A stretch of 64,000 nt of DNA from Anthoceros angustus. Its lineage: Eukaryota; Plantae; Anthocerotophyta. This document shows positions 1-64,000 of the stretch, piece by piece (positions within the stretch are counted from its first letter, which is position 1; every line of letters begins with the position of its first letter). A program made the translations under genes and the position numbers. The notes beneath the pieces are model-generated. The model did no database searches. It saw nothing but the letters and a program-made list of their open reading frames with translations, and was not told the origin of the DNA. The stretch lies in assembly GCA_010909165.1 (NCBI GenBank), contig MU008168.1:186001-250000 (forward strand). The letters run 5' to 3'.

Positions 1-1200
1 CGCACATGTGCACACAAGACCGCAAAGCAGGCTCAAGTTCTTCACTCCAGCACCGCACACAAGGAGAAGCTGCACATCGGCACCCACTCCAACAAAATCA
101 CAATGCCACCACCTCACAAGCCTAGCACCTGCACATGTGCACACAAGAGCATTATTCGAGGCTCAAGTCCTTCAACTGACATTGAACACAAGGAATGATC
201 AAAGGGCTGCACTCGGCACCCTAGAGCACCCTCACACGCCCAAAGACCTCACGCACATGTCCACAGCAGTTAAGCCGGCTCAAGTTCTTGGACACCATAG
301 ACAAGGGAAGCCGCGTCGGCACCCACTCAAGGCCAGCACCCTCACGCGCACAACATCTCACGCCCCGATCCGCACATGTGCACACAAGAGCATTACTCTC
401 AAGTCCTTCACCGTGACATTGAACACGGAATGATCAAAGGAGCCGCACCTCACACTGAGCACCCTCACACGCCCAAAGACCACTCACCCTAGAGCATGCA
501 CATGTCCACACAAGACCGTTAAGCCGTGTTCTTCTGACACCAGACAATGAGAAGCCGCACGTCGGCACCCACTCCAAGGCCAGCACCCTCACGCCAAGAC
601 AAAGATCTCATGACCGCACATGTGCACACAAGAGCATTATTCGCTCAAGTCCTTCACGTGACATTGAACACACGGAATGATCAAAGGAGCCGCACCTCGA
701 TGCTGGAGCACCCTCACACGCCCAAAGACCTCACGCCCTAGAGCATGCACATGTCCACACAAGACCGCAGCGGCTCAAGTTCTTCAAAGACACCACAGAC
801 AATGAGAAGCCGCACGCCACCCACTCCAAGGCCAAGACCTCACGCCACAAAGATCTCCCCGCACTGCATGTGCACACAAGAGCGTAAAGCAAGGCTCAAG
901 TCCTTCACGTGACATTGAACACAAGGAATGATCAAAGGAGCCGCACTCGGCACCCATCGGAGCACCCTCACACGCCCAAAGACCTCACGCCCTAGAGCAT
1001 GCACATGTCCACACAAGACCGTTAAGCCGGCTCAAGTTCTTCAAAGGACACCACGCATAATGAGAAGCCGCACGCCGGCACCCACTCCAAGGCCAAGACC
1101 TCACGCCACAAAGATCTCGGCCCTGCACTCGCACATGTGCACACAAGAGCGTAGCAAGCCTCGAAGCCGCAAAACACCGATTGCCACACACAAGGCACAT
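1..1200. repeat. Tandem array, ~235-250 bp unit (about 5 copies), each built from two related ~120 bp halves
   Basis: GGAATGATCAAAGG recurs near 192, 428, 675 and 925. Each unit contains both GCACATGTCCACACAAGACC and GCACATGTGCACACAAGAGC. Copies differ mainly by 1-3 bp indels. The array runs off the left edge. Confidence 0.85.
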
Positions 1201-1744
1201 TACCTTCAAAATCGCACAAACAAAACTGCTGATTCCAGCCGCGCCTCGATCTTGCATGTGGGGAGCCCGCTCGCAGAAGGAAGGAGGGCTAAGAAGCCCC
1301 ACATAGCTCACAATGCGGCACAAAGGGTTGATTACAACAACCAGCTCGAGCACGCGAACTTTTGAGCCCGCGGAGTGTGCGATCGCCGCCGGATGTGGGC
1401 GAGCAAGTGCGAGATTGCATCCAGTCGCCCGCGGGCGAAGGATCAACTCAAGATCGAGCTCGCGATGGCAATAGCGAGAGTGCGCCCACGCGTAAGGCCG
1501 AAATTGGGGTAAGCGGCGGGTTGACTTACCACCGGATAAAAACAGATCTCAAGTAAAAGTAAAGTAAGTTAAAGTAAATAATAGCAAACGTAAAAGTATA
1601 TAAAAGTGAAACTAACATATATTGAAATATTATTTTAATGAAAACTTAAAGTCACCCTCTCACATCTCTCTATCCTTTTCAAAGTAACCAAGTGTACCAA
1701 GCCATATGGTACTAAAGTGTACCACCAAACCATGCTACCACCTG

Positions 1745-3250
1745 AGTATATAAACCTTGTCTCTTGTTTTGGCTCGGAAATTAGGACGACAAGAGACCGC
1801 AGAAGGTATGATCTCTGCTCGGCCGCCCCATCCTCAAGAACTGCACTGCTGTTTTGAAAGCTTTTTCAGAACTTGGGGATGCATAGTTTGTTGCAACAAG
1901 GTTTGCGGAAATCTTCACAGATCTCCTCGCTCTTCTTAAGCGAACGCCCGCCGCTCACCGCTTCGAACACAAAACCGCATCGCTAGGTTGTAGTGTCTCG
2001 CAAATAGGCTTGGGGATGGTATGTGATGGCATTGCATTGCCCACCGCAGCCTCGAATTCGGTGGAGGTGTCCAAATACATCACCTCCTTCCATTGGGAGC
2101 TCCCCATGTCCACCACCGTCACGGGTTGAACAATCCCCCGCAGGCGCTGCATCTTTTCCTTCTTGTCCGCCACGGGCGATCCTCCTCGCACTGTGACTTT
2201 TTGCATGGCTGAATACATGTTCAAGTTCCTTGAAGTTGTACATACAAGGCATACGGAATGCCGGTGAGTATAAACCTGTCTCTTGTTTTGGCACAAATTA
2301 GGACGACAAGAGACCGCAGAAGGTCTCTGCTCCTCCAGCCCCATCCTCAAGAACACTGCGTTCTTGGAAAGCTTCTTTCAGTAAACTTGGGGATGCATAG
2401 TTTGTTGCAACAAGGTTTGCGGAAATCTTCACCTGATATCTCCTCGCTCTTCTTAAGAGCTTTGCGCCCGCTTGAACACAAAACCGCATCGCTAGGTTGT
2501 GCATGTAAATAGGCTTGGGGATGGTATGTGATGGCATTGCCACCGCAGCCTCGTAATTCGGTGGAGGTGTATCGAAATACATCCAGATCCTCTCCATTGG
2601 GAGCTCCCCATGTCCACCGCTTGGTCACGGGTTGAACAATCCCCAGGCGCATCTTTTCCTTCTTATGCACTACGATCCTCCTCTGACTTTTTGCATGGCT
2701 GAATACATGTTCAAGTTCCTTGAAGTTGTACATACAAGGCATACGGAATGCCGGTGAGTATAAACCTGTCTCTTGTTTTGGCACAAATTAGGGGACGCAG
2801 AAGAGTTGATCTCTGCTCCTCCAGCCCCATCCTCAAGAACACTGCGTTCTTGGAAAGCTTCTTTCAGTAAACTTGGGGATGCATAGTTTGTTGCAACAAG
2901 GTTTGCGGAAATCTTCACCTGATATCTCCTCGCTCTTCTTAAGAGCTTTGCGCCCGCTTGAACACAAAACCGCATCGCTAGGTTGTGCATGTAAATAGGC
3001 TTGGGGATGGTATGTGATGGCATTGCCACCGCAGCCTCGTAATTCGGTGGAGGTGTCCGAAATACATCCAGATCCTCTCCATTGGGAGCTCCCCATGTCC
3101 ACCGCTTGGTCACGGGTTGAACAATCCCCAGGCGCATCTTTTCCTTCTTATGCACTACGATCCTCCTCTGACTTTTTGCATGGCTGAATACATGTTCAAG
3201 TTCCTTGAAGTTGGGGTACATCTGAGGGCATACGGGGAATCTTGGTGAGT
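1745..3250 (-). repeat. Tandem array, ~490-520 bp unit x3, reading as a degenerate coding repeat on the minus strand
   Basis: AAACCTGTCTCTTGTTTTGG starts near 1752, 2272 and 2762. The same peptide blocks (MPCMYNFKELEHVFSHAKS, PSHTIPKPI, AMRFCVQAG) recur in minus-strand ORFs in shifting frames. No domain recognised. Confidence 0.8.
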
Positions 3251-3269
3251 CCTTCGCCACCTGTGACCG

Positions 3270-3875
3270 CAAGCACGCACAACATAGCATTACGGACCGT
3301 AACATGACACCACATTGACCGACAAATTAGCAAAGACCTTCGCAAAGATGTGACAACAATGAATGCGAATCCCTACTCTGGTCATGAAGGAAGATGAAAC
3401 AGCGCCCATTCCAGTGGGTGCCATAGCTTGCCTCTTCGAAAAGGGAATCAAGCACTCATGAACTCGGAAGCATCATCTCCTTCCGCACTTCATCTCCCGG
3501 CAGACTCAACATGTTCACCAGAATGCCAATTGAACGCAAGCTAGGCGAGATAATGCTCACCAAGCACACAACATAGCATTACGGACCAGAACACATGACA
3601 CCACATTGACCGACAAATTAGCAAAGACCTTCGCAAAGATGTGACAACAATGAATGCGAATCCCTACTCAGTGGCCGCGGAAAGGAAGATGAAACAGGCC
3701 TGCCCATTCCAGTCGTGGGTGCCAGCCGTGCTAGCCTCTCTTTCTGAGTGCGGGAATCAAGCACTCGCATGAACTCGGAAGCATCATCTCCTTTCCGCAC
3801 TTCATCTCCCGGAACAGGACTCTGAACATGTTCAGCTTGTGAATGCCAATTGAACGCAAGCTAGGCGACAGATAA
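3270..3875. repeat. Direct tandem duplication, ~291 bp x2
   Basis: CACAACATAGCATTACGGACC...GACAAATTAGCAAAGACCTTCGC occurs near 3277 and 3568. Confidence 0.85.
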
Positions 3876-5324
3876 TGCTCACCAAGCAGCTGAACAAAAA
3901 GCATTACCTCGGCCGCCTTCGTGAGCGTGGCCTGCATGGTTGCGATGTTGTAGCTCGGAGCCGCCGCCCCAATCGCCTCCACAGACTCCACCGAGCTTCC
4001 CTCTTTGTTCATCCTCGCCATCAAAAGAGCTCAAGGTCGTTAAAATAGGAAATGAGTGATTTGAGAATCCTACAGATACGCTATGTACCAATGTGCTCTT
4101 GCTGTAACTAATGACGGCCGCAAAAAGCAATGCCGCATGGTACGTCAGACCGCTTCATTTATTCAAAACGACTACCGGATCATTAGGGTGACTCGTGATG
4201 AACGCGGTTTCTTAAGGTGCGCCCGATTAGGGTTTAATGAGAGCCGCCCTGTCCTCCCCGCCAAGCCCGAGTTACGAGAATACGCACCGCAGCATAACGG
4301 CGAACGGAGGCTCGTCCGCGTGGTGGTGTTTGAGGCACAACGATGGCGATCGAATTTCATGGACGCCATCACTGCAAGCTCCCCAACGCTTTCGGACGTG
4401 CTCATTGACGGAGAGGTGTCTTTCTTCCCAAAGCCGTGGATTTGGTCCTCAAGTTCCGGATTTGATGATGGTTGTTGGGCGCAGGACATGGCGAGCGGAC
4501 AAGCAAAAAGGACTGCCGGACATTGGACCGCCACATGGTGCCCATCGAGAAGCCCAAGGCGTAAGAAAGGAAAGAAACAAGGATGGTTGAAGAAGATCCA
4601 CCCCGACAGATTATGGTGCCGGCCGGAGCCAATCATTGCAACCGGAGGAGCATCTTGTTGGGGAGCGGGAGAGGAGGAACAAAGGTGTCGCGCTGCAAAG
4701 GCAAGCACAACCAAAGCAACGGGCGGTGTGGAGAAGCGTGGTATATCCAGAGGCCGACGCCAGTTCCAGACTCCAAACCCATCCCCTACACGTATGTAGA
4801 CAAGGCAGCCCGGAGGCACACAAACCAACTTGTGGACACGGTGCTCGGAGCAAGATTGATTTTGACACATCAAGAGCCGGATGAAGACAATGTAGTGTGG
4901 ACTCCATGTCAAGCTCGGATTTTGGGTATAACGTGCGCCGCAAACCAAAGAGCAAGAGTTGGGTTTTGTGGGCAACTATGGATGCAGCTGTGAGATCCTC
5001 AAGTCCGACTTCTTTGCACATCACGGCCAGTATGAATTTGAGGCATCTTACCACAGCAGATGATTACACCGTCTTTGTGTTGAAACTAGCATGCTTGCAC
5101 GTAAAGAAGTGTGAGCCAAAACAACTGCCTTATACTTTCCGGAGGCTTTATGAGGATGTAATGGATACATTTTCATGTGGTTGCGAATGTTTGCGTTCGT
5201 GGCAGTGAGCTACATTCTAATATCGTGGATGTTTGTTTGCTCACCAAATCTTTCTGAGATGTTTGTGTGAAGCCATCACGAACTCAATTGTGAGTCACCA
5301 AGGAAATGTCATGGAGAACACGCT

Positions 5325-7965
5325 GTGGACTTCTGTGACTTTGCTTTGGATTTTGAGGATGACGAGGTGGAGTTTGGTCCTTCCGATGAGGAGGATGGGC
5401 CTATCCTCGAAATCCTCACACTGATGGAGGCATCCAAGAGGAGGAGGACCGCGAGAAGGGCGAGGAGGAGAGGGAAAGTATTCGTGCCATGCTATATGTT
5501 ACGAGCAAATTGGGGAGGAAGAAGGGCGGATTACGGCAGCCCTCCGAGCATTCCCAAGGACGCCAGACCCGAGCACCATGGGCGGAGTCCCCATTCCCGC
5601 CAGAGATTTGACAATGTAGCCTGAACCCCAAGCCCATCCAAGAAAAGAGAAGACCGGGACGGACAATATTCGCAGCAGATGAGTGCAGATGTCGATGAGG
5701 AGGGCGCCGCATGCCGCCGTGAAGGTGCGCAGTCGATGAGGAGGGCGCGCATGCCGCCCCAGCCCGTCCTTACTGACGGCCGTGCGGCGCCTGAAGGTCC
5801 ACAAGGTGATGAGGAGGGCGCGCATGCCGCGCCCGTGAAGGTGCACCGATCGATGAAGACGGCCGCATGCCGCGCCAAGGTGCACCGCCGATGAAGACGG
5901 AAGGCCGCATGCCGGCGCCCGTGAAGGTGCACATGTGGGGGAGGGCGCGCATGCCGGCGCCTGAAGGTGCAGATGTCGATGAGGAGGGGCGCCGGCATGC
6001 CGGCGCCCGTGAAGGTGCGCAGGTCGATGAGGAGGGACGCCGGCAAGCAGCGCCCGTGAAGGCACTCCGCATTCTTCAGGACAAGTGGCATCAGGGTTGA
6101 AGAGTAAACGAACGAGTATAACCCTCGGGGCTGGGGGTGGAAATAGCAGATCTCAAAGCATGGACACTGCTGAGGGTTCAAGCAGGAAAAAAGTCAGACG
6201 CTTTGCCAGGGCTTCTGACAGCAGTGATATTCCAACATTGCATGTGTTAACTGATGGAGAAAGACTGGAGGCCTCAATGATGGACGAGGATTACTTGCAA
6301 AAGTCCGGAATTTTAAGAAGGTAGTGCTCGAGATGCTCTTGTGAAGCTGGAGAATTTGAGGCTCGCTCCTCACTTGCTCGATTCGGCAAGTAGATGAGGC
6401 ATGGACCAAACTATTTAGCTCGAGTCATCTCGAAGGTCGGATTGAAGAAGGTGTTCGCCACTACTATGGCGATCCGCAGGGATATCGAAAAACTTGATTG
6501 GACGGGTTCGTGGCAAAAAATATATTATGGGAGGCCGAGGCAATCACACATACGCCGCTATGAAGCAACTTGGTGACATTTCTCCGTGGAAAGCAAGGTT
6601 CCAATGGATGGAGGCTCATGTTTATCGTGGGCTTACTCTTCAAGAGATGCGAGTATTGGCAACTCACCACAACACAATGTCGATAAAAGGAAGAAGATGA
6701 ACTTTATCGAGGTGTCGATACTAGATGAACTGCAGATAGCAAAGCGTGACGGAGTGACGATGAGCATGAACTGGAAGTTCAATCTGTACAAGGTGTTTGG
6801 GCTTATCGAGGATGACGAAGGCCGGGAAGATGAACAGTATAAGCAGAACAAAGTGGACAACAGGACACATATCCTATGCATTGCGAAACTGGAGGGAAAG
6901 GTTTGGAGAAATGTCGACAATATCTTTTCAAAGTGGGAGGCGATGGAGCTCTTAACAAGCCAAACATGTTGCAATGGCACCAAGAAGAGCAAGGGCAAAC
7001 GCAAAGTTGGAGAGGAGGTGAAGACGGTTGAAAGCGTTTTGTGAAGCCGAAGAGATGCAGGGAAACCATGGCGCAGCTTCAAGGAATTCCACCAAAGTAG
7101 ACAAAAATGCTCATCGGCAGGAAAGGTTTTGACAGTTTGCTTGACCTCAATGGTATGTCAAGGAGCTCACTCATGGAAGAAACTTCATGTCATACAAGTG
7201 GCTATGGCAAAGCATTTAGGATGCGACTTTCTCGACATGGTGCGGAATACCCTATGCACTCTTCGGACGATGTCATTGCAAGGTTTCAAACGATTCGATG
7301 GGAAGGTATATCTCTTCTTTATTGCTGTGAAGTAGGAGGTGGAGGGCGCCTCCCCATTCCTCATGTTGGAATTGAGGCTTTATAAGGAAGTAGGAGGCGC
7401 CGGCGCCTCTCAGATCTTTCTGACAAGCTTGTTGTGCACTAACCACCTAACTCATTGGTGTAGCAAGTGAAAGATGTAGAAGATCCAAGAACGCCAAGAC
7501 TTCCGTGCTTTCATACTTGAAGTGCACACATGGAAAGGTCCGGAGAACGAATGAGGGCCCCGCCGATTGGACATGGAGGAAGGCCTACAGGCATTTATCG
7601 CCAACGATGGTTTATTGTTAAATACCAAGTGGTTGCAAGAGATGTGTTGGACATGCGAGGATTTCTAAGGAAGAGGAAGTATACATTGCTGGTTATGGAT
7701 GTGCCAAGAGGATTCCACAAAGGAAAGCATGATGTGAAGATGGATCGACACAAATTGGCATGTTGTTTCACTCTTTCCATGATATGACAAGTGCAAGAAA
7801 TCGAATGATAGTTATGCATGGTGTGGAAGAGCGATATTGTAAGGGAGGCAATGCGACAGTGGTGCGTTGGTGGAGGAATGGTCTCCTTTGTGTGGGACAA
7901 AACCAATATGCATAATGATCAGGGTGGATATGATACTATGGAGTACATCACTGTGGGCTGGGGGG
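5325..7965 (+). pseudogene. ParB/Srx-like domain + beta-class DNA N4-cytosine/N6-adenine methyltransferase, copy 1 (frameshifted, 3'-truncated before motif I)
   Basis: ParB-like KKYIMGGRGNHTYAAMKQL...HVYRGLTLQEMRVLATHHN at ~6520-6675. Motif IV-like YTLLVMDVPRG with DVPR at 7698-7709. FVWDKTN...MEYI at 7890-7949. Collinear with the minus-strand copy at 61-64 kb. Homology stops at ~7965. Confidence 0.75.
5690..6062 (+). repeat. GC-rich ~48 bp minisatellite (~8 degenerate units) encoding EGAxVDEEGRRHAGAR-like repeats
   Basis: Recurring GAAGGTGCAGATGTCGATGAGGAGGGGCGCCGGCATGCCGGCGCCCGT. Confidence 0.8.
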
Positions 7966-8229
7966 TTACCAGGGTGGTAGTGTGGTTTGGTGTACCATAT
8001 AAGTGTGCAACAATCGCAACGCGAATTTATGTCCACATGTGTCCACTTTTTCCATTTAGATAATTTTGGATTGATCAAATGATGTCCAATTTATCTGAAA
8101 TTTTTTAGAGCAAGGGTGACCATCTAGACAGATGCACTAAAAAAAATTCAGCAAGAAAAAGATACATATGTGGTAGAAACTATTTGTGGTCAGGTTTAAT
8201 TATGAAAGTGCAATTGTAACACTCAATGT

Positions 8230-8430
8230 GTGACGCTTGCACCACACTCGGGACGGGGAGAGAGAGTCCCTTCCCACCGTTGCTTGATCCCAAGAGAGAG
8301 AATTATTTGAAATTTAAAATGTATGTTCTCCCTCCTCCGTGGGAGAGAGACTTTTAGTTTCAATTTTAAACCTTGTTTTCGCTGGAAGTGCTCGAATGGC
8401 TCATCCTCGGAGGGAGATTCTAGTTTGAAA
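8230..8430. repeat. Three degenerate GGGAGAGAGA...TAGTTTGAAATTT motifs, possibly subterminal repeats of the adjacent transposon
   Basis: Similar motifs near 8290, 8341 and 8410, in an AT-richer gap between the truncated MTase and the transposase. Confidence 0.4.
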
Positions 8431-8784
8431 TTTACATCACACAGAAGTTGAGAGTACCCAATCGCCCTTGGCCCCGCTTGTCAAAGTTTTTGTGATAGGT
8501 GAGGCCATGGATTGCGAAAGTTGAAGGGTTCGTGTGTATTGAGACATGGCGCCAAGCAACGGAACGAGGCTGATGATCGTTCACGCCCAAGCATGCCGCT
8601 TGGAAACGTGCTCGAGCAAAGAGGCAGTTAGCACCGAAAGCAGTTGGTGGATATCCCTAAAAGTGTTCACACCTCTAGTGGTGGCGAACCACCGAGGCCG
8701 ACAAGACATGGAGGAAGGGGCTGCACAAGACATGGGGTTTTATTCAAGGGGCTCACTGGGATGCGATGATGTTGACGCCCACCC

Positions 8785-11485
8785 GTGGAACCCGTAGTGC
8801 TAGCAGCGGAAGCCTTAGTTCCAAGAGCACGATTGTCCGGCACTGAGCGGTCGAGACGATGTAGGGCACGGCAAAGAGAGCTAACCAACACTTCTGGAGT
8901 GAGGGGGCCATCCAACTCATGTTGCCAAGCAATTGCGCGGGACTTGGGGTCCATTTTCTTGCATAGAACCCGTCATTTTAGTGCGCAAGGCAGGTCCAGG
9001 GTGTTGGAATCGTTTTCTCGCCTCCGTAGTCTTCAGAAGTTTCGTGCTTCCACGGTGGGGTTCTGGGAGCAATCATCACGTCCTTCTTCGAACTCTAAGG
9101 ACGCAAAGCGGCAACGTGTGGCGCCATTTGTGTTTCGCAAGCACATCATCCATTTCCTCGATACCTCGCAGTGATCGCTTGTTCCTTTTACCATTGCCGG
9201 ACACCATAGCCCGGTATGTAGAGTGTCTACCGCTTGTTGATGGGGATGGTCTTTAGGGTCCATCGCGCATCCACAGCCCTATATATGTCATTTGTACCGA
9301 CCTTATGCATTTTTGGCTCGATGTCACTTGGGGTGAGCGGACTCCCGCCACCTTGTGCCTCAGGCTACATATGTTGTGCTCGTGTTGCCGCGGGCTCTGT
9401 GCCTGATTACACTTTGCTTGTAAAGTTTGTCACTTCATGAGATGGAATGGCAGAATTTGTGGCTGCCTAGACCACATGCCCCGATCCAGGCTGCAGTTCA
9501 AGTGTCAGGGGTGAACCTGCATGTGCCCGCTTGTATATGCTCTCACACGGACTGATGAGCGATTGTTGTTGCTGACGCAGACGGAGTTCTTCCTCCGATT
9601 TAAGAAGGAGCATCCTGAGATCAAGATAGCTCAGCGCGCGTTTGAGAGGTTGAAACCCTTCTACATCAAATCCTTGCAGGAGCGCAATGTATGCTGCTGC
9701 AGGTATCACGTTGAAATGGCATTTCTGAAGGATGCGCTCAACCAACCTGGGTGTCCACAAAGGTTCACCTAAGGTCTCAGATGCTTGTGTGCTGTGGGTC
9801 TCATGAGGTGAGAACGCTCACAAGACCAGCAGCAGGCGAGTTGCTTTGGCTCGGGAAATGGCGATAGTGTATTGTGCCCTAAAGCACCGATGATGACTTT
9901 CATAAGCGGAAGTGTTTGATGGGGAATTGTAACTTGTGCGGTGTTCAAAAGCTTCAGTTCTGCCCTAACGAGGTCAATGCAACCTTGTTGCCTGCTGCAG
10001 CATTGAAGTGGCGTTGTTTTGAATACCAGAACGTCGGGTAAAATGAAGACGGCACTTCCAAGTCCAGAATCAAGCTTGTATACAAGTAGACTCACCCATC
10101 TGAAATGGTAGAGTTTCTCAAAGGGAAGTTGAAACATTTCATCACTCATGATTTCGTTCAGAGATGGCAGGCTTTGGAGTTCCGCAAGTGTTTGGAGTGG
10201 TTTCCTGAGGATGTCATTGTGTCAGTCATTGATTTTTCCCAAAACTATGCTTTCCAAGTGCAGAACGAGATCCAAAGCATGCATTGGCATAGTGATCAGG
10301 TTACCATTCTTGTCCATGTTTCTTACATGAGGACTGGTCCAATTGTGGAGGAGGACCCATTTTGCAATGTTCAAAAGTTCTATCATTTTACATTAGCGAT
10401 GACATGCAAAGATGACACCCTCTTTGTCCAACATTGTCTCATGGTTCACTGGGAATGGTTGCTGAGAAGCGGGTATACTAGACCACGGGAGCATTGGATG
10501 TGGAGTGATGGGCCGCATCCCGCTCAAGGCTTGCAGCTGTTATTTTGTGGCCGATATCCGCCGAATCAAGGGTGCAACATGTTGTGGAGTTATTTTGGAT
10601 CAGGTCATGGGAAGGGAGAACATGATGGCGCAGGAGCCATACTAAAGAGAGCACTGCGAGCCGAAGAATTGTCTCCCTCCTCAATGAGGTTGCAGGGGGC
10701 TGCTGATGTGGTGGATTTTCTGCGCCGTGAAGTCTCTAATGGGGCAGCATCTTCGTACACCAGTGGCGACAGGCAAGTGAAGCGAATATTTTGGCTTGTT
10801 GAGAAATCTGAGGTAAACCGAAGACAGAGGTGGGGGTGTGCTCCGATACCAGGTTCCAAAAGCATGCACTCCATTTATGGGTATTCTCAGGATGCTTTGA
10901 ATCCACAGCCCAAAATGCGACACTTGGCGTGCTTTTGTGGTGCTTGCATGGACTGACCATGCGGTTGAGAGACAAAGGCCTCGTGGAATTGCAATGTGAC
11001 CTTGAAGCCTGATATTGGTGACAGGCAGAGAATTGCAACCTGGCAACGCAGTGGAACCTTGTCGATTTCGAACATCGCGAGGCGACAGGAACTGTAGCCA
11101 TCGAGGAAGCCACAGAGGATGTCACTGAGATGGCTGAGCTTTTGGAGGAGGGCGATAACTTTGTTGTGCCTGCAGACACAAAGGATGAAGGGTCAACCTT
11201 CTACTTGGTCAAGTGCATCGAGTCTTGTCACAAAACGGATGTGCTTAGAAAGTGTCCTTGGAGCAATAATACTTTCCTCCTGTGTGATGAAATAGTTGTA
11301 GGCCAAGATACTGTGGGCTTGAGCCAGACGGATCTCTTTACACACTAGACCTTAATGAGGCAGAGTGCATACTTCCGGCTGCATGTGTGCAGACTTGTAA
11401 GTTTGCACTGTTGCAGCGGATGGTAGACGGACGTGAGGTATTTCAGTTAGATGCAGACACTCTAGACACGTTCAGATCGACATAA
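8785..11485 (+). mobile_element. Sola2-like DDD DNA transposase gene (frameshifted, probably one intron)
   Basis: VIDFSQNYAFQVQNEIQSMHW (D at 10231), WMWSDG (10501) and YFGSGHGKGEHDGAG (~10590-10635) give the Sola2-type catalytic triad pattern. Upstream FFLRFKKEHP...FERLKP...RNVCCCRYH. Downstream CFCGAC and a GDNFVV...FYLVKC C-terminal domain. Confidence 0.7.
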
Positions 11486-11788
11486 TAGCAATTAGGAATG
11501 TGTGTGAGACGTTGCTTGCTTGGAATGCCGGATGTCACCTATTGGAACCATGTGCCATATTGCCTCGTTATCCATACCTGAATGGCTGATCCAGTCTGTG
11601 GTTGCTGATCCTTCACAGTTTGTGTTGTGTATGCCACAAAACATGCACAGCGGTCCACACTATGTGAGCGCGATACTAGTGCGTTGATAGACATATCTTC
11701 TTGGGCGATATGACAGACGGGCGATACTGATCTTCCCGTACATCACCTTCTTACCAGACGCTTCAGTTCCTTAAAGATTCTAACCGAC

Positions 11789-12175
11789 ATGGCTGCGAGG
11801 GCGGGCGGAGACAGAGCGGTGGCAAGGGCCGATGCAATGGCTGGTGTGGTGGGTCAGCGCCGCGGGCAGGTCGATCCATTGGTGCCTGCAGGGAGTGCCG
11901 CAGAGCAAATAGCGCACTGGACCACTGTGGCGGTGGAGCGAAGGCAGCTGGCGTTGATCCGGCAAGTTCGGCAAGCTGGAAGACAGGCGCAAATTCAAGT
12001 ATTGCCCAGGGCTCATGAGCAGACGGTAATCACCGACTATGGAGGACCAGAGGAAGATGTCCCGGATGTGATTCCACAATTCAAGCAACAGCCAACAAGT
12101 GTCTCACCGCAGAAATGGAGATGGCGGCGATCACCCCACTCGTGGCTCCATCCCTTTGAAGTCCCAATCTTGTGA
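11789..12175 (+). CDS. Hypothetical 128-aa ORF downstream of the transposase
   Basis: Open ATG-TGA frame with normal composition; no motif recognised. Confidence 0.3.
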   Translation: MAARAGGDRAVARADAMAGVVGQRRGQVDPLVPAGSAAEQIAHWTTVAVERRQLALIRQVRQAGRQAQIQVLPRAHEQTVITDYGGPEEDVPDVIPQFKQQPTSVSPQKWRWRRSPHSWLHPFEVPIL

Positions 12176-12599
12176 TGATAGAGCTAGTCTAGCTAGCTCT
12201 CTCATGTATGCAATGAGATCTAGTGAGTCACCATGAAGTTGGGTTGTTACCTCTTAGGACAAAGAATGCATCTGCGTTATTTGCAATCGATTTCATGACT
12301 CGTCTAGAAATGAGACTTGTAGTTTTAATGTAACCAAAGTTGGTTTCACCCAACGGATCGAGTTCTTCATTAGTTTTCACACAATCAATGTCGAGATCGC
12401 TATGCCCATGATTGAATGTGTGCACAAGTGCACACCCTTCTTGAGTAGTGATGATAGGACCACCGTGTGGAGGATTAAAGGATGTCTTCAATGTCTCGAT
12501 ATGTGACTCAAACAAGGTGTGTGAACCCGACTGATCGCGATCCGATTTGAAATCGATGGCACAAAAAGAGAAGACGTGCAATATGTCAATGTCTCGCAA

Positions 12600-14420
12600 C
12601 CTTCTCGATCAACACAAAGGAGCAAGCTCTACTTAGGGGCTCTTTACACGCAGCCCTCAAAATGCTACTGCCGGGTTCATCCAAAAGTGGCACTTCATTC
12701 TTGTTGTTGGGCTCCATCTCTCCTGCTTCTTCAAGGACGACCTTTGTGGCTTTCACCAAGCTTGCACGAAGGACAACCGGACTCCAGTTTTCCCTTGTTC
12801 AAGAGCTCATAAACACCGGGACACTTGAATAGTTTCCTTCAACTCGGTTCCCTTGGGAAGAGCATCACTGCTCCAACAAAATCAAGTGGAAGCGTAACTT
12901 GTGAACCCCCGATGCACTTCGGGACGTAGAAGTTCACGTGTTCATCATTGTCGCCCCTCACCGCCACCACGTAGTTGTCTCCGGCTCCACCGGCATCGGG
13001 GTCCACCGGCTCGCAACCACCTCGACTTTGTCGGTCGCTTTGTCTTAGTCGATTGCCTTGACTTCCGTTTGGACCCCCTGGTCTGGACTTTCTCTCCACT
13101 CGCACTGACCGCTGTTATAGATTGCGCAGGGGTAGCCTGATTTGGTTCTGACGACTGTGCTGGTGTGACATCCGGACGTATCACCGTCTCTACCTCAGGT
13201 GTTTCTTTCTCCAGCTCTGGTGACTTCGTGCCCACTACCAGTGATCCTTTTTCCACCTCACGTGCTGGCTGCACTTCACCCGCCGCTTGATCATGCACAA
13301 CTCCACACATGGTGGTGGCGATACATGCTAGTGCATCCATCCAGCTCATGGTGTGCCAAGGCTACTGGGTGGCATGGTGTTGATACCATGCAACCGCACC
13401 TCAACTCTTGGGAAGTCCTGGGGTTCTGGAAGAGCTTGTGGGTTCTGCGCCTGACTGTCCTCCTGATCATGTGTGCCCTGCAAGGCATCTGCAGATTCCA
13501 AAGCTTCCATGGCCTCCACCACGTCCCGGGGTAAGTTTGGAGGTGTGTCATTTGTCTGCAGCTCCTCCAACTCATCACACCTCCTAGCACCAGCCTGCTC
13601 TCCCACTTCAGTGGTCTGTCCACTTGCATGCTTAGTTGCCCGGACTTGCACCTCCACTCGCTTCGGCTGTATGAGGGTAGCAATCAAATCCTCCTTTCAT
13701 CCGGGCAGCACAATACAAATGGAGCCGGGAGCCCAACCAATTCTCCGTGCCTCGGAAAATAATTTTGCGTGTTCCTTATAGGAACACGCCGAGATCCACT
13801 AGATAGTAGTGGCAGCTTCTCATAACATGCTGCACAAATGACAAAAGGAATATTGTTGTCAAGATCCAACCTGAAGGAGCATAATGTCAACGGGCTTACC
13901 AACTTGGGAGCATAATGAATTAGCCTGCACAAACAGAGATACCTGGAGAAGCGGCCGGTGGGATCTCCTGTCGCACCCGACGTTGTACTTTGTCCAGCTG
14001 TGTGAGGAAGTGATCTGGATCTTTGAGGAGGTTCAGGAACTCAGACTCCCATTCCTTAACCTGTTCAGTAACCCAATCGCTCATTGTGGGTACTACCTGC
14101 AGTTTCCAGCCTTTTGCTCTCATCCATCGGGGGTCAACTTCCAGCATACAATCTTCTAGTGCACAAGTGTTTGTCCCTTGCAGATGCTGAAACAAGCATG
14201 GCTCGTGGTACATGTGCCCACAAGACAACATGATCCGCTCACAAACCCAAACCACCGCGTGAATGAAACATCGAGATAGGAAAAGACTCGTGAGGCAAAG
14301 ATGAAAACCAAGTTCACAATGTGGATGCAAGAACCACAAACACTCTGGCTCGGCATCCTGGTATTACTGAACAAATAGGGCGGCACGTAGATGGTTGGTG
14401 CACTCTTCCTTTCCAACGGC
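12600..14420 (-). pseudogene. RING-finger protein fused to a domain paralogous to the transposase C-terminus (frameshifted)
   Basis: VCGSC (~14330) ... IMLSCGHMYHEPC ... TCALEDC is RING-H2-like. A second ICAACY Cys pair follows, then an acidic linker, then GDNYVVAVRGDNDEHVNFYVPKC...SLVKATKVVL, which resembles GDNFVVPADTKDEGSTFYLVKC...CVQTCKFAL of the transposase. Confidence 0.55.
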
Positions 14421-15024
14421 GCAAGAACCCACCGGTGCCCTTACCTTGGGACTGCTCAACCACTTCTTCTGACGCTGAATGCACTCCAACTCCGCGCAAT
14501 CGGTCCCACGGCCTAGCGCTTTCATGCTCATACCTTTGATGTCTCCCGAGCTAGCTCCTCCACCTTTGACAATGGACCTTTTCAAGACCATACAACCCTT
14601 GCAGCTTGGGTCCCTAAGTGATTCACCAATGCACGCTGTTCGAAGATCGTGTATCCTCCACCGCAGCTTGGATCACCCGATCCAAATCTTCCATCTCTTG
14701 TAGGCTTTACGAATGTCAAATGCAACCTCCCTAATCGTTGCTTCTCCTCCTTAGGAGGCCTCTCCAGGCGCCCGTCACCCCAACGCGATTGCAATTATCA
14801 CCTCCTCTGCTCCACGAGCTAGGCGTTCAGTAAGAAGCTCTTGCAGTTCGGTGTTTTGAGCCGAGATTCCTTCACCTGTTACAGACACAACTTTGGGTTA
14901 CATGGGGTGACATAGTGCTCACTATACCCACAAACCACATGACAATTGTAACACATGAGCACGACAAGTGTGCCATGTGCCACAGATGGGCTTGCCATGT
15001 GCCCTCGCTTGTCACTGTTGGTGA

Positions 15025-16930
15025 ACAATAGATCACCAAAGCTGGTCAAGTTGCCAAATCGAGTGACAGAGGCGTGCCTAGTGACACAGTGTCACTAGCA
15101 AGCCTCGTGTCACTCAAACCGAGATGACGCAAATCGCCTTGTGGGGGAGTGACAAAAGGTGTGCACCAAAATTGAGCAAGCAATGATCATTGACCATGAA
15201 TTCTATGCATCATTCAAGCATACATGACAACTAAACCACTTCCAACAATGGAACAAAAGCTGAATGTGGACTTACCACTGTGGTTGCCGATCGTGGGACA
15301 CACCTCACCACCTCAAGGTCCGCTTGTGTGGACCTCCTTCGCCAAGCAATCCAAAGATCCTTGCCTTCGAAACGCTTTTTCTTCCTGCTTTTTGGCAAGC
15401 CTCGATGCCCTCAATCGTTATTTTGTACGCTCCAATTCACTCGAACACCCTCCAGCTTCTCCATTAAGATCCCAAGGCACATCACCGGGAACCTTCTTCT
15501 CACCCAAGGAGGGCCTCATGTCAGAGATATTGTGGACAAGGTCGCCCACCCTTCTCCATTCCTCATCGCCGCTTTATCTGCTTGCTTCCAAATGTATCCA
15601 TCGTTGGGAGATGGGGTTCCAAACCAAGATTCGATCACCCCTTTCCTCCAATCTTGTCTCGCAAAGCTCCCTGTGATCTTGTCCCCGACATTGCATCCAT
15701 CATGCCGTATGTTCCCTCGTCATCCTTCCATGTCCAAGTTGTGAGAGGTCGCTTGGGTGATCCCCAAATGGCATCAATCTTGCTCCCCGCCTAGCGCTGC
15801 TCCATCCCCGCTTGCTCCTTCGCCACCTCCAGTGGTTGATCTCCGTGAGTGTGCCGCAAGATGACCATGGTCGAGGTGTTCCTCTTGTACATCTCCACTA
15901 CCAAGATTCTCCCCACTCCTCATCCTCGGATTCATGGATGGAGGAGTCATCCGTCTGCCTCCGCAAAACCTCAGATCACCAAAGCTGGTCAAGTTGCCAA
16001 ATCGAGTGACACTGAGGCAGGCCTAGTGACACAGAGTGTCACTAGCCAAGCCTCAGTGTCACTCAAAACCGAGACAGACGCAAATCCCGTTCACAGGGGC
16101 ATGCCGAGTGACAGTGTGTGCACCAAAATTGAGCAAGCAGTTGATCATTGACCATGAATTCTATGCATCATTCAAGCATACATGACAACTAAACCACTTC
16201 CATGAACAAAAGTCGAATGTGGACTTACCACTGTGGTTGCCGATCGTGTCACCTCCACCTCAAGGTCCGCTTGTGGACCTCCTTCGCCAAGCAATCCAAA
16301 GATCCTTGCCTTCGAAACGTTTTTCTTCCCGTTTTTTGGCAAGCCTCTCGATGCCCTCAACTGCTGTTATTTTGTACTGCTCCAATTCACTCGAACACCC
16401 TCCAGCTTCTCCATTAAGATCCCAAGGCACATCAGCCGGGGAACCTTCTTCTCACCCAAGGAGGGCCTCATGCTGTAGATATTGTGGACAAGGTTGTCCA
16501 CCCTTCTCCATTCCTCATCGCTCAGTTTATCTGTTTGCTTCCAAATGTATCCATCGTTGGGAGATGGGGTTCCAAACCAAGATTCGATCACCCCTTTCCT
16601 CCAATCTTGTCTCGCAAAGCTCCCTGTGATCTTGTCCCCGACATTGCATCCATCATGCCGTATGTTCCCTCGTCATCCTTCCATGTCCAAGTCGAGAGAG
16701 GTCGTTTGGGTGATCCCCAAATGGCGTCAATCTTGCTCCCCCGCCTAGCACCGTCCATCCCCGCTTGCTCCTTCGCCACCTCCAGTGGTTGATCTCCGTG
16801 AGTGTCTTTGCGGATGACCATGGTCGAGGTGTTCCTCTTGTACATCTCCACTACCAGCACTCTCCCCAGACTCCTCATCCTCGGATTCATGGATGGAGGA
16901 GTCATCTGTCTGCCTCCTGCAAAACCCCAG
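15025..16930. repeat. Direct tandem duplication, ~943 bp x2 (unidentified TE-like sequence)
   Basis: AGATCACCAAAGCTGGTCAAGTTGCCAAATCGAGTGAC occurs near 15030 and 15973. The duplicated ORFs 15224-15676 and 16219-16629 share the same C-terminus. Confidence 0.9.
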
Positions 16931-16984
16931 TAGATCAGCCAGCTAGTTAGAAGCTCCCTTAGCTAGACAGCAATCCAAGGAAGT

Positions 16985-17490
16985 TGCCTGCGAGCCCTTT
17001 AACTTGATCCTTGTCCCCTGCTGAACAGTCTTCTCACAGAGCCCGTCACCCTTCATTGTGGATGTGCTTCTGCACTTGTATGCAAATCATGAACAGCAAA
17101 CCACACACAACACAAAACGACTGTACATGGGCAATGGCACAACACACCACAGACAAAGCCACACACTCACGAGACAAAGACACACAAAGACACACACAAC
17201 TAGATGTAACTCAAGCATACCATCGGTAGTGGTCACAAAGAATCCAAGGAAGTTGCACAGCCCTTTAACTTGATCCTTGTCCCCTGCAGCCTTCTCAGAG
17301 CCTGTCACCCTTCATTGTGGATGCTTACCTTGTATGCAAATCATGAACAAAGAAACCACACACAACACAAAACGCACTGGTACATGGGCAATGGCACAAC
17401 ACACCACACAGACAAAGCCACACACTACAGAGACAAAGACACACACAAAGACACACACAACCCGCATGCAACCTGCACATACCACTGGTA
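16985..17490. repeat. Direct tandem duplication, ~266 bp x2, CA-rich
   Basis: AGCCCTTTAACTTGATCCTTGTCCCCTGC occurs near 16993 and 17259. Confidence 0.85.
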
Positions 17491-19239
17491 GTGGTCACTA
17501 CCAGCAAATTAAGCAGGGTTTCAATGTTGCCTAACAACGTCCATGGCTCTTTCAACAATGGAAGGCTCCAAAAATGGCTGGTCCATGGCTCCAAAAATGG
17601 CACGTCCATGGCTCTTTCAACAATGGCTCGTCCTTTTTGCCACCGTCGCGGAAGAAGGAACCGAGGTGGGGGAAGCCACCGACAGGAGTACCGCAGTTGG
17701 AGCGGCAGTCCTCAAAACTCAAACAGCCCGCCCGTAATTGTCCACCAAGGAGAGGGTAAGGACCTCTATATCGGCGCGGCGCAGGCGTCTGGATGAGGAT
17801 GCTCATGTCCCCGCTCGCATGGTGAGCGGGTGCTCACTCTAAATGTGTATGTGGTTATTGGGACAGAGGCGTAAACTATTGGCTGCACATCTTGGCCGCC
17901 AAAGTGCCATGGTTCTTCCGAACGGAGCGGGGCCTACCCCAAGTGGTGATCGAGGAAATGAGCGAAGCGGAGGCCAGGGCGTGGAGGGAGGAGCACACGG
18001 TGTGGCTGTCCAGCGATGAAGAGCGGAATAACAGGCATAGGGCCTATAGACGCGCGACGCCCATGGGAAGACGCGAAGAAACTGCGGGCAGTGACAGCGA
18101 GGTGGAGGTTTTGGGGGAGAATCGCTCGGATCAGAGGCGTGGCCGGAGAGCGAGAGCGAAGGAAACCCCACCTACCGCAGTAGTTAAAGAACCATGACGC
18201 GGCTAATTGAGGAGCACACATTGCAGGCCAAGAGTTCCTTTTTGGGTTAGAGGATGGGGTGTTTTGAGGGTCTGCGGAGCTGTAGTTACCGGAATTGGTA
18301 GGAGCGTCCGTCGTAGTCACTGGGAGGAGTGAGCTATGGAGATCCACAGCTGAATGTATAAGAGACCCTTGAGTGTCTCTCTTAACAGACAATTTCAGGT
18401 GTGAACTTCCGTGTGTTGAAGCTATGCGCGAGGTTGGTTGGAGACGTCGATCAAGATCAAACTCGCTCGATGCACCGCCTTACAAGAAGGCCGGAAGATC
18501 CCCGGATGGTCGAGAGTGAGTGGCCAAGCTCCACGCCTGGGTGACGGAAGGTAATCGCGACGGAAAAGAGGTAGGAATTGCCGCGGAAGGCTGAGGCGGG
18601 ACTGCTGGAAGGCGAATCGCCCAAGCACTGTCCGGAGTTTTCTTTCCTGATCCTCTTTCCCAACTGCTGCCACCAGGCGTGTTTTATTCCATGAGAGGGG
18701 GTCTGTGTGGCCCAAGGAGGGGTCTGTGTGGCCCGTGAGGAGAGGGAGAGAGGATTTATTAGGAAGAGAAAGGTCCCCGAAAGGGTAGATGAGTGCGCGC
18801 TGTGAGGGATTGTGAGTGCGTGTGGGGGAAAATCGGAAATGAGTAAGGGGAGTGGAAGTGTGCGGTGGAATCGCGGAAATTCCTGGAAGTGAAGTGAGGT
18901 GTATATAGGTGTGTGTATGTCCATAGCCCCAAGGTGCGCCAGAGAAGTGACAAATAGTCCTCGACAAAGCGGCGTGGCAGGGAGGGGACCCGCCACGTTG
19001 GTTGAACCCACCGCGGTGGCCGAGCCTTCCACGGTGGTGGGTTTGGGTAGGGTAGCCGGATAAGGTGGGGTAGTGATCGACGGGTAAGTCTAGAATCCAT
19101 AGTTTTAGAACATCTTGACACAAAACCATTCCCTTGGGATCGAATCCTAGGACTATAACGACATAGAGGGTAAATGTGGCCTCTTTGCGTCATCGGACGC
19201 AAAAACCCCATTCCACACCCGCCAAAAAGTCTAAGAAGT

Positions 19240-20640
19240 TGAGGCTGAGCATACAGGCCCCAAAGACTTACAAAGGCGAGCGTGACGTAGAGAAAATTAG
19301 TTCTTGGTTTTTCTCTTGAAGCGCATAATCACAATCATGGAGTGCAAGAAGATGAGTACGTGAAGCACGCCACTAATTTCTTAGAGGATTATGCTCTTAC
19401 TTGGTGGAGGACTTACGTTGAGAACGTAAGGCAAGGCAATCGCAGAGCCACAATCTTCACATGGGCATTTCAAGCAAGCGCACAACTCGCTTCCAACCCG
19501 CTAATGCCGAAGTTTGCCAAGGATGCTCGACAATGTCAAGCATACCGGAACTTTGCGAGTATGTGAGTGAGTTTAGCTCTATTGTCTTGCAATGTCCAGA
19601 GATGCATGAGCAGACAAACTCCACAAGTTTATCACCGCCTTAAGAGATGGGCTCAAAATAGGATAGCTTTGACTAATCCTCAAACACTGCAAGAGGCCAT
19701 GGCAGCAGCAGATGCCATACCGGATATGTTTATTCAAGAGGCACCGGTATCAAGAGGAAGATATCCTAGGTCTCAGGGTAGATCTAGAGGCAGAGGACGA
19801 GCTACCACCACTGTGAATAGTGGAACCAATGAGACTACTGGCAGAGGCCGAGCTAGAGGAGATAACAGGGGTCGTGGAAGACGACAAACAGTGCCTAGCT
19901 CAGGTGTGTGCTACAGTTGCGGAGAATAAGGACACCTTGCTAGGAATTGTCCACATGTTGGAACTCCCAACTTGAATTTGGTTGCTGCCAATCCACCTGT
20001 TCCAAGAGCCAGGATTCAAGAACTTCCCGAGGAGCCTGTGTGACGGGCCACATGTTGTGAAGACATGTGGTGAGTCATCTAGTGTCAAGGATGACACTAT
20101 AATGAGGAAAGGTGGAGACCTCATGTATATATGTGGGAAGATGAATGGCTTAGATGTAGAGTTGTTGTTGGATTCGCAACCACCCACAATTTTATAACTC
20201 CTAGTAAGGCAAGAGAGCTTGGTCTTGAATGGACTGAAACTTCCACGCCATATGGAATCAAGCAAGCTAAAGGGACTCTGCAATTTCTGGGCGAATTGCA
20301 TGGAGTAAAGCTGCAAGTTGAAGCATGGCAAGGAAATGTGAGTTTCACAGTCGTCGAGATGAATGACCATGATATCATCTTAGGCCTGGAGTGGATGAGA
20401 TCCAATGAAGTGTATATGGATGTTAAGTCTCGCACTATTGAGATATCCAAGAAGCACAAGGTGAGTTGTGCTAGTGTTAGCCGAAGCTTGAGACTCCATC
20501 AAGATGGTGATTTCAAAAGAGAGCTTAAGAAGGATCTCGTGAAAAGAAGGAGCTATACTTAGTTGTACTCCAAGGACTAGAGGATGGTCTGGAAGAAGAT
20601 TCCACAGAGGTGAAAGACATCCCAAAAGAAGTACAAGCTA
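19240..20640 (+). mobile_element. Ty3/gypsy retrotransposon remnant: gag, zinc knuckle and aspartic protease (degenerate; no RT/RNaseH/IN seen)
   Basis: PKDYKGERD...ATNFLEDYALTWWRTY; FITALRDGLK; PQTLQEAMAAA; CYSCGE*GHLARNCP; LLDS/ATHNFI across a frameshift; DHDIILGLEWM. Confidence 0.85.
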
Positions 20641-21017
20641 GCGAAGGCGGCAGGCGTGAAATTGATGGGCGGCCACTCGCGCGATAGTAGCATCGGCGCG
20701 CGCAGGCAGGCTCTACTCCCCATCTACGGCTGATTGAAGCCTTCGCGACCACGTGTGTGTGCGCCAAACTCGCGCAGTGCGGCGTTATGTGCATCCTGGT
20801 GCGCGCCAGTGTCCGCAGTACAATCGCGCGCTTGTGGCAGCACCGGTGCGCTTTGTCCGCAGCACCCTCGGTGCGCTTGTGGCGTGCACCTCCGTGCGCC
20901 AGGTCCGGCCGCCTGCTTGTCCTTGGTGTTTGATTGTGACATGCAGCCAAGGTCCGCTCCGAAGGCTCTGGATGATTGCTCGTTACATCGGGTTATCACC
21001 GAGGCGTGATTCTTCCT

Positions 21018-21416
21018 AGTGGGGAGGAAGTAACAAAAGGCAGCTTGAGTGCTTTTTGTAAGAAAGCTCCATGCAGAGGCATGTTTAGAAGAGCTTACTA
21101 AGAGCATGTTAAGCATGCAGCCCTAGGAAGTGTGGTAGTAAATAATAGCTTAAAGCTTAAGTAGTTACTAAGATTGTAGCTAGGGCTTGAGTATAAAAGG
21201 AGACCTCGCCCTGGGCTAAAGACTATTGAGTGGAGCCTTGAGAGCACTTGATGCTTGGGCTATGCCTTGAGAGCACTTGTTGCACAATAAGCACGAAGAG
21301 TCTTTGAAGAGGAGCTTTGTGGAGGAGGTCAAGGAAGAGAGAGGTAAGCTCCTAGCTTAGGCAAAGATGGGAGTTCTCTCTAGCCCTCCATCAGATTATT
21401 CTTGTTGGCTGAAACA
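21018..21416 (+). mobile_element. Polypurine tract followed by an LTR-like segment
   Basis: AGTGGGGAGGAAG at 21018-21030, TATAAAAGG at 21192, ending ...GCTGAAACA at 21416. No matching 5' LTR found in the window. Confidence 0.5.
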
Positions 21417-22019
21417 GTTTAAGAATAAAGAGCAGCGGCAAGGGTGCTGTCTGCGAGTCCTCCTAGAAGAGGAGGGCGGGCTACTTGGAGGCCTAGTGCT
21501 GCGTTTGGTGTTGATTTATTACCCTGGTTTTTGCTTCTAACTGCGTGGTTTTCCCCACCCCGTTGAGGGGGTGTTACCGGGTATGTGTATGGTGCTATTT
21601 TTTCAAATATTAAAGAAAAGCGAACGAAAACCTTATAAAACCATCGCTGTACGTGTAAGCTTGAAAAGGCACATTCTGAAGCACGAAATGGAACGAACGA
21701 AGTTTCGGCCTGCAACTAGACTAGGCAGTCTCGCTCAACCCCATGACCTACCTATATTTGATTTGATTAGTGTTTTCACTTCGATTCTTCACCCCTGAGT
21801 GTTGCAGTCTCGGACCCTCAGTTGAGCACTCTCGCTGCAGCTTGGGAGCCGAAGTAACTACGGGAATCCATGTCCGCAGTACGCCCATCTGTGCACATCT
21901 AGGGTCTGTCGAAGCCGATGAGGATGTTGATCAGGCGGGAGCAGCATATTGCCGTGGACAGGAGTTGATTGGGTTATAGGATTTGAGTATAGCGAGAGAG
22001 CTTGATTGTAGTGCTAGAT

Positions 22020-23454
22020 ATGGGCAATCTTTTTGCCAAGAAGAAGCCCAAAGTGACGGATGTGGACAGGGCCATTCTCACGCTCAAGACCCAGCGACGG
22101 AAGCTCTCAGAGTATCAGAAGCAGGTAGGGGGATCAGGATTTTGGCCCGTGATTTGGCACAGAAGGCAGTGAATTCTAACCTGGCTCGAGTTTCCCTGTC
22201 AGTTGGAAGTCGTGATTCAGCGGGAGAAGGAAGTGGCCCTGTTGTTGGTTAGGGAGAATAGGAAAGACAGGGCGCTGCTTGCCTTGAAGAAAAAGAAGGC
22301 TCAGGAAGAATTGCTCAAAAAAGTTGATGTATGGGTTCTGAACGTCGAGCAGCAGGTGGGGTCATCCTCAGCTTCAATTGAAACCTTCTCTGTGCCCGGA
22401 TTTCAATCGTAAAAGCAAGCTCTGTCTCTTCACTTCGAGGTGCATGTTGTGTGATCCGGTCAGCTGTAACATGGATGCAATTGCTTTCTGTAGCTGAGCG
22501 ACATCGAGATAGCCACCAAGCAAAAAGCGGTATTTGAGAGTCTCAAAGTGGGCCATAAGTCTTTAAAAGAGCTTCAGGATGAAATCAACATTGAGGACGT
22601 GCAAAAGCTCATGGATGATACCGCAGAAGCGAAGGCCTACCAGGATGTAAGACATCATCACACAAGTGTTCCTACTTATTCAGCTTGGTGTCTGGAGAAG
22701 GATCTCTTGAAGCACATTAATCTCTGCCAGTTTGTATACCCTCGTGCTTGCCAAATGCATGTTTTCCAGCAGGATCACCTTGTCAGGTAACCTAATGATG
22801 TTTTGCAGGCTCTCAATGAGGTTCTCGGACAACAATTGACTGCAGAAGACGAAGAAGAGGTTTTGGCAGAGTTTGAACAACTTGAAAGTCAAGTATGTGC
22901 TTCCTTTCCAATAAGCTGTTGTGCTGTCATGCCCTGCTCGTAATGAAAATGTGCCCGCCTGTTTATTTGCGCATTGCTCCTATATAAAACGTTCGTTTTG
23001 CAGATGGAGCTTGAGGAGTTCCCTGAAGTGCCAGTATCAGAGTTGCCACCGGTTACAGACATACCAGTACGTGAGCAGGATACTGTACCAACCAGGATAG
23101 CGATTGCTGAAGAGGCAGAACCACCCAGGAGGAGACAACAGACACGCATAGATGGAGAGACGCCAGAGGCAAGTAGTTTGCCAAGGCGAGATGAAAATCT
23201 AAACTCCATGAAGAGAAAGATAGAGTTGACAGAAGGTGTGGATCTTGAGGAGGAACTAGATTTACCAAGCGTGCCCACCAAACCGCTTGTTGTGCACGAG
23301 GACTCAAATGAAGATTTGAAAGAGATTGTCCCTGAAGCACGCAAAAAAAGAGGTGAGGCTTTGTTTGGTTAACATTTTTGGAGGTTATTAGCAACCCGTT
23401 TGCAAATATGGTGACCCGTTGTTTTGTGTCCATGCAGAGGTCATCCTAGTGTAA
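22020..23454 (+). CDS. VPS20: ESCRT-III subunit VPS20/CHMP6 (Snf7 family), 5-6 exons
   Basis: Exons 22020-22124, 22203-22355, 22494-22646, 22809-22892, 23004-23350 and a likely last exon 23438-23454, all with GT-AG introns in frame. Translation: [29 protein letters not shown]...[15 protein letters not shown]...[17 protein letters not shown]-terminal Gly2 fits a myristoylation site. Confidence 0.92.
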
Positions 23455-24079
23455 TTGTAAACCAGATACTTGTGGTACAGCCAAATTCTTTGCAGTGGAC
23501 GAGGAGACTCTGTTCTCCATGATGATCGAAGGTGCCCATGATACACATCCCACTGACTTTGTACTCTGAAAGGAGTGAAGTGGGTGCAAGAGGAACTTTC
23601 ATAGACGTTTTCAAACTCCTCTGCTCCAAGGGGTCCTCCCCACTTAGTGGTAGGACTGCAAGTTGACTATTTATTTCTTGCGCCAGAAGACTCTTGCCCA
23701 AGTCACCTGCAAGTGCTTTCCAAGAAAAACGTGGCCGGTAGTCATCGTAAGTCTTATTTTGCTTCGATGGTTTGCTCCTTTTCCGTTGGTCGTGATTCCT
23801 GCATTTCCTTTGGACGTGATTCCTTTCCCGAAGAAGGACCTGCCCATCTTTGTTTCACCCCTTTTCGTCTTACCTTCTTTCTTCCCCTCCCCTGCAGCTC
23901 CTGTGAGATGCTATTTAGTTCGACCATTCTGCTTAAAAGCAGGCTTTGGGCTTTTCTGATGCTTTCCTTGGGACTTTGATTTTCGTTGGTTGCCTGTCCT
24001 CTGGAATCTCGTCTTCCTCACTGCTGGCTTTATTTTTTCTCTTCAAAGTCACTACCATCTGTCAACAATTTCGTCCTAG

Positions 24080-24865
24080 TCCTGTGCTAGAGTCGAACTT
24101 GGTTTGCTCGCGATGGCTTCCTCCCCGCTCCAAGTATGCCGTGCGCCAAGCTCGTAATAAGAAAAACTGCAAAACCAGGCTAGAGCAACAAGTAGGGAGT
24201 CAATGTATAGGGCACATTTACAATGACAACCGCAGAACAGTGTAATCGAAGAAATAGTAATAGTCTTTCAAAGGTCCTTGAAGAGCCACCACCAGTGTAT
24301 CTCAGTTTCTTCATCTTCTTCAAACTCACGCAGGGAGGTGTCATCTCCAGCAGAAACTTGTAGAATTCTGGGTCCTGCAATCAGCCAGTGATAAACATGT
24401 TGCAACCTCTTGACTGATTAGAGCGATAACAAGGCAACCTTGTGAAATATGTCACCTTCTGTTTCAGAGTTTCTCCAGTTCCATCTTGTGTTTCTTGACT
24501 TCTGACCTCAGCTTTTTGTTCAGTGCACCCAGACGCCAGGTAGCGAGTACACGGCATCAGACAGTGGAGATTGTTTCTCGTGGCATTCTTCCGGAGAGCC
24601 AAGGAAGGTTCATACTTTGTTTTAACGTCACCTGCACCTCCTACAAGCGATTCAGACAACCGCTCCAGCTATCGCCCATCTGCAAACAATGCGACGCCCC
24701 CACACGTGAGAAAACAAACGGCTTGCCTCGTCTAACCAGTACTCGCAACAATTCTTACCTGCAGCATTCTGTTTCCGTCATCGGCTCCAGCTTGCGCCGA
24801 ATAGCCAGAACTGATCCCAGCTGTTTCTTGATGAATTTCTTCATGCTTTTAGCGGCCTTCCCCAG
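24080..24865 (-). pseudogene. NOC2: NOC2 (nucleolar complex protein 2)-like 5' fragment
   Basis: LGKAAKSMKKFIKKQLGSVLAIRRKL aligns to the NOC2 N-terminus. Further exons give EVKKHKMELEKL, DPEFYKFLLE and LLRAWRTA. CTG stands at the start position, there is a frameshift after FLLE, and the rest of the gene is missing. Confidence 0.65.
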
Positions 24866-24949
24866 TTGGAACACACCGGGTTTCACTGCTGGTGCACAAG
24901 CCGGAGCAAAGCCTGTGGCTGCCGCGCTACTGGATTGGCAATCCGTTGC

Positions 24950-25560
24950 TCGGCAGATGGCAGCAGGTCATCTACCCGAGTATCAAGTACGCTAGAGACG
25001 CCAGTTGTGCATGCCCTGATTTTGAAGGACGACCCGAAGGGCTTCAAAATCCTCAGATTTGCAGTGCGTTGCGGCTCGCTCTGCACGACTCGCCTCTACC
25101 ATTCTTGTGTGTGCCGGTGGAAGCCAGGAGCTACTCTGAGGATATCTGAAGGTGACATTCTTTTGTCAAATGCTACCTCAGTATGCAAAGGTACCGTGTA
25201 CTTCCTGCGTCCCGTCCGGAGCAACAACCACGTCTGAATTGTCGCCTACATGGTGGAGCTGGATCGGTTTAAGGTCATCTTGCCTGCCGTCTCAACCCCT
25301 GCGGAAGCGGATGATTGCTGGCCATGGCTTACTCTCATTGTTGATGACGCTGTGCACTGCCATGACGGTCATATGGCTCTAGCTCTGTCAGTTTGGGGAA
25401 CTCGAAGACTGGCTGGTCGAGGCAGCCGCGTGCCCCGATTTTGCAGCCAGTGCCATCTTACGACATTCATACATATTCGCAGAGCAGGCAGGTCTTGAAA
25501 CAGTCCAGATCCTGTCGACAAAAATGACATGAGCCAACGCCAGAAGATTGAACCGGCGGA
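24950..25560 (+). pseudogene. Probable F-box-associated beta-propeller remnant
   Basis: SVCKGTVYFL...*IVAYMVELDRFKVILP...WPWLTLIV resembles plant F-box interaction domains; in-frame stops are present. Confidence 0.35.
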
Positions 25561-26099
25561 CAGCACGACATACTAGACATTTCGTAGGTCACGGCCATTG
25601 GCCACCATCCCACATGCCCGTCCTAGATTACTATTGTTGGTCGAAGATGGTGGTACAAGAAGACATAACAGGAGCAGGCACAGGGATTCCGTGACATCGC
25701 AGCGGCAGCGAGTTCTCGGTTCTGCGACAAGCCGGCGACCAGGATCCGATCCTCGCAGGGGTCATTAGAGCCCGCACCATTCTCTGTTAGCAAATTTATA
25801 TCCTGCAGAGTAATGAATCTGGGGCCAGAAGGCCCGATAGTTGCTCCGAGGCTGCCTCATGAAACACACATACCTTACAAGACTTCAATACATCGTGAAG
25901 ATGTGCTCTCTATGTTCAGTCGCAGTTTCCTGAGTCGGAAAGGTAAAGTTCCATCTAAGGTCTATACTACTTTTGTCACGGTATGTACTCCATGGCTAGC
26001 TATATAACAGTCTGCATACAAGGTAAGCAAGTGGGGAGTCTCATTTCCAGCATCAGCAAGGTTGTGGAATGGCATCTCCCTCGACTTGCACACTCTTTC

Positions 26100-29000
26100 C
26101 TACGTACTGAGACATGAAGTGTCCTTTGAGTAGAATATCGGGTAAAAGCTACAAAGCAGAACAAACTGGAGATTCAAGCTGGACTCTGCTCAGACTGAGC
26201 ACCGCCTGTCAGTTGAGGGTGAGGGCGTACATGGCCTGAGATCCAGAATACCTTTGGCTGTTCCCCAGCTTGCTCTTGGGTCCAAGACAAAATGCACGCC
26301 TCAGCACTCGCTTCAACGTAATCTGCGACCAAATTCAGCGATAGCTCGGTGAGAAACTTCAACTTACTCTTCCTCCAAAACGAGAGCGCGGCAGCTCAAA
26401 GACAACAGCTTTACCATAAAGCGGGGACATCTCCGAAGTCGAACGATCGCCTTTTCTGCCTTCCTCCTTTTGGCCAACGCTTGGGAACCTAGACGTGGTG
26501 ACTTGGGAGAGTCCTCCCACTCGCTCCCGCTTCCTGGGCCATCGTATATTCTGCCTGAAGGAACCCTGCCGGAGCTGAGCCTTCCAGAGCTTAACCTGCT
26601 GGAGCCCACACGCAGCTTTCTCGAGGACCTGGACCCTCTGCTGCTGGAGCCAGCCCTCAGACTAGCGAAGCTTGAGATGGACTCGGGATTCAGCTGGCCA
26701 GATTTTGGCTTGCTCTTGCCCATTTCCTCTGGCGGGGTTGATTCCAGGCGTTCTGCCTCATACCTCCCGCTGCGGTTTCGCTTCAAGCCGGGCTGCTGCT
26801 GCCCTGATAGGTCTGCCACCTCTGCCTCCCTGTCCCTCAAGAAACAGTTGCCGAGCGAGTTCTTTTGAGTCGGTGCGTCCACTGCTGGAGTCATGTTCTC
26901 CCGTTCGCAGCCACTGTGATCAACGCTGTCCTCCTTTCCTCGTTGGCTGTCGAGGTTCATGGAGCTGTTGGAAGAGCTCATCTCCGCGGGCCCAGCCAGG
27001 ATGCTGCTGGGGGAGTAGACGTCCTCAACAACGTTCTTGTTGTGAGGTTGAGAATCTGAGAAACAGCCTGCCACACAGCAGCCCAGATGGGTCCGTTAGT
27101 ACAAGAGATATGTAAGTGATGAAGCAACTACCATTCACAGGAGCCCAGCCACCGATAACATAAGAGCAAGAGATGCACTCACCCGGTTCACCATCAGCCA
27201 TGCCATGAATGTTGGGTGAAAGGCGACTCATCTCGTCCTTACTGACAGGAATGGGCAGCCTCAAAGCATGGCTGAGATGAGCAACGTCGGTCAGTGTGCA
27301 GCCAGCGTGAAGAAGGCTTTGGAGGCGGGACATGCCCTTCTTGTGGTCCGGTGAGGAAGTGCCCCCGTTCTTGGCGCCATGCCTCTTGGGAGACGCAGCA
27401 CCGCCGCGGGGAGGTTTGCTGGGTGATGCCGGGATTGAGAACCCACAACTGATGCCCGAGTCCAGCTGCTCGGGAGGAGACCTGCAATCAGGTTCTTGCA
27501 GAGGGCCTGACCCCTGTCTGCTCTGGACGCCTGACCTTGTCACTGGGCTGACAACACCGGAGTGAGAAAGAGCCCCAGACGGGAGCTGAAGCCGTGGAGG
27601 TGGTTGCAGAGAGTAGCCCGCCTGCTTCTTAACACTGACAGTGGGGGACTTGGGTTTCCCAGGAACATCTTCCCACTTGAAAGGCACAGCAGCAGACACC
27701 TTGAACGGATGAAGAAGGCTTCTGCCCAAGTCAGCACTGATGTCATCTGCGCAAACACACACAAGGTTGGAGATGTCAGACAAGCCCGCAGACTCGACAA
27801 GAAAGTTACATCAACAGGGTAAGCTTACCACATGGCAGCGTCAATCTCACCTGGATAGGGCACCGTGTCGAGGAACTTGGCAGCAGGAGAAGCAGTGAGA
27901 TCAATGTGAGCGCCATCAGTATCACTGTCAGCAAAGGAGCCATAGTAGTGCCTGGATCCCCGTGATCGCAACACGGGTACTCTCTCCAAGCTGCTCACCA
28001 CACTCGCTTCCAGGTCCGGAACCTGCCGCTCATTATGGGCAGAGGCCTTCTCTGCAGCCTCAGGGCGAGGATTCAGAGAAGCAGGTCCGCAGGTGCTCAG
28101 AGTCTTGAATGAAGGGAAGTTGTGATCAAGACAAGACGTGGCTCCAGACGAAGAAGCGAGAGCCTCGGCCTCCATTTTCCTGAAACTCGCATTCAACAGT
28201 GCTTCCAGCTTCCGCTGGCTGTTCTGCCTGCTGTCCGCCTTGGAGATCTTGCGTAGACTGCTCTCCCGCGAATCCTGCTTCGAAATCTTGCGCAGACTGG
28301 CATCAGCCGGCACCGGATCCTGCTTCAGGGGTATAGTCGACGCCGCTGCCACAGTAGGTTTAGTATCTTGGGCAGCGAAGAGGAGGACCTTGTCCGGGAT
28401 AGCACTATCGTCCATAGACCGAGACCTTCTAAGATCCTTCTTGTAGCTCCAACTCACCCTGCTCACTAGCGCCTGCACGTCCTTGCCGAAGCTCTTGAGG
28501 GAGGACGTCGAAGGGGTTGGGGACGAGACAGACGGGAGATTGCCAGCGTTCTTGGCAGCCGCCGATGGGGCGTACAACCCGCATTCTTCCTGCACCAATT
28601 CATCCTGCCCGAGAGCCTTCGACGCCTGCTTGCCACTTCTCTGAGACATCCCAACCGGCGACTTCCTGCACACGGCCTCCGCTCCCGCTTCACCGCTGAG
28701 ACGAGTAGAGCTCGGCTTCAGATCCCTCCCGGAGCCTCGCAGGGGCTTGAGAGCCGGCGCACCGAATTGGTCGCTCCCCTTGATCCCTTCCAGCGACCCT
28801 GACTTGGCCAGCCCCTTCCTCCCAGCACCACCACGGTTCTCGAAATGCGCAGCAGGCGCAACATGGACGACCTGCTTCTCCTCCGGCTGCCCAACATCAC
28901 TCACAGGGCTGCTACCGCTGCTGTTAGCAATGGACTCCTTGATAGAACTCTCCACCTTGGGAGGCAAAGGAAACACCGGCCCCTCCCGGAGCTTAGTACC

Positions 29001-30651
29001 ATTGTTCTCCATCCGGCTCCCAGCTCTGACAAGAATCTCCAGCTCCCTCATACTCTCCTCGTACACAGCATCTTCATACGTCGCATCCTCACCGTAATCC
29101 TCACCCTGATCTTGCTCATCATCGGAGCAGGCTTCCTCCACCTTCACGTCCGCAGTCCCCGTCCGAGCGTACGAGAAAGTGTTCCCGGAATAGTGACTCC
29201 CCCGCTGCAGCTCCATCGAGAATCCCCTCCGCCCAGCAGGAAGCAGAGGAACATGCGTGACGACGTTACTGGCAACCCCTCCCGCCGCCGCCGCAGCACG
29301 CCGGGTGGAGGCCCTGTTCCTGAGCAGATTAGAGAGCTCTTCCTCCAGGCTTGCGAGCTGCGACTTGCTCTGCTCTCCCTTCCCGCCTCGCACCCCCGCA
29401 TTCCCGGCATTGGACGACCTCCCGGGCGAAATGATCCCGCTCTGGTAGAAACTCCTGCCAGGAGACGGCACGAAGGCTCTCCCAGGCGAGGGCGTCCTGG
29501 CCTGCTCCCGGCTGCCAGCACCATAGCCCGCTCTGGCGGCCCACTCTTCGAACTGCCCAACACGCAGCACGTTCGGCCGGTTCCTGTCCGCGTCGTTGGA
29601 TGCAGCGTCGTGCTTGGGGCTGGGGCTCGGGGAGTAGAGAGGGCGAGACGGCAGCGGCATCGGCCCGCTGTGCCGCAGATTCCTCCGCACCCCGCCGGCA
29701 GCCGCGTCCCCGACACCCACCCCGGCGTCCCTGTCCCAGCCGATCTCCGTCCCGGCCTGCGCCCCGCTCAAATTCCTCCGCTCCCTCCTCCCGGACTCCC
29801 ATGGCAATTCGAGTCCCGCAGACGAGGTGGAGCCCGCGAAATGCAGCTCGTGCGAGCGCGACATGAGACTGGGCTTCACGGACACGCTGCTGGAGCTGGT
29901 GGAGGTGAAGGACGAGATGACCGTGGGCACTGAGGGCCGAGGGAAGGTCATGGGCTGCCGCGGCAGCACGAGCTCCGCCTCCAGCAGGTCGGAGGGGCCG
30001 TCCAGAGACTCGGACAGCTGCGACATGTGCTCCGACTCCTCCAGGATCTTCTCCAATGCCGCATGGTTCTGTTCACCCAAAGGCAGAAAATGCGGGACAG
30101 CCGCCTCCTCCTCCTCCTCCTCCTCCTCCTCCTCCACCTCCTCTTCCACTTCCACTTCCACTTCCTCTTCCTCTTCCTCTTCCACCACCTCCTCCTCCTC
30201 CTCCACCACCTCGCCCACGGCAATCACAGCCGAGGCAGGCTCTCCAGCCCAGGCCGGTTCTCCGAGAGGTCCCCGGCCATCGCACGCGTCCTCCTCGTGA
30301 GCTTGTGCACCCGCCAGCCGCTCCCGCTCCGCAGCCTCCTCTTCTTCATCCAGAGCACCCACAAGCGGAAGGCGAGCGCTTGCACCTGGCTCCGCTGCTG
30401 GAATTCCAGCTTCATCACACCCGCCAGCGGAGGCGGCGGAAGCGGAGCCTGAGGTATCGGAGTCAGGTCGGACGTCCCAGACCCGGACCCGGAGGAGGTG
30501 AGGCAGGAGCTCCCGCTCCGCCGCTGCTGCTACTCGCAGTGTCCGCCTCCAGACACCTGTCGTGCTCCTGCTCGAGCTCCCGGGCCAGCAGCTCCTCCTC
30601 CTTAACACCTTGCCGCGCGCCTGGCGCCGGGGCCGCGTACAGGACCGCCAT
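26100..30651 (-). CDS. Very long low-complexity protein with an internal DUF688-type motif (~1350 aa if one early frameshift is corrected)
   Basis: ATG at 30651 (MAVLYAAP). The 927-codon frame joins in phase 1 via intron 27850-27747 to DDISADLG...AAVPFKWEDVPGKPK, then via intron 27182-27056 to DSQPH...SPSSILAGP. It ends at 26364, or via a GTAAGT donor to a last exon 26148-26100. Confidence 0.7.
30100..30208. repeat. (TCC/TTC)n trinucleotide tract encoding poly-Glu in the minus-strand gene
   Basis: Direct reading; the minus frame gives EEEEEVVEEEEEEEVEVEVEEEVEEEEEEEEEE. Confidence 0.9.
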
Positions 30652-32544
30652 CTTCACGAACGCAGCAGCGGGGCAGCGGCAGCAGCAGCAACAGAAACCG
30701 AAGCAGCGGCCGGTCGCTTCACGTCCATCCCCCGGGCAGCGGGGCTGGCAGAGAGGGCAGAGCGCCTCGTACTTTCCCCCGCTTCCCTGCAGGGCTCGCA
30801 ATGCGAGAAGACGAAGGCAATCAAGGGCCGTGCGAGGCCGGCAGCGGGGCCGGGACAGGGACAGGGACTGGCAACCCACCACTGCAAAAGCACTGCAAAG
30901 CAACCCGTAGTCGCCCTTGCGCAACAGTCGCAGTCGTGAAATGCAATGCCGCGAGTGGAGAATTTGCTTCGAGCCCCGCCTGATTCCCGGCGCAAAGCCC
31001 GCAGTGGCTGTCAGCCCTGTCAGGCGTCGATCGTGAATGCAGGCGCAGGCGCAGGCGCAGGCGCAGGCACAGGCGCGGGAACAAGAGGGAAGACGCAGGA
31101 GGGAGCAGAAAGAGCGTGTTCGTGAGGGAAGAAGCGCGCTGCCCTGCCCGATTTCACGCGCCCGGCGATCGAACCCTCTCCCACGCAATTCTCAATATAC
31201 AACCCCTTTTTTACAACATGTTGGTATACAACACGAGAAGAAGGCGAAGAAGGAGAAGAAGGAGAAGTCTATAATAGAACCCCACTCACTCTCCCCACAC
31301 AACTCTCAGTACGCGACACTTATTTCACAACGCATTCGACGAGCTCGCGACGCCGAGGCGAGAGTCCCGTGGGAAGTCCCACGCGCTAATAAAACACGAA
31401 AGCTCACGGTACTAAAACCGGGCTCGCGGTGGCGGGTTAGGGTTAGGGGAAGCGCGCCGAGGCGTGAAGTGAATCGTGACGGCGGCATCGTAGGCCGGCA
31501 TCGATGAGGAGGGACAAGAAAAGCGAGGCAATTCGCGCAGCGGGCGCGGCTGGGAGTGGGAAAAGATTTCGGCATGCGCGACTGTCGCTGATGCGACAAA
31601 GGGGAATGGGAGGGGCTTGGCAGGCGCCGGGAGAGGGGGCCATGTGCTGATCGCATGGCCGGGGGCTATTTCCGTGAGCATCCCAGGTGATGGATAAAGG
31701 CGAGCGGGCTCGGAGGGCGGGCCGCCATGGGCCCATGGCATGTCGCGTCGCCGATGCCGTTGCCCCCTTGCCTCCTCAGCCTCATCCAGATCCAGGGCCC
31801 GCCAAACGGCCCTGGAAGCCCCAAATTCAACCACCATCCTTGCGGAACCATAACCCTTCAAACATTCCACGGCGCTTTGCTTTCCACAAGCGCGGGTACC
31901 CGAAACACGACCCAAGGGGCAGCCATTCCGGCCGTGTCATAAATGCGGGGCGGGGCGTCCGCTGCCTCCTTGTGCAAAAGGAGGCTGCAGCTGCAGGCTT
32001 TGGCGCCTCTTTACAAATCCGCCACGCGAACGTCACGCTCGCCGCGCTTCTGTCACTCCGGTTACGGAACCTGCAGGCTGCACCGGTGACCGGACTCACC
32101 GGGCAACGGTTTATGTGCATGCCATGCGCATGGTGCCGTGAGAGTTGGCCGGAATCCACCGCCCCGGACATTGGGAAACGTATATATGCCTACCGGGAAT
32201 GGGGAATGTTGGGATGGGATGGGAATGCGCGCCAACAAGCTTTTTCACTTCCTCGCACAAAATCAGTGCCAACCGTGTACTCTCTCCATCCACTCCTAAG
32301 ATGTAGGCGTTCACTGTATTGGATTTCTCACATCCCCCAACTCCCAACTCAACCTTTAGAGCTACCAACCCAAAAGACAAAAGTAGTTAATGGGACAAGA
32401 CAAGATTGCAAAAAGAGCATCCACTCTACGGCAGTGTGGTTTGGGATTTTGCACTTTTATAGAATAGGGGCTATTACCTCCACCAACACATACCCTCCAC
32501 ATAGCAGCTTCAAATCTAGATCCCAATCTCTAGGCAAGTGTGCT

Positions 32545-33010
32545 TAATAAAGTTTCTGGTAATCGAATAGGTATCTAATTCTAAATATTGAAACTATATT
32601 ATTTTAAAAATTAAGTGAAAATCTTCTTGGAAGATGCCCAAAACTGAATTGTACTAATAGGTCTCCAAAGAGAACTCTAAGAGCATTGGTCATTTTCGAT
32701 TCTTGAGAAAGAGATTTGCAATTCCAACATAACGTTGAATGAGAAGATTTTTTTGATTTTTTATTAGAAATTTTAATTAAATTTTATCAACTAGTACAAC
32801 GTAAAATCAAACTGTGACTAAATGACCAAAGTAATACCAAGCTAAGTTCTAAGACATTGAGTAAGTGGTTTTATCTTCATAATATTTATAAATAAATAAA
32901 TATTTGAAATGATTATGTTGTTTTATGAAGAACTACCTGTACTAAATGCCTATATAGGTAGTCCCTTGCCCTAACTTGGTACCTAATATGTACCTACTTA
33001 GGTGATAAGT
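32545..33010. mobile_element. AT-rich insertion, probable non-autonomous transposon
   Basis: Abrupt very AT-rich block in GC-rich surroundings with no ORF; termini not resolved. Confidence 0.35.
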
Positions 33011-35521
33011 AACCCTCGAGCAGCAGGGTTGATGTGCCGGTTAAGCGGGTGTCATCGACGTCTGTAACGGTCGGGGTCAGGTGTGACATTCCTATGCCCA
33101 CATGCCCACCGTTTGCGCAACCGTTCACAGGATCCCGGACTTGGTCACCAGGCTTCAGCCAATGGCATGGATGGACATCGAGTAGACTTGAAGATATCTT
33201 CTTGAACTTCTTGACGCCTGCAATCCTAGTAGGTAGTAGGTGTCCAGATATCTTGCGCGCTACCTTCTTGCATGAGATATTTTCATGGGCCTGGCACCAC
33301 CTCGTGGATCAGCATCAGCCTGTGATGGGACCAGGCTCGGCTCTTGCCCGTCGCCACGGCCGCTGCCGCTGGCGCTAGCCGACTTGATGAGTCGTGGTAA
33401 GTGATCACGTCGGTGCAGTGCACAAATCGTCCAGACTGAACTGGTCATTGGCTCTTGGACGACGCTGTCAGTGGGACGGGCAACAGTGCGTACGCAGCTG
33501 GTGTAGGACCGTCACATGACATGCAGCCTTTGCAGTGCCAGGGTTGGATAGGACCTCGACCTGGAGGCTGACGGGCCGGAGGATGCACAGTCAAAACGCT
33601 TTCAGGATCCAGTTCTGGTGATTAGGTATCCTAGCTGAAGCAAAGTATCGATTAGAGGGTGTGGACTGTGGAGTTCTCCATTCTCTTCGACTTTCGGCGT
33701 GCGCTCCAGTGGTGAAATGTGCTCAAGGAAAGGAGTGATTCAGCTCATGCCTAACTGCACGTGTGGTTGGCAAGGAGAAGCATGGCCATGCAGCTTGCAA
33801 AGGGATGCTGGCCAGTGGCAGAGGGAATATGGACTGTTGAAACGCAGCACAATTTGTACGTACATGGCATGGCCAAGTCCACTCCCACATGGGCCATGAG
33901 GGAGGGAGGGAGGTAGGAGGATTCCCTCCTGTCGGACGCGCCAAACGAGACTTCTCGTGGGCTGGACCATGCAGCCTGCAGACCGGACCGAGTCAAACAC
34001 AACCTACAATCACGCAGGAAAATACAAAACCCAGTTTGTCGCGGGAGAATTGAAGTTTCCTCACACTCACCCTTGTCTTCACGCAACGGGCTTGCCGGAA
34101 TCAACTCAATTCGGAGGCGCTGTGTCAAGCTCGTGGGACTTGTGATGTCTCTTCTGCCTTCGCCATCACCAGTGCCCAGTATCGTCCAGCGGCCGGCACC
34201 TGCATGTAGGCTGCAGGATGCAGAGGGCAGCCACGTCTAGGGCATGCAATCCCCGCACCGCCACAGCTATGTGCCTTGCTAATCCTTCGCTCTCAACATG
34301 ACATCCACCCATAAACGTTGAAGAATTGGCACCGTCCAGCGTACGGCGTGCCTGGTTTATATAGTTGTTCTGGGACACGGAACTGGGCTACGTACAATAC
34401 TACATTAGTCATTCACCTGATCATCTTCAGCCCTTCTGACATGTTCAGACCTGCTGCCCGCCCGGGATGTTCACAACACTCGTGGCTCCTGAGTGCTTCT
34501 GGCCAATTCTCTAAATTGCAAGAAGCTGGCAGATGGCCCTGCTGTATTGACACCTGTTCAGCACTAGGAGAAAGGTTCATCAACACTGTACGTGAGGCTC
34601 CAGGGCCTGAGGACTTGGTCCTTTACATCTCTCAACTGTTCGCAGCTTCAAGTATTATTCACCAGAGAACTGTCCTTCTCGCTCATTCATGGTGCAGGGC
34701 CCCTGTTCACGAGGGCATCAAGGCCCGGAGTCCACAAATCAGCATTTCCTTAGTAGCCAAAAGAAGCACATGGTTAGCCATTGTCCTGTACGTCTGTAAT
34801 ACCCTAACTCCAATTCGTCAGCTGACAGTGTTGCATCCCGGGGAGATGCTTTTCCTCACCATTGAATATTGTGGATCATCCCATGTACCAATCCGCCACA
34901 CCCAAGGTGACTATGTCTACAGAGAATGACATACATCATTCCCCATCCATACAAAAGCCGACCAGTAACATCCTGAATAGAAACTTGCAACACCTGCTTC
35001 TGCATTCCGGATGCTCCAGATAATGATATCTAGTCTGACAATAAGCTTCCAGGGATCAAAGCCCATGAACCAAGAAGAAACTCCACAGTACACATTTCTG
35101 TGCAACGATAACACAGTCCATTCGATAGTGTAAGAGAAAAAAGCAGCACGCACTGAGGGTCCGATTTCAGGTCGACACATAAACTGGCGAAATGCAGTAC
35201 TCTTGCCAACCTTTTCTTTGTCCAGCACGCATGTCCAGAATCGGTAACTGCAGGACTCGTAACCTCAACCGATCCTGCCGTGTCCATGTGTGGAAGCTGG
35301 CGAGTCATCATAGCAAGCAGAAAACTCCTTAGCGCTCAGTGCTTACCACTCTGTCTCCCCTTAGAAAATGGGTTTCATCCGCCACTATCAAATCTCTGCG
35401 AAATCCTGGATACAGTGATTCCAAGGATGCGAGGTTGAATGGGCACCTCTATCATCTTCCTGCACAGCGCTCCTCGCACGAACACTGAAAAGCCAAGCAG
35501 CTGATGTCGTGTCTTATGAAG

Positions 35522-35553
35522 CCCTAATGCCCTAAAACCCTAAAACCCTAAAC
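35522..35553 (+). promoter_or_regulatory. Telo-box cluster (AAACCCTA-like x3) about 200 bp upstream of mTERF
   Basis: CCCTAATGCCCTAAAACCCTAAAACCCTAAACC. Confidence 0.6.
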
Positions 35554-35750
35554 CTTTGGGCAACCTTGGCGCAATGCAAGAGCTCGCATTGCGATGGCTC
35601 GCCCGCTGGATGACCCGTCTTGTGGTGCCAGATGGTTCCTTGACGAGCTGCCGAATTGCACACTGTTTCTGCTGAAGTTTTCCTGTTCAAGGAATTGGTG
35701 AGACCTGGAAGGAGAGTCTGGGACAGGTTGGTCAGGATCCGGGAGAGTGC

Positions 35751-37430
35751 ATGAAACTCCTAGGGGCCCGGTGCAAGACCGGCCCTGGCATGGCGGCATC
35801 CTCCCTGCTTGCCTCGCTGTGCGCTGAATCTCTCCAGTCGCCTCGTGTGCAGAAATCTATGCTGTCCAGAGTGAGGTCAGGGAGCGTTCCGGATGAGAAG
35901 GCATTGCAATGTGCGGAATTGCTACGCAGGCAGTTGGCGCCCGCACCCTCGCTGAGGCAACAGTCGGCCACCACATGGGGATGGTGTGCTGGGAAATGTT
36001 ACCAGCAAGCGGGCGTGCGGAGGTATTGTGCGGAAGCTGCAGCGCGGGATGTTTCAGCCCAATCGTCGGCATTTGCGGAGCCTTCTGTCACACCCGGCGA
36101 GGTGAACACGTATGCGAAGGAGGTGTCTGGGCGGGGACAGGTGTTGGCGTACCTCAAGTCGGAAGGCGTGGACACCAACACCAAGGAGCTGCGGGAGGTG
36201 GAGCTGCCAACCACATTGGAGGTGATGCAGGAGAGAATCAAGTTTTTGAAAAAGATTGAGCTCACGGTGGATGACATCAACAACTATCCTCTCATGATTG
36301 GATGCAGCGTGAAGAAGAACATCATTCCTGTCCTTGACTACTTAGAGAACATTGGGGTGACCAGAGCTGCACTGCCTCATTTGATCAGGAAGCATCCGCA
36401 GGTGCTGCATGCTAGCGTGGTGATCGATTTGCAGCCAGTGGTGAGCTATCTCAGGGGCCTCGGCATCGACAACAAGGATATTGGGAAAGTCTTGACTCGG
36501 TACCCAGATATTCTGGGGTTTAGGATTGAAGGAACCATGAGCACTTCTATTGCGTATCTGGTCAGCCTGGGAGTGAATGTGAGAGAGGTGGGAGGAATGC
36601 TGACGGAGTACCCAGAAATTCTTGGCATGAGAGTGGGCAACAACCTCAAGCCTAAAATAGACTATTTGATCGGCCTCGGGATTCCGAAAGGTGTCATTGC
36701 AACCATTCTGGAGACAAGGCCGTTTTTGTTGGGCTTTGATCTTGACGATCAGATAAAGCCTGCTGTTGATGCCCTCCTGAAGATTGGTGTCAGGAAGGAG
36801 GTGGTGGGAGATGTTGTGGTGAGATTCCCAGACCTCCTGGGTCTGGATGTGATGGCCAAGTACAGCCCAAAGCTCACCTGGCTGATAAAGAACGCAGGGA
36901 TAAGTCAGAATGATGGTGTTGAGATCCTCGAAAAGCTTCCTCAAATACTTGTCATCAACGTGCCGCTTGCAGGCACCAGGATTACAGCTCTAAGCGAAGC
37001 AGGGTTCAGCCTCCAAGACATCAGGAAGATGGTGACCCGGTGTCCTGTCCTCCTCGGCTTGAGTGTGGAGCAGGTGTTGAAGCCTCATTTGGAGTACTGC
37101 TTGACACAAATGCAGCGACCTCTGAAGGAGCTTGTTGAATTCCCAGAGTACTTCACTTATGATCTGGAGGGAAGGGTGAAGCCCCGGCACCAGCGTATAA
37201 CCGACAAAAAGATCAAGTGCAGCCTGTCATGGTTTCTCAAGTGCAGCGATCAGCAGTTCAAGAGTAGGTTATCAGTGGATTACGTGCAGCCACCCAGCAG
37301 CGAGGATGAAGCTGACGAGCCAGAATTCAGCATGGGTGGACGTCTGCAACTGCCCGAAGACAAAGGGGATGTAGTGGATGAGGAGGAGGAAGAAGAGATC
37401 CGGAAGCTGAACATGTCTGCCAGCTCATGA
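35751..37430 (+). CDS. mTERF4: mTERF family organellar protein, mTERF4/BSM/RUG2-like; intronless, N-terminal transit-like region
   Basis: 559-aa ORF with PVLDYL...PQVLHASVVIDL.PVV.YL.GL...GFRIEGTMSTSIAYLV...YPEILGMRV...FPEYFTYDLE.RVKPRH...KCSLSWFLKCSDQQF. Confidence 0.9.
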   Translation: MKLLGARCKTGPGMAASSLLASLCAESLQSPRVQKSMLSRVRSGSVPDEKALQCAELLRRQLAPAPSLRQQSATTWGWCAGKCYQQAGVRRYCAEAAARDVSAQSSAFAEPSVTPGEVNTYAKEVSGRGQVLAYLKSEGVDTNTKELREVELPTTLEVMQERIKFLKKIELTVDDINNYPLMIGCSVKKNIIPVLDYLENIGVTRAALPHLIRKHPQVLHASVVIDLQPVVSYLRGLGIDNKDIGKVLTRYPDILGFRIEGTMSTSIAYLVSLGVNVREVGGMLTEYPEILGMRVGNNLKPKIDYLIGLGIPKGVIATILETRPFLLGFDLDDQIKPAVDALLKIGVRKEVVGDVVVRFPDLLGLDVMAKYSPKLTWLIKNAGISQNDGVEILEKLPQILVINVPLAGTRITALSEAGFSLQDIRKMVTRCPVLLGLSVEQVLKPHLEYCLTQMQRPLKELVEFPEYFTYDLEGRVKPRHQRITDKKIKCSLSWFLKCSDQQFKSRLSVDYVQPPSSEDEADEPEFSMGGRLQLPEDKGDVVDEEEEEEIRKLNMSASS

Positions 37431-37859
37431 AGCTGACCTAGTGCAGTGGGAAACGAAGCATGGGCACACTGGTGAAAAACTGAGCGGAAGCCACGTGCAA
37501 ATTCATCCTTCTCAAGTCCAGCTCCCTGATCTCGGATCGGCCTGGAATGGCTTTTCGTGTGGGAGGATCTAATGACGGTCCTCCTGTGTATGGAGTGATG
37601 GAGACGGATGCATTCATCACCTGCAGCAGGTCATTCTCTACCTTTACGCCACTGCGAGAGATACGAGATGTGTTTGTGCAAGCAAGCGTCGTCTTTAATT
37701 CTGCGGCATTTTGAAAGGTCGCCTGAGTTCGTCGTAGCTGCTAGCCTAGCCCTCGCTGCACATCTAGGACTCTTACGGGTGATGCTGTAGACAAGTTGAA
37801 AACCTATATGTTCCTAACCTTGAAGACCAATATGACCGATATGTTCCTAACTTATCTTC

Positions 37860-38390
37860 CAGCTCCCGAATTGCAACCAAGGATGCAGGCACTGGAAGCT
37901 CTTCGCCTCAAAATCAAACTCCTTGTAGTGGTAGGAGGGAAGCCACCTCCAAGCAGCAGGCGTTCGTCTGAAATTCACAGCCGCGATCCTGTTCAGGCTT
38001 TCCTTTTCTGCATGATGTATGTCTCGTCCTGTCCCGCCACGGCCCTGATGCGCTGGGAATCGGAGTTAAGGAGTGATGACAGAATCCGATCCGGAAGAAA
38101 CCGAACATGGGGGCGGGCATAGCGTCCACCGCCATCCAGGTCATGCCCGCGAAGTCCAGCTCCAATATCCACACGCCTCTGGAGCACCTCCCGGTCCGCG
38201 CCTGGGGCTACACAGAGCAGCCGGCCCCGCACGCTGATGAGGTTGGCGTACACGATGGCGAAGAGGCCAGGCGTCGCCACGGACAACAAGCTCCATTTGG
38301 AGCGCTCCAGGTCGTAAGTCAGGAGGTTGCCGCCAAGATATCCGCAATAGAGAACGGTGCCCACAAACACTCATCGCCCTTGCCCGGACA
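37860..38390 (-). pseudogene. F-box/kelch-type gene, 3' half only
   Basis: MFVGTVLYCGYLGGNLLTYDLERSKW...NLISVRGRLL and WILELDFAGMTWMAVDAMP are paralogous to 40455-40829. The 5' half is replaced by AT-rich DNA from ~38400. Confidence 0.75.
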
Positions 38391-38399
38391 GAGAAACGA

Positions 38400-39500
38400 T
38401 TTTTTTTTGAAGAAATAAGTACATATTGTTAGTGGGTCCACCTTTTAAATAGAGATGATTTATTGAGGTGAAAGAACGATGGAAAGAGACCATCTAGGAA
38501 GGGACAACAAATGGGGACCCGGGGGTCGGAGTGAAGAGGAGCAACTGAGCTCCCTACCTAAAGTGACCAACTGCACCCACAATGTCATATGCAGGTAGAA
38601 TAAACTGCCTGCAAACCACAGAGGAAGAGGAAAAGGCATCACCCACCGTCGCCGCCTTATGGAGAATCGCCGTCCACCTTTTAATAGGTTGTCCATGTAA
38701 CCCATAAACTCTCCTTGAGTTTGATGTCTTGTAAAAAGATTTGTTTAAAACCTTAAAGTTACTCGGTTCAAAAAAACAAGTGTCATAAAAGACCCACCAT
38801 TGCAATAGGAACCCATGTCCCACGATTTACAACGTAGTTTACAATTGAAGTTTTGATTATGAAATTATTTTACTGATACTTGCTGTGATAAAAATAAGTA
38901 ATTTTATAACATCTACATTCTGTAACACAAGGTAGAAGGAAAAATCTAAATTATTTAAAATTATAATGACCGTAGTTGTAAAATGAACGTAGCCCTTTAT
39001 AACGCAAGTTACAAAGGTAAATAAAAGATATCTTTAAAAATAAAATATTATGTTGTAAATTTAGATTTATGTGTTGTAAAAGCAGGGATGTAAAATTCGA
39101 GCCATTGCTGTAAAAGAAGCTCTATTATAAAAAATGTATTGGCTATTATAAAAGTATTGTTGTAAAACACCAATCATTGTTGTAAAAGACACATCGTTGT
39201 AAAAAGCGTATTCCGTGTTGTAAAAGTCATGTTGTTAAACACAAGCCAATGTTATAAAAAGATACCATGTTGTAATTTGAGTAGATGGTGTCATAAACGC
39301 CTATGTTGTAAAACACCAGCCATAGTTGTAAGAAGACATCGTGTTGTAATTACAGCAGTTGCCGTTGCAAAAAATAATTGTTGAAAACTATAATACGTTG
39401 TAATCTTGCAAACCCGCACTGTAAAAACTCCTAAAGAGTGCCACGTCATCAAAATACATAGTAAAATTATACCTCATGCTGTAAAACATCAAACCCATGT
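38400..39500. mobile_element. AT-rich non-autonomous element with many TGTTGTAAAA-like repeats
   Basis: More than 15 copies of (T)GTTGTAA(AA)-like motifs between ~39000 and 39500; it abuts the truncated F-box gene. Confidence 0.5.
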
Positions 39501-40329
39501 TGTAAAGTGTTGTGAGACGTCCTGTCAGCCATTGCTTAGGGTTCCGCCCCATTTTTTCCCTCTTTGCTTCTTCGCTTTTCCCTCTAATATGCCTGCGCCA
39601 CCTCTACGCTCTAACCTTCGTCGTTTCGGCTCGTTGCTACTCTTCTCTTCTTTTCCGCAGTACCTTCTGTCCACTAGACCGAATTTGTTTGTCTTTTGCC
39701 TTTGCCGTATTGCTTTCTTCAGATTCTCACGTTTCCTTTATGTTCTATCATGTGCAGTCTCTGTGTCAGGGTTAGGGTTTGCTAGTGTGCTGCCTCTTCC
39801 AGGCTTGCTTTGCCTAGCTTTGCTTCTGTGTCGCGTTCTTTAAAACTCTCCAAATGTAACTTTTTCTTAGCTAATCTTTTGTTGTTTTGCATCGCGATTA
39901 GTAATAGATTAGTTCAAGCTGTGTTTTTTGTGTGTACTTGGCACTTTTATAGTCTATAAACCTGATCTTTGGTTTTTATTGTAAATTTGCATCATTACGC
40001 AAATTAATTAACATATGTATTCTTAATATCATGGTTACTACACCGTATCATATCAAAGCATAGTATGTAGCTGCTATTAGGGAAGTGCTACGATGTAGTA
40101 GCCCCTGGTTTAGATATTTGATGATCCAGTTACTGCTGACACAACATCAGCGGCATTAAGCTTTTTTCTCCTGCACATTTCTTAAAGTGCAGCAGCATCA
40201 AGCTATCCTCATGCACATTTCCATAGCATAACGTATCAAATCCATCCATAATTTTCAGCAGTAGCACAGCGCTCACTACTCTTGCTCACAATAAATGTTT
40301 TCAAATCTTTATGGTTCGAACTACGAAAT

Positions 40330-41470
40330 TCCAACCAGGGGTCCACACAGTGAACGCTCCTTGCTAGAAAATGCTCGTAGGGATAGGAGGGAAGCCACCT
40401 CCAAGCCGCAGGTGTCTTGTTGAAATCAAGAGCCGCAATCCTGTCCAAGTGCAACTACATGATGTAAACTTGGTCCTGTCCCGCCACAATCTTGATATAC
40501 TTGAAAACTTGAAACCGGTGCGAGCGTCGACATCGCTTGCATCTTCGCCTGAAGTTACCCAACATGGGAGCGGGCATTTGGTCCACCACTGTCCAGGCCA
40601 TGCACTCGAAATCCAGCTCCCATATCTGAAAGCAAACTTCCTCCACCTTGAGGTCCATGCCGAGGGTCCCACACAACAGCCACTCTCGCACGTTGATGAG
40701 GTTGCAGTAGTAGATGTCAAAGTCGGCAGGCTTGGCCACGTCCAACCCGCTCCAGTTGGCCCGCTTCAGGTCGTAGTACAATACATTCCAGTCTTGGTCG
40801 AGGCAGTAGAGCACGGTGCCAACAAACACTCCCTGTTGCCGCGTACGGGAGTGGACATTGAAGATCCCAGCCGCGGCTTGTCACACTCCAGCTCCCCACC
40901 GCCAAATCAAAGACATATGTCGGGATGGAGTTCGCATCCACGCGATGTATTCGCATCTCTCTCACCGCCTCCAGCTTGAAGCATCTCGCCGTAGCGTCTA
41001 CAAACATCCGACAACTCCATGTCATCCGGGAGCTCTAGCAGGAGCGTCCATGAGCTCGCCACAGCCACCGGGTTGCCGACGCATGGTAAGTAGCCTTGTT
41101 GCATGTTGCATGTTACGGACAGCAACACGCCACCGCCCGCAGACACTGGGGGCAGCTCCACATCTGCCCGCAGCGACCCACCCCAACGCTCCGAGAAGAT
41201 GCATCCTAGTCGTGGCGAGAGTTGGGGCTGATACCAACGGTCGGAGGCGGGGTCATAGGCGCAAGACTTGATGCCGGAATTGGAATAGCCTACCAAAAAC
41301 AACATGCATGGGTCTGGCGCTGCTCCTCGAGATGCCAGCCGCTCCCGCAACAAGGATGGTGAAGCCACCGCCTCCTTCCATGCTTTGCACGCTATGCATG
41401 ACTGCGCCAGGCTCACCAGCAGCAGCTGAGCTTGGATCTTGGCCACCATATCGTCAGGCAGCTCGCTCCA
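40330..41470 (-). pseudogene. F-box/kelch-type gene (frameshifted; N-terminus lost or spliced)
   Basis: WSELPDDMVAKIQAQLLLVSLAQSCIACKAWKEAV is an F-box. Then CAYDPASDRWY, YVFDLAVGSW, FVGTVLYCL, LCGTLG, IWELDFECMAWTVVDQMP. Confidence 0.85.
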
Positions 41471-41632
41471 CTACATATAATTTTATTACTTACTAATTTA
41501 ATTTTAACCAAAATAACAAGATTGAGACAACCTCTAATATATATATATATATACATATTAAAAATATATCAGCTAATAAATTTAATGCATCATATCGAGT
41601 TAACAAATTTGACCATGTACCACATAGTCCAA

Positions 41633-42072
41633 CATCAAAATCCCTAGATACTAATGCTGACAAGTTAAGATGACAATATGTCTTGCATCAACAAACGACA
41701 TCTTTTAGTCCGGTAACATTGCGATGTAAGTCATATAATCCTTATGACGTACATTATATAATCCTCACAATCAACCTCTTTATATTGAAATCAAACTAGC
41801 CCTAGTGAGAGATAGTCCTTAAAATGGAACTCTTTATGTATATGGAAACCACATCAAAATCCCTAGATACTAATGCTGACAAGTTAAGACCGACAATATG
41901 TCTTGCACCAACAAACGACATCTTTGTACTCCGGTAATATTGCGATGTAAGTCGTATAATCCTTATGACGTACATTGTATAATCCTCACAATCAACCTCT
42001 TTATATTGACATCAAACTGGCCCTAGTGAGAGATAGTCCTTAAAATGGAACTCTTTATGTATATGGAAACCA
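41633..42072. repeat. Direct tandem duplication, ~219 bp x2
   Basis: CATCAAAATCCCTAGATACTAATGCTGACAAG occurs at 41633 and ~41852. Confidence 0.9.
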
Positions 42073-42730
42073 AACCGGCCCTAGTAATGTGCACATTTCT
42101 CTAGTCTCCATATGTTTGATTGTGAATCCGCACTACTAATACTGTAGTCTAACGTTGGTAAGTTTGATAGTGTAGCAATCTTGATAATGCTCAGAAGTAG
42201 GAGCCAATGCGCCAATGTGCTACTTTGTCACAAAAACCAAAGATATAACATTTGTCTCTAGTTGTAATCCCATTGGCGAGGAATTGTAACAAGAGAATAA
42301 AAAGATTCAAAAATATTTATTCCTAATAATATATAGGATACTACATCTCACCAAGTATAGATTTATGATCAACTGAAGAATAAAGAAATTCAGATCTCTA
42401 TTATTTAGAATAATGTATATTACATTACATATGATCGAGTGTAGATCTATGATCAATTGAAGAATAAAAAATATTTACTTATTATTTATATATAATCTTT
42501 ATATGATCGATTATACATTTATAACCCTCGGCATTATGCAGAGGCTTAGGGTTATATATGTGGTGCTCTATTATATACCCAAAAAAATAGTTATATTGAG
42601 TCTATTTAATTGAACTCCACCTTAGAGAGGTTCTTATGTTGAACACCTTGGAGAGGTCCTTGTGTGTATTGTAGTGGGTTTATTCCTGAACTCCATCTGG
42701 AAAAGGTTCTTTGCAATGCTGAGCTATTTT

Positions 42731-43233
42731 CAAGCATGTGTTAGAGTAGACGACGTAGCATGTGGAAGTGGTGTTACTCAAGCATGTGTCAGAGTAGACG
42801 ACGTAGCATATGGAAGTGGTATCGGCTAGCTCGTGGTGCTTGGTTTGCTTTTGGGAATAGCCCTAACCATGTGGTCTTAGAGCTTTGACAGAGTGATTGA
42901 GTTCACATTGCTGAGAATTTGTGTGCTAACTCCCTCCAAGTATTTGTCCAAGACTTCCTTCACTTTGAACCAATGCTTGGGGTTCTGCTTGTACTGGCGA
43001 ATCCTCACGGATACCGCGTTAGACTTTAGATCAATGCTCCCCAGTAAAATTCCTTTCATATCCATGACCTTGAAGGCAAGCACTTAACAAAATTCCCCAA
43101 CAATGCTTCAATCCCTCCCTCATGTCCGGATGCATCCTTTCTTGGACTTGAGGTACTTCCCGGGACTTACCCACGTCATGTCCGGATGCATCCTTTCTTG
43201 AACTTGAGGTACTTCCCGGGACTTACCCACGTC
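42731..43233 (-). mobile_element. Ty1/copia RT remnant flanked by 48-bp x2 and 56-bp x2 duplications
   Basis: AVSVRIRQYKQNPKHWFKVKEVLDKYLEG resembles the copia AVS..SQY..NP...HW..VKRILRYL.G segment. Duplications start at 42731/42779 and 43121/43177. Confidence 0.5.
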
Positions 43234-44646
43234 GTTCGGGTTTACGGTCTCCCGTTCCCTTGCCGCTGTGAGTTGGTGGCAGTGACAATGATGTCAGCCT
43301 CTGTATAGACGGCGCCGAGAGTCATGGGACACCGGTGTCGAGGCTGAGCGCCAATTTGAGCGAGGGCCCCATGTATGAGAATCTGGCAAATTCAAATTGT
43401 CTCTTTGAGCAGGTTGGGTCTTGAATCATGTTGCGTCTGGTGCCGAGACCAGAGGTTTGCGCGTTTTTATAGTGGAGGAGATTGGGGAGAAGGATGGGAT
43501 GCGGATGGTAAAGGTCCAAGGCCAAAATGCTAACAACACTCCCTGATGCTGACGGTTGCGAATATGTGGAAGGTGTATGCTTCACCCTCCCTGGTTTTTG
43601 TTGACGTGTTTTCGGTGGATCTGAATGCTTGATCTCATACTGAGAGTTATGAACTGTGAAAGTTGCCCAGGTTGGAAAGCTCGTCAAATGCAGCTCTATT
43701 TATGACAGTACCGTTTGAGGTTGAGTGGAGCTAAACAAGCAATCAGTGACCGGATAGAATCTGCATCAGGTACTACCTCGATTGCTTCCTAGGTACTGCT
43801 GCTGGACGAAATGGTGACTTGCTGCTTGACTCTGACCTCTGTCAGTGGTGTCCTCAAAAAGCATGGAGCTCAAATATTTGTTTCCTAGAAATCCTGCACT
43901 ATTGACAGCACAAGTGAGCTGCCTTGCATTTGGACGGTGCCTCCCTTGTACACGTCTCCTGAAACGGACAAGGTATCAAACAGTAGCTGAGCTGGACATA
44001 CCTGCCTGTTAGAAACAGAAATGCAGTGCAAATTACGTACCTGTGCTGTCAACTGTGAAGAACTTTCTAGGAAACATTGTCTCAGCCCAGAGTGGTTTTG
44101 ATTCTGGCCACCAACAGAGGACAAAGGTACCCAGCAAGTCACAAAAAGCAATGCGTCCATGAGCACTAACTCGAGAGCAATCTGGGTAGCACGGCACGTG
44201 ACGTTTCATCCTTCTCAATGATTTCTTCTTTGGTTCCGCACATCCTCTAACGGTTGTGTCGCAAAAAGAGCTCTGCACTTCACGGGTTAAGAGTATTCCA
44301 ACCTGACCACCATCTACAACTTTCAGATGAACAGTTAGGGTATGCAGTTGAAAGCTCAGAAACGAGATAAAGCAGAGGTCAACAACACACAGGGAGAACG
44401 AAGAGTGGAGGTTCCACATACTCGCGAACTTCAGCATCAGGAAGTTTTGTTAGTCTTTGAAGTCCGACCTGATGTTAGAAGCTGTGACCTGCTGTTTCCA
44501 CATATATCCAGGCAAGCCCAAGGTTGCTGTCAAGGACGGCCTTTCAATATACAAAGGCAGGAACATTTCGTTCTTCCTTTCGCTCGTTGTGTCCTCTCCA
44601 GAACTGGCCAAAGGGGTATTGACGGTTCAACAGTGAGTAGGTTCAC

Positions 44647-44823
44647 TTCTTTGTAGCTGCTCTTCAAGCTTGTGCAGTTGCTGTGGACTTGGAATTCGGC
44701 AGAAAAATGCGCTGTGATGCGTTGCGCAGTGCCATTCCTCCAAACGTATTTGTTGGTACCCGCCTGGTGGACATGTATGTAGAATGTGGCGTCCTGATAG
44801 AAGCGCTCAGGGTTTTGGACGGT
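44647..44823 (+). pseudogene. Isolated PLS-class PPR fragment
   Basis: FFVAALQACAVAVDLEFGRKMRCDALRSAIPPNVFVGTRLVDMYVECGVLIEALRVLD, bounded by stops. Confidence 0.8.
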
Positions 44824-44990
44824 CGATTGCTGTGATTGTTGCGGATGCGCAGCAAGGGCTCGGCCTGGGAGCCCTTGAAGAAGCATTAGAAGGTTGAAAT
44901 GAGAGGAAGGTTTCTCTGGCTGTTGGCGCCCGGGAAGATCTGGCTTGGCCAGGCCAGCTTGGGTTGGGGTGTATGGACATGGGTTGATGC

Positions 44991-45913
44991 ATAGGAGTGT
45001 GTCTCTGTTGATCAGGCCAGGCTAGCGATCAAGATGCAGACTTGTCATGGGGCTTCTCCTTGGAAGTTGAGCTCTCCGGATGACACAACCTGGAATATTG
45101 TGTGCAGAATTGGGGATACAAGTGATATGATTCCAGGTTTTCCATACGATGGGTGACCAACAAGAAAGGCGTCATATCATCACCTGTCGCATGCGGCCGG
45201 GCTTGTGTCTGAGACACGGAGGATTCTTTAAATTGTTGGAACCGTTCAAGGCCAGCTGACGCATAAGCACGACTTACATGGTGCTGGCCCTGCGGGCCAG
45301 ACAGCAAGCCTGAATCGGCTCTTCTATTTATCCTCGGAAGAACACTCCCGTCTCACTCAGCACCTTCATTTCATGAAACAGGAGGTACAAACAAAGACCC
45401 TAAGATCTGGGTGCATAGATCAGCCTGTGCTACAAGGCCTGACAGCTACCATCATGCTGAACAAGAACAAACTCCGCTGCTACCAGGTCATAGCCATGCC
45501 TAGAAACAGAATCAACGGTTGCGGTTGCAGGGTGTTCATCTTGGGATACACGTTTTCTCCACAAACACATACCATCCACACTCACACCTCAGCTGCACGA
45601 ACAAAAAACGGACAACCACATCCACTAAACCCGAAACTCACCACGGAAACCTGCACCTTTCACCATTCGCCTGAAAAATCACAACGACAATTGACACAGC
45701 CACGGGGCACGAGATGTACTACCCCTGAAAATTGCAGGAAATTTCACCACTTCATGAAATCAAACTCACCTTGCTATGTGGAACTTCATCCATAAACGAA
45801 AAGAACGAGAGTGCATGTTCAAGGCCGCCTCAACAATTGCTATTCTAAGACGCTGATTAACCACGTCTGGATCTTAATCGCTGGCCTGGCCTGATCAAGA
45901 GACACACTCCTAT
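44991..45913. repeat. ~50 bp inverted repeat pair enclosing ~830 bp
   Basis: ATAGGAGTGTGTCTC..TGATCAGGCCAGGC.AGCGAT.AAGAT at 44991-45040; its reverse complement at 45867-45913. No TSD seen. Confidence 0.7.
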
Positions 45914-46820
45914 TCCTCCACCTATGTGAATCCGGTAGAATGCCCTAACCGCTCCACATGGATATGGATTAGGGTAATGAATCTCCAGCTCACGTTTTGG
46001 TTCGTGACGATCTGGCGGAGACGTGCCTCGTTGAGACGTGTAGAATTCCGAACGATCCTTGCCAAGAGAAGGTTGGACGGAGTGGGAGAGTTGTGACGGA
46101 GATTGCAGGCAAGCCGTAGCCACGACCTCCAGACAGCTGTGCGCAGGAGACGCTTCCTATTCGCACAGTCGGATTCCACCTCCTCTGACTCCCGGCTGAG
46201 TCAACCAGCCAGGATTCCGTGTCGCTCGGGACATCACCTAATTAGCTCCATCTAGTGGCCAACCAGGGGAATCAAACTGTTCACACACATACAACTGGGC
46301 CGCCGGCTTCCGGCTGCTGCAGTAAAACAGTGATGAGCGCTGGAGGCTGCTGAAATCTTCAGAATTTCTGCGGCGGCTCGAGGGTAGCCGCCACAGAGCA
46401 ACTTTAACGCGGTCTGCAACATGCACAAGCGTGGGCTGTGTGATGACATGGGCAGCACAGCGCGGCACAGTCTGCAGCTGCTCGGATTTCGAATGTTCAT
46501 GATCACGTGGAGGGTAAACACCGATACGCATCTGACATCAAGGCCAGAGCAGCGGCTACAGTTCTGGGATGACACAAGTCCGGCACATTGCAAACAACAC
46601 AACATGGTCAACGCAAGGCAAGGCAGCTGCATTGAATAGAATTACAGTGACCCAATAATAGAGCAGAGGGCTCACGAGTTCCACTGTCACAGCAAACAGA
46701 GATGCTGATGGGAAGTGACATACGTCAAAGTGTTGGACAAAGCAAAACGTGACACGAACTAAATTATCCTGCAGAGTATACCGTCAAAGCTACGCGATGA
46801 GGGCTACAGTGAGTGCATCG

Positions 46821-48011
46821 CTAGAACGACACCACCATTTTCTCTGGAAGTGTCCACGGGTTGAGCTCTGAAGATAGTAAGGGCACGAAGAGATGTGCAG
46901 ATCCATCGTCGTCCAGGCCCTGAAAAGTCTTGGGTGTGTCGGCATCCGCGTTCGCATAAGTCTGCTGTGGGAGCAGAGGCAGAGGAGCAATGGAGGAGCC
47001 GCTCCAAATGCTGGATCGCCTGAAAGTGTGATACACAACCACGCTTCCTCCTGATAACTCCTTCCTGAATGTTCTGTCGCAAAAATAACCTCGAGGATAG
47101 ACAGAGGTGTTCCAGCTAGACGCCCTAGTGTTATCTCCTGTCAGAAACACCGCCACAGAAAATACTTCCGGCCTGAACACGGCAGCGGCTCTGTCCAGGA
47201 GAGCTTGCAATGTGATGTCTTCTTCGTTGTAACCCTTGGTCTCGAAGCTGGCATAACTGAAGGTATCCTCCGGAGTCACATGGATGGTGGAGTATGCCGC
47301 TCCCTCCATCCCGTTCATAGAATAGCCGCAGGGATCGAATGCGAAATCGCAGATTTCCGATCCAGGCAATATATCTGCAATCCCTGATACTTTTGTCATT
47401 TCCAAGGCCGAGGGGAGCACACTTTTCTGAAACTGTGAAGCACACAGGGTGTCGAGCTGAGTCATACACATCTCCACTGTGTACACAGGATCAGTCTCCC
47501 TGCACAATGCTCCTTCCTCCACTGCGTAGTAAACATGCCACTTGTGGCGATCTTCTTCGTGGCCCATAACCAGCCACTCCCCACCGTCCTGTCCGCCAAG
47601 ATGGCCGAAAAACCTGTCTAAAAACTTGACCTCCTCCCTGAAGCTGTTGTGCGGATAGGGCTGCACTGCAGGGAAATTAAAAGAACCACGAGTATACCTG
47701 CAAGTCACAGCTCTGAGATGCAGCCGGGAGGCTGAAGCCAACAAGACGGGCACAGCCTGCAGCAACTGTGTGGTGCCGCACGTCTTGATCACCATGCTGC
47801 GAGAGTATATAAACAGGCTCGACTCCGAAAGAACGTAGGAGTCGAAATGCTCATTGCTCAGCTGAGACACAATTGTGCACTCAGCTGCCTTGAGCATGGC
47901 ATCAATTTCTGCACGGGCCATGGCGCGCAATCCCATTCCTTGTGCAGCAAACGGCCCCGCAAATCCTACCTCCAGCCTCTTCTCATATCCCTCAAACCCT
48001 GGCAACGACAT
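46821..48011 (-). CDS. SAMDC: S-adenosylmethionine decarboxylase proenzyme, 396 aa, intronless
   Basis: MSLPGFEGYEKRLE; YVLSE/SSLF self-cleavage site; IKTCGTT; FDPCGYSMNG; TIHVTPEDTFSYASFE. Confidence 0.97.
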   Translation of the reverse strand: MSLPGFEGYEKRLEVGFAGPFAAQGMGLRAMARAEIDAMLKAAECTIVSQLSNEHFDSYVLSESSLFIYSRSMVIKTCGTTQLLQAVPVLLASASRLHLRAVTCRYTRGSFNFPAVQPYPHNSFREEVKFLDRFFGHLGGQDGGEWLVMGHEEDRHKWHVYYAVEEGALCRETDPVYTVEMCMTQLDTLCASQFQKSVLPSALEMTKVSGIADILPGSEICDFAFDPCGYSMNGMEGAAYSTIHVTPEDTFSYASFETKGYNEEDITLQALLDRAAAVFRPEVFSVAVFLTGDNTRASSWNTSVYPRGYFCDRTFRKELSGGSVVVYHTFRRSSIWSGSSIAPLPLLPQQTYANADADTPKTFQGLDDDGSAHLFVPLLSSELNPWTLPEKMVVSF

Positions 48012-48192
48012 TTCCCTCCCCCCGAGCCTTCCCGAACTCGTTTCCTTCAGGATCAAATCCCGTGCGCTTCCAAACTCACTTCCTCCACTGCAATTCCTCC
48101 CAGCACCTGCCTGCTAGCGATCCAACATGGGTCCTCGAATTGACTACCTGCGAGGTGGATCCGAAAGCAAGAAGGTCGCCTCTTTCCCCCTC

Positions 48193-48342
48193 TCAGGAAG
48201 GCTCCCGCCCGCAGTCGGAGTAGGCAGCGCTGCGGAACTTCTCGATTCCCCCTCGCGGCCGGATGTCTTCGATCAGATAGCCCAGAACACTCTCGTGCTG
48301 GCACCGGTTCACCGTGCCACTCCGGAGCTTGCTTCCGTCCAT
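48193..48342 (-). CDS. SAMDC conserved small uORF peptide (49 aa)
   Basis: MDGSKLRSG...LGYLIEDIRPRGGIEKFRSAAYSDCGREPS matches the plant consensus LGYxIEDVRPxGGIKKFRSAAYSNCxxxPS. Confidence 0.95.
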   Translation of the reverse strand: MDGSKLRSGTVNRCQHESVLGYLIEDIRPRGGIEKFRSAAYSDCGREPS

Positions 48343-48350
48343 CATAACAT
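48342..48350 (-). promoter_or_regulatory. SAMDC tiny uORF (Met-Leu-stop) overlapping the small uORF start by 1 nt
   Basis: The minus strand reads ATG TTA TGA TG GAC; the A of TGA is the A of the small-uORF ATG. Confidence 0.9.
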
Positions 48351-48933
48351 TCGCACCGGGAGATCTCCACCCCCGCCGATCACAATTCTTGATCCTCTCC
48401 TCCCTTCTCCAGCTTGCCGGTTCCCGCCGCCGCCACGCCACAGCAGCAGTTCGATGATCTCACAACCTCGCACCAAACCCTCGCCCGGCGCGAGCAGCAG
48501 GTAGCGCGCCAAACCCTTGCCGCGCAGCGCAGCGATGGCAGCCGCACAAACAAACGAGAGGGCAAGGAAGCGGTGACGGAACGGCGGCGGAGCACGATGC
48601 ACAAGGCGAAAGGCGCAGAAGAGAGCAAGTACACAGGCGGTAGAGTGAAGGGGAAGGGATTATATAGGCGCGGCGGAGGCGGTTTTCCGAGTCCAGCCAC
48701 CACACGCCACCGAGCTGGCCTTTACTTCCATGCGCGATCCCCGCAAACGGGTGAGCAAGTTAAGTTAGGGCACGGCCGCACGCCGCACGCCGCAGCTCTG
48801 TGACTGGACTCGCCACTTGGCGGCCTCACCATCCTCCACTCCTCATTCTCCCCCACGTTCCAATTTTATCGAATCCCATTACGGTTGTGGGGTTGCGGGC
48901 GACATGGCCCGTGGCAGCCTTGCCTTCTTATTA

Positions 48934-49452
48934 CAGTCCACCCCCCCTAATTGGGACTGGTTCGGAGTGCCTTTAGAGGTCCCATTAAGGGAGGTGTCCC
49001 GATTATATTTTCCCTATTTAAAAATAATAAAATATTTTAAATTCTAAAAATCAAAAATACCCAAAAATTAAAATTAAAATTTTGATTGATAGGTTTCACT
49101 AAAAATAACTTTTACCACTTCTCTATATAGTTGTTTGACATTAGCGCTCTCTAAGCAACATCAAAAACCTCTACCTATCATAAAGGAAAAGCTTAGCTTA
49201 AGAGTCTTCAATCACACCTAAAAGTCTATAGTGCTTTGAAATAATCGATTCTTTTTCTTTCTTTTTTATTTTTAGTAAAAAATTAGAAATCCCATTTAGG
49301 AGGTGAAACTAACATGAATGTATGTTTCAAAATGTCCCAATTATCATTTAGGAAAAGTCCCATTTATTACATTGTAAACTAAAGGGAGTAGGATGGGAGG
49401 TCCCATTTAGAGAGGAATCCCATTTATAGAGTTCCAATTAGGGGCCGAACGT
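48934..49452. mobile_element. MITE-like element (Tc1/mariner-type ends)
   Basis: Left end TA|CAGTCCACCCCCCCTAATTGGGACT; right end AGTTCCAATTAGGGG. Multiple internal GTCCCATT motifs and an AT-rich core. Confidence 0.6.
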
Positions 49453-49904
49453 ATTTGAATGTCCGCCTTCAACCCTTCTCCCTCCTCATATAGACCTGCA
49501 CTTACATCGCTTTGTTTATGCTAGGTTCCATGTAACCTGCACCGGAGGATTTCCAGCCACGTTGTACAAAGACAATGAACATTAATGGTTTATGGCGGGT
49601 TGAGCACCGGGTCGGAGGTTTTGGCCGGTTTATTTTTAGGTACACTTGGATTTCTCCGACCAGTACCGCCATGCTTGCTACCGTCGAAATAACGAACGGC
49701 GTTATATACAATCCGGGTTGGATGTCATATGGGACCGAGAATCGCCGTTATTTTGCCATTTCCATGACCACCGCAAGTTGCCCTCTTTACATGAAACGTT
49801 CTAGCGTTGAGGATGTGGCGCATTGTATAGATGGACTCTTTGTTCGCTATCGACTTGAAGACCTCCGTGGATTCAATGTGCCAAGCATACCGTAGGTATC
49901 AAGT

Positions 49905-50771
49905 GTGAAGCATGCTACAAATTGTGAAGACATTGCTAACAGAAACGTGTATCAATCTCAACATTTGTCTTATGGTGTAGCTCCAGGTTTGAGCATGAGC
50001 GAGGCAGGAGGTCCTTTGCTCCTCCAAACCCACACTGGGGATAATATAGTAGCACACTTACAAGGTCCTGGCTATTCCGCAACTTGGAGGCCACAATTTC
50101 AGACTGAGCTGGAAAGCCAAGGTCCTCAGAACCCGTCTGTGAATCCCAACCGTGCCGAGGGCAAGAAAAGGTCTAGGGTTCAAGCTTCAAATCAAGGTGA
50201 TTCATCACTCATTGACGAAGATAACACAGGGAAAAGGTGGGACGAATTTGAATTGCTCATATTGGTTTCTGTACGGAAGGAGGATGTAATGAAGCACAGG
50301 GACGGCGGTATGAAAGAAAAGATGACTCCTGCCAACACAAGATGGGCTGTAATTTCAACTTCATGTGCAAGCCATAAGGTTTACAGGATGGCGAAGCAAT
50401 GCCGTGATCGCTGGGAAGCTCTCATGACGGACTTCAATAAAGTCGAGGATTGGGAGCGACCTGGTCACAATTCAGGACGGAGCAGCTATTGGAATATGGA
50501 GAAGGCTGAGAGAATTGCTCAAAAGCTGCCCAAAGCCTTCCTCCGGACCCGGAGCTGCTCACATAGTACGTTGATAATTGAATGCCTATTAGAAATCCCC
50601 TTGGTAATTGTCCTGTGCGGGCTGCAATTGCAAGAGCAGCCTCCAATTGTTGACATGATGTATCAAAGGTTATCAAGAGCATCATCTAGAAGTCTCTGGT
50701 CATCCATGCTCACAGATCTTAAAGATAGCCCGCAATCGGTGATGGCAGCATCACTACTCCCCTCAAAGTAA
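49905..50771 (+). CDS. Trihelix GT-1/Myb-SANT-like DNA-binding protein (C-terminus probably degenerate)
   Basis: RWDEFELLILVSVR...RWAVISTSC...R.AKQCRDRWEALMTDFNKVEDWE...SYWNMEKAERIAQKLPKAF. True start uncertain. Confidence 0.75.
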   Translation: MKHATNCEDIANRNVYQSQHLSYGVAPGLSMSEAGGPLLLQTHTGDNIVAHLQGPGYSATWRPQFQTELESQGPQNPSVNPNRAEGKKRSRVQASNQGDSSLIDEDNTGKRWDEFELLILVSVRKEDVMKHRDGGMKEKMTPANTRWAVISTSCASHKVYRMAKQCRDRWEALMTDFNKVEDWERPGHNSGRSSYWNMEKAERIAQKLPKAFLRTRSCSHSTLIIECLLEIPLVIVLCGLQLQEQPPIVDMMYQRLSRASSRSLWSSMLTDLKDSPQSVMAASLLPSK

Positions 50772-51187
50772 TTCAGTAAATAAAAAAAATCTCGAACTAC
50801 ACTTAGTGTAGCAAGGGCTACGCCGTAGACGACCATTTGCTCCACATTGGCCATAGATTGTTAATCCCTGAGCTTCAACCTAAAAGGTAGCTGCTTGCTT
50901 CAACCTAAAATGTAGCTGCTTATTGAGCATGAAACTTGCCGAGTTTTATCAGAGTCCATAGTGACACTTGAGTTCGATCGCGAACAGCCTAAGGCCAGCC
51001 CGTTGTACTCAACCGGTGATGACCCGTTTCAGACACTTGGCAACTGTCGGTCATGAGTTCCGGTATGGGATCGTTCACATATGCAGGAAAAAATCCGGAA
51101 AAATGCTGTGGTCCGGCTATGGGAACCTAGCATTATCCACCCGGCCACATCATTTCGCGGGTTCGAAATTCATTTACCCATTTTGAA

Positions 51188-51322
51188 TCCCGATCTGCAA
51201 AAAGTCGTCCACGGATGTATCGATGTATCCCGATCTCCAAAAGGTCATCTCTGGATGTATACCGATCTCCAAAAGGTCATCTCTGGATCTATCCCATCTC
51301 CAAAAATTCGTCTCCGGATGTA
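51188..51322. repeat. ~32 bp tandem repeat x4
   Basis: CCGATCTCCAAAAGGTCATCTCTGGATGTA units. Confidence 0.8.
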
Positions 51323-51669
51323 GCCCCTCACACATGGCCAAAAAAAATAGCTCATGTTGGTAGGTCCCGCGAGGTACAACTCCTGGGGTTTGAGTCAAGT
51401 TTTAACTAGATATCAACTCGTACCCCGGTTTGCACCAAGTGTTTCACGTGTTACGTAGTTTGCTATTTGTAGGCACTGGGAAGACTTTATTTAAAAAAAA
51501 CGATGGGAAAACCTATCTACCCGAACGGAGGGGGGACAATCCACTAAAGGCCCAAGAGGTTGAAGGGGCTAGCCCCCACGAATGCCAACCCCAAAGCTAC
51601 CTACCGCCCTGATTATGTCGTGGTCCGAGATGAGGAAAGGCCTACCTACAAGTGGTGCCCATGACGCTA

Positions 51670-51960
51670 TATCTTCCGTGCTTGTTGCCGACCTGTAAAT
51701 AGCGTTGGCCAGCGCCCTCTGCAAAGTGATGGATACCCGCTGTCAAAAGAAAGCCACCACCGAGGAAAGAGGCAGACCCACCCATTCCGACGATTGTGGT
51801 AGGCTTCAACACAATTTTTAATGAGCTGGGAAAACTCCTTGCCCATAGTGTAGTGAGTCTCAATGGCGAGGGGGATGAAGGCGTGGCCATCCTGCAAAGG
51901 TCTATACTTGTGTACCTTAGCAGTCGCGCATCCCTCCGCCGCCCAGTCCCGGAGGGTTGA
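51670..51960 (-). mobile_element. 3' fragment of a restriction-like-endonuclease (REL) non-LTR retrotransposon
   Basis: RRDARLLRY...DGHAFIPLAIETHYTMGKEFSQLI and, in another frame, QRVSITLQRALANAIYR. Both are hallmark C-terminal motifs of CRE/R2-type elements. Confidence 0.7.
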
Positions 51961-51989
51961 TAATCACATGCCGATAAATGGAGTTCCAG

Positions 51990-52130
51990 AGCCCTTGCAC
52001 TTGTGTAGTTGCTGCGGACTTGGCATTGGTAGAAAATTGCGTTCTTGCATTTCGCAGTGCAGCATTCCTCCACACGTTTTTGTTGGCATCCTGTGGGGAA
52101 GCACGGCAGTGGAGTGCACGTTGAAGAAGT
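51990..52130 (+). pseudogene. Second, more degenerate PPR fragment related to 44647-44823
   Basis: GRKLRSCISQCSIPPHVFVG vs GRKMRCDALRSAIPPNVFVG, with clear nucleotide similarity. Confidence 0.55.
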
Positions 52131-52999
52131 GACATCGATATCGTGGGCTTCTAACATGAATGTCTGCATTTGGGGTTTGACATGGTACAGGATGGCACTG
52201 GCAGCTAGAGATCATGAAGCCACTTTGTGCATAAGGATTTCTTCAAAGCTTGGATCAGGATCTAGAATATCCAATGGGCATAAAGGATTTAGAATGCATC
52301 AAATCCCTACACAGCACCAAGTGCTATGATTAGCAGATGTGATGTGTTGTGATGTGATGTGTGAGAGACTGAAGAGTACCATCGAAGCGATCAATATCAC
52401 ATGGGATCACCACATATCTCAAACTAACCGCCACAATCAATTGTTGACACAACAGTTTACGTAGAGGATGAGGCTTCCCATACTCACATTGGCTTAGATA
52501 TGCTCTTGAGTCGCATTCCCAATTGAAAAAAATGCACCCCCAAGGACAATCAACTCAAGATTCAAATTCTATCCAAAGGTTGGTCTCTCAATCAACTTAG
52601 GATTTTAGATTCTATGCAAAGGTTGGTCTCTATGGATAGCCTGTTGCAAGACAAGGGCATTTACTGGAAGCTTCCTTCACACACCTTCATATGGTATCCG
52701 ATTTTCATACACAAAAACTTGGACAAACTATGTAGAGACATGACGAATGTTGGAAGCTTTTCTTGTTGGAAGCTTTTCTTCACCTGTCTCTTGTCCACTA
52801 TACTTGTGAGCAGCAAGGACAAAGGAGATTGTAAATCTCAAATAGCATCATGTCAATGATGGTTCATGCCCCAGCTCTTTATTCGAAGGCGCTTGATTGC
52901 GTCTAGAAGTTGTGTTAACACACATGTACAACAACAACATAGATTTTTTCTTAACTTTTTACAATCCAGCTACTAATTCCAGCCAAGGATCCATGCCAA

Positions 53000-54090
53000 G
53001 GCTCTTGGTGGCAAAACTCTCATTCGGGCAGGAGGAAGCCACCTCCAAGCCGGGCGTTGGTTTCAAATCAGCTCGATCTTCGTGAGGTTAGAGCACAAGG
53101 TGATGTATACTACTTGGTCTGCGCCGCCACCACGACCTTGATGTGCTCATGAGCTAGATCCAGCGACGTGAGTGAACATGGCGATGGGCATGGTGTCCAC
53201 CATCGTCCGAGGTCATGCACGAAATCCAACTCCCGATCTCAGACACACATTCTGAGTTTCACACTATGATCCTCCCCACGGCCAAGCACGTGCGGTCCCG
53301 CGACGCTGAATAGGTCAACGTAGAGGTAACAGCAGTGGCTTGGCCACCACGACCACGCGCTCAATGCCCGCTCCGGATCGTGGGTGAGCGGATCATGGTT
53401 TCCACAAACAAGAGAGCACGGTGCCCACAAATACTCCGTGCTGCCCAGCCCAAAGTTGAAGCCTCCAGCCCGGGCAAGTCGTTGGTTGTCTCACCCAGCC
53501 CCGGCGAGTCGGGCAAGGTGGAACGCCTCATGTCCAAATTAGGCGTCCGTGTGTTGTACCACCACCTTAAAGGAGCGCCATGGCATCCACGAACACACCC
53601 CACTTGCCCAATTCCCAAGTTTCCGGATTGCAAGGCGATCCAAGAGGCCCTCACCGGGTTCCCATAGCGACGACATCGCCCGCCACCACGCGCCAGCGAC
53701 ACGTGACCGCAGCCCGCTTGCCGACACCGAGGCGCCACCGGTAATGTCTCGGGATGTCTCCCCGGAGTGCGCCCGGCCACGTTCAGTGATCATCGGTTTC
53801 AGACATGGTGGGATCCGAGTCGGACCGATACCAGTTGAAGCGAGTAGTCGAGACGATGGAGGCCGGATCAGAATGTTGCAACGGCCGATCTCGCGCTCCA
53901 CCTCCCGATTCCCGCCGTTCCTTCAACAAGAAGGGCGACGCTACGGCCTCCTTCCAAGCTCACACGCCCGCCGTGGCCTTGTGAGACTCATCAACGGCAG
54001 CTGAGCCTGGATCTTGCCCACAAGATTGTTGGGCGATCGCCCACTCCACAACCTCCTCCCTCTCGCCGTTCTCGCATCATCCATCCATCC
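53000..54090 (-). pseudogene. F-box/kelch-type gene in the left arm (many frameshifts)
   Basis: EEVVEW.D.PNNLVGKIQAQLPLMSLTR...AWKEAVASPFLL. The 3' end (GGGFL) is shared with the copies at 38 and 40 kb. Confidence 0.75.
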
Positions 54091-55239
54091 GGACATCCAA
54101 GCCCTTTGCTTGGTTAATCGATTAATATGGCTAACCTCTCTTCACACTACACACACAAAACGCAAATCGCTTTTTGGTATACAACGTCAGCAAGTAGCTT
54201 TTGTGACAACACTAGGCTTTTCTAAGTATGACTACATATATAGTCTTCGGTAGGGTTTAAGATCGATATTAAATCTAGAAACTACTATCTTATCTCGCCC
54301 ATGAAGCATATTATATATTATTCTAATTTGTAAAATTATGATGCTTGAAATTCTAAATATGTCAAAGAATCAGTTTGGAGACCTTCTATCACTTTATGTG
54401 TTGTCTAAATTTCAAATTTTAATACTTGAAATTCTAAATATATCCGAATCGAACTTTGAAGGTCCTTCTACAAGATGCAAAGAAACAAGGTTGCAACGCT
54501 CAATTATAGATATCGGCTACACATAAAAATATCTTATATTTTTTCTCTTATACATCTAAACACTTGATCCATTTTATTATGACCTCTTCAATTAAGAGAG
54601 ACGAGAAACTTTAGGCAAAAGGAAAGAGGATGGGTGTATGCATGGTTAGGTGTAGCACTTCCATCTAAAAAAGGGAGTGGTAACTTGTTAAGTAGATGAT
54701 GGTAAAAATATGTTGACCTCTCTCAATTGAAGAGGTCATAATAAAATGGAGCAAGTGTTTAGATGTATAAGAGAAAAAATATAAGATATTTTTATGTGTA
54801 GCCGATATCTATAAATGAGCGTTGCAACCTTGTTTCTTTGCATCTTGTAGAAGGACCTTCAAAGCTCGATGATTGACATATTCAGAATTTCAAGTATTAA
54901 AAATTTGAAATTTAGACAAACACATAAAGTGATAGAAGGGTCTCCAAAACTGATTCTTTGACATATTTAGAATTTCAAGCATTATAATTTTACAAATTAG
55001 AATAATATATAATATGCTTCATGGAAGCGAGATAAGATAGTAGTTTCTAGATTTAATATCGATCTTAAACCCTACTGAAAGACTATATATGTAGCTATCA
55101 TACTTAGAAAAGCCTAGTGTTGTCTACCAAAAGCTACTTGCTTTTCAGACGTTGTATACCAAAAGCGACGGCTGCGTGTGTGTAGTTGGTGTGAAGAGAG
55201 GTTAGCCATATCAATCGCTTAACCAAGCAAAGTGCTTGG

Positions 55240-56330
55240 ATGTCCGTGATGGATGCGATGCGAGAACGGCGAGAGGGAGGAGGTTGTGGAGTGGGGCGAT
55301 CCGCCCAACAATCTTGTGGGCAAGATCCAGCCCACCGCCGCTGATGAGTCCGTCACGCGCAGAGCTGGAAGGAGGCCGTGAAGCGCCGCCTTCGTTGAAG
55401 GAACGGCGGAATCGGAGGTGGAGCGAGATTGGCGTCGCTTGCAACAGCTTCACAAGATCCAGCCCAGATCGACTCCTACGCTCACGACTCGGCCGGTATC
55501 GGGTCCACTCCGGATCCCACCATGTCTACGAAACCAGCATGATCACTTGAACGTCGCACTCTTCTTGTGGGAGACATCGATCCCGAGACATTACCGCAGT
55601 GGCGCCTGGGCAAGCGGGCGTGGCCGATGTCCGCTCGCTGGCCGTGGTGGCGGCGCATGTCGCCGCTATGATTTGGGGAACCTGGGGCCTCTTGACTGCT
55701 TGCCGATCCCGGAAACTTGGGAATTGGGCAAGTACGGTGTGTTCGTGGATGCCATGGCGCGCCTTTAAGGTGGTGGTGGTGCACAACACACGGACGCCTA
55801 ATTTGGACATGAGGCCCGCTCCCACGCCTTCGACTCCTGAGCCGGAGTGAGACAACCAACCACTTGCCCGGCCGGAGAGAGCTTCAACCGCTGGGCAGCA
55901 CGGAGTATTTGTGGGCACCGTGCTTTCATGCTTCGTGGGAAACCATGATCCGCTCACCCACGATCCGGAGCGGGCCGCTTGAGTCAAGGCTGGCGTTACC
56001 AAATTTTGTTACCCTACGCTGACCTATTCAACGGCGGACCGCCACCGTGCTTGGCCGTGGGAGGATCATGTGAAACTCACGAATGTGTATGCAGATCCGG
56101 GAGTTGGATTTCGCATGACTCGGACGATGGTGGACACCATGCCCATCGCCATGTTCACTCACGTCCTCTGGATGCTCATGAGCACATCAAGGTCGTGGTG
56201 GCGCGCAGACCAAGTAGTATACATCACCTGTGCTCTAACCTCACGAAGATCGTAGCTTGATTTGAAACCAACGCCTCGGCTTGGAGGTGGCTTCCTCCGC
56301 CCGAATGAGAGTTTTGCCACCAAGAGCCTT
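55240..56330 (+). pseudogene. F-box/kelch-type gene in the right arm (many frameshifts)
   Basis: Mirror copy: ENGEREEVVEW...NLVGKIQ...WKEAV, FVGTVL, DGGHHAHRHVHS, GGGFLRP. Confidence 0.75.
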
Positions 56331-56748
56331 CTGCATGGATCCTTGGCTGGAATTAGGTAGCTGGATTGTAAAAAGTTAAGAAAAAATCTATGTTGTTGTT
56401 GTACATGTGTGTTAACACAACTTCTAGACGCAATCAAGCGCCTTCGAATAAAGAGCTGGAGCATGAACCATCATTTTTTAAACCTGTTTCACATACACAT
56501 TAAAAGTTCTGGATGTCGGGTTTTAGTGTGGTTCGTGGATTTAGTTGTGGCTTACGTCCTTGATAGTGTGGAAGTGGAGCACGAGATCAAGGTGAGGTTG
56601 CCTGATTGTGTGTGGTGGTGTTTAGGGTAGATGGGAGAAGTTGTGGGAGAAGGGGGAAGTCGGTGGTGGTGTGGGAGAATGAGAAAGTTGGTGGTGGTGT
56701 GGGAGAATGGGGAACTTGGTGGTGATCTGGGATGCAGTGTTTCTAGCT

Positions 56749-57160
56749 GTGTGGGAGGCAGGGTTTGCGGCTGTGTGGGAAGCAGGGTTTGCGGCTGTGT
56801 GGGAGGCAGGGTTTGCGGCTGTGTGGGGGGCAGGGTTTGCGGCTGTGTGTGGGGCAGGGTTTGCGGCTTCGTGGGAGGTAGGGTTTGTGGCGGTGTGGGA
56901 GGAGGTGTGTGTGCGGTGGTGTGGGAGGAGGTGTGTATGCGGTGGTGTGGGAGGAGGTGGAGGTCACATATGGGAGGAGGTGGTGTGCGGTGTGGGAGGA
57001 GGTGGGTGCAAGTGTGGGAGGATGTGGGTGTGCGGCGGTGTGGGAGGATGTGGGTGTGCGGCGATGTTGGAGGAGGTGGGAGGACGGCGATGTGGGAGGA
57101 GTTCGTGTTCGGCGTCGTGGGAGGAGGTGGGAGGGTGGCGGTGTGGGAGGACGGTGGCGG
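56749..57160. repeat. G-rich 24-bp minisatellite x~6 grading into GTGGGAGGAG-type repeats
   Basis: GTGTGGGAGGCAGGGTTTGCGGCT units from 56749; the minus strand reads (TQPQTLPP)n. Confidence 0.85.
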
Positions 57161-57199
57161 TGTTGGAAAACTGCGGCAGCGGACATCGGCGTGATTGTG

Positions 57200-57610
57200 C
57201 GTGAAGGACTAGCTATGGGTTGGCAACAACTGAGATGTTATCGTAAGTGTCTACCTTTGTCCGCAAAAATTGCTGCCTTTTCACCTTCTAGCATTCAAAG
57301 GGAGAAGGGCTCACTCCTTCCTGCACAAATTGTCTGGATGTTCTTAACCCGCGCCCGTTCGTAACAGTTGATTCCATATGTCTTCACCCTTGATGAGGTA
57401 GGCCACATCCGGCATGAGAACCTCGTCCAAGCTGCTGATGATCAATGCTCGTGGAGCACTGTTTGCATTGGCCCACTTTTCTTTCTCCTCCTATGTGGCA
57501 GATGTGGTTGTTTCCTGGTACTGCCCACACATGATATCCCAGACATAGCAGAGCATGAAGGCTCCGTCCTCGACCGCTGTTGTTGAAGGTTCTAGGAATT
57601 TAAGTTTTTG
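57200..57610 (-). mobile_element. Ty1/copia gag (UBN2-like) remnant
   Basis: VWDIMCGQYQE...EEKEKWANANSAPRALIISSLDEVLMPDVAYLIKGEDIWNQL, with stops. Confidence 0.55.
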
Positions 57611-59399
57611 GACAAGGTACACAAGTTCACTTGGGAATGTGGACAGTGCGGTCCTGCAAATTACGCTCATCCATCGCCTTGACTTTGGTTTGTCATTGCT
57701 TTAGAGAGAAGGAAACTGTCAGATGTTCTTCATGTGTCTTGAATGTGCATATTGATTTGCTCAATGATTACCTCTGTTATTGTCAGCTGCTTCTGTTGTT
57801 AAAGCAGGAGGAAGCCCACAAAGTTCTTTTATTCTCATAGATGGTGACAACTGCTTGACATCTTAGAAGGCTTGTTGAACTTTTTGGACATCCCATACTG
57901 TTTAGAACATGGCGTGCGCAATGCAGCACTGTTTGGGCTAATCATGTCCTCTTTGGATTTATGTGTTGTAGAGTGGAGGATGTTTGGGTGGATGTAGGCA
58001 ATGTGGTGGCCCATCTTGTGGTGAAGTGGGAGGAGCCATCGTGGCAGTGTGGGAGTTGGAGGTGTGCCAGAGGTGGAGGTGTGACGGAGTCTGAGGTGTG
58101 CTGGAGTCTAAGTTGTTGGCGTCATGGTTGTGCTGGTGGTGGATGAGGCCGGAAAACCAGCTGCTCATGTAACAGTGTTTCTCAGCATAGGGGTTTGTCT
58201 CCAAACCCCATTTTGGCCCCAACCATCCAGAAATGCACATGTCTCATTTCATCGTTTTCTGATTTGCGAACCCAGCCCATGCATCCGAGCCCAAGGAAGA
58301 CCTAATGTGCCCACCGTCCGCACAAATGACGGACACACCTTTGTACCAAGTGGCCGGATGATCGACTTATGCTCCAAAGAGTCGGAGTGCACCAACGTCC
58401 GGCGACTTATACTCCAAAGAGGTGCAATACACCGGGTTTGGAGAGGGTTGCGTCAATACTTGTGTAGGCAAGCACTTTCGTTCAAGTTGCTTGTGCACAC
58501 TTGCCACCGCACCAACACTCACATCAATTCTCTTTTCAAACCCCGTGATTGAGCAATCCTGCACGCAGGCATGCCCCGACCGGCCCTCCGTGAGATAAGC
58601 CGCACTTAGATCTCAGATTGGCCCAGCTAGAATTGGACAAGGTAAAGGATGGTGAGGCCTCCTCAACCGCTCTTGATCAAACTCTTCGTAGCTTACATTT
58701 CTTCTTGTCAAGTCCGCATCGCTTTCAACCTTAATCTATCCATGGGTGGCACATGGAGCAAGTCGATCTTAAATTCAAAATCTCTGGCGAAGCTTGGCTA
58801 TAGTTCGTCTCTGAACACCTAGTCCGCACCGTAGTGTGGGCGCCATGGTATAGAGGTCCTCCTTCGAGCCTCACCGAAATACTCACCATTTGGTCAAAAC
58901 CCCATCGGGCGACTAGCCCTCTTTCTTCATACTACCGGCTCTCACTAGGGCTCGCAGGGCTGTGCAGATGCTCTCTTATGCTTGTGTTCGATCGCATCCG
59001 ATGTGCTTTCATTACTCAAGGAAAAATCATCTATTCTATTTATTTTCTTGCTTCTCCGCAAAACATTGTGAAACATTGTCGCCTTCAAAAGGTTGGCCAT
59101 TAGAAACCACCATCATACATGTCGAATTTTGGAAAATGTAGCTCATCTAGAAACCAAGGCCTATGCATCTATACGTGCATCAAACTCGAATGAGCGGACA
59201 TTTGGCGCACCAATCAAAGAGATCCATGCAAGTCATCGGAAGGGCACATAGAGTAAGGCCAAAAGGTTTTACATGTTGTATACAAAGCGAATGTGGAATA
59301 TAACATCAACCAACAAATGATTTTCAAAAATAATATTCATGACTTTACGCCTAGATACCGGATGATTTACAAATTTTTCAAACCACTAAAAATCAACAC

Positions 59400-60015
59400 T
59401 CCATCCTAGTATTGATACGCCTCTAGGTTGCTTAAGAGTGGAGTTGTTACAAAGTTTTCAAAGCGCCAAAAACAAGCAAGCCATCCTAGCACTAATCTGA
59501 CCCAAGAGTGCATAACTGGGAAGTTCTAAAAGCACCAAAGTCAAGCACCCCATCCTAGTACTGATCTGACCCGGGAGTGCTTATCCATGGAGTTCTTACA
59601 CCATTGGGTCTATCTGCACCTAACCGAAGCTGATGCTTCTTATAGAAGACAAACAATAAATATACATGTGCGCCGGACGTCCGGCGCATCCACTCCACCA
59701 TTTCCATCTCGCTGGACGCCCACAAGATTGGGGTCTCAGAAAATGCGCCGGACGTCCGGCGCAGGCTTTAGCAGACTCGCGCCAATGTGCCGAACGTCCG
59801 CATTGTTCCAATTCCTTCTATGTTTTCACTCTAACAATGGAGATCCTGTGGTTGTGTACTCACAGTGCACCGACGCCCTTACTTTTAGAGTCGTAGTTTG
59901 GTCCTCTCGAGATGGCCATGATCGCTATCGGTTAATGTTCTTCACAATTGCGGACGTCCGCTGTTTTTCGCTTGAATTGCTACTTTTCGTGTTGGTTGCC
60001 GGACGTCCGTAGCTT
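59400..60015. repeat. Clustered short motifs typical of LTR-element internal regions: CCATCCTAGTA-type x3 and palindromic (C)CGGACGTCCG(G) x~5
   Basis: CCATCCTAG near 59401, 59481 and 59551. GCGCCGGACGTCCGGCGC near 59668 and 59745, with shorter variants near 59792, 59950 and 59998. Confidence 0.55.
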
Positions 60016-61151
60016 TGGCTTGGACTAATTTTGTTTGGTTTGCCTCTCTCACCCCGCTAGGAAGTACTATCGCTGCGAAAGAGGTGTTTAGGATTCCTAG
60101 CACCGTTAAAAATCCTTGAAATCCCTTCCTTGTGAAGGTGAAATCCATGAACCTTCTTGGCTTCAACCACATTAGCGTAAGTATTCACGAGAAAATAACA
60201 TGGTCAATGTCTTTCAAGACATGTCTAAAGAGTGGTTTTGCTAAAGATGATGCATTTTGGCCTGCTGGGTCATTTTTGGTCTTTAGGGACCCAAACCCCT
60301 TTAATGGAGAATAACCCCTATGCTGAGAGACGCTGTTATGTGGTGGATCTGGGCTGGAGATGGACCTGGCAAAGGTCTGGAGATGGACCTTCTGGTTGGA
60401 GAGAAGGAAGTGATTGATGAAGGGATGTTCGTTGTGGTTGCTAGAGAGAAGGGCGTGCAAGATGGGAGCTCGCTGTCTTCTATTACAATTGTTTGTGGTC
60501 TTCATGGATTTGACGTAATCCACATTTGCTGATTCGGTGCTGACCCTGTTTTCTGCTTTCCGTCTTGCAGGATTGCATAGCCTAATAAGATGGCTGTCTT
60601 TGAAGAGGAGCTTGAAACATGATAATCTTGGAAGGGGGTTAATATACAAACCCCCTTCCGCACAACTGAAACCCCCTTCACAAAAAAGACACCGTTCGGG
60701 AAATGCAAAATACGTCGAATCCTCCGTTTACAGCACCATGCTAAATACGAAAGGGGAAAAAAACATTGATATTTCACAATTCATAAAACAGAGATCGGGC
60801 GCGGCTGGCCGGGCGCCAGAGTATCCTTGCCGGCTATGCTTTGACACAAGTAATGAAAGAAAATGATATCATCGCTTCAAAACCCTCTTCCGTCCCTCGA
60901 ATATAGTCTTTCCTCTACAAAGATCCCTCAGCGGTGATCGAGACTCATCTGCGCTTGGGTGGCTTCAATCTAAAACAATCGCCAGTTGCGCATGCTCCAA
61001 TTCTACATCAAGCCGCTACCGCTGGCCTTCGCTTCATCATCTTCTGCGTTGTCGCCTGCCCTTGTCGCCACCACTCCTGCATCGCACATGATCTGTGGTT
61101 TGTTGTCCTTCCTCTAGCAAGTCCCCTGCTTATGCTTTCATCCTTCTTGCA

Positions 61152-64000
61152 CTAAGTGGAACCACCGAGCCGAACAATTTTTTCGCTAATACAAACTTCT
61201 TTAGCCTGACCAGGCCGCCTCCGTGGGCCTCGAATGTGAGCTCCTCTTTCCACCGCAAAACCTCGAAACCATGTATGCGTTGTGGGATATAACCAGACAA
61301 TGGAGGTCACCTCTATTGCAATAGAATTGCCCGAAAGCAATGCCTGTTGTTGTCCCACTTCGCAACCATCCGTAATCCAATCTCCTTCTTTCGAGAATGT
61401 TTTGATGAATTTCATCATCAACCCGAGAGGTCTTTGGTAGGCACACCACCATTTTGTCTTGAGACATGTACACCGCTTCTTCACCACGATCATGTGCAAT
61501 CACGGATCGTCCATTGTTAAAAGTCCTCACAGTAATATTGGGCGTCATAGCCGCCTTGCCTTCCTTCACACACCAAGCAACATGTACTCCAGTCTCAAAT
61601 CCACCGTCATTACTCATGTTTGTTTTGTCCCAAACGAAGGACACCATTCCACCCTTGCCACATAATCCACGCATGCACTCTCTCACAAGGTGAGCTTCTT
61701 CCACTCCGTGCATGACAATGAGCCTGAATTCTTCCGCCGTCGTCTTCTCCGGAAGCTTTGGAAAATCGTGTTCATCATGCCCGCATCCAACCGACTATCC
61801 ATAGGACCAATGTCAAAGCCTCTTGGGACATCCATAACCGAAGGGTATAAGCCCATCAAGGAATCCCGCATCTCCATAATGTTTCTTTTTCCACTTGATA
61901 GTAACACTCTTTCTCGCACCGAACAGGAACAAGTGCACCTTTCAAATCCTTGTCACGATTGCACGCGCTCATCCTCAAGACTCTTCCAGTTGTTAATCTC
62001 AAATATGAAGTTCTTGAAATCCTCCGACTTTTGCAAATTCTCCACATCCTTTATTGTCAACGCCGTGGAAAGAAAAACGTTAGAGCAGGACACCACATTC
62101 CTATTGTATTCAAACAAGGTCGATGATGAAGGAGGGTGTGAAAGACGCCACCGACCGCGCCTTCACACCCTCCATCGACAAATTTGGTTTGCGGTGCCCG
62201 CACGCCGGCGCCGCCGCCGCCCGCCGTAGGTAGAGCAGACATATGGCGCCGGCGCCGTGACATGTGCAGTTCACAAGATTCAGAGGGGGGAGGCGCGCCG
62301 GCCGGCGCCTCCCCACTATCGTGCCATTCTCGACAGAGCGGGACGCCGCCACGGCCTCAATGCAAACGAAAACCAAAGCGACTCATTGTCGTGGTGACGG
62401 ATCTCACCTTCCCAAAGAAAAGCCGTTTGAAACCGAGCAATCATGTCGTCCGTTGAGTGTAGGGATATTCCTTCCTCACTTCCTCGAAGATGAGCACTCG
62501 GATGTTTAGCCATGGCCACTTGAATAACATGCGGTTTCTTTCTTGAAGTAATTTCGTCCTCCATTCCTTTGAGATCGAGGATGCACAAGACCTTCCGCCG
62601 TGACAAGAATCACGCCCACATTCACCCATCGTATACCGGAATGATTTCCGGGTTTGAGCATGTCTTTCGGCTTGAAATACACCGTTTCCACGTGTTTGGG
62701 ATCATCTGTGACTTTCCTTTTCCCTTCCCTTTCTTGCCGCGCAGTATGTGCTTCTTCCGCCCGTAACTACCGCTTCCCACTTTGAAAAGATCTTATCAAT
62801 ATTATCCCATACCTTGCCCTCGCTCATGATGCATGTATGTGTGTCATGTTGTCCACTTTGTTCTGCTTGTACACGTCATCTTCGCGGCCTTCATCATCTT
62901 CAATTAATCCAAGAACCTTATAAAGATTGAACTTCCATGACATGGTCATCTGCACTCCATCCCGACGCGCAATAAGAAGCTCATCTCGTAAATATCTTAC
63001 ATTCAATAAAAGACATTTTCTTCCGCTTGTCGACATTGTGTTATGGTCGGTTGCAAGAACTCTCATCTCGTGCACCGTAAGCCCACAGATACATGCGCTT
63101 CAACATATTGAAAACGGACTTCCGAGCAATATCGCCAAGTGCTTCATAGCAAGATATGTGGTTCCCCAAGTACACCCATAATATATTTCTTGGCCCGAAT
63201 TTCGCCATCAACTTGCTAATATCGTTGCACTCCCGGGTCAATCATGCATGGCGTAACCCTTCTTCAATCCTTCCTTGAATAACTCGGGCTAGGTAGTTTG
63301 ACCATGCCTCGTCCACCTCCCGATTTGGGCATCCGGTGTAATAAAAGATCTTTCAAATTCTCAAGCTTTACGACTGCCTCCGAACAACTTTCTTGGCATA
63401 GGCGAGTCCACGATTATTGTCAATGGGTCGATTCGGATAGCATCTTCAAGTCTTTCCTCATCTCGCACATGGATGCTATGTTCTCTGGTGGGCTTCACTC
63501 ACGGTTTCCTTCCCGGATTTCTTCTTTCTCTTCCCCTGTGGAGCCTCGCTATGTGAGCGATGGTATGCCCTGCGGCCCACCATGCCTTGCTCTCCCACTC
63601 GAGTCCCTGTCCATACTCTCGGATCGGCGGACACGGAGGTGCCTCAATAGAACCGCGCCGCCCACCGCTCACCGTCTCTTCCGCAACAAGTGCAACCAGA
63701 TCGGCCGGCCGGCGCCCAACCCTTCGCAGTGCCTTGGGAACCCGAAACCGGTTGGGGTCCGTGTAACCAGTCTCAAAGACTTATCAGGAGGGGGCCGGCC
63801 GGCGCCTCACCTCCGCGATACCACTGGGTACCTCCATGGAGGAGCCGGAAAAGGAATGTCCAAGAACATCCTTCCATCCTCGCCTCCCGAAAGTCGCCAT
63901 CGTCGGAGTGGCCAAGGACGTCGGGTATACACCCATCCTCCTCATCAGATGGGCCGAGCTCACTAGCTGCACTGCGCTCGGCTTCGGTGAGCCCGTCATG
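61152..64000 (-). pseudogene. ParB/Srx-like domain + beta-class DNA N4C/N6A methyltransferase, copy 2 (all MTase motifs present; frameshifted; continues beyond the window)
   Basis: ParB-like KKYIMG..GNH.YLAMKHL...HEMRVLATDHN at ~63170-63050. MDVPRGF with DVPR at 61832-61821. FVWDKTN at 61632-61618. YQRPLGLMMKFIKTFSKEGDWITDG from 61439, then SGTTTGIA in a shifted frame, then GNSIAIE back in frame. This is the beta-class motif order IV...X-I-II. Confidence 0.85.

Follow-up and report, generated by a model that had tools for sequence, protein, structure and literature searches.

A probable relic of a repeated ParB-like/beta-class methyltransferase gene family in the Anthoceros angustus genome

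A segment at one end of a 64-kb stretch of Anthoceros angustus DNA (hereafter the window, the whole stretch analyzed) is very probably a non-functional relic of a dispersed, repeated gene family in which a ParB-like module lies N-terminal to a beta-class (N6A/N4C-type) methyltransferase (MTase). The window contains two copies of the gene, copy A (61152-64000, minus strand) and copy B (5300-7961, start approximate, plus strand). The two copies derive from lineages that diverged long ago under purifying selection, which extended to a DVPR motif IV and an FVWDK block. Copies A and B each died later and then gathered frame-breaking indels and stop codons.

Layout of the two copies and selection on the protein

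Copy A, a ParB-like/beta-class DNA amino-methyltransferase pseudogene, was delineated by three-frame translation and a tblastx chain with copy B. Its 5′ end lies beyond the window edge, and its GC content (0.47-0.52) is like that of the rest of the window. All of the motif strings that an earlier sequence-only reading had listed for the minus strand of 61152-64000 are present in the translation, distributed across three frames. An N-terminal acidic block (ELGPSDEEDG, 63914-63961) is aligned by a tblastx HSP with copy B 5370-5417 at 69% identity. The ParB-like region (62992-63331), defined by DNA alignment with copy B, contains the strings VDEAW..GRIEEGLRH, KKYIMG (63174-63191), GNH (within LGNH, 63158-63169), TYLAMKHL (63136-63159), EAHVSVGL and GLTVHEMRVLATDHN, and HEMRVLATDHN is found at 63040-63072. 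The central block DELLIARRDGVQMTMSWKFNLYKVLGLIEDDEGREDDVYKQNKVDN (62836-62985) is the best conserved part of the gene, with 82% amino acid identity to copy B and a pS of 0.70 versus a pN of 0.125.

The MTase motifs of copy A are found closer to the C-terminus. The motif IV block VMDVPRGF (61815-61838), in which DVPR replaces (D/N/S)PPY, aligns with DPPY/DLPYG of phage MTases and is the same peptide in copy B. Motifs V-VIII (FRLIVMHG, LVRECMRGLCGKGGMVSFVWDKTN and VHVAWCVKEGK; 61555-61740) were located by a MAFFT alignment with seven MTases, and the string GGMVSFVWDKTN occupies 61618-61653. The string YQRPLGLMMKFIKTFSKEGDWITD (61368-61439), which comprises motif X and leads into motif I, was recognized by a local HMM and phage tblastn, with a weak match to phrog_18293. 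In the DNA read, motif I (SGTTTGIAFG, 61330-61359) is frame-shifted relative to its neighbours, and GNSIAIE (61311-61331) resumes the earlier frame after it.

Copy B was identified by tblastn, tblastx and translation as the same gene and is collinear with copy A, with a tblastx chain (E 9e-64) that covers copy A from 63961 to 61600. Homology to copy A ends after MEYITVGW, and motif I is not reached in the truncated copy B. Frameshifts and an in-frame stop (~6698) are also observed in copy B. DNA alignment shows that copy B is unbroken over 6500-6697, where the ParB-like region of copy A has indels at about 63248, 63160, 63140, 63123 and 63088. The ParB-like string KKYIMGGRGNHTYAAMKQLG...QEMRVLATHHN is read in one frame of copy B (6515-6673), which validates the ParB string of the sequence-only reading; in copy A, that string has to be pieced together from three frames over ~25 codons. 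Likewise, the strings 'VY.GLT' and '(M)EY' reported for copy A fit copy B instead.

The protein was under selection, since the contrast between a pS of 0.75 (synonymous sites saturated) and a pN of 0.22 over 305 codons of copies A and B is specific to the shared coding frame. In shifted frames, pS and pN were about equal (~0.3) without contrast, and this control is a partial remedy for the downward bias of pN that comes from picking the compared blocks by amino acid similarity. Individual motifs have the same pattern. VMDVPRGF differs between copy A and copy B (7692-7715) by three synonymous and no replacement codon differences, and GGMVSFVWDKTNM by six synonymous and no replacement differences. 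The motif strings are not chance, and the ParB-MTase family was clearly maintained by selection over a long time.

The methyltransferase and ParB-like domains

Beta-class MTases are characterized by the circularly permuted motif order IV-V-VI-VII-VIII ... X-I and by a motif I of the form D-x-F-x-G-S-G-T-T. When the X-joined read-throughs of both copies were aligned by MAFFT with seven phage and plasmid MTases, motifs IV, V-VIII, X and I fell in the beta-class order, with DVPRG paired with DPPY, FVWDK with W-x-K, YQRP with HPTQKP and SGTTTG with GSGST. A local MTase HMM built from seven phage and plasmid N6/N4 methyltransferases matched a 115-aa motif X-I piece with an E value of 2.6e-4, the sole significant match among 1991 six-frame pieces of the window, and scored the X-joined read-through at 23.9 bits versus at most 4.3 bits in 1000 shuffles. 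An HMM of three MTases picked independently of the query gave the C-terminal half a score of 8.1, a value reached by 0 of 1000 shuffles (at most 3.7), and the N-terminal half alone a p value of about 0.004 to 0.015 against shuffles. When the motif X-I region was compared with phage records by tblastn, 13 of the 15 best rows were annotated as DNA methylases; the matches have ~30-40% identity over 45-60 residues, and the nearest are annotated as adenine-specific. The beta-order amino-methyltransferase domain that had been proposed downstream of the ParB-like segment is thereby supported by the alignment and the local HMM, as a prediction from sequence.

Profile searches for the MTase fold gave a divided result, as the local HMM match stands against curated libraries (Pfam, PHROGs and NCBIfam, searched with 8 to 14 single-frame pieces), of which Pfam and NCBIfam yielded nothing. 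In PHROGs, phrog_18293 methyltransferase (E 0.06) was the sole signal from such pieces. A phmmer search of a 197-aa piece against 1.8 billion representatives returned 0 matches, a library scale at which short decayed pieces cannot attain significance, and word-based searches with this piece and with the A/B central-block alignment also returned 0. Three pieces searched by phmmer against the PDB matched neither an MTase nor a ParB protein, and patterns drawn from the best-conserved block retrieved no relative in a metagenome scan.

Motif IV reads D-V-P-R in both copies, not the canonical (D/N/S)-P-P-(Y/F/W). Because some phage MTases read DLPY or DIPY at this motif in the alignment, the valine is tolerable, but the aromatic residue is replaced here by arginine. 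The SAM-binding motif I (DGC-x-SGTTTG) is read in copy A only across a frameshift. The aspartate in motif IV and the adenine-MTase nearest neighbours favour 6mA-type over 4mC-type ancestry.

The domain resembles phage and plasmid N6_N4 MTases (PF01555; Synechococcus phage ACG-2014f Dam-like and DpnA-like) in its order IV...X-I and has in common with them an HPTQKP-like YQRP, the LMMKFIKTFSKEGD helix, a D-x-x-x-GSGTT loop (read across a frameshift in copy A) and a W-x-K block. It differs from PF01555 MTases in reading DVPR for D(P/L/I)PY, in giving no Pfam score, and in its long ParB-like N-terminal extension, eukaryotic setting and decay. Like MpDN4MT1a/b of Marchantia and N4CMT of bdelloid rotifers, it is a prokaryote-derived amino-MTase in a eukaryotic genome. 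The motif IV of DN4MT1 is TSPPY, and MpDN4MT1a/b are 4mC writers (bioRxiv 10.1101/2021.02.12.428880). MpDN4MT1a/b and N4CMT are expressed host genes with a (T)SPPY motif and demonstrated 4mC activity, with no ParB domain mentioned, whereas copy A is a pseudogene from a multi-copy family, and its motif IV starts with D. The 4mC link drawn earlier to DN4MT1/N4CMT is weak, given SPPY there versus DVPR here and the adenine annotation of the nearest phage enzymes.

The ParB/Srx N-terminal domain (PF02195) carries the motif G-x-x-R / D-G-x-H-R. The ParB-like motif reads G-G-R-G-N-H-T-Y-A-A, with a threonine in place of the conserved arginine of G-x-H-R. Among 100 Atlas feature neighbours of the copy B ParB-like piece obtained with a language model, 36 are ParB_N and 13 are DUF6551 (scores ~0.92). 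The ParB-like piece had no match in Pfam, PHROG, NCBIfam or the PDB, and phage tblastn with it gave no match. An AlphaFold (AF2) model of the 84-aa ParB-like piece had a pLDDT of 51 and was unusable, and a tiling alignment was dropped after MAFFT put the piece in the wrong place. A bacterial ParB-MTase fusion was sought as a backbone, and the plasmid and phage methylases retrieved were all stand-alone. The motif pattern and the language-model neighbours, from which the ParB identity comes, point to a segment that is ParB-like.

Copy number and carrier of the family

The multi-copy nature of the family, claimed in the sequence-only reading, was supported. In addition to the two copies in the window, DNA run X1 yielded 262 short variant contigs, which span most of 61100-61500 and 62600-63420 at word depths from about 90 to 2600, and these variants at high depth suggest many family copies. 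Run X1 consists of low-coverage short contigs from many copies and is unsuited to re-polishing copy A.

DNA transposons with ParB+MTase accessory genes have been published from Ectocarpus, with green and red algae cited as further examples, and Sola1-1_Ec32 carries a 1104-aa ParB+MTase protein (PMC12477816). Copy A is a decayed new member of this already published kind of gene, and the novelty first attached to it was overstated. Like the Sola1-1_Ec32 gene, it has a ParB-like N-terminus and an N6A/N4C-type MTase C-terminus and belongs to a repeated family in a eukaryotic nuclear genome. It differs in its plant-like host, the death of copy A, the lack of a visible adjoining transposase and the DVPR motif IV; the two genes are likened by description, not by sequence. 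In red algae, Plavaka elements have, next to inverted-repeat arrays, one gene for an N6A MTase and another for a ParB fusion; in Bostrychia, PAG2 combines an N6A MTase with a SET domain and PAG3 combines ParB with a 2OG oxygenase (bioRxiv 10.1101/2025.02.11.637652). The Bostrychia accessory genes thus offer the same ParB-type and adenine-MTase-type modules, but there each module belongs to its own protein and is combined with other domains; in the Anthoceros family, the modules are fused, and copy A has no clear inverted-repeat array next to it. ParB has been proposed to bind the repeat arrays of its own element in these giant DNA transposons (bioRxiv 10.1101/2025.02.11.637652). By extension from the published algal elements, working members of the Anthoceros family would be accessory genes of cut-and-paste DNA transposons. 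In such members, the ParB-like part would attach to the DNA of its own element, which the MTase part would modify, or only bind if DVPR abolishes catalysis.

Whether the carrier was specifically a Sola1-type DNA transposon, with an opposite-strand transposase located past the end of the window, is an evenly balanced question. An accessory gene of this type would be expected within an element that encodes a Sola1 DDD transposase in the opposite orientation and is delimited by terminal inverted repeats and a target duplication; the 5′ side of copy A falls outside the window. The Ectocarpus element Sola1-1_Ec32 has exactly such a gene opposite its transposase (PMC12477816). However, related red-algal modules ride Plavaka/EnSpm-type elements, which leaves the carrier superfamily unfixed (bioRxiv 10.1101/2025.02.11.637652), and the window offers neither transposase homology nor terminal repeats. 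Pfam searches of 56-61.2 kb and 1-5.3 kb found no transposase homology, no terminal inverted repeats, shared termini or target duplication in the window could be attributed to copy A or B, and a search for inverted-repeat or palindrome arrays beside copy A gave nothing convincing. The transposon association inferred in the sequence-only reading finds no backing within the window. The only transposase-like ORF near the copies (10090-10953, transposase-/DDE-like), which has good relatives, was rejected as the carrier, as it shares the strand of copy B and the loci of its relatives lack ParB and MTase.

If copy A were instead the decayed duplicate of a gene domesticated by the host, arisen segmentally or by retroposition rather than as transposon cargo, the long purifying selection on the protein and the absence of a transposase adjoining either copy would be accounted for. 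This origin is improbable. Copy number in run X1 is high and variable, and the saturated dS between two copies in one 64-kb window indicates that they are not recent tandem duplicates. Moreover, cargo genes of active transposons under selection yield an equal dN/dS signal.

Decay of copy A and its significance

Copy A contains ~10 frame-breaking indels as well as premature stops, and two of the ~10 are the shifts around motif I. The indels measure 1, 2 or 4 nt and do not fall only in homopolymers. A 1-nt indel at ~62834 precedes a premature stop (62824-62826) in a stretch where copy B is open. The alignment of copies A and B contains 18 indels of non-multiples of three in 980 aligned nt (64% identity). 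With so many indels and stops, copy A is a broken relic, apparently silent and very probably without expression or present function.

There is very little likelihood that copy A is instead an intact, expressed plant gene whose frameshifts are introns or assembly errors. The indels around motif I do cancel, as noted earlier, and two shifts restore the frame there, which had led to the suggestion that the gene may be intact in vivo. This suggestion does not survive the ~10 lesions, which include frame changes within conserved coding blocks that are open in the other copy and indels of 1, 2 and 4 nt beyond homopolymers. Introns behind shared frame changes were rejected because the lesions differ in position between copies A and B and the spacers are ~50 nt, inter-block gaps too short for introns. 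Assembly error is argued against by the neighbouring mTERF (E 8e-98) and SAM decarboxylase (E 3e-102) genes of the window, which are intact with full Pfam profiles. Least credible is that the segment remains from an integrated virus, was inserted directly from a bacterium or phage, or was mis-joined from a contaminant: phage methylases are the nearest identifiable homologues, but at the low identity given above, the GC content fits the window, the genome contains multiple, diverged copies of the family, and plant-type genes (mTERF and SAM decarboxylase) flank the segment on the same contig, in agreement with the nuclear, plant-like context recognized from the start.

As dead DNA, copy A has no importance to the organism. 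Transposon-encoded ParB+MTase proteins are a recently recognized accessory class and may enable an element to bind its own DNA and mark it chemically; the literature searched contained no land-plant report of them. The window adds two anciently diverged copies with a common non-canonical motif IV under purifying selection and an ancestry that looks adenine-type, not 4mC-type. A bolder reading, which we put forward as tentative and rather unlikely, is that land plants have a long-lived ParB-like/beta-MTase family, transposon-borne or domesticated, that kept DVPR throughout a divergence sufficient to saturate synonymous sites. If so, DVPR would represent a new catalytic route to DNA amino-methylation or a selected non-catalytic binding of DNA or SAM, and working members might still mark the DNA of their own element in the Anthoceros angustus genome.

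Decay of the two gene copies

Copy A, a ParB-like and β-class DNA amino-methyltransferase (MTase) gene relic (61152–64000, minus strand), contains all of the strings quoted in the sequence-only reading, distributed across three frames combined in a three-frame translation. No single frame holds these strings, and the path crosses all three frames and runs into stops. The GC content of copy A (0.47–0.52) is similar to that of the remainder of the window. tblastn and tblastx searches of the window with pieces of the gene identified a collinear homologue, copy B (∼5300–7961, plus strand; chain E 9e-64), whose homology to copy A ends after FVWDKTN...MEYITVGW at ∼7961. The ParB-like core KKYIMGGRGNHTYAAMKQLG...FQWMEAHVYRGLTLQEMRVLATHHN lies in a single frame in copy B (6515–6673), and the composite read from copy A thus represents real sequence homology rather than motif picking.

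A global DNA alignment of copies A and B over ∼1 kb gives 64% identity with 21 gaps, 18 of which are not multiples of three (sizes of 1, 2, 4 and 7 nt). Where copy B is continuous (6500–6697), copy A has lesions at ∼63160, 63140, 63123 and 63088; across a second continuous stretch of copy B (6724–7041), copy A has lesions at ∼62834, 62740 and 62721 and a stop at 62824–62826. Additional frame shifts occur in copy A between ...EEAVYM and KTKWW... and on either side of SGTTTG. Copy B is itself disrupted by a separate 4-nt deletion and an in-frame stop near 6698–6724. Frame changes that seem common to the two copies are separate, independent lesions lying a few codons from each other, so introns are unnecessary as an explanation. 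Copies A and B are both dead now.

Assembly error is an unlikely cause of the frameshifts, given two intact, intron-free host genes in the same window that served as controls for base-level accuracy: an mTERF-family gene (559 aa; 35751–37430, plus strand; full Pfam profile, E 8e-98) and an S-adenosylmethionine decarboxylase gene (411 aa; 46821–48056, minus strand; E 3e-102). The earlier proposal of a possibly intact plant gene is not supported, given these neighbours and the frame-breaking indels and stops where copy B reads through.

The family is multi-copy, as had been proposed. In addition to copy B, the short contigs of the sole DNA sequencing run found to contain the stretch include 262 variant pieces over most of 61100–61500 and 62600–63420, with a word depth of ∼90 to 2600 and many alternative indels. 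This pattern is as expected from a diverged multi-copy family, and the contigs are unsuited to re-polishing copy A. The same-sample RNA run has no contig matching copy A, and no RNA run containing the stretch was found.

Methyltransferase and ParB-like regions

Single-frame pieces of copies A and B yielded no scoring match to curated profiles, and in PHROGs only a methyltransferase family (E 0.06). A 115-aa single-frame piece of copy A with MTase motif X and the lead-in to motif I gave 87 weak tblastn matches in phage genomes (best E 0.02), and 13 of the best 15 are annotated as DNA methylases. A local HMM built from seven such fetched enzymes was run against every six-frame piece of the window (1991 in total), and this piece was the sole significant match (E 2.6e-4). 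The copy A read-through, with X at every break, scored 23.9 bits against ≤4.3 in 1000 shuffles. With an HMM of three enzymes selected independently of the query, the C-terminal half outscored 1000 of 1000 shuffles, and the N-terminal half gave p ∼0.004 to 0.015. MAFFT aligned DVPRG to DPPY/DLPYG, IVMHG to the strand after RVLK, GGMVSFVWDK to the W-x-K block, YQRP to HPTQKP and SGTTTG to GSGST, which is the β order. The phage matches, local HMMs and motif order make the MTase fold assignment sound at the sequence level, and the β-class motif order of the sequence-only reading is borne out. Motif IV has arginine in place of its aromatic residue (DVPR), which makes catalytic competence doubtful.

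The N-terminal block pattern is consistent with ParB (L..GRIEEG.RH, then KKYIMGG.GNHTYAAMKQLG, then ..EAHVY.GLT..EMRVLA..HN). For the copy B piece, language-model neighbours include ParB_N (36 of 100) and DUF6551 (13 of 100), with scores of ∼0.92. HMM and PDB searches with the ParB-like pieces gave no supporting match, tblastn with the ParB-like piece found none in phage genomes, and threonine occupies the position of the conserved arginine in the motif. The AlphaFold model of the piece (pLDDT 51) is too poor for use. The ParB label is reasonable but unproven. Copy B also encloses a GC-rich tandem array (5689–6062, plus strand) with periods of ∼43–48 and 88 nt and near-palindromic GCGCGCATGCCGGCGCC cores; the array is missing from copy A, whose corresponding part is ∼380 nt shorter. 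The array could be ParB-site-like, as has been suggested for elements of red algae, or no more than a minisatellite.

Genomic surroundings and related elements

Neither copy could be linked to a transposase within the window. ORFs in the 1–5.3 kb and 56–61.2 kb regions have no informative matches, and no terminal-repeat-like match connects the flanks of the two copies. Downstream of copy B, and sharing its strand, is a transposase-like gene (9470–10953, plus strand) with CCC-x-x-H and C-x-x-C-x-x-C blocks upstream of an intact 288-aa DDE-like ORF (10090–10953) bearing an IDFSQNY...QSMHW motif. Atlas neighbours suggest a DUF7869/ISAzo13-like DDE fold. ENA, JGI and Logan contigs encode relatives of the ORF at 45% identity, and Klebsormidium nitens protein KFL_010490010 is 40% identical to it; no ParB or MTase is present at the loci of these relatives.

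Other features were observed in the window. A 251-nt tandem repeat (3.4 copies; region noted, 299–1150 and 1958–3326) is present near its start, where minus-strand ORF pieces (1958–2377, 2350–2787 and 2673–3326) share a repeated peptide, ...KKEKM.RL.GIVQPVT..., suggesting that a unit recurs upstream of copy B. Long spurious ORFs on both strands arise from a dense field of G-rich minisatellites (56642–57167; periods of 24–28, 51, 77 and 119 nt; GGGAGGAGGTG-like units). A 927-aa ORF without a Pfam match (27825–30608, minus strand) lies in a 63% GC island, is overlapped on the opposite strand by long ORFs (28845–29933 and 30056–30910) and may not be a gene but a frame kept open by GC content. An ORF at 49905–50771 (plus strand) encodes a Myb/SANT-like DNA-binding domain (PF13837, E 3e-9), often associated with Harbinger-type elements, and another at 13923–14363 (minus strand) has weak RING-finger-like matches under the Pfam cut-off (best E 0.001).

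Copy A belongs, in decayed form, to a known class of transposon-type accessory genes. In Ectocarpus, the 21.5-kb Sola1-1_Ec32 encodes a 1104-aa ParB-like and N4C/N6A MTase protein opposite the transposase (PMC12477816). On the Plavaka elements of Bostrychia, inverted-repeat arrays are adjoined by an N6A-MTase/SET gene and by a ParB/2OG-oxygenase gene (bioRxiv 10.1101/2025.02.11.637652). Iyer and colleagues derived several eukaryotic adenine MTases from phage ParB-terminase loci and noted that serine in the strand-4 motif indicates N4C (PMC4738411). The aspartate of motif IV and the adenine-MTase neighbours favour a putative 6mA-type ancestry for copies A and B. DN4MT1, cited as a parallel in the sequence-only reading, is a poor comparator because it has a TSPPY motif and is an expressed sperm gene (bioRxiv 10.1101/2021.02.12.428880), whereas copy A has DVPR and is dead.

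Selection on the encoded protein

Copies A and B diverged as coding sequence. Over 305 codons in the inferred frame, the Nei–Gojobori pS is 0.75 (saturated) and pN is 0.22; the same DNA in two shifted frames gives a pS of 0.26–0.29 and a pN of 0.32–0.35. The best-conserved block (62836–62985) has a dN/dS of 0.07. Picking the blocks by amino-acid similarity pushes pN down, a bias that the shifted-frame control partly counters. Between the copies, the codon differences in VMDVPRGF are three synonymous and no replacement, and those in GGMVSFVWDKTNM are six synonymous and no replacement. The pS/pN contrast and these synonymous-only changes indicate that selection long maintained the protein, with its unusual motif IV, in the lineages from which the two copies descend. 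The lasting value of the locus is this evidence for long purifying selection on the DVPR variant.
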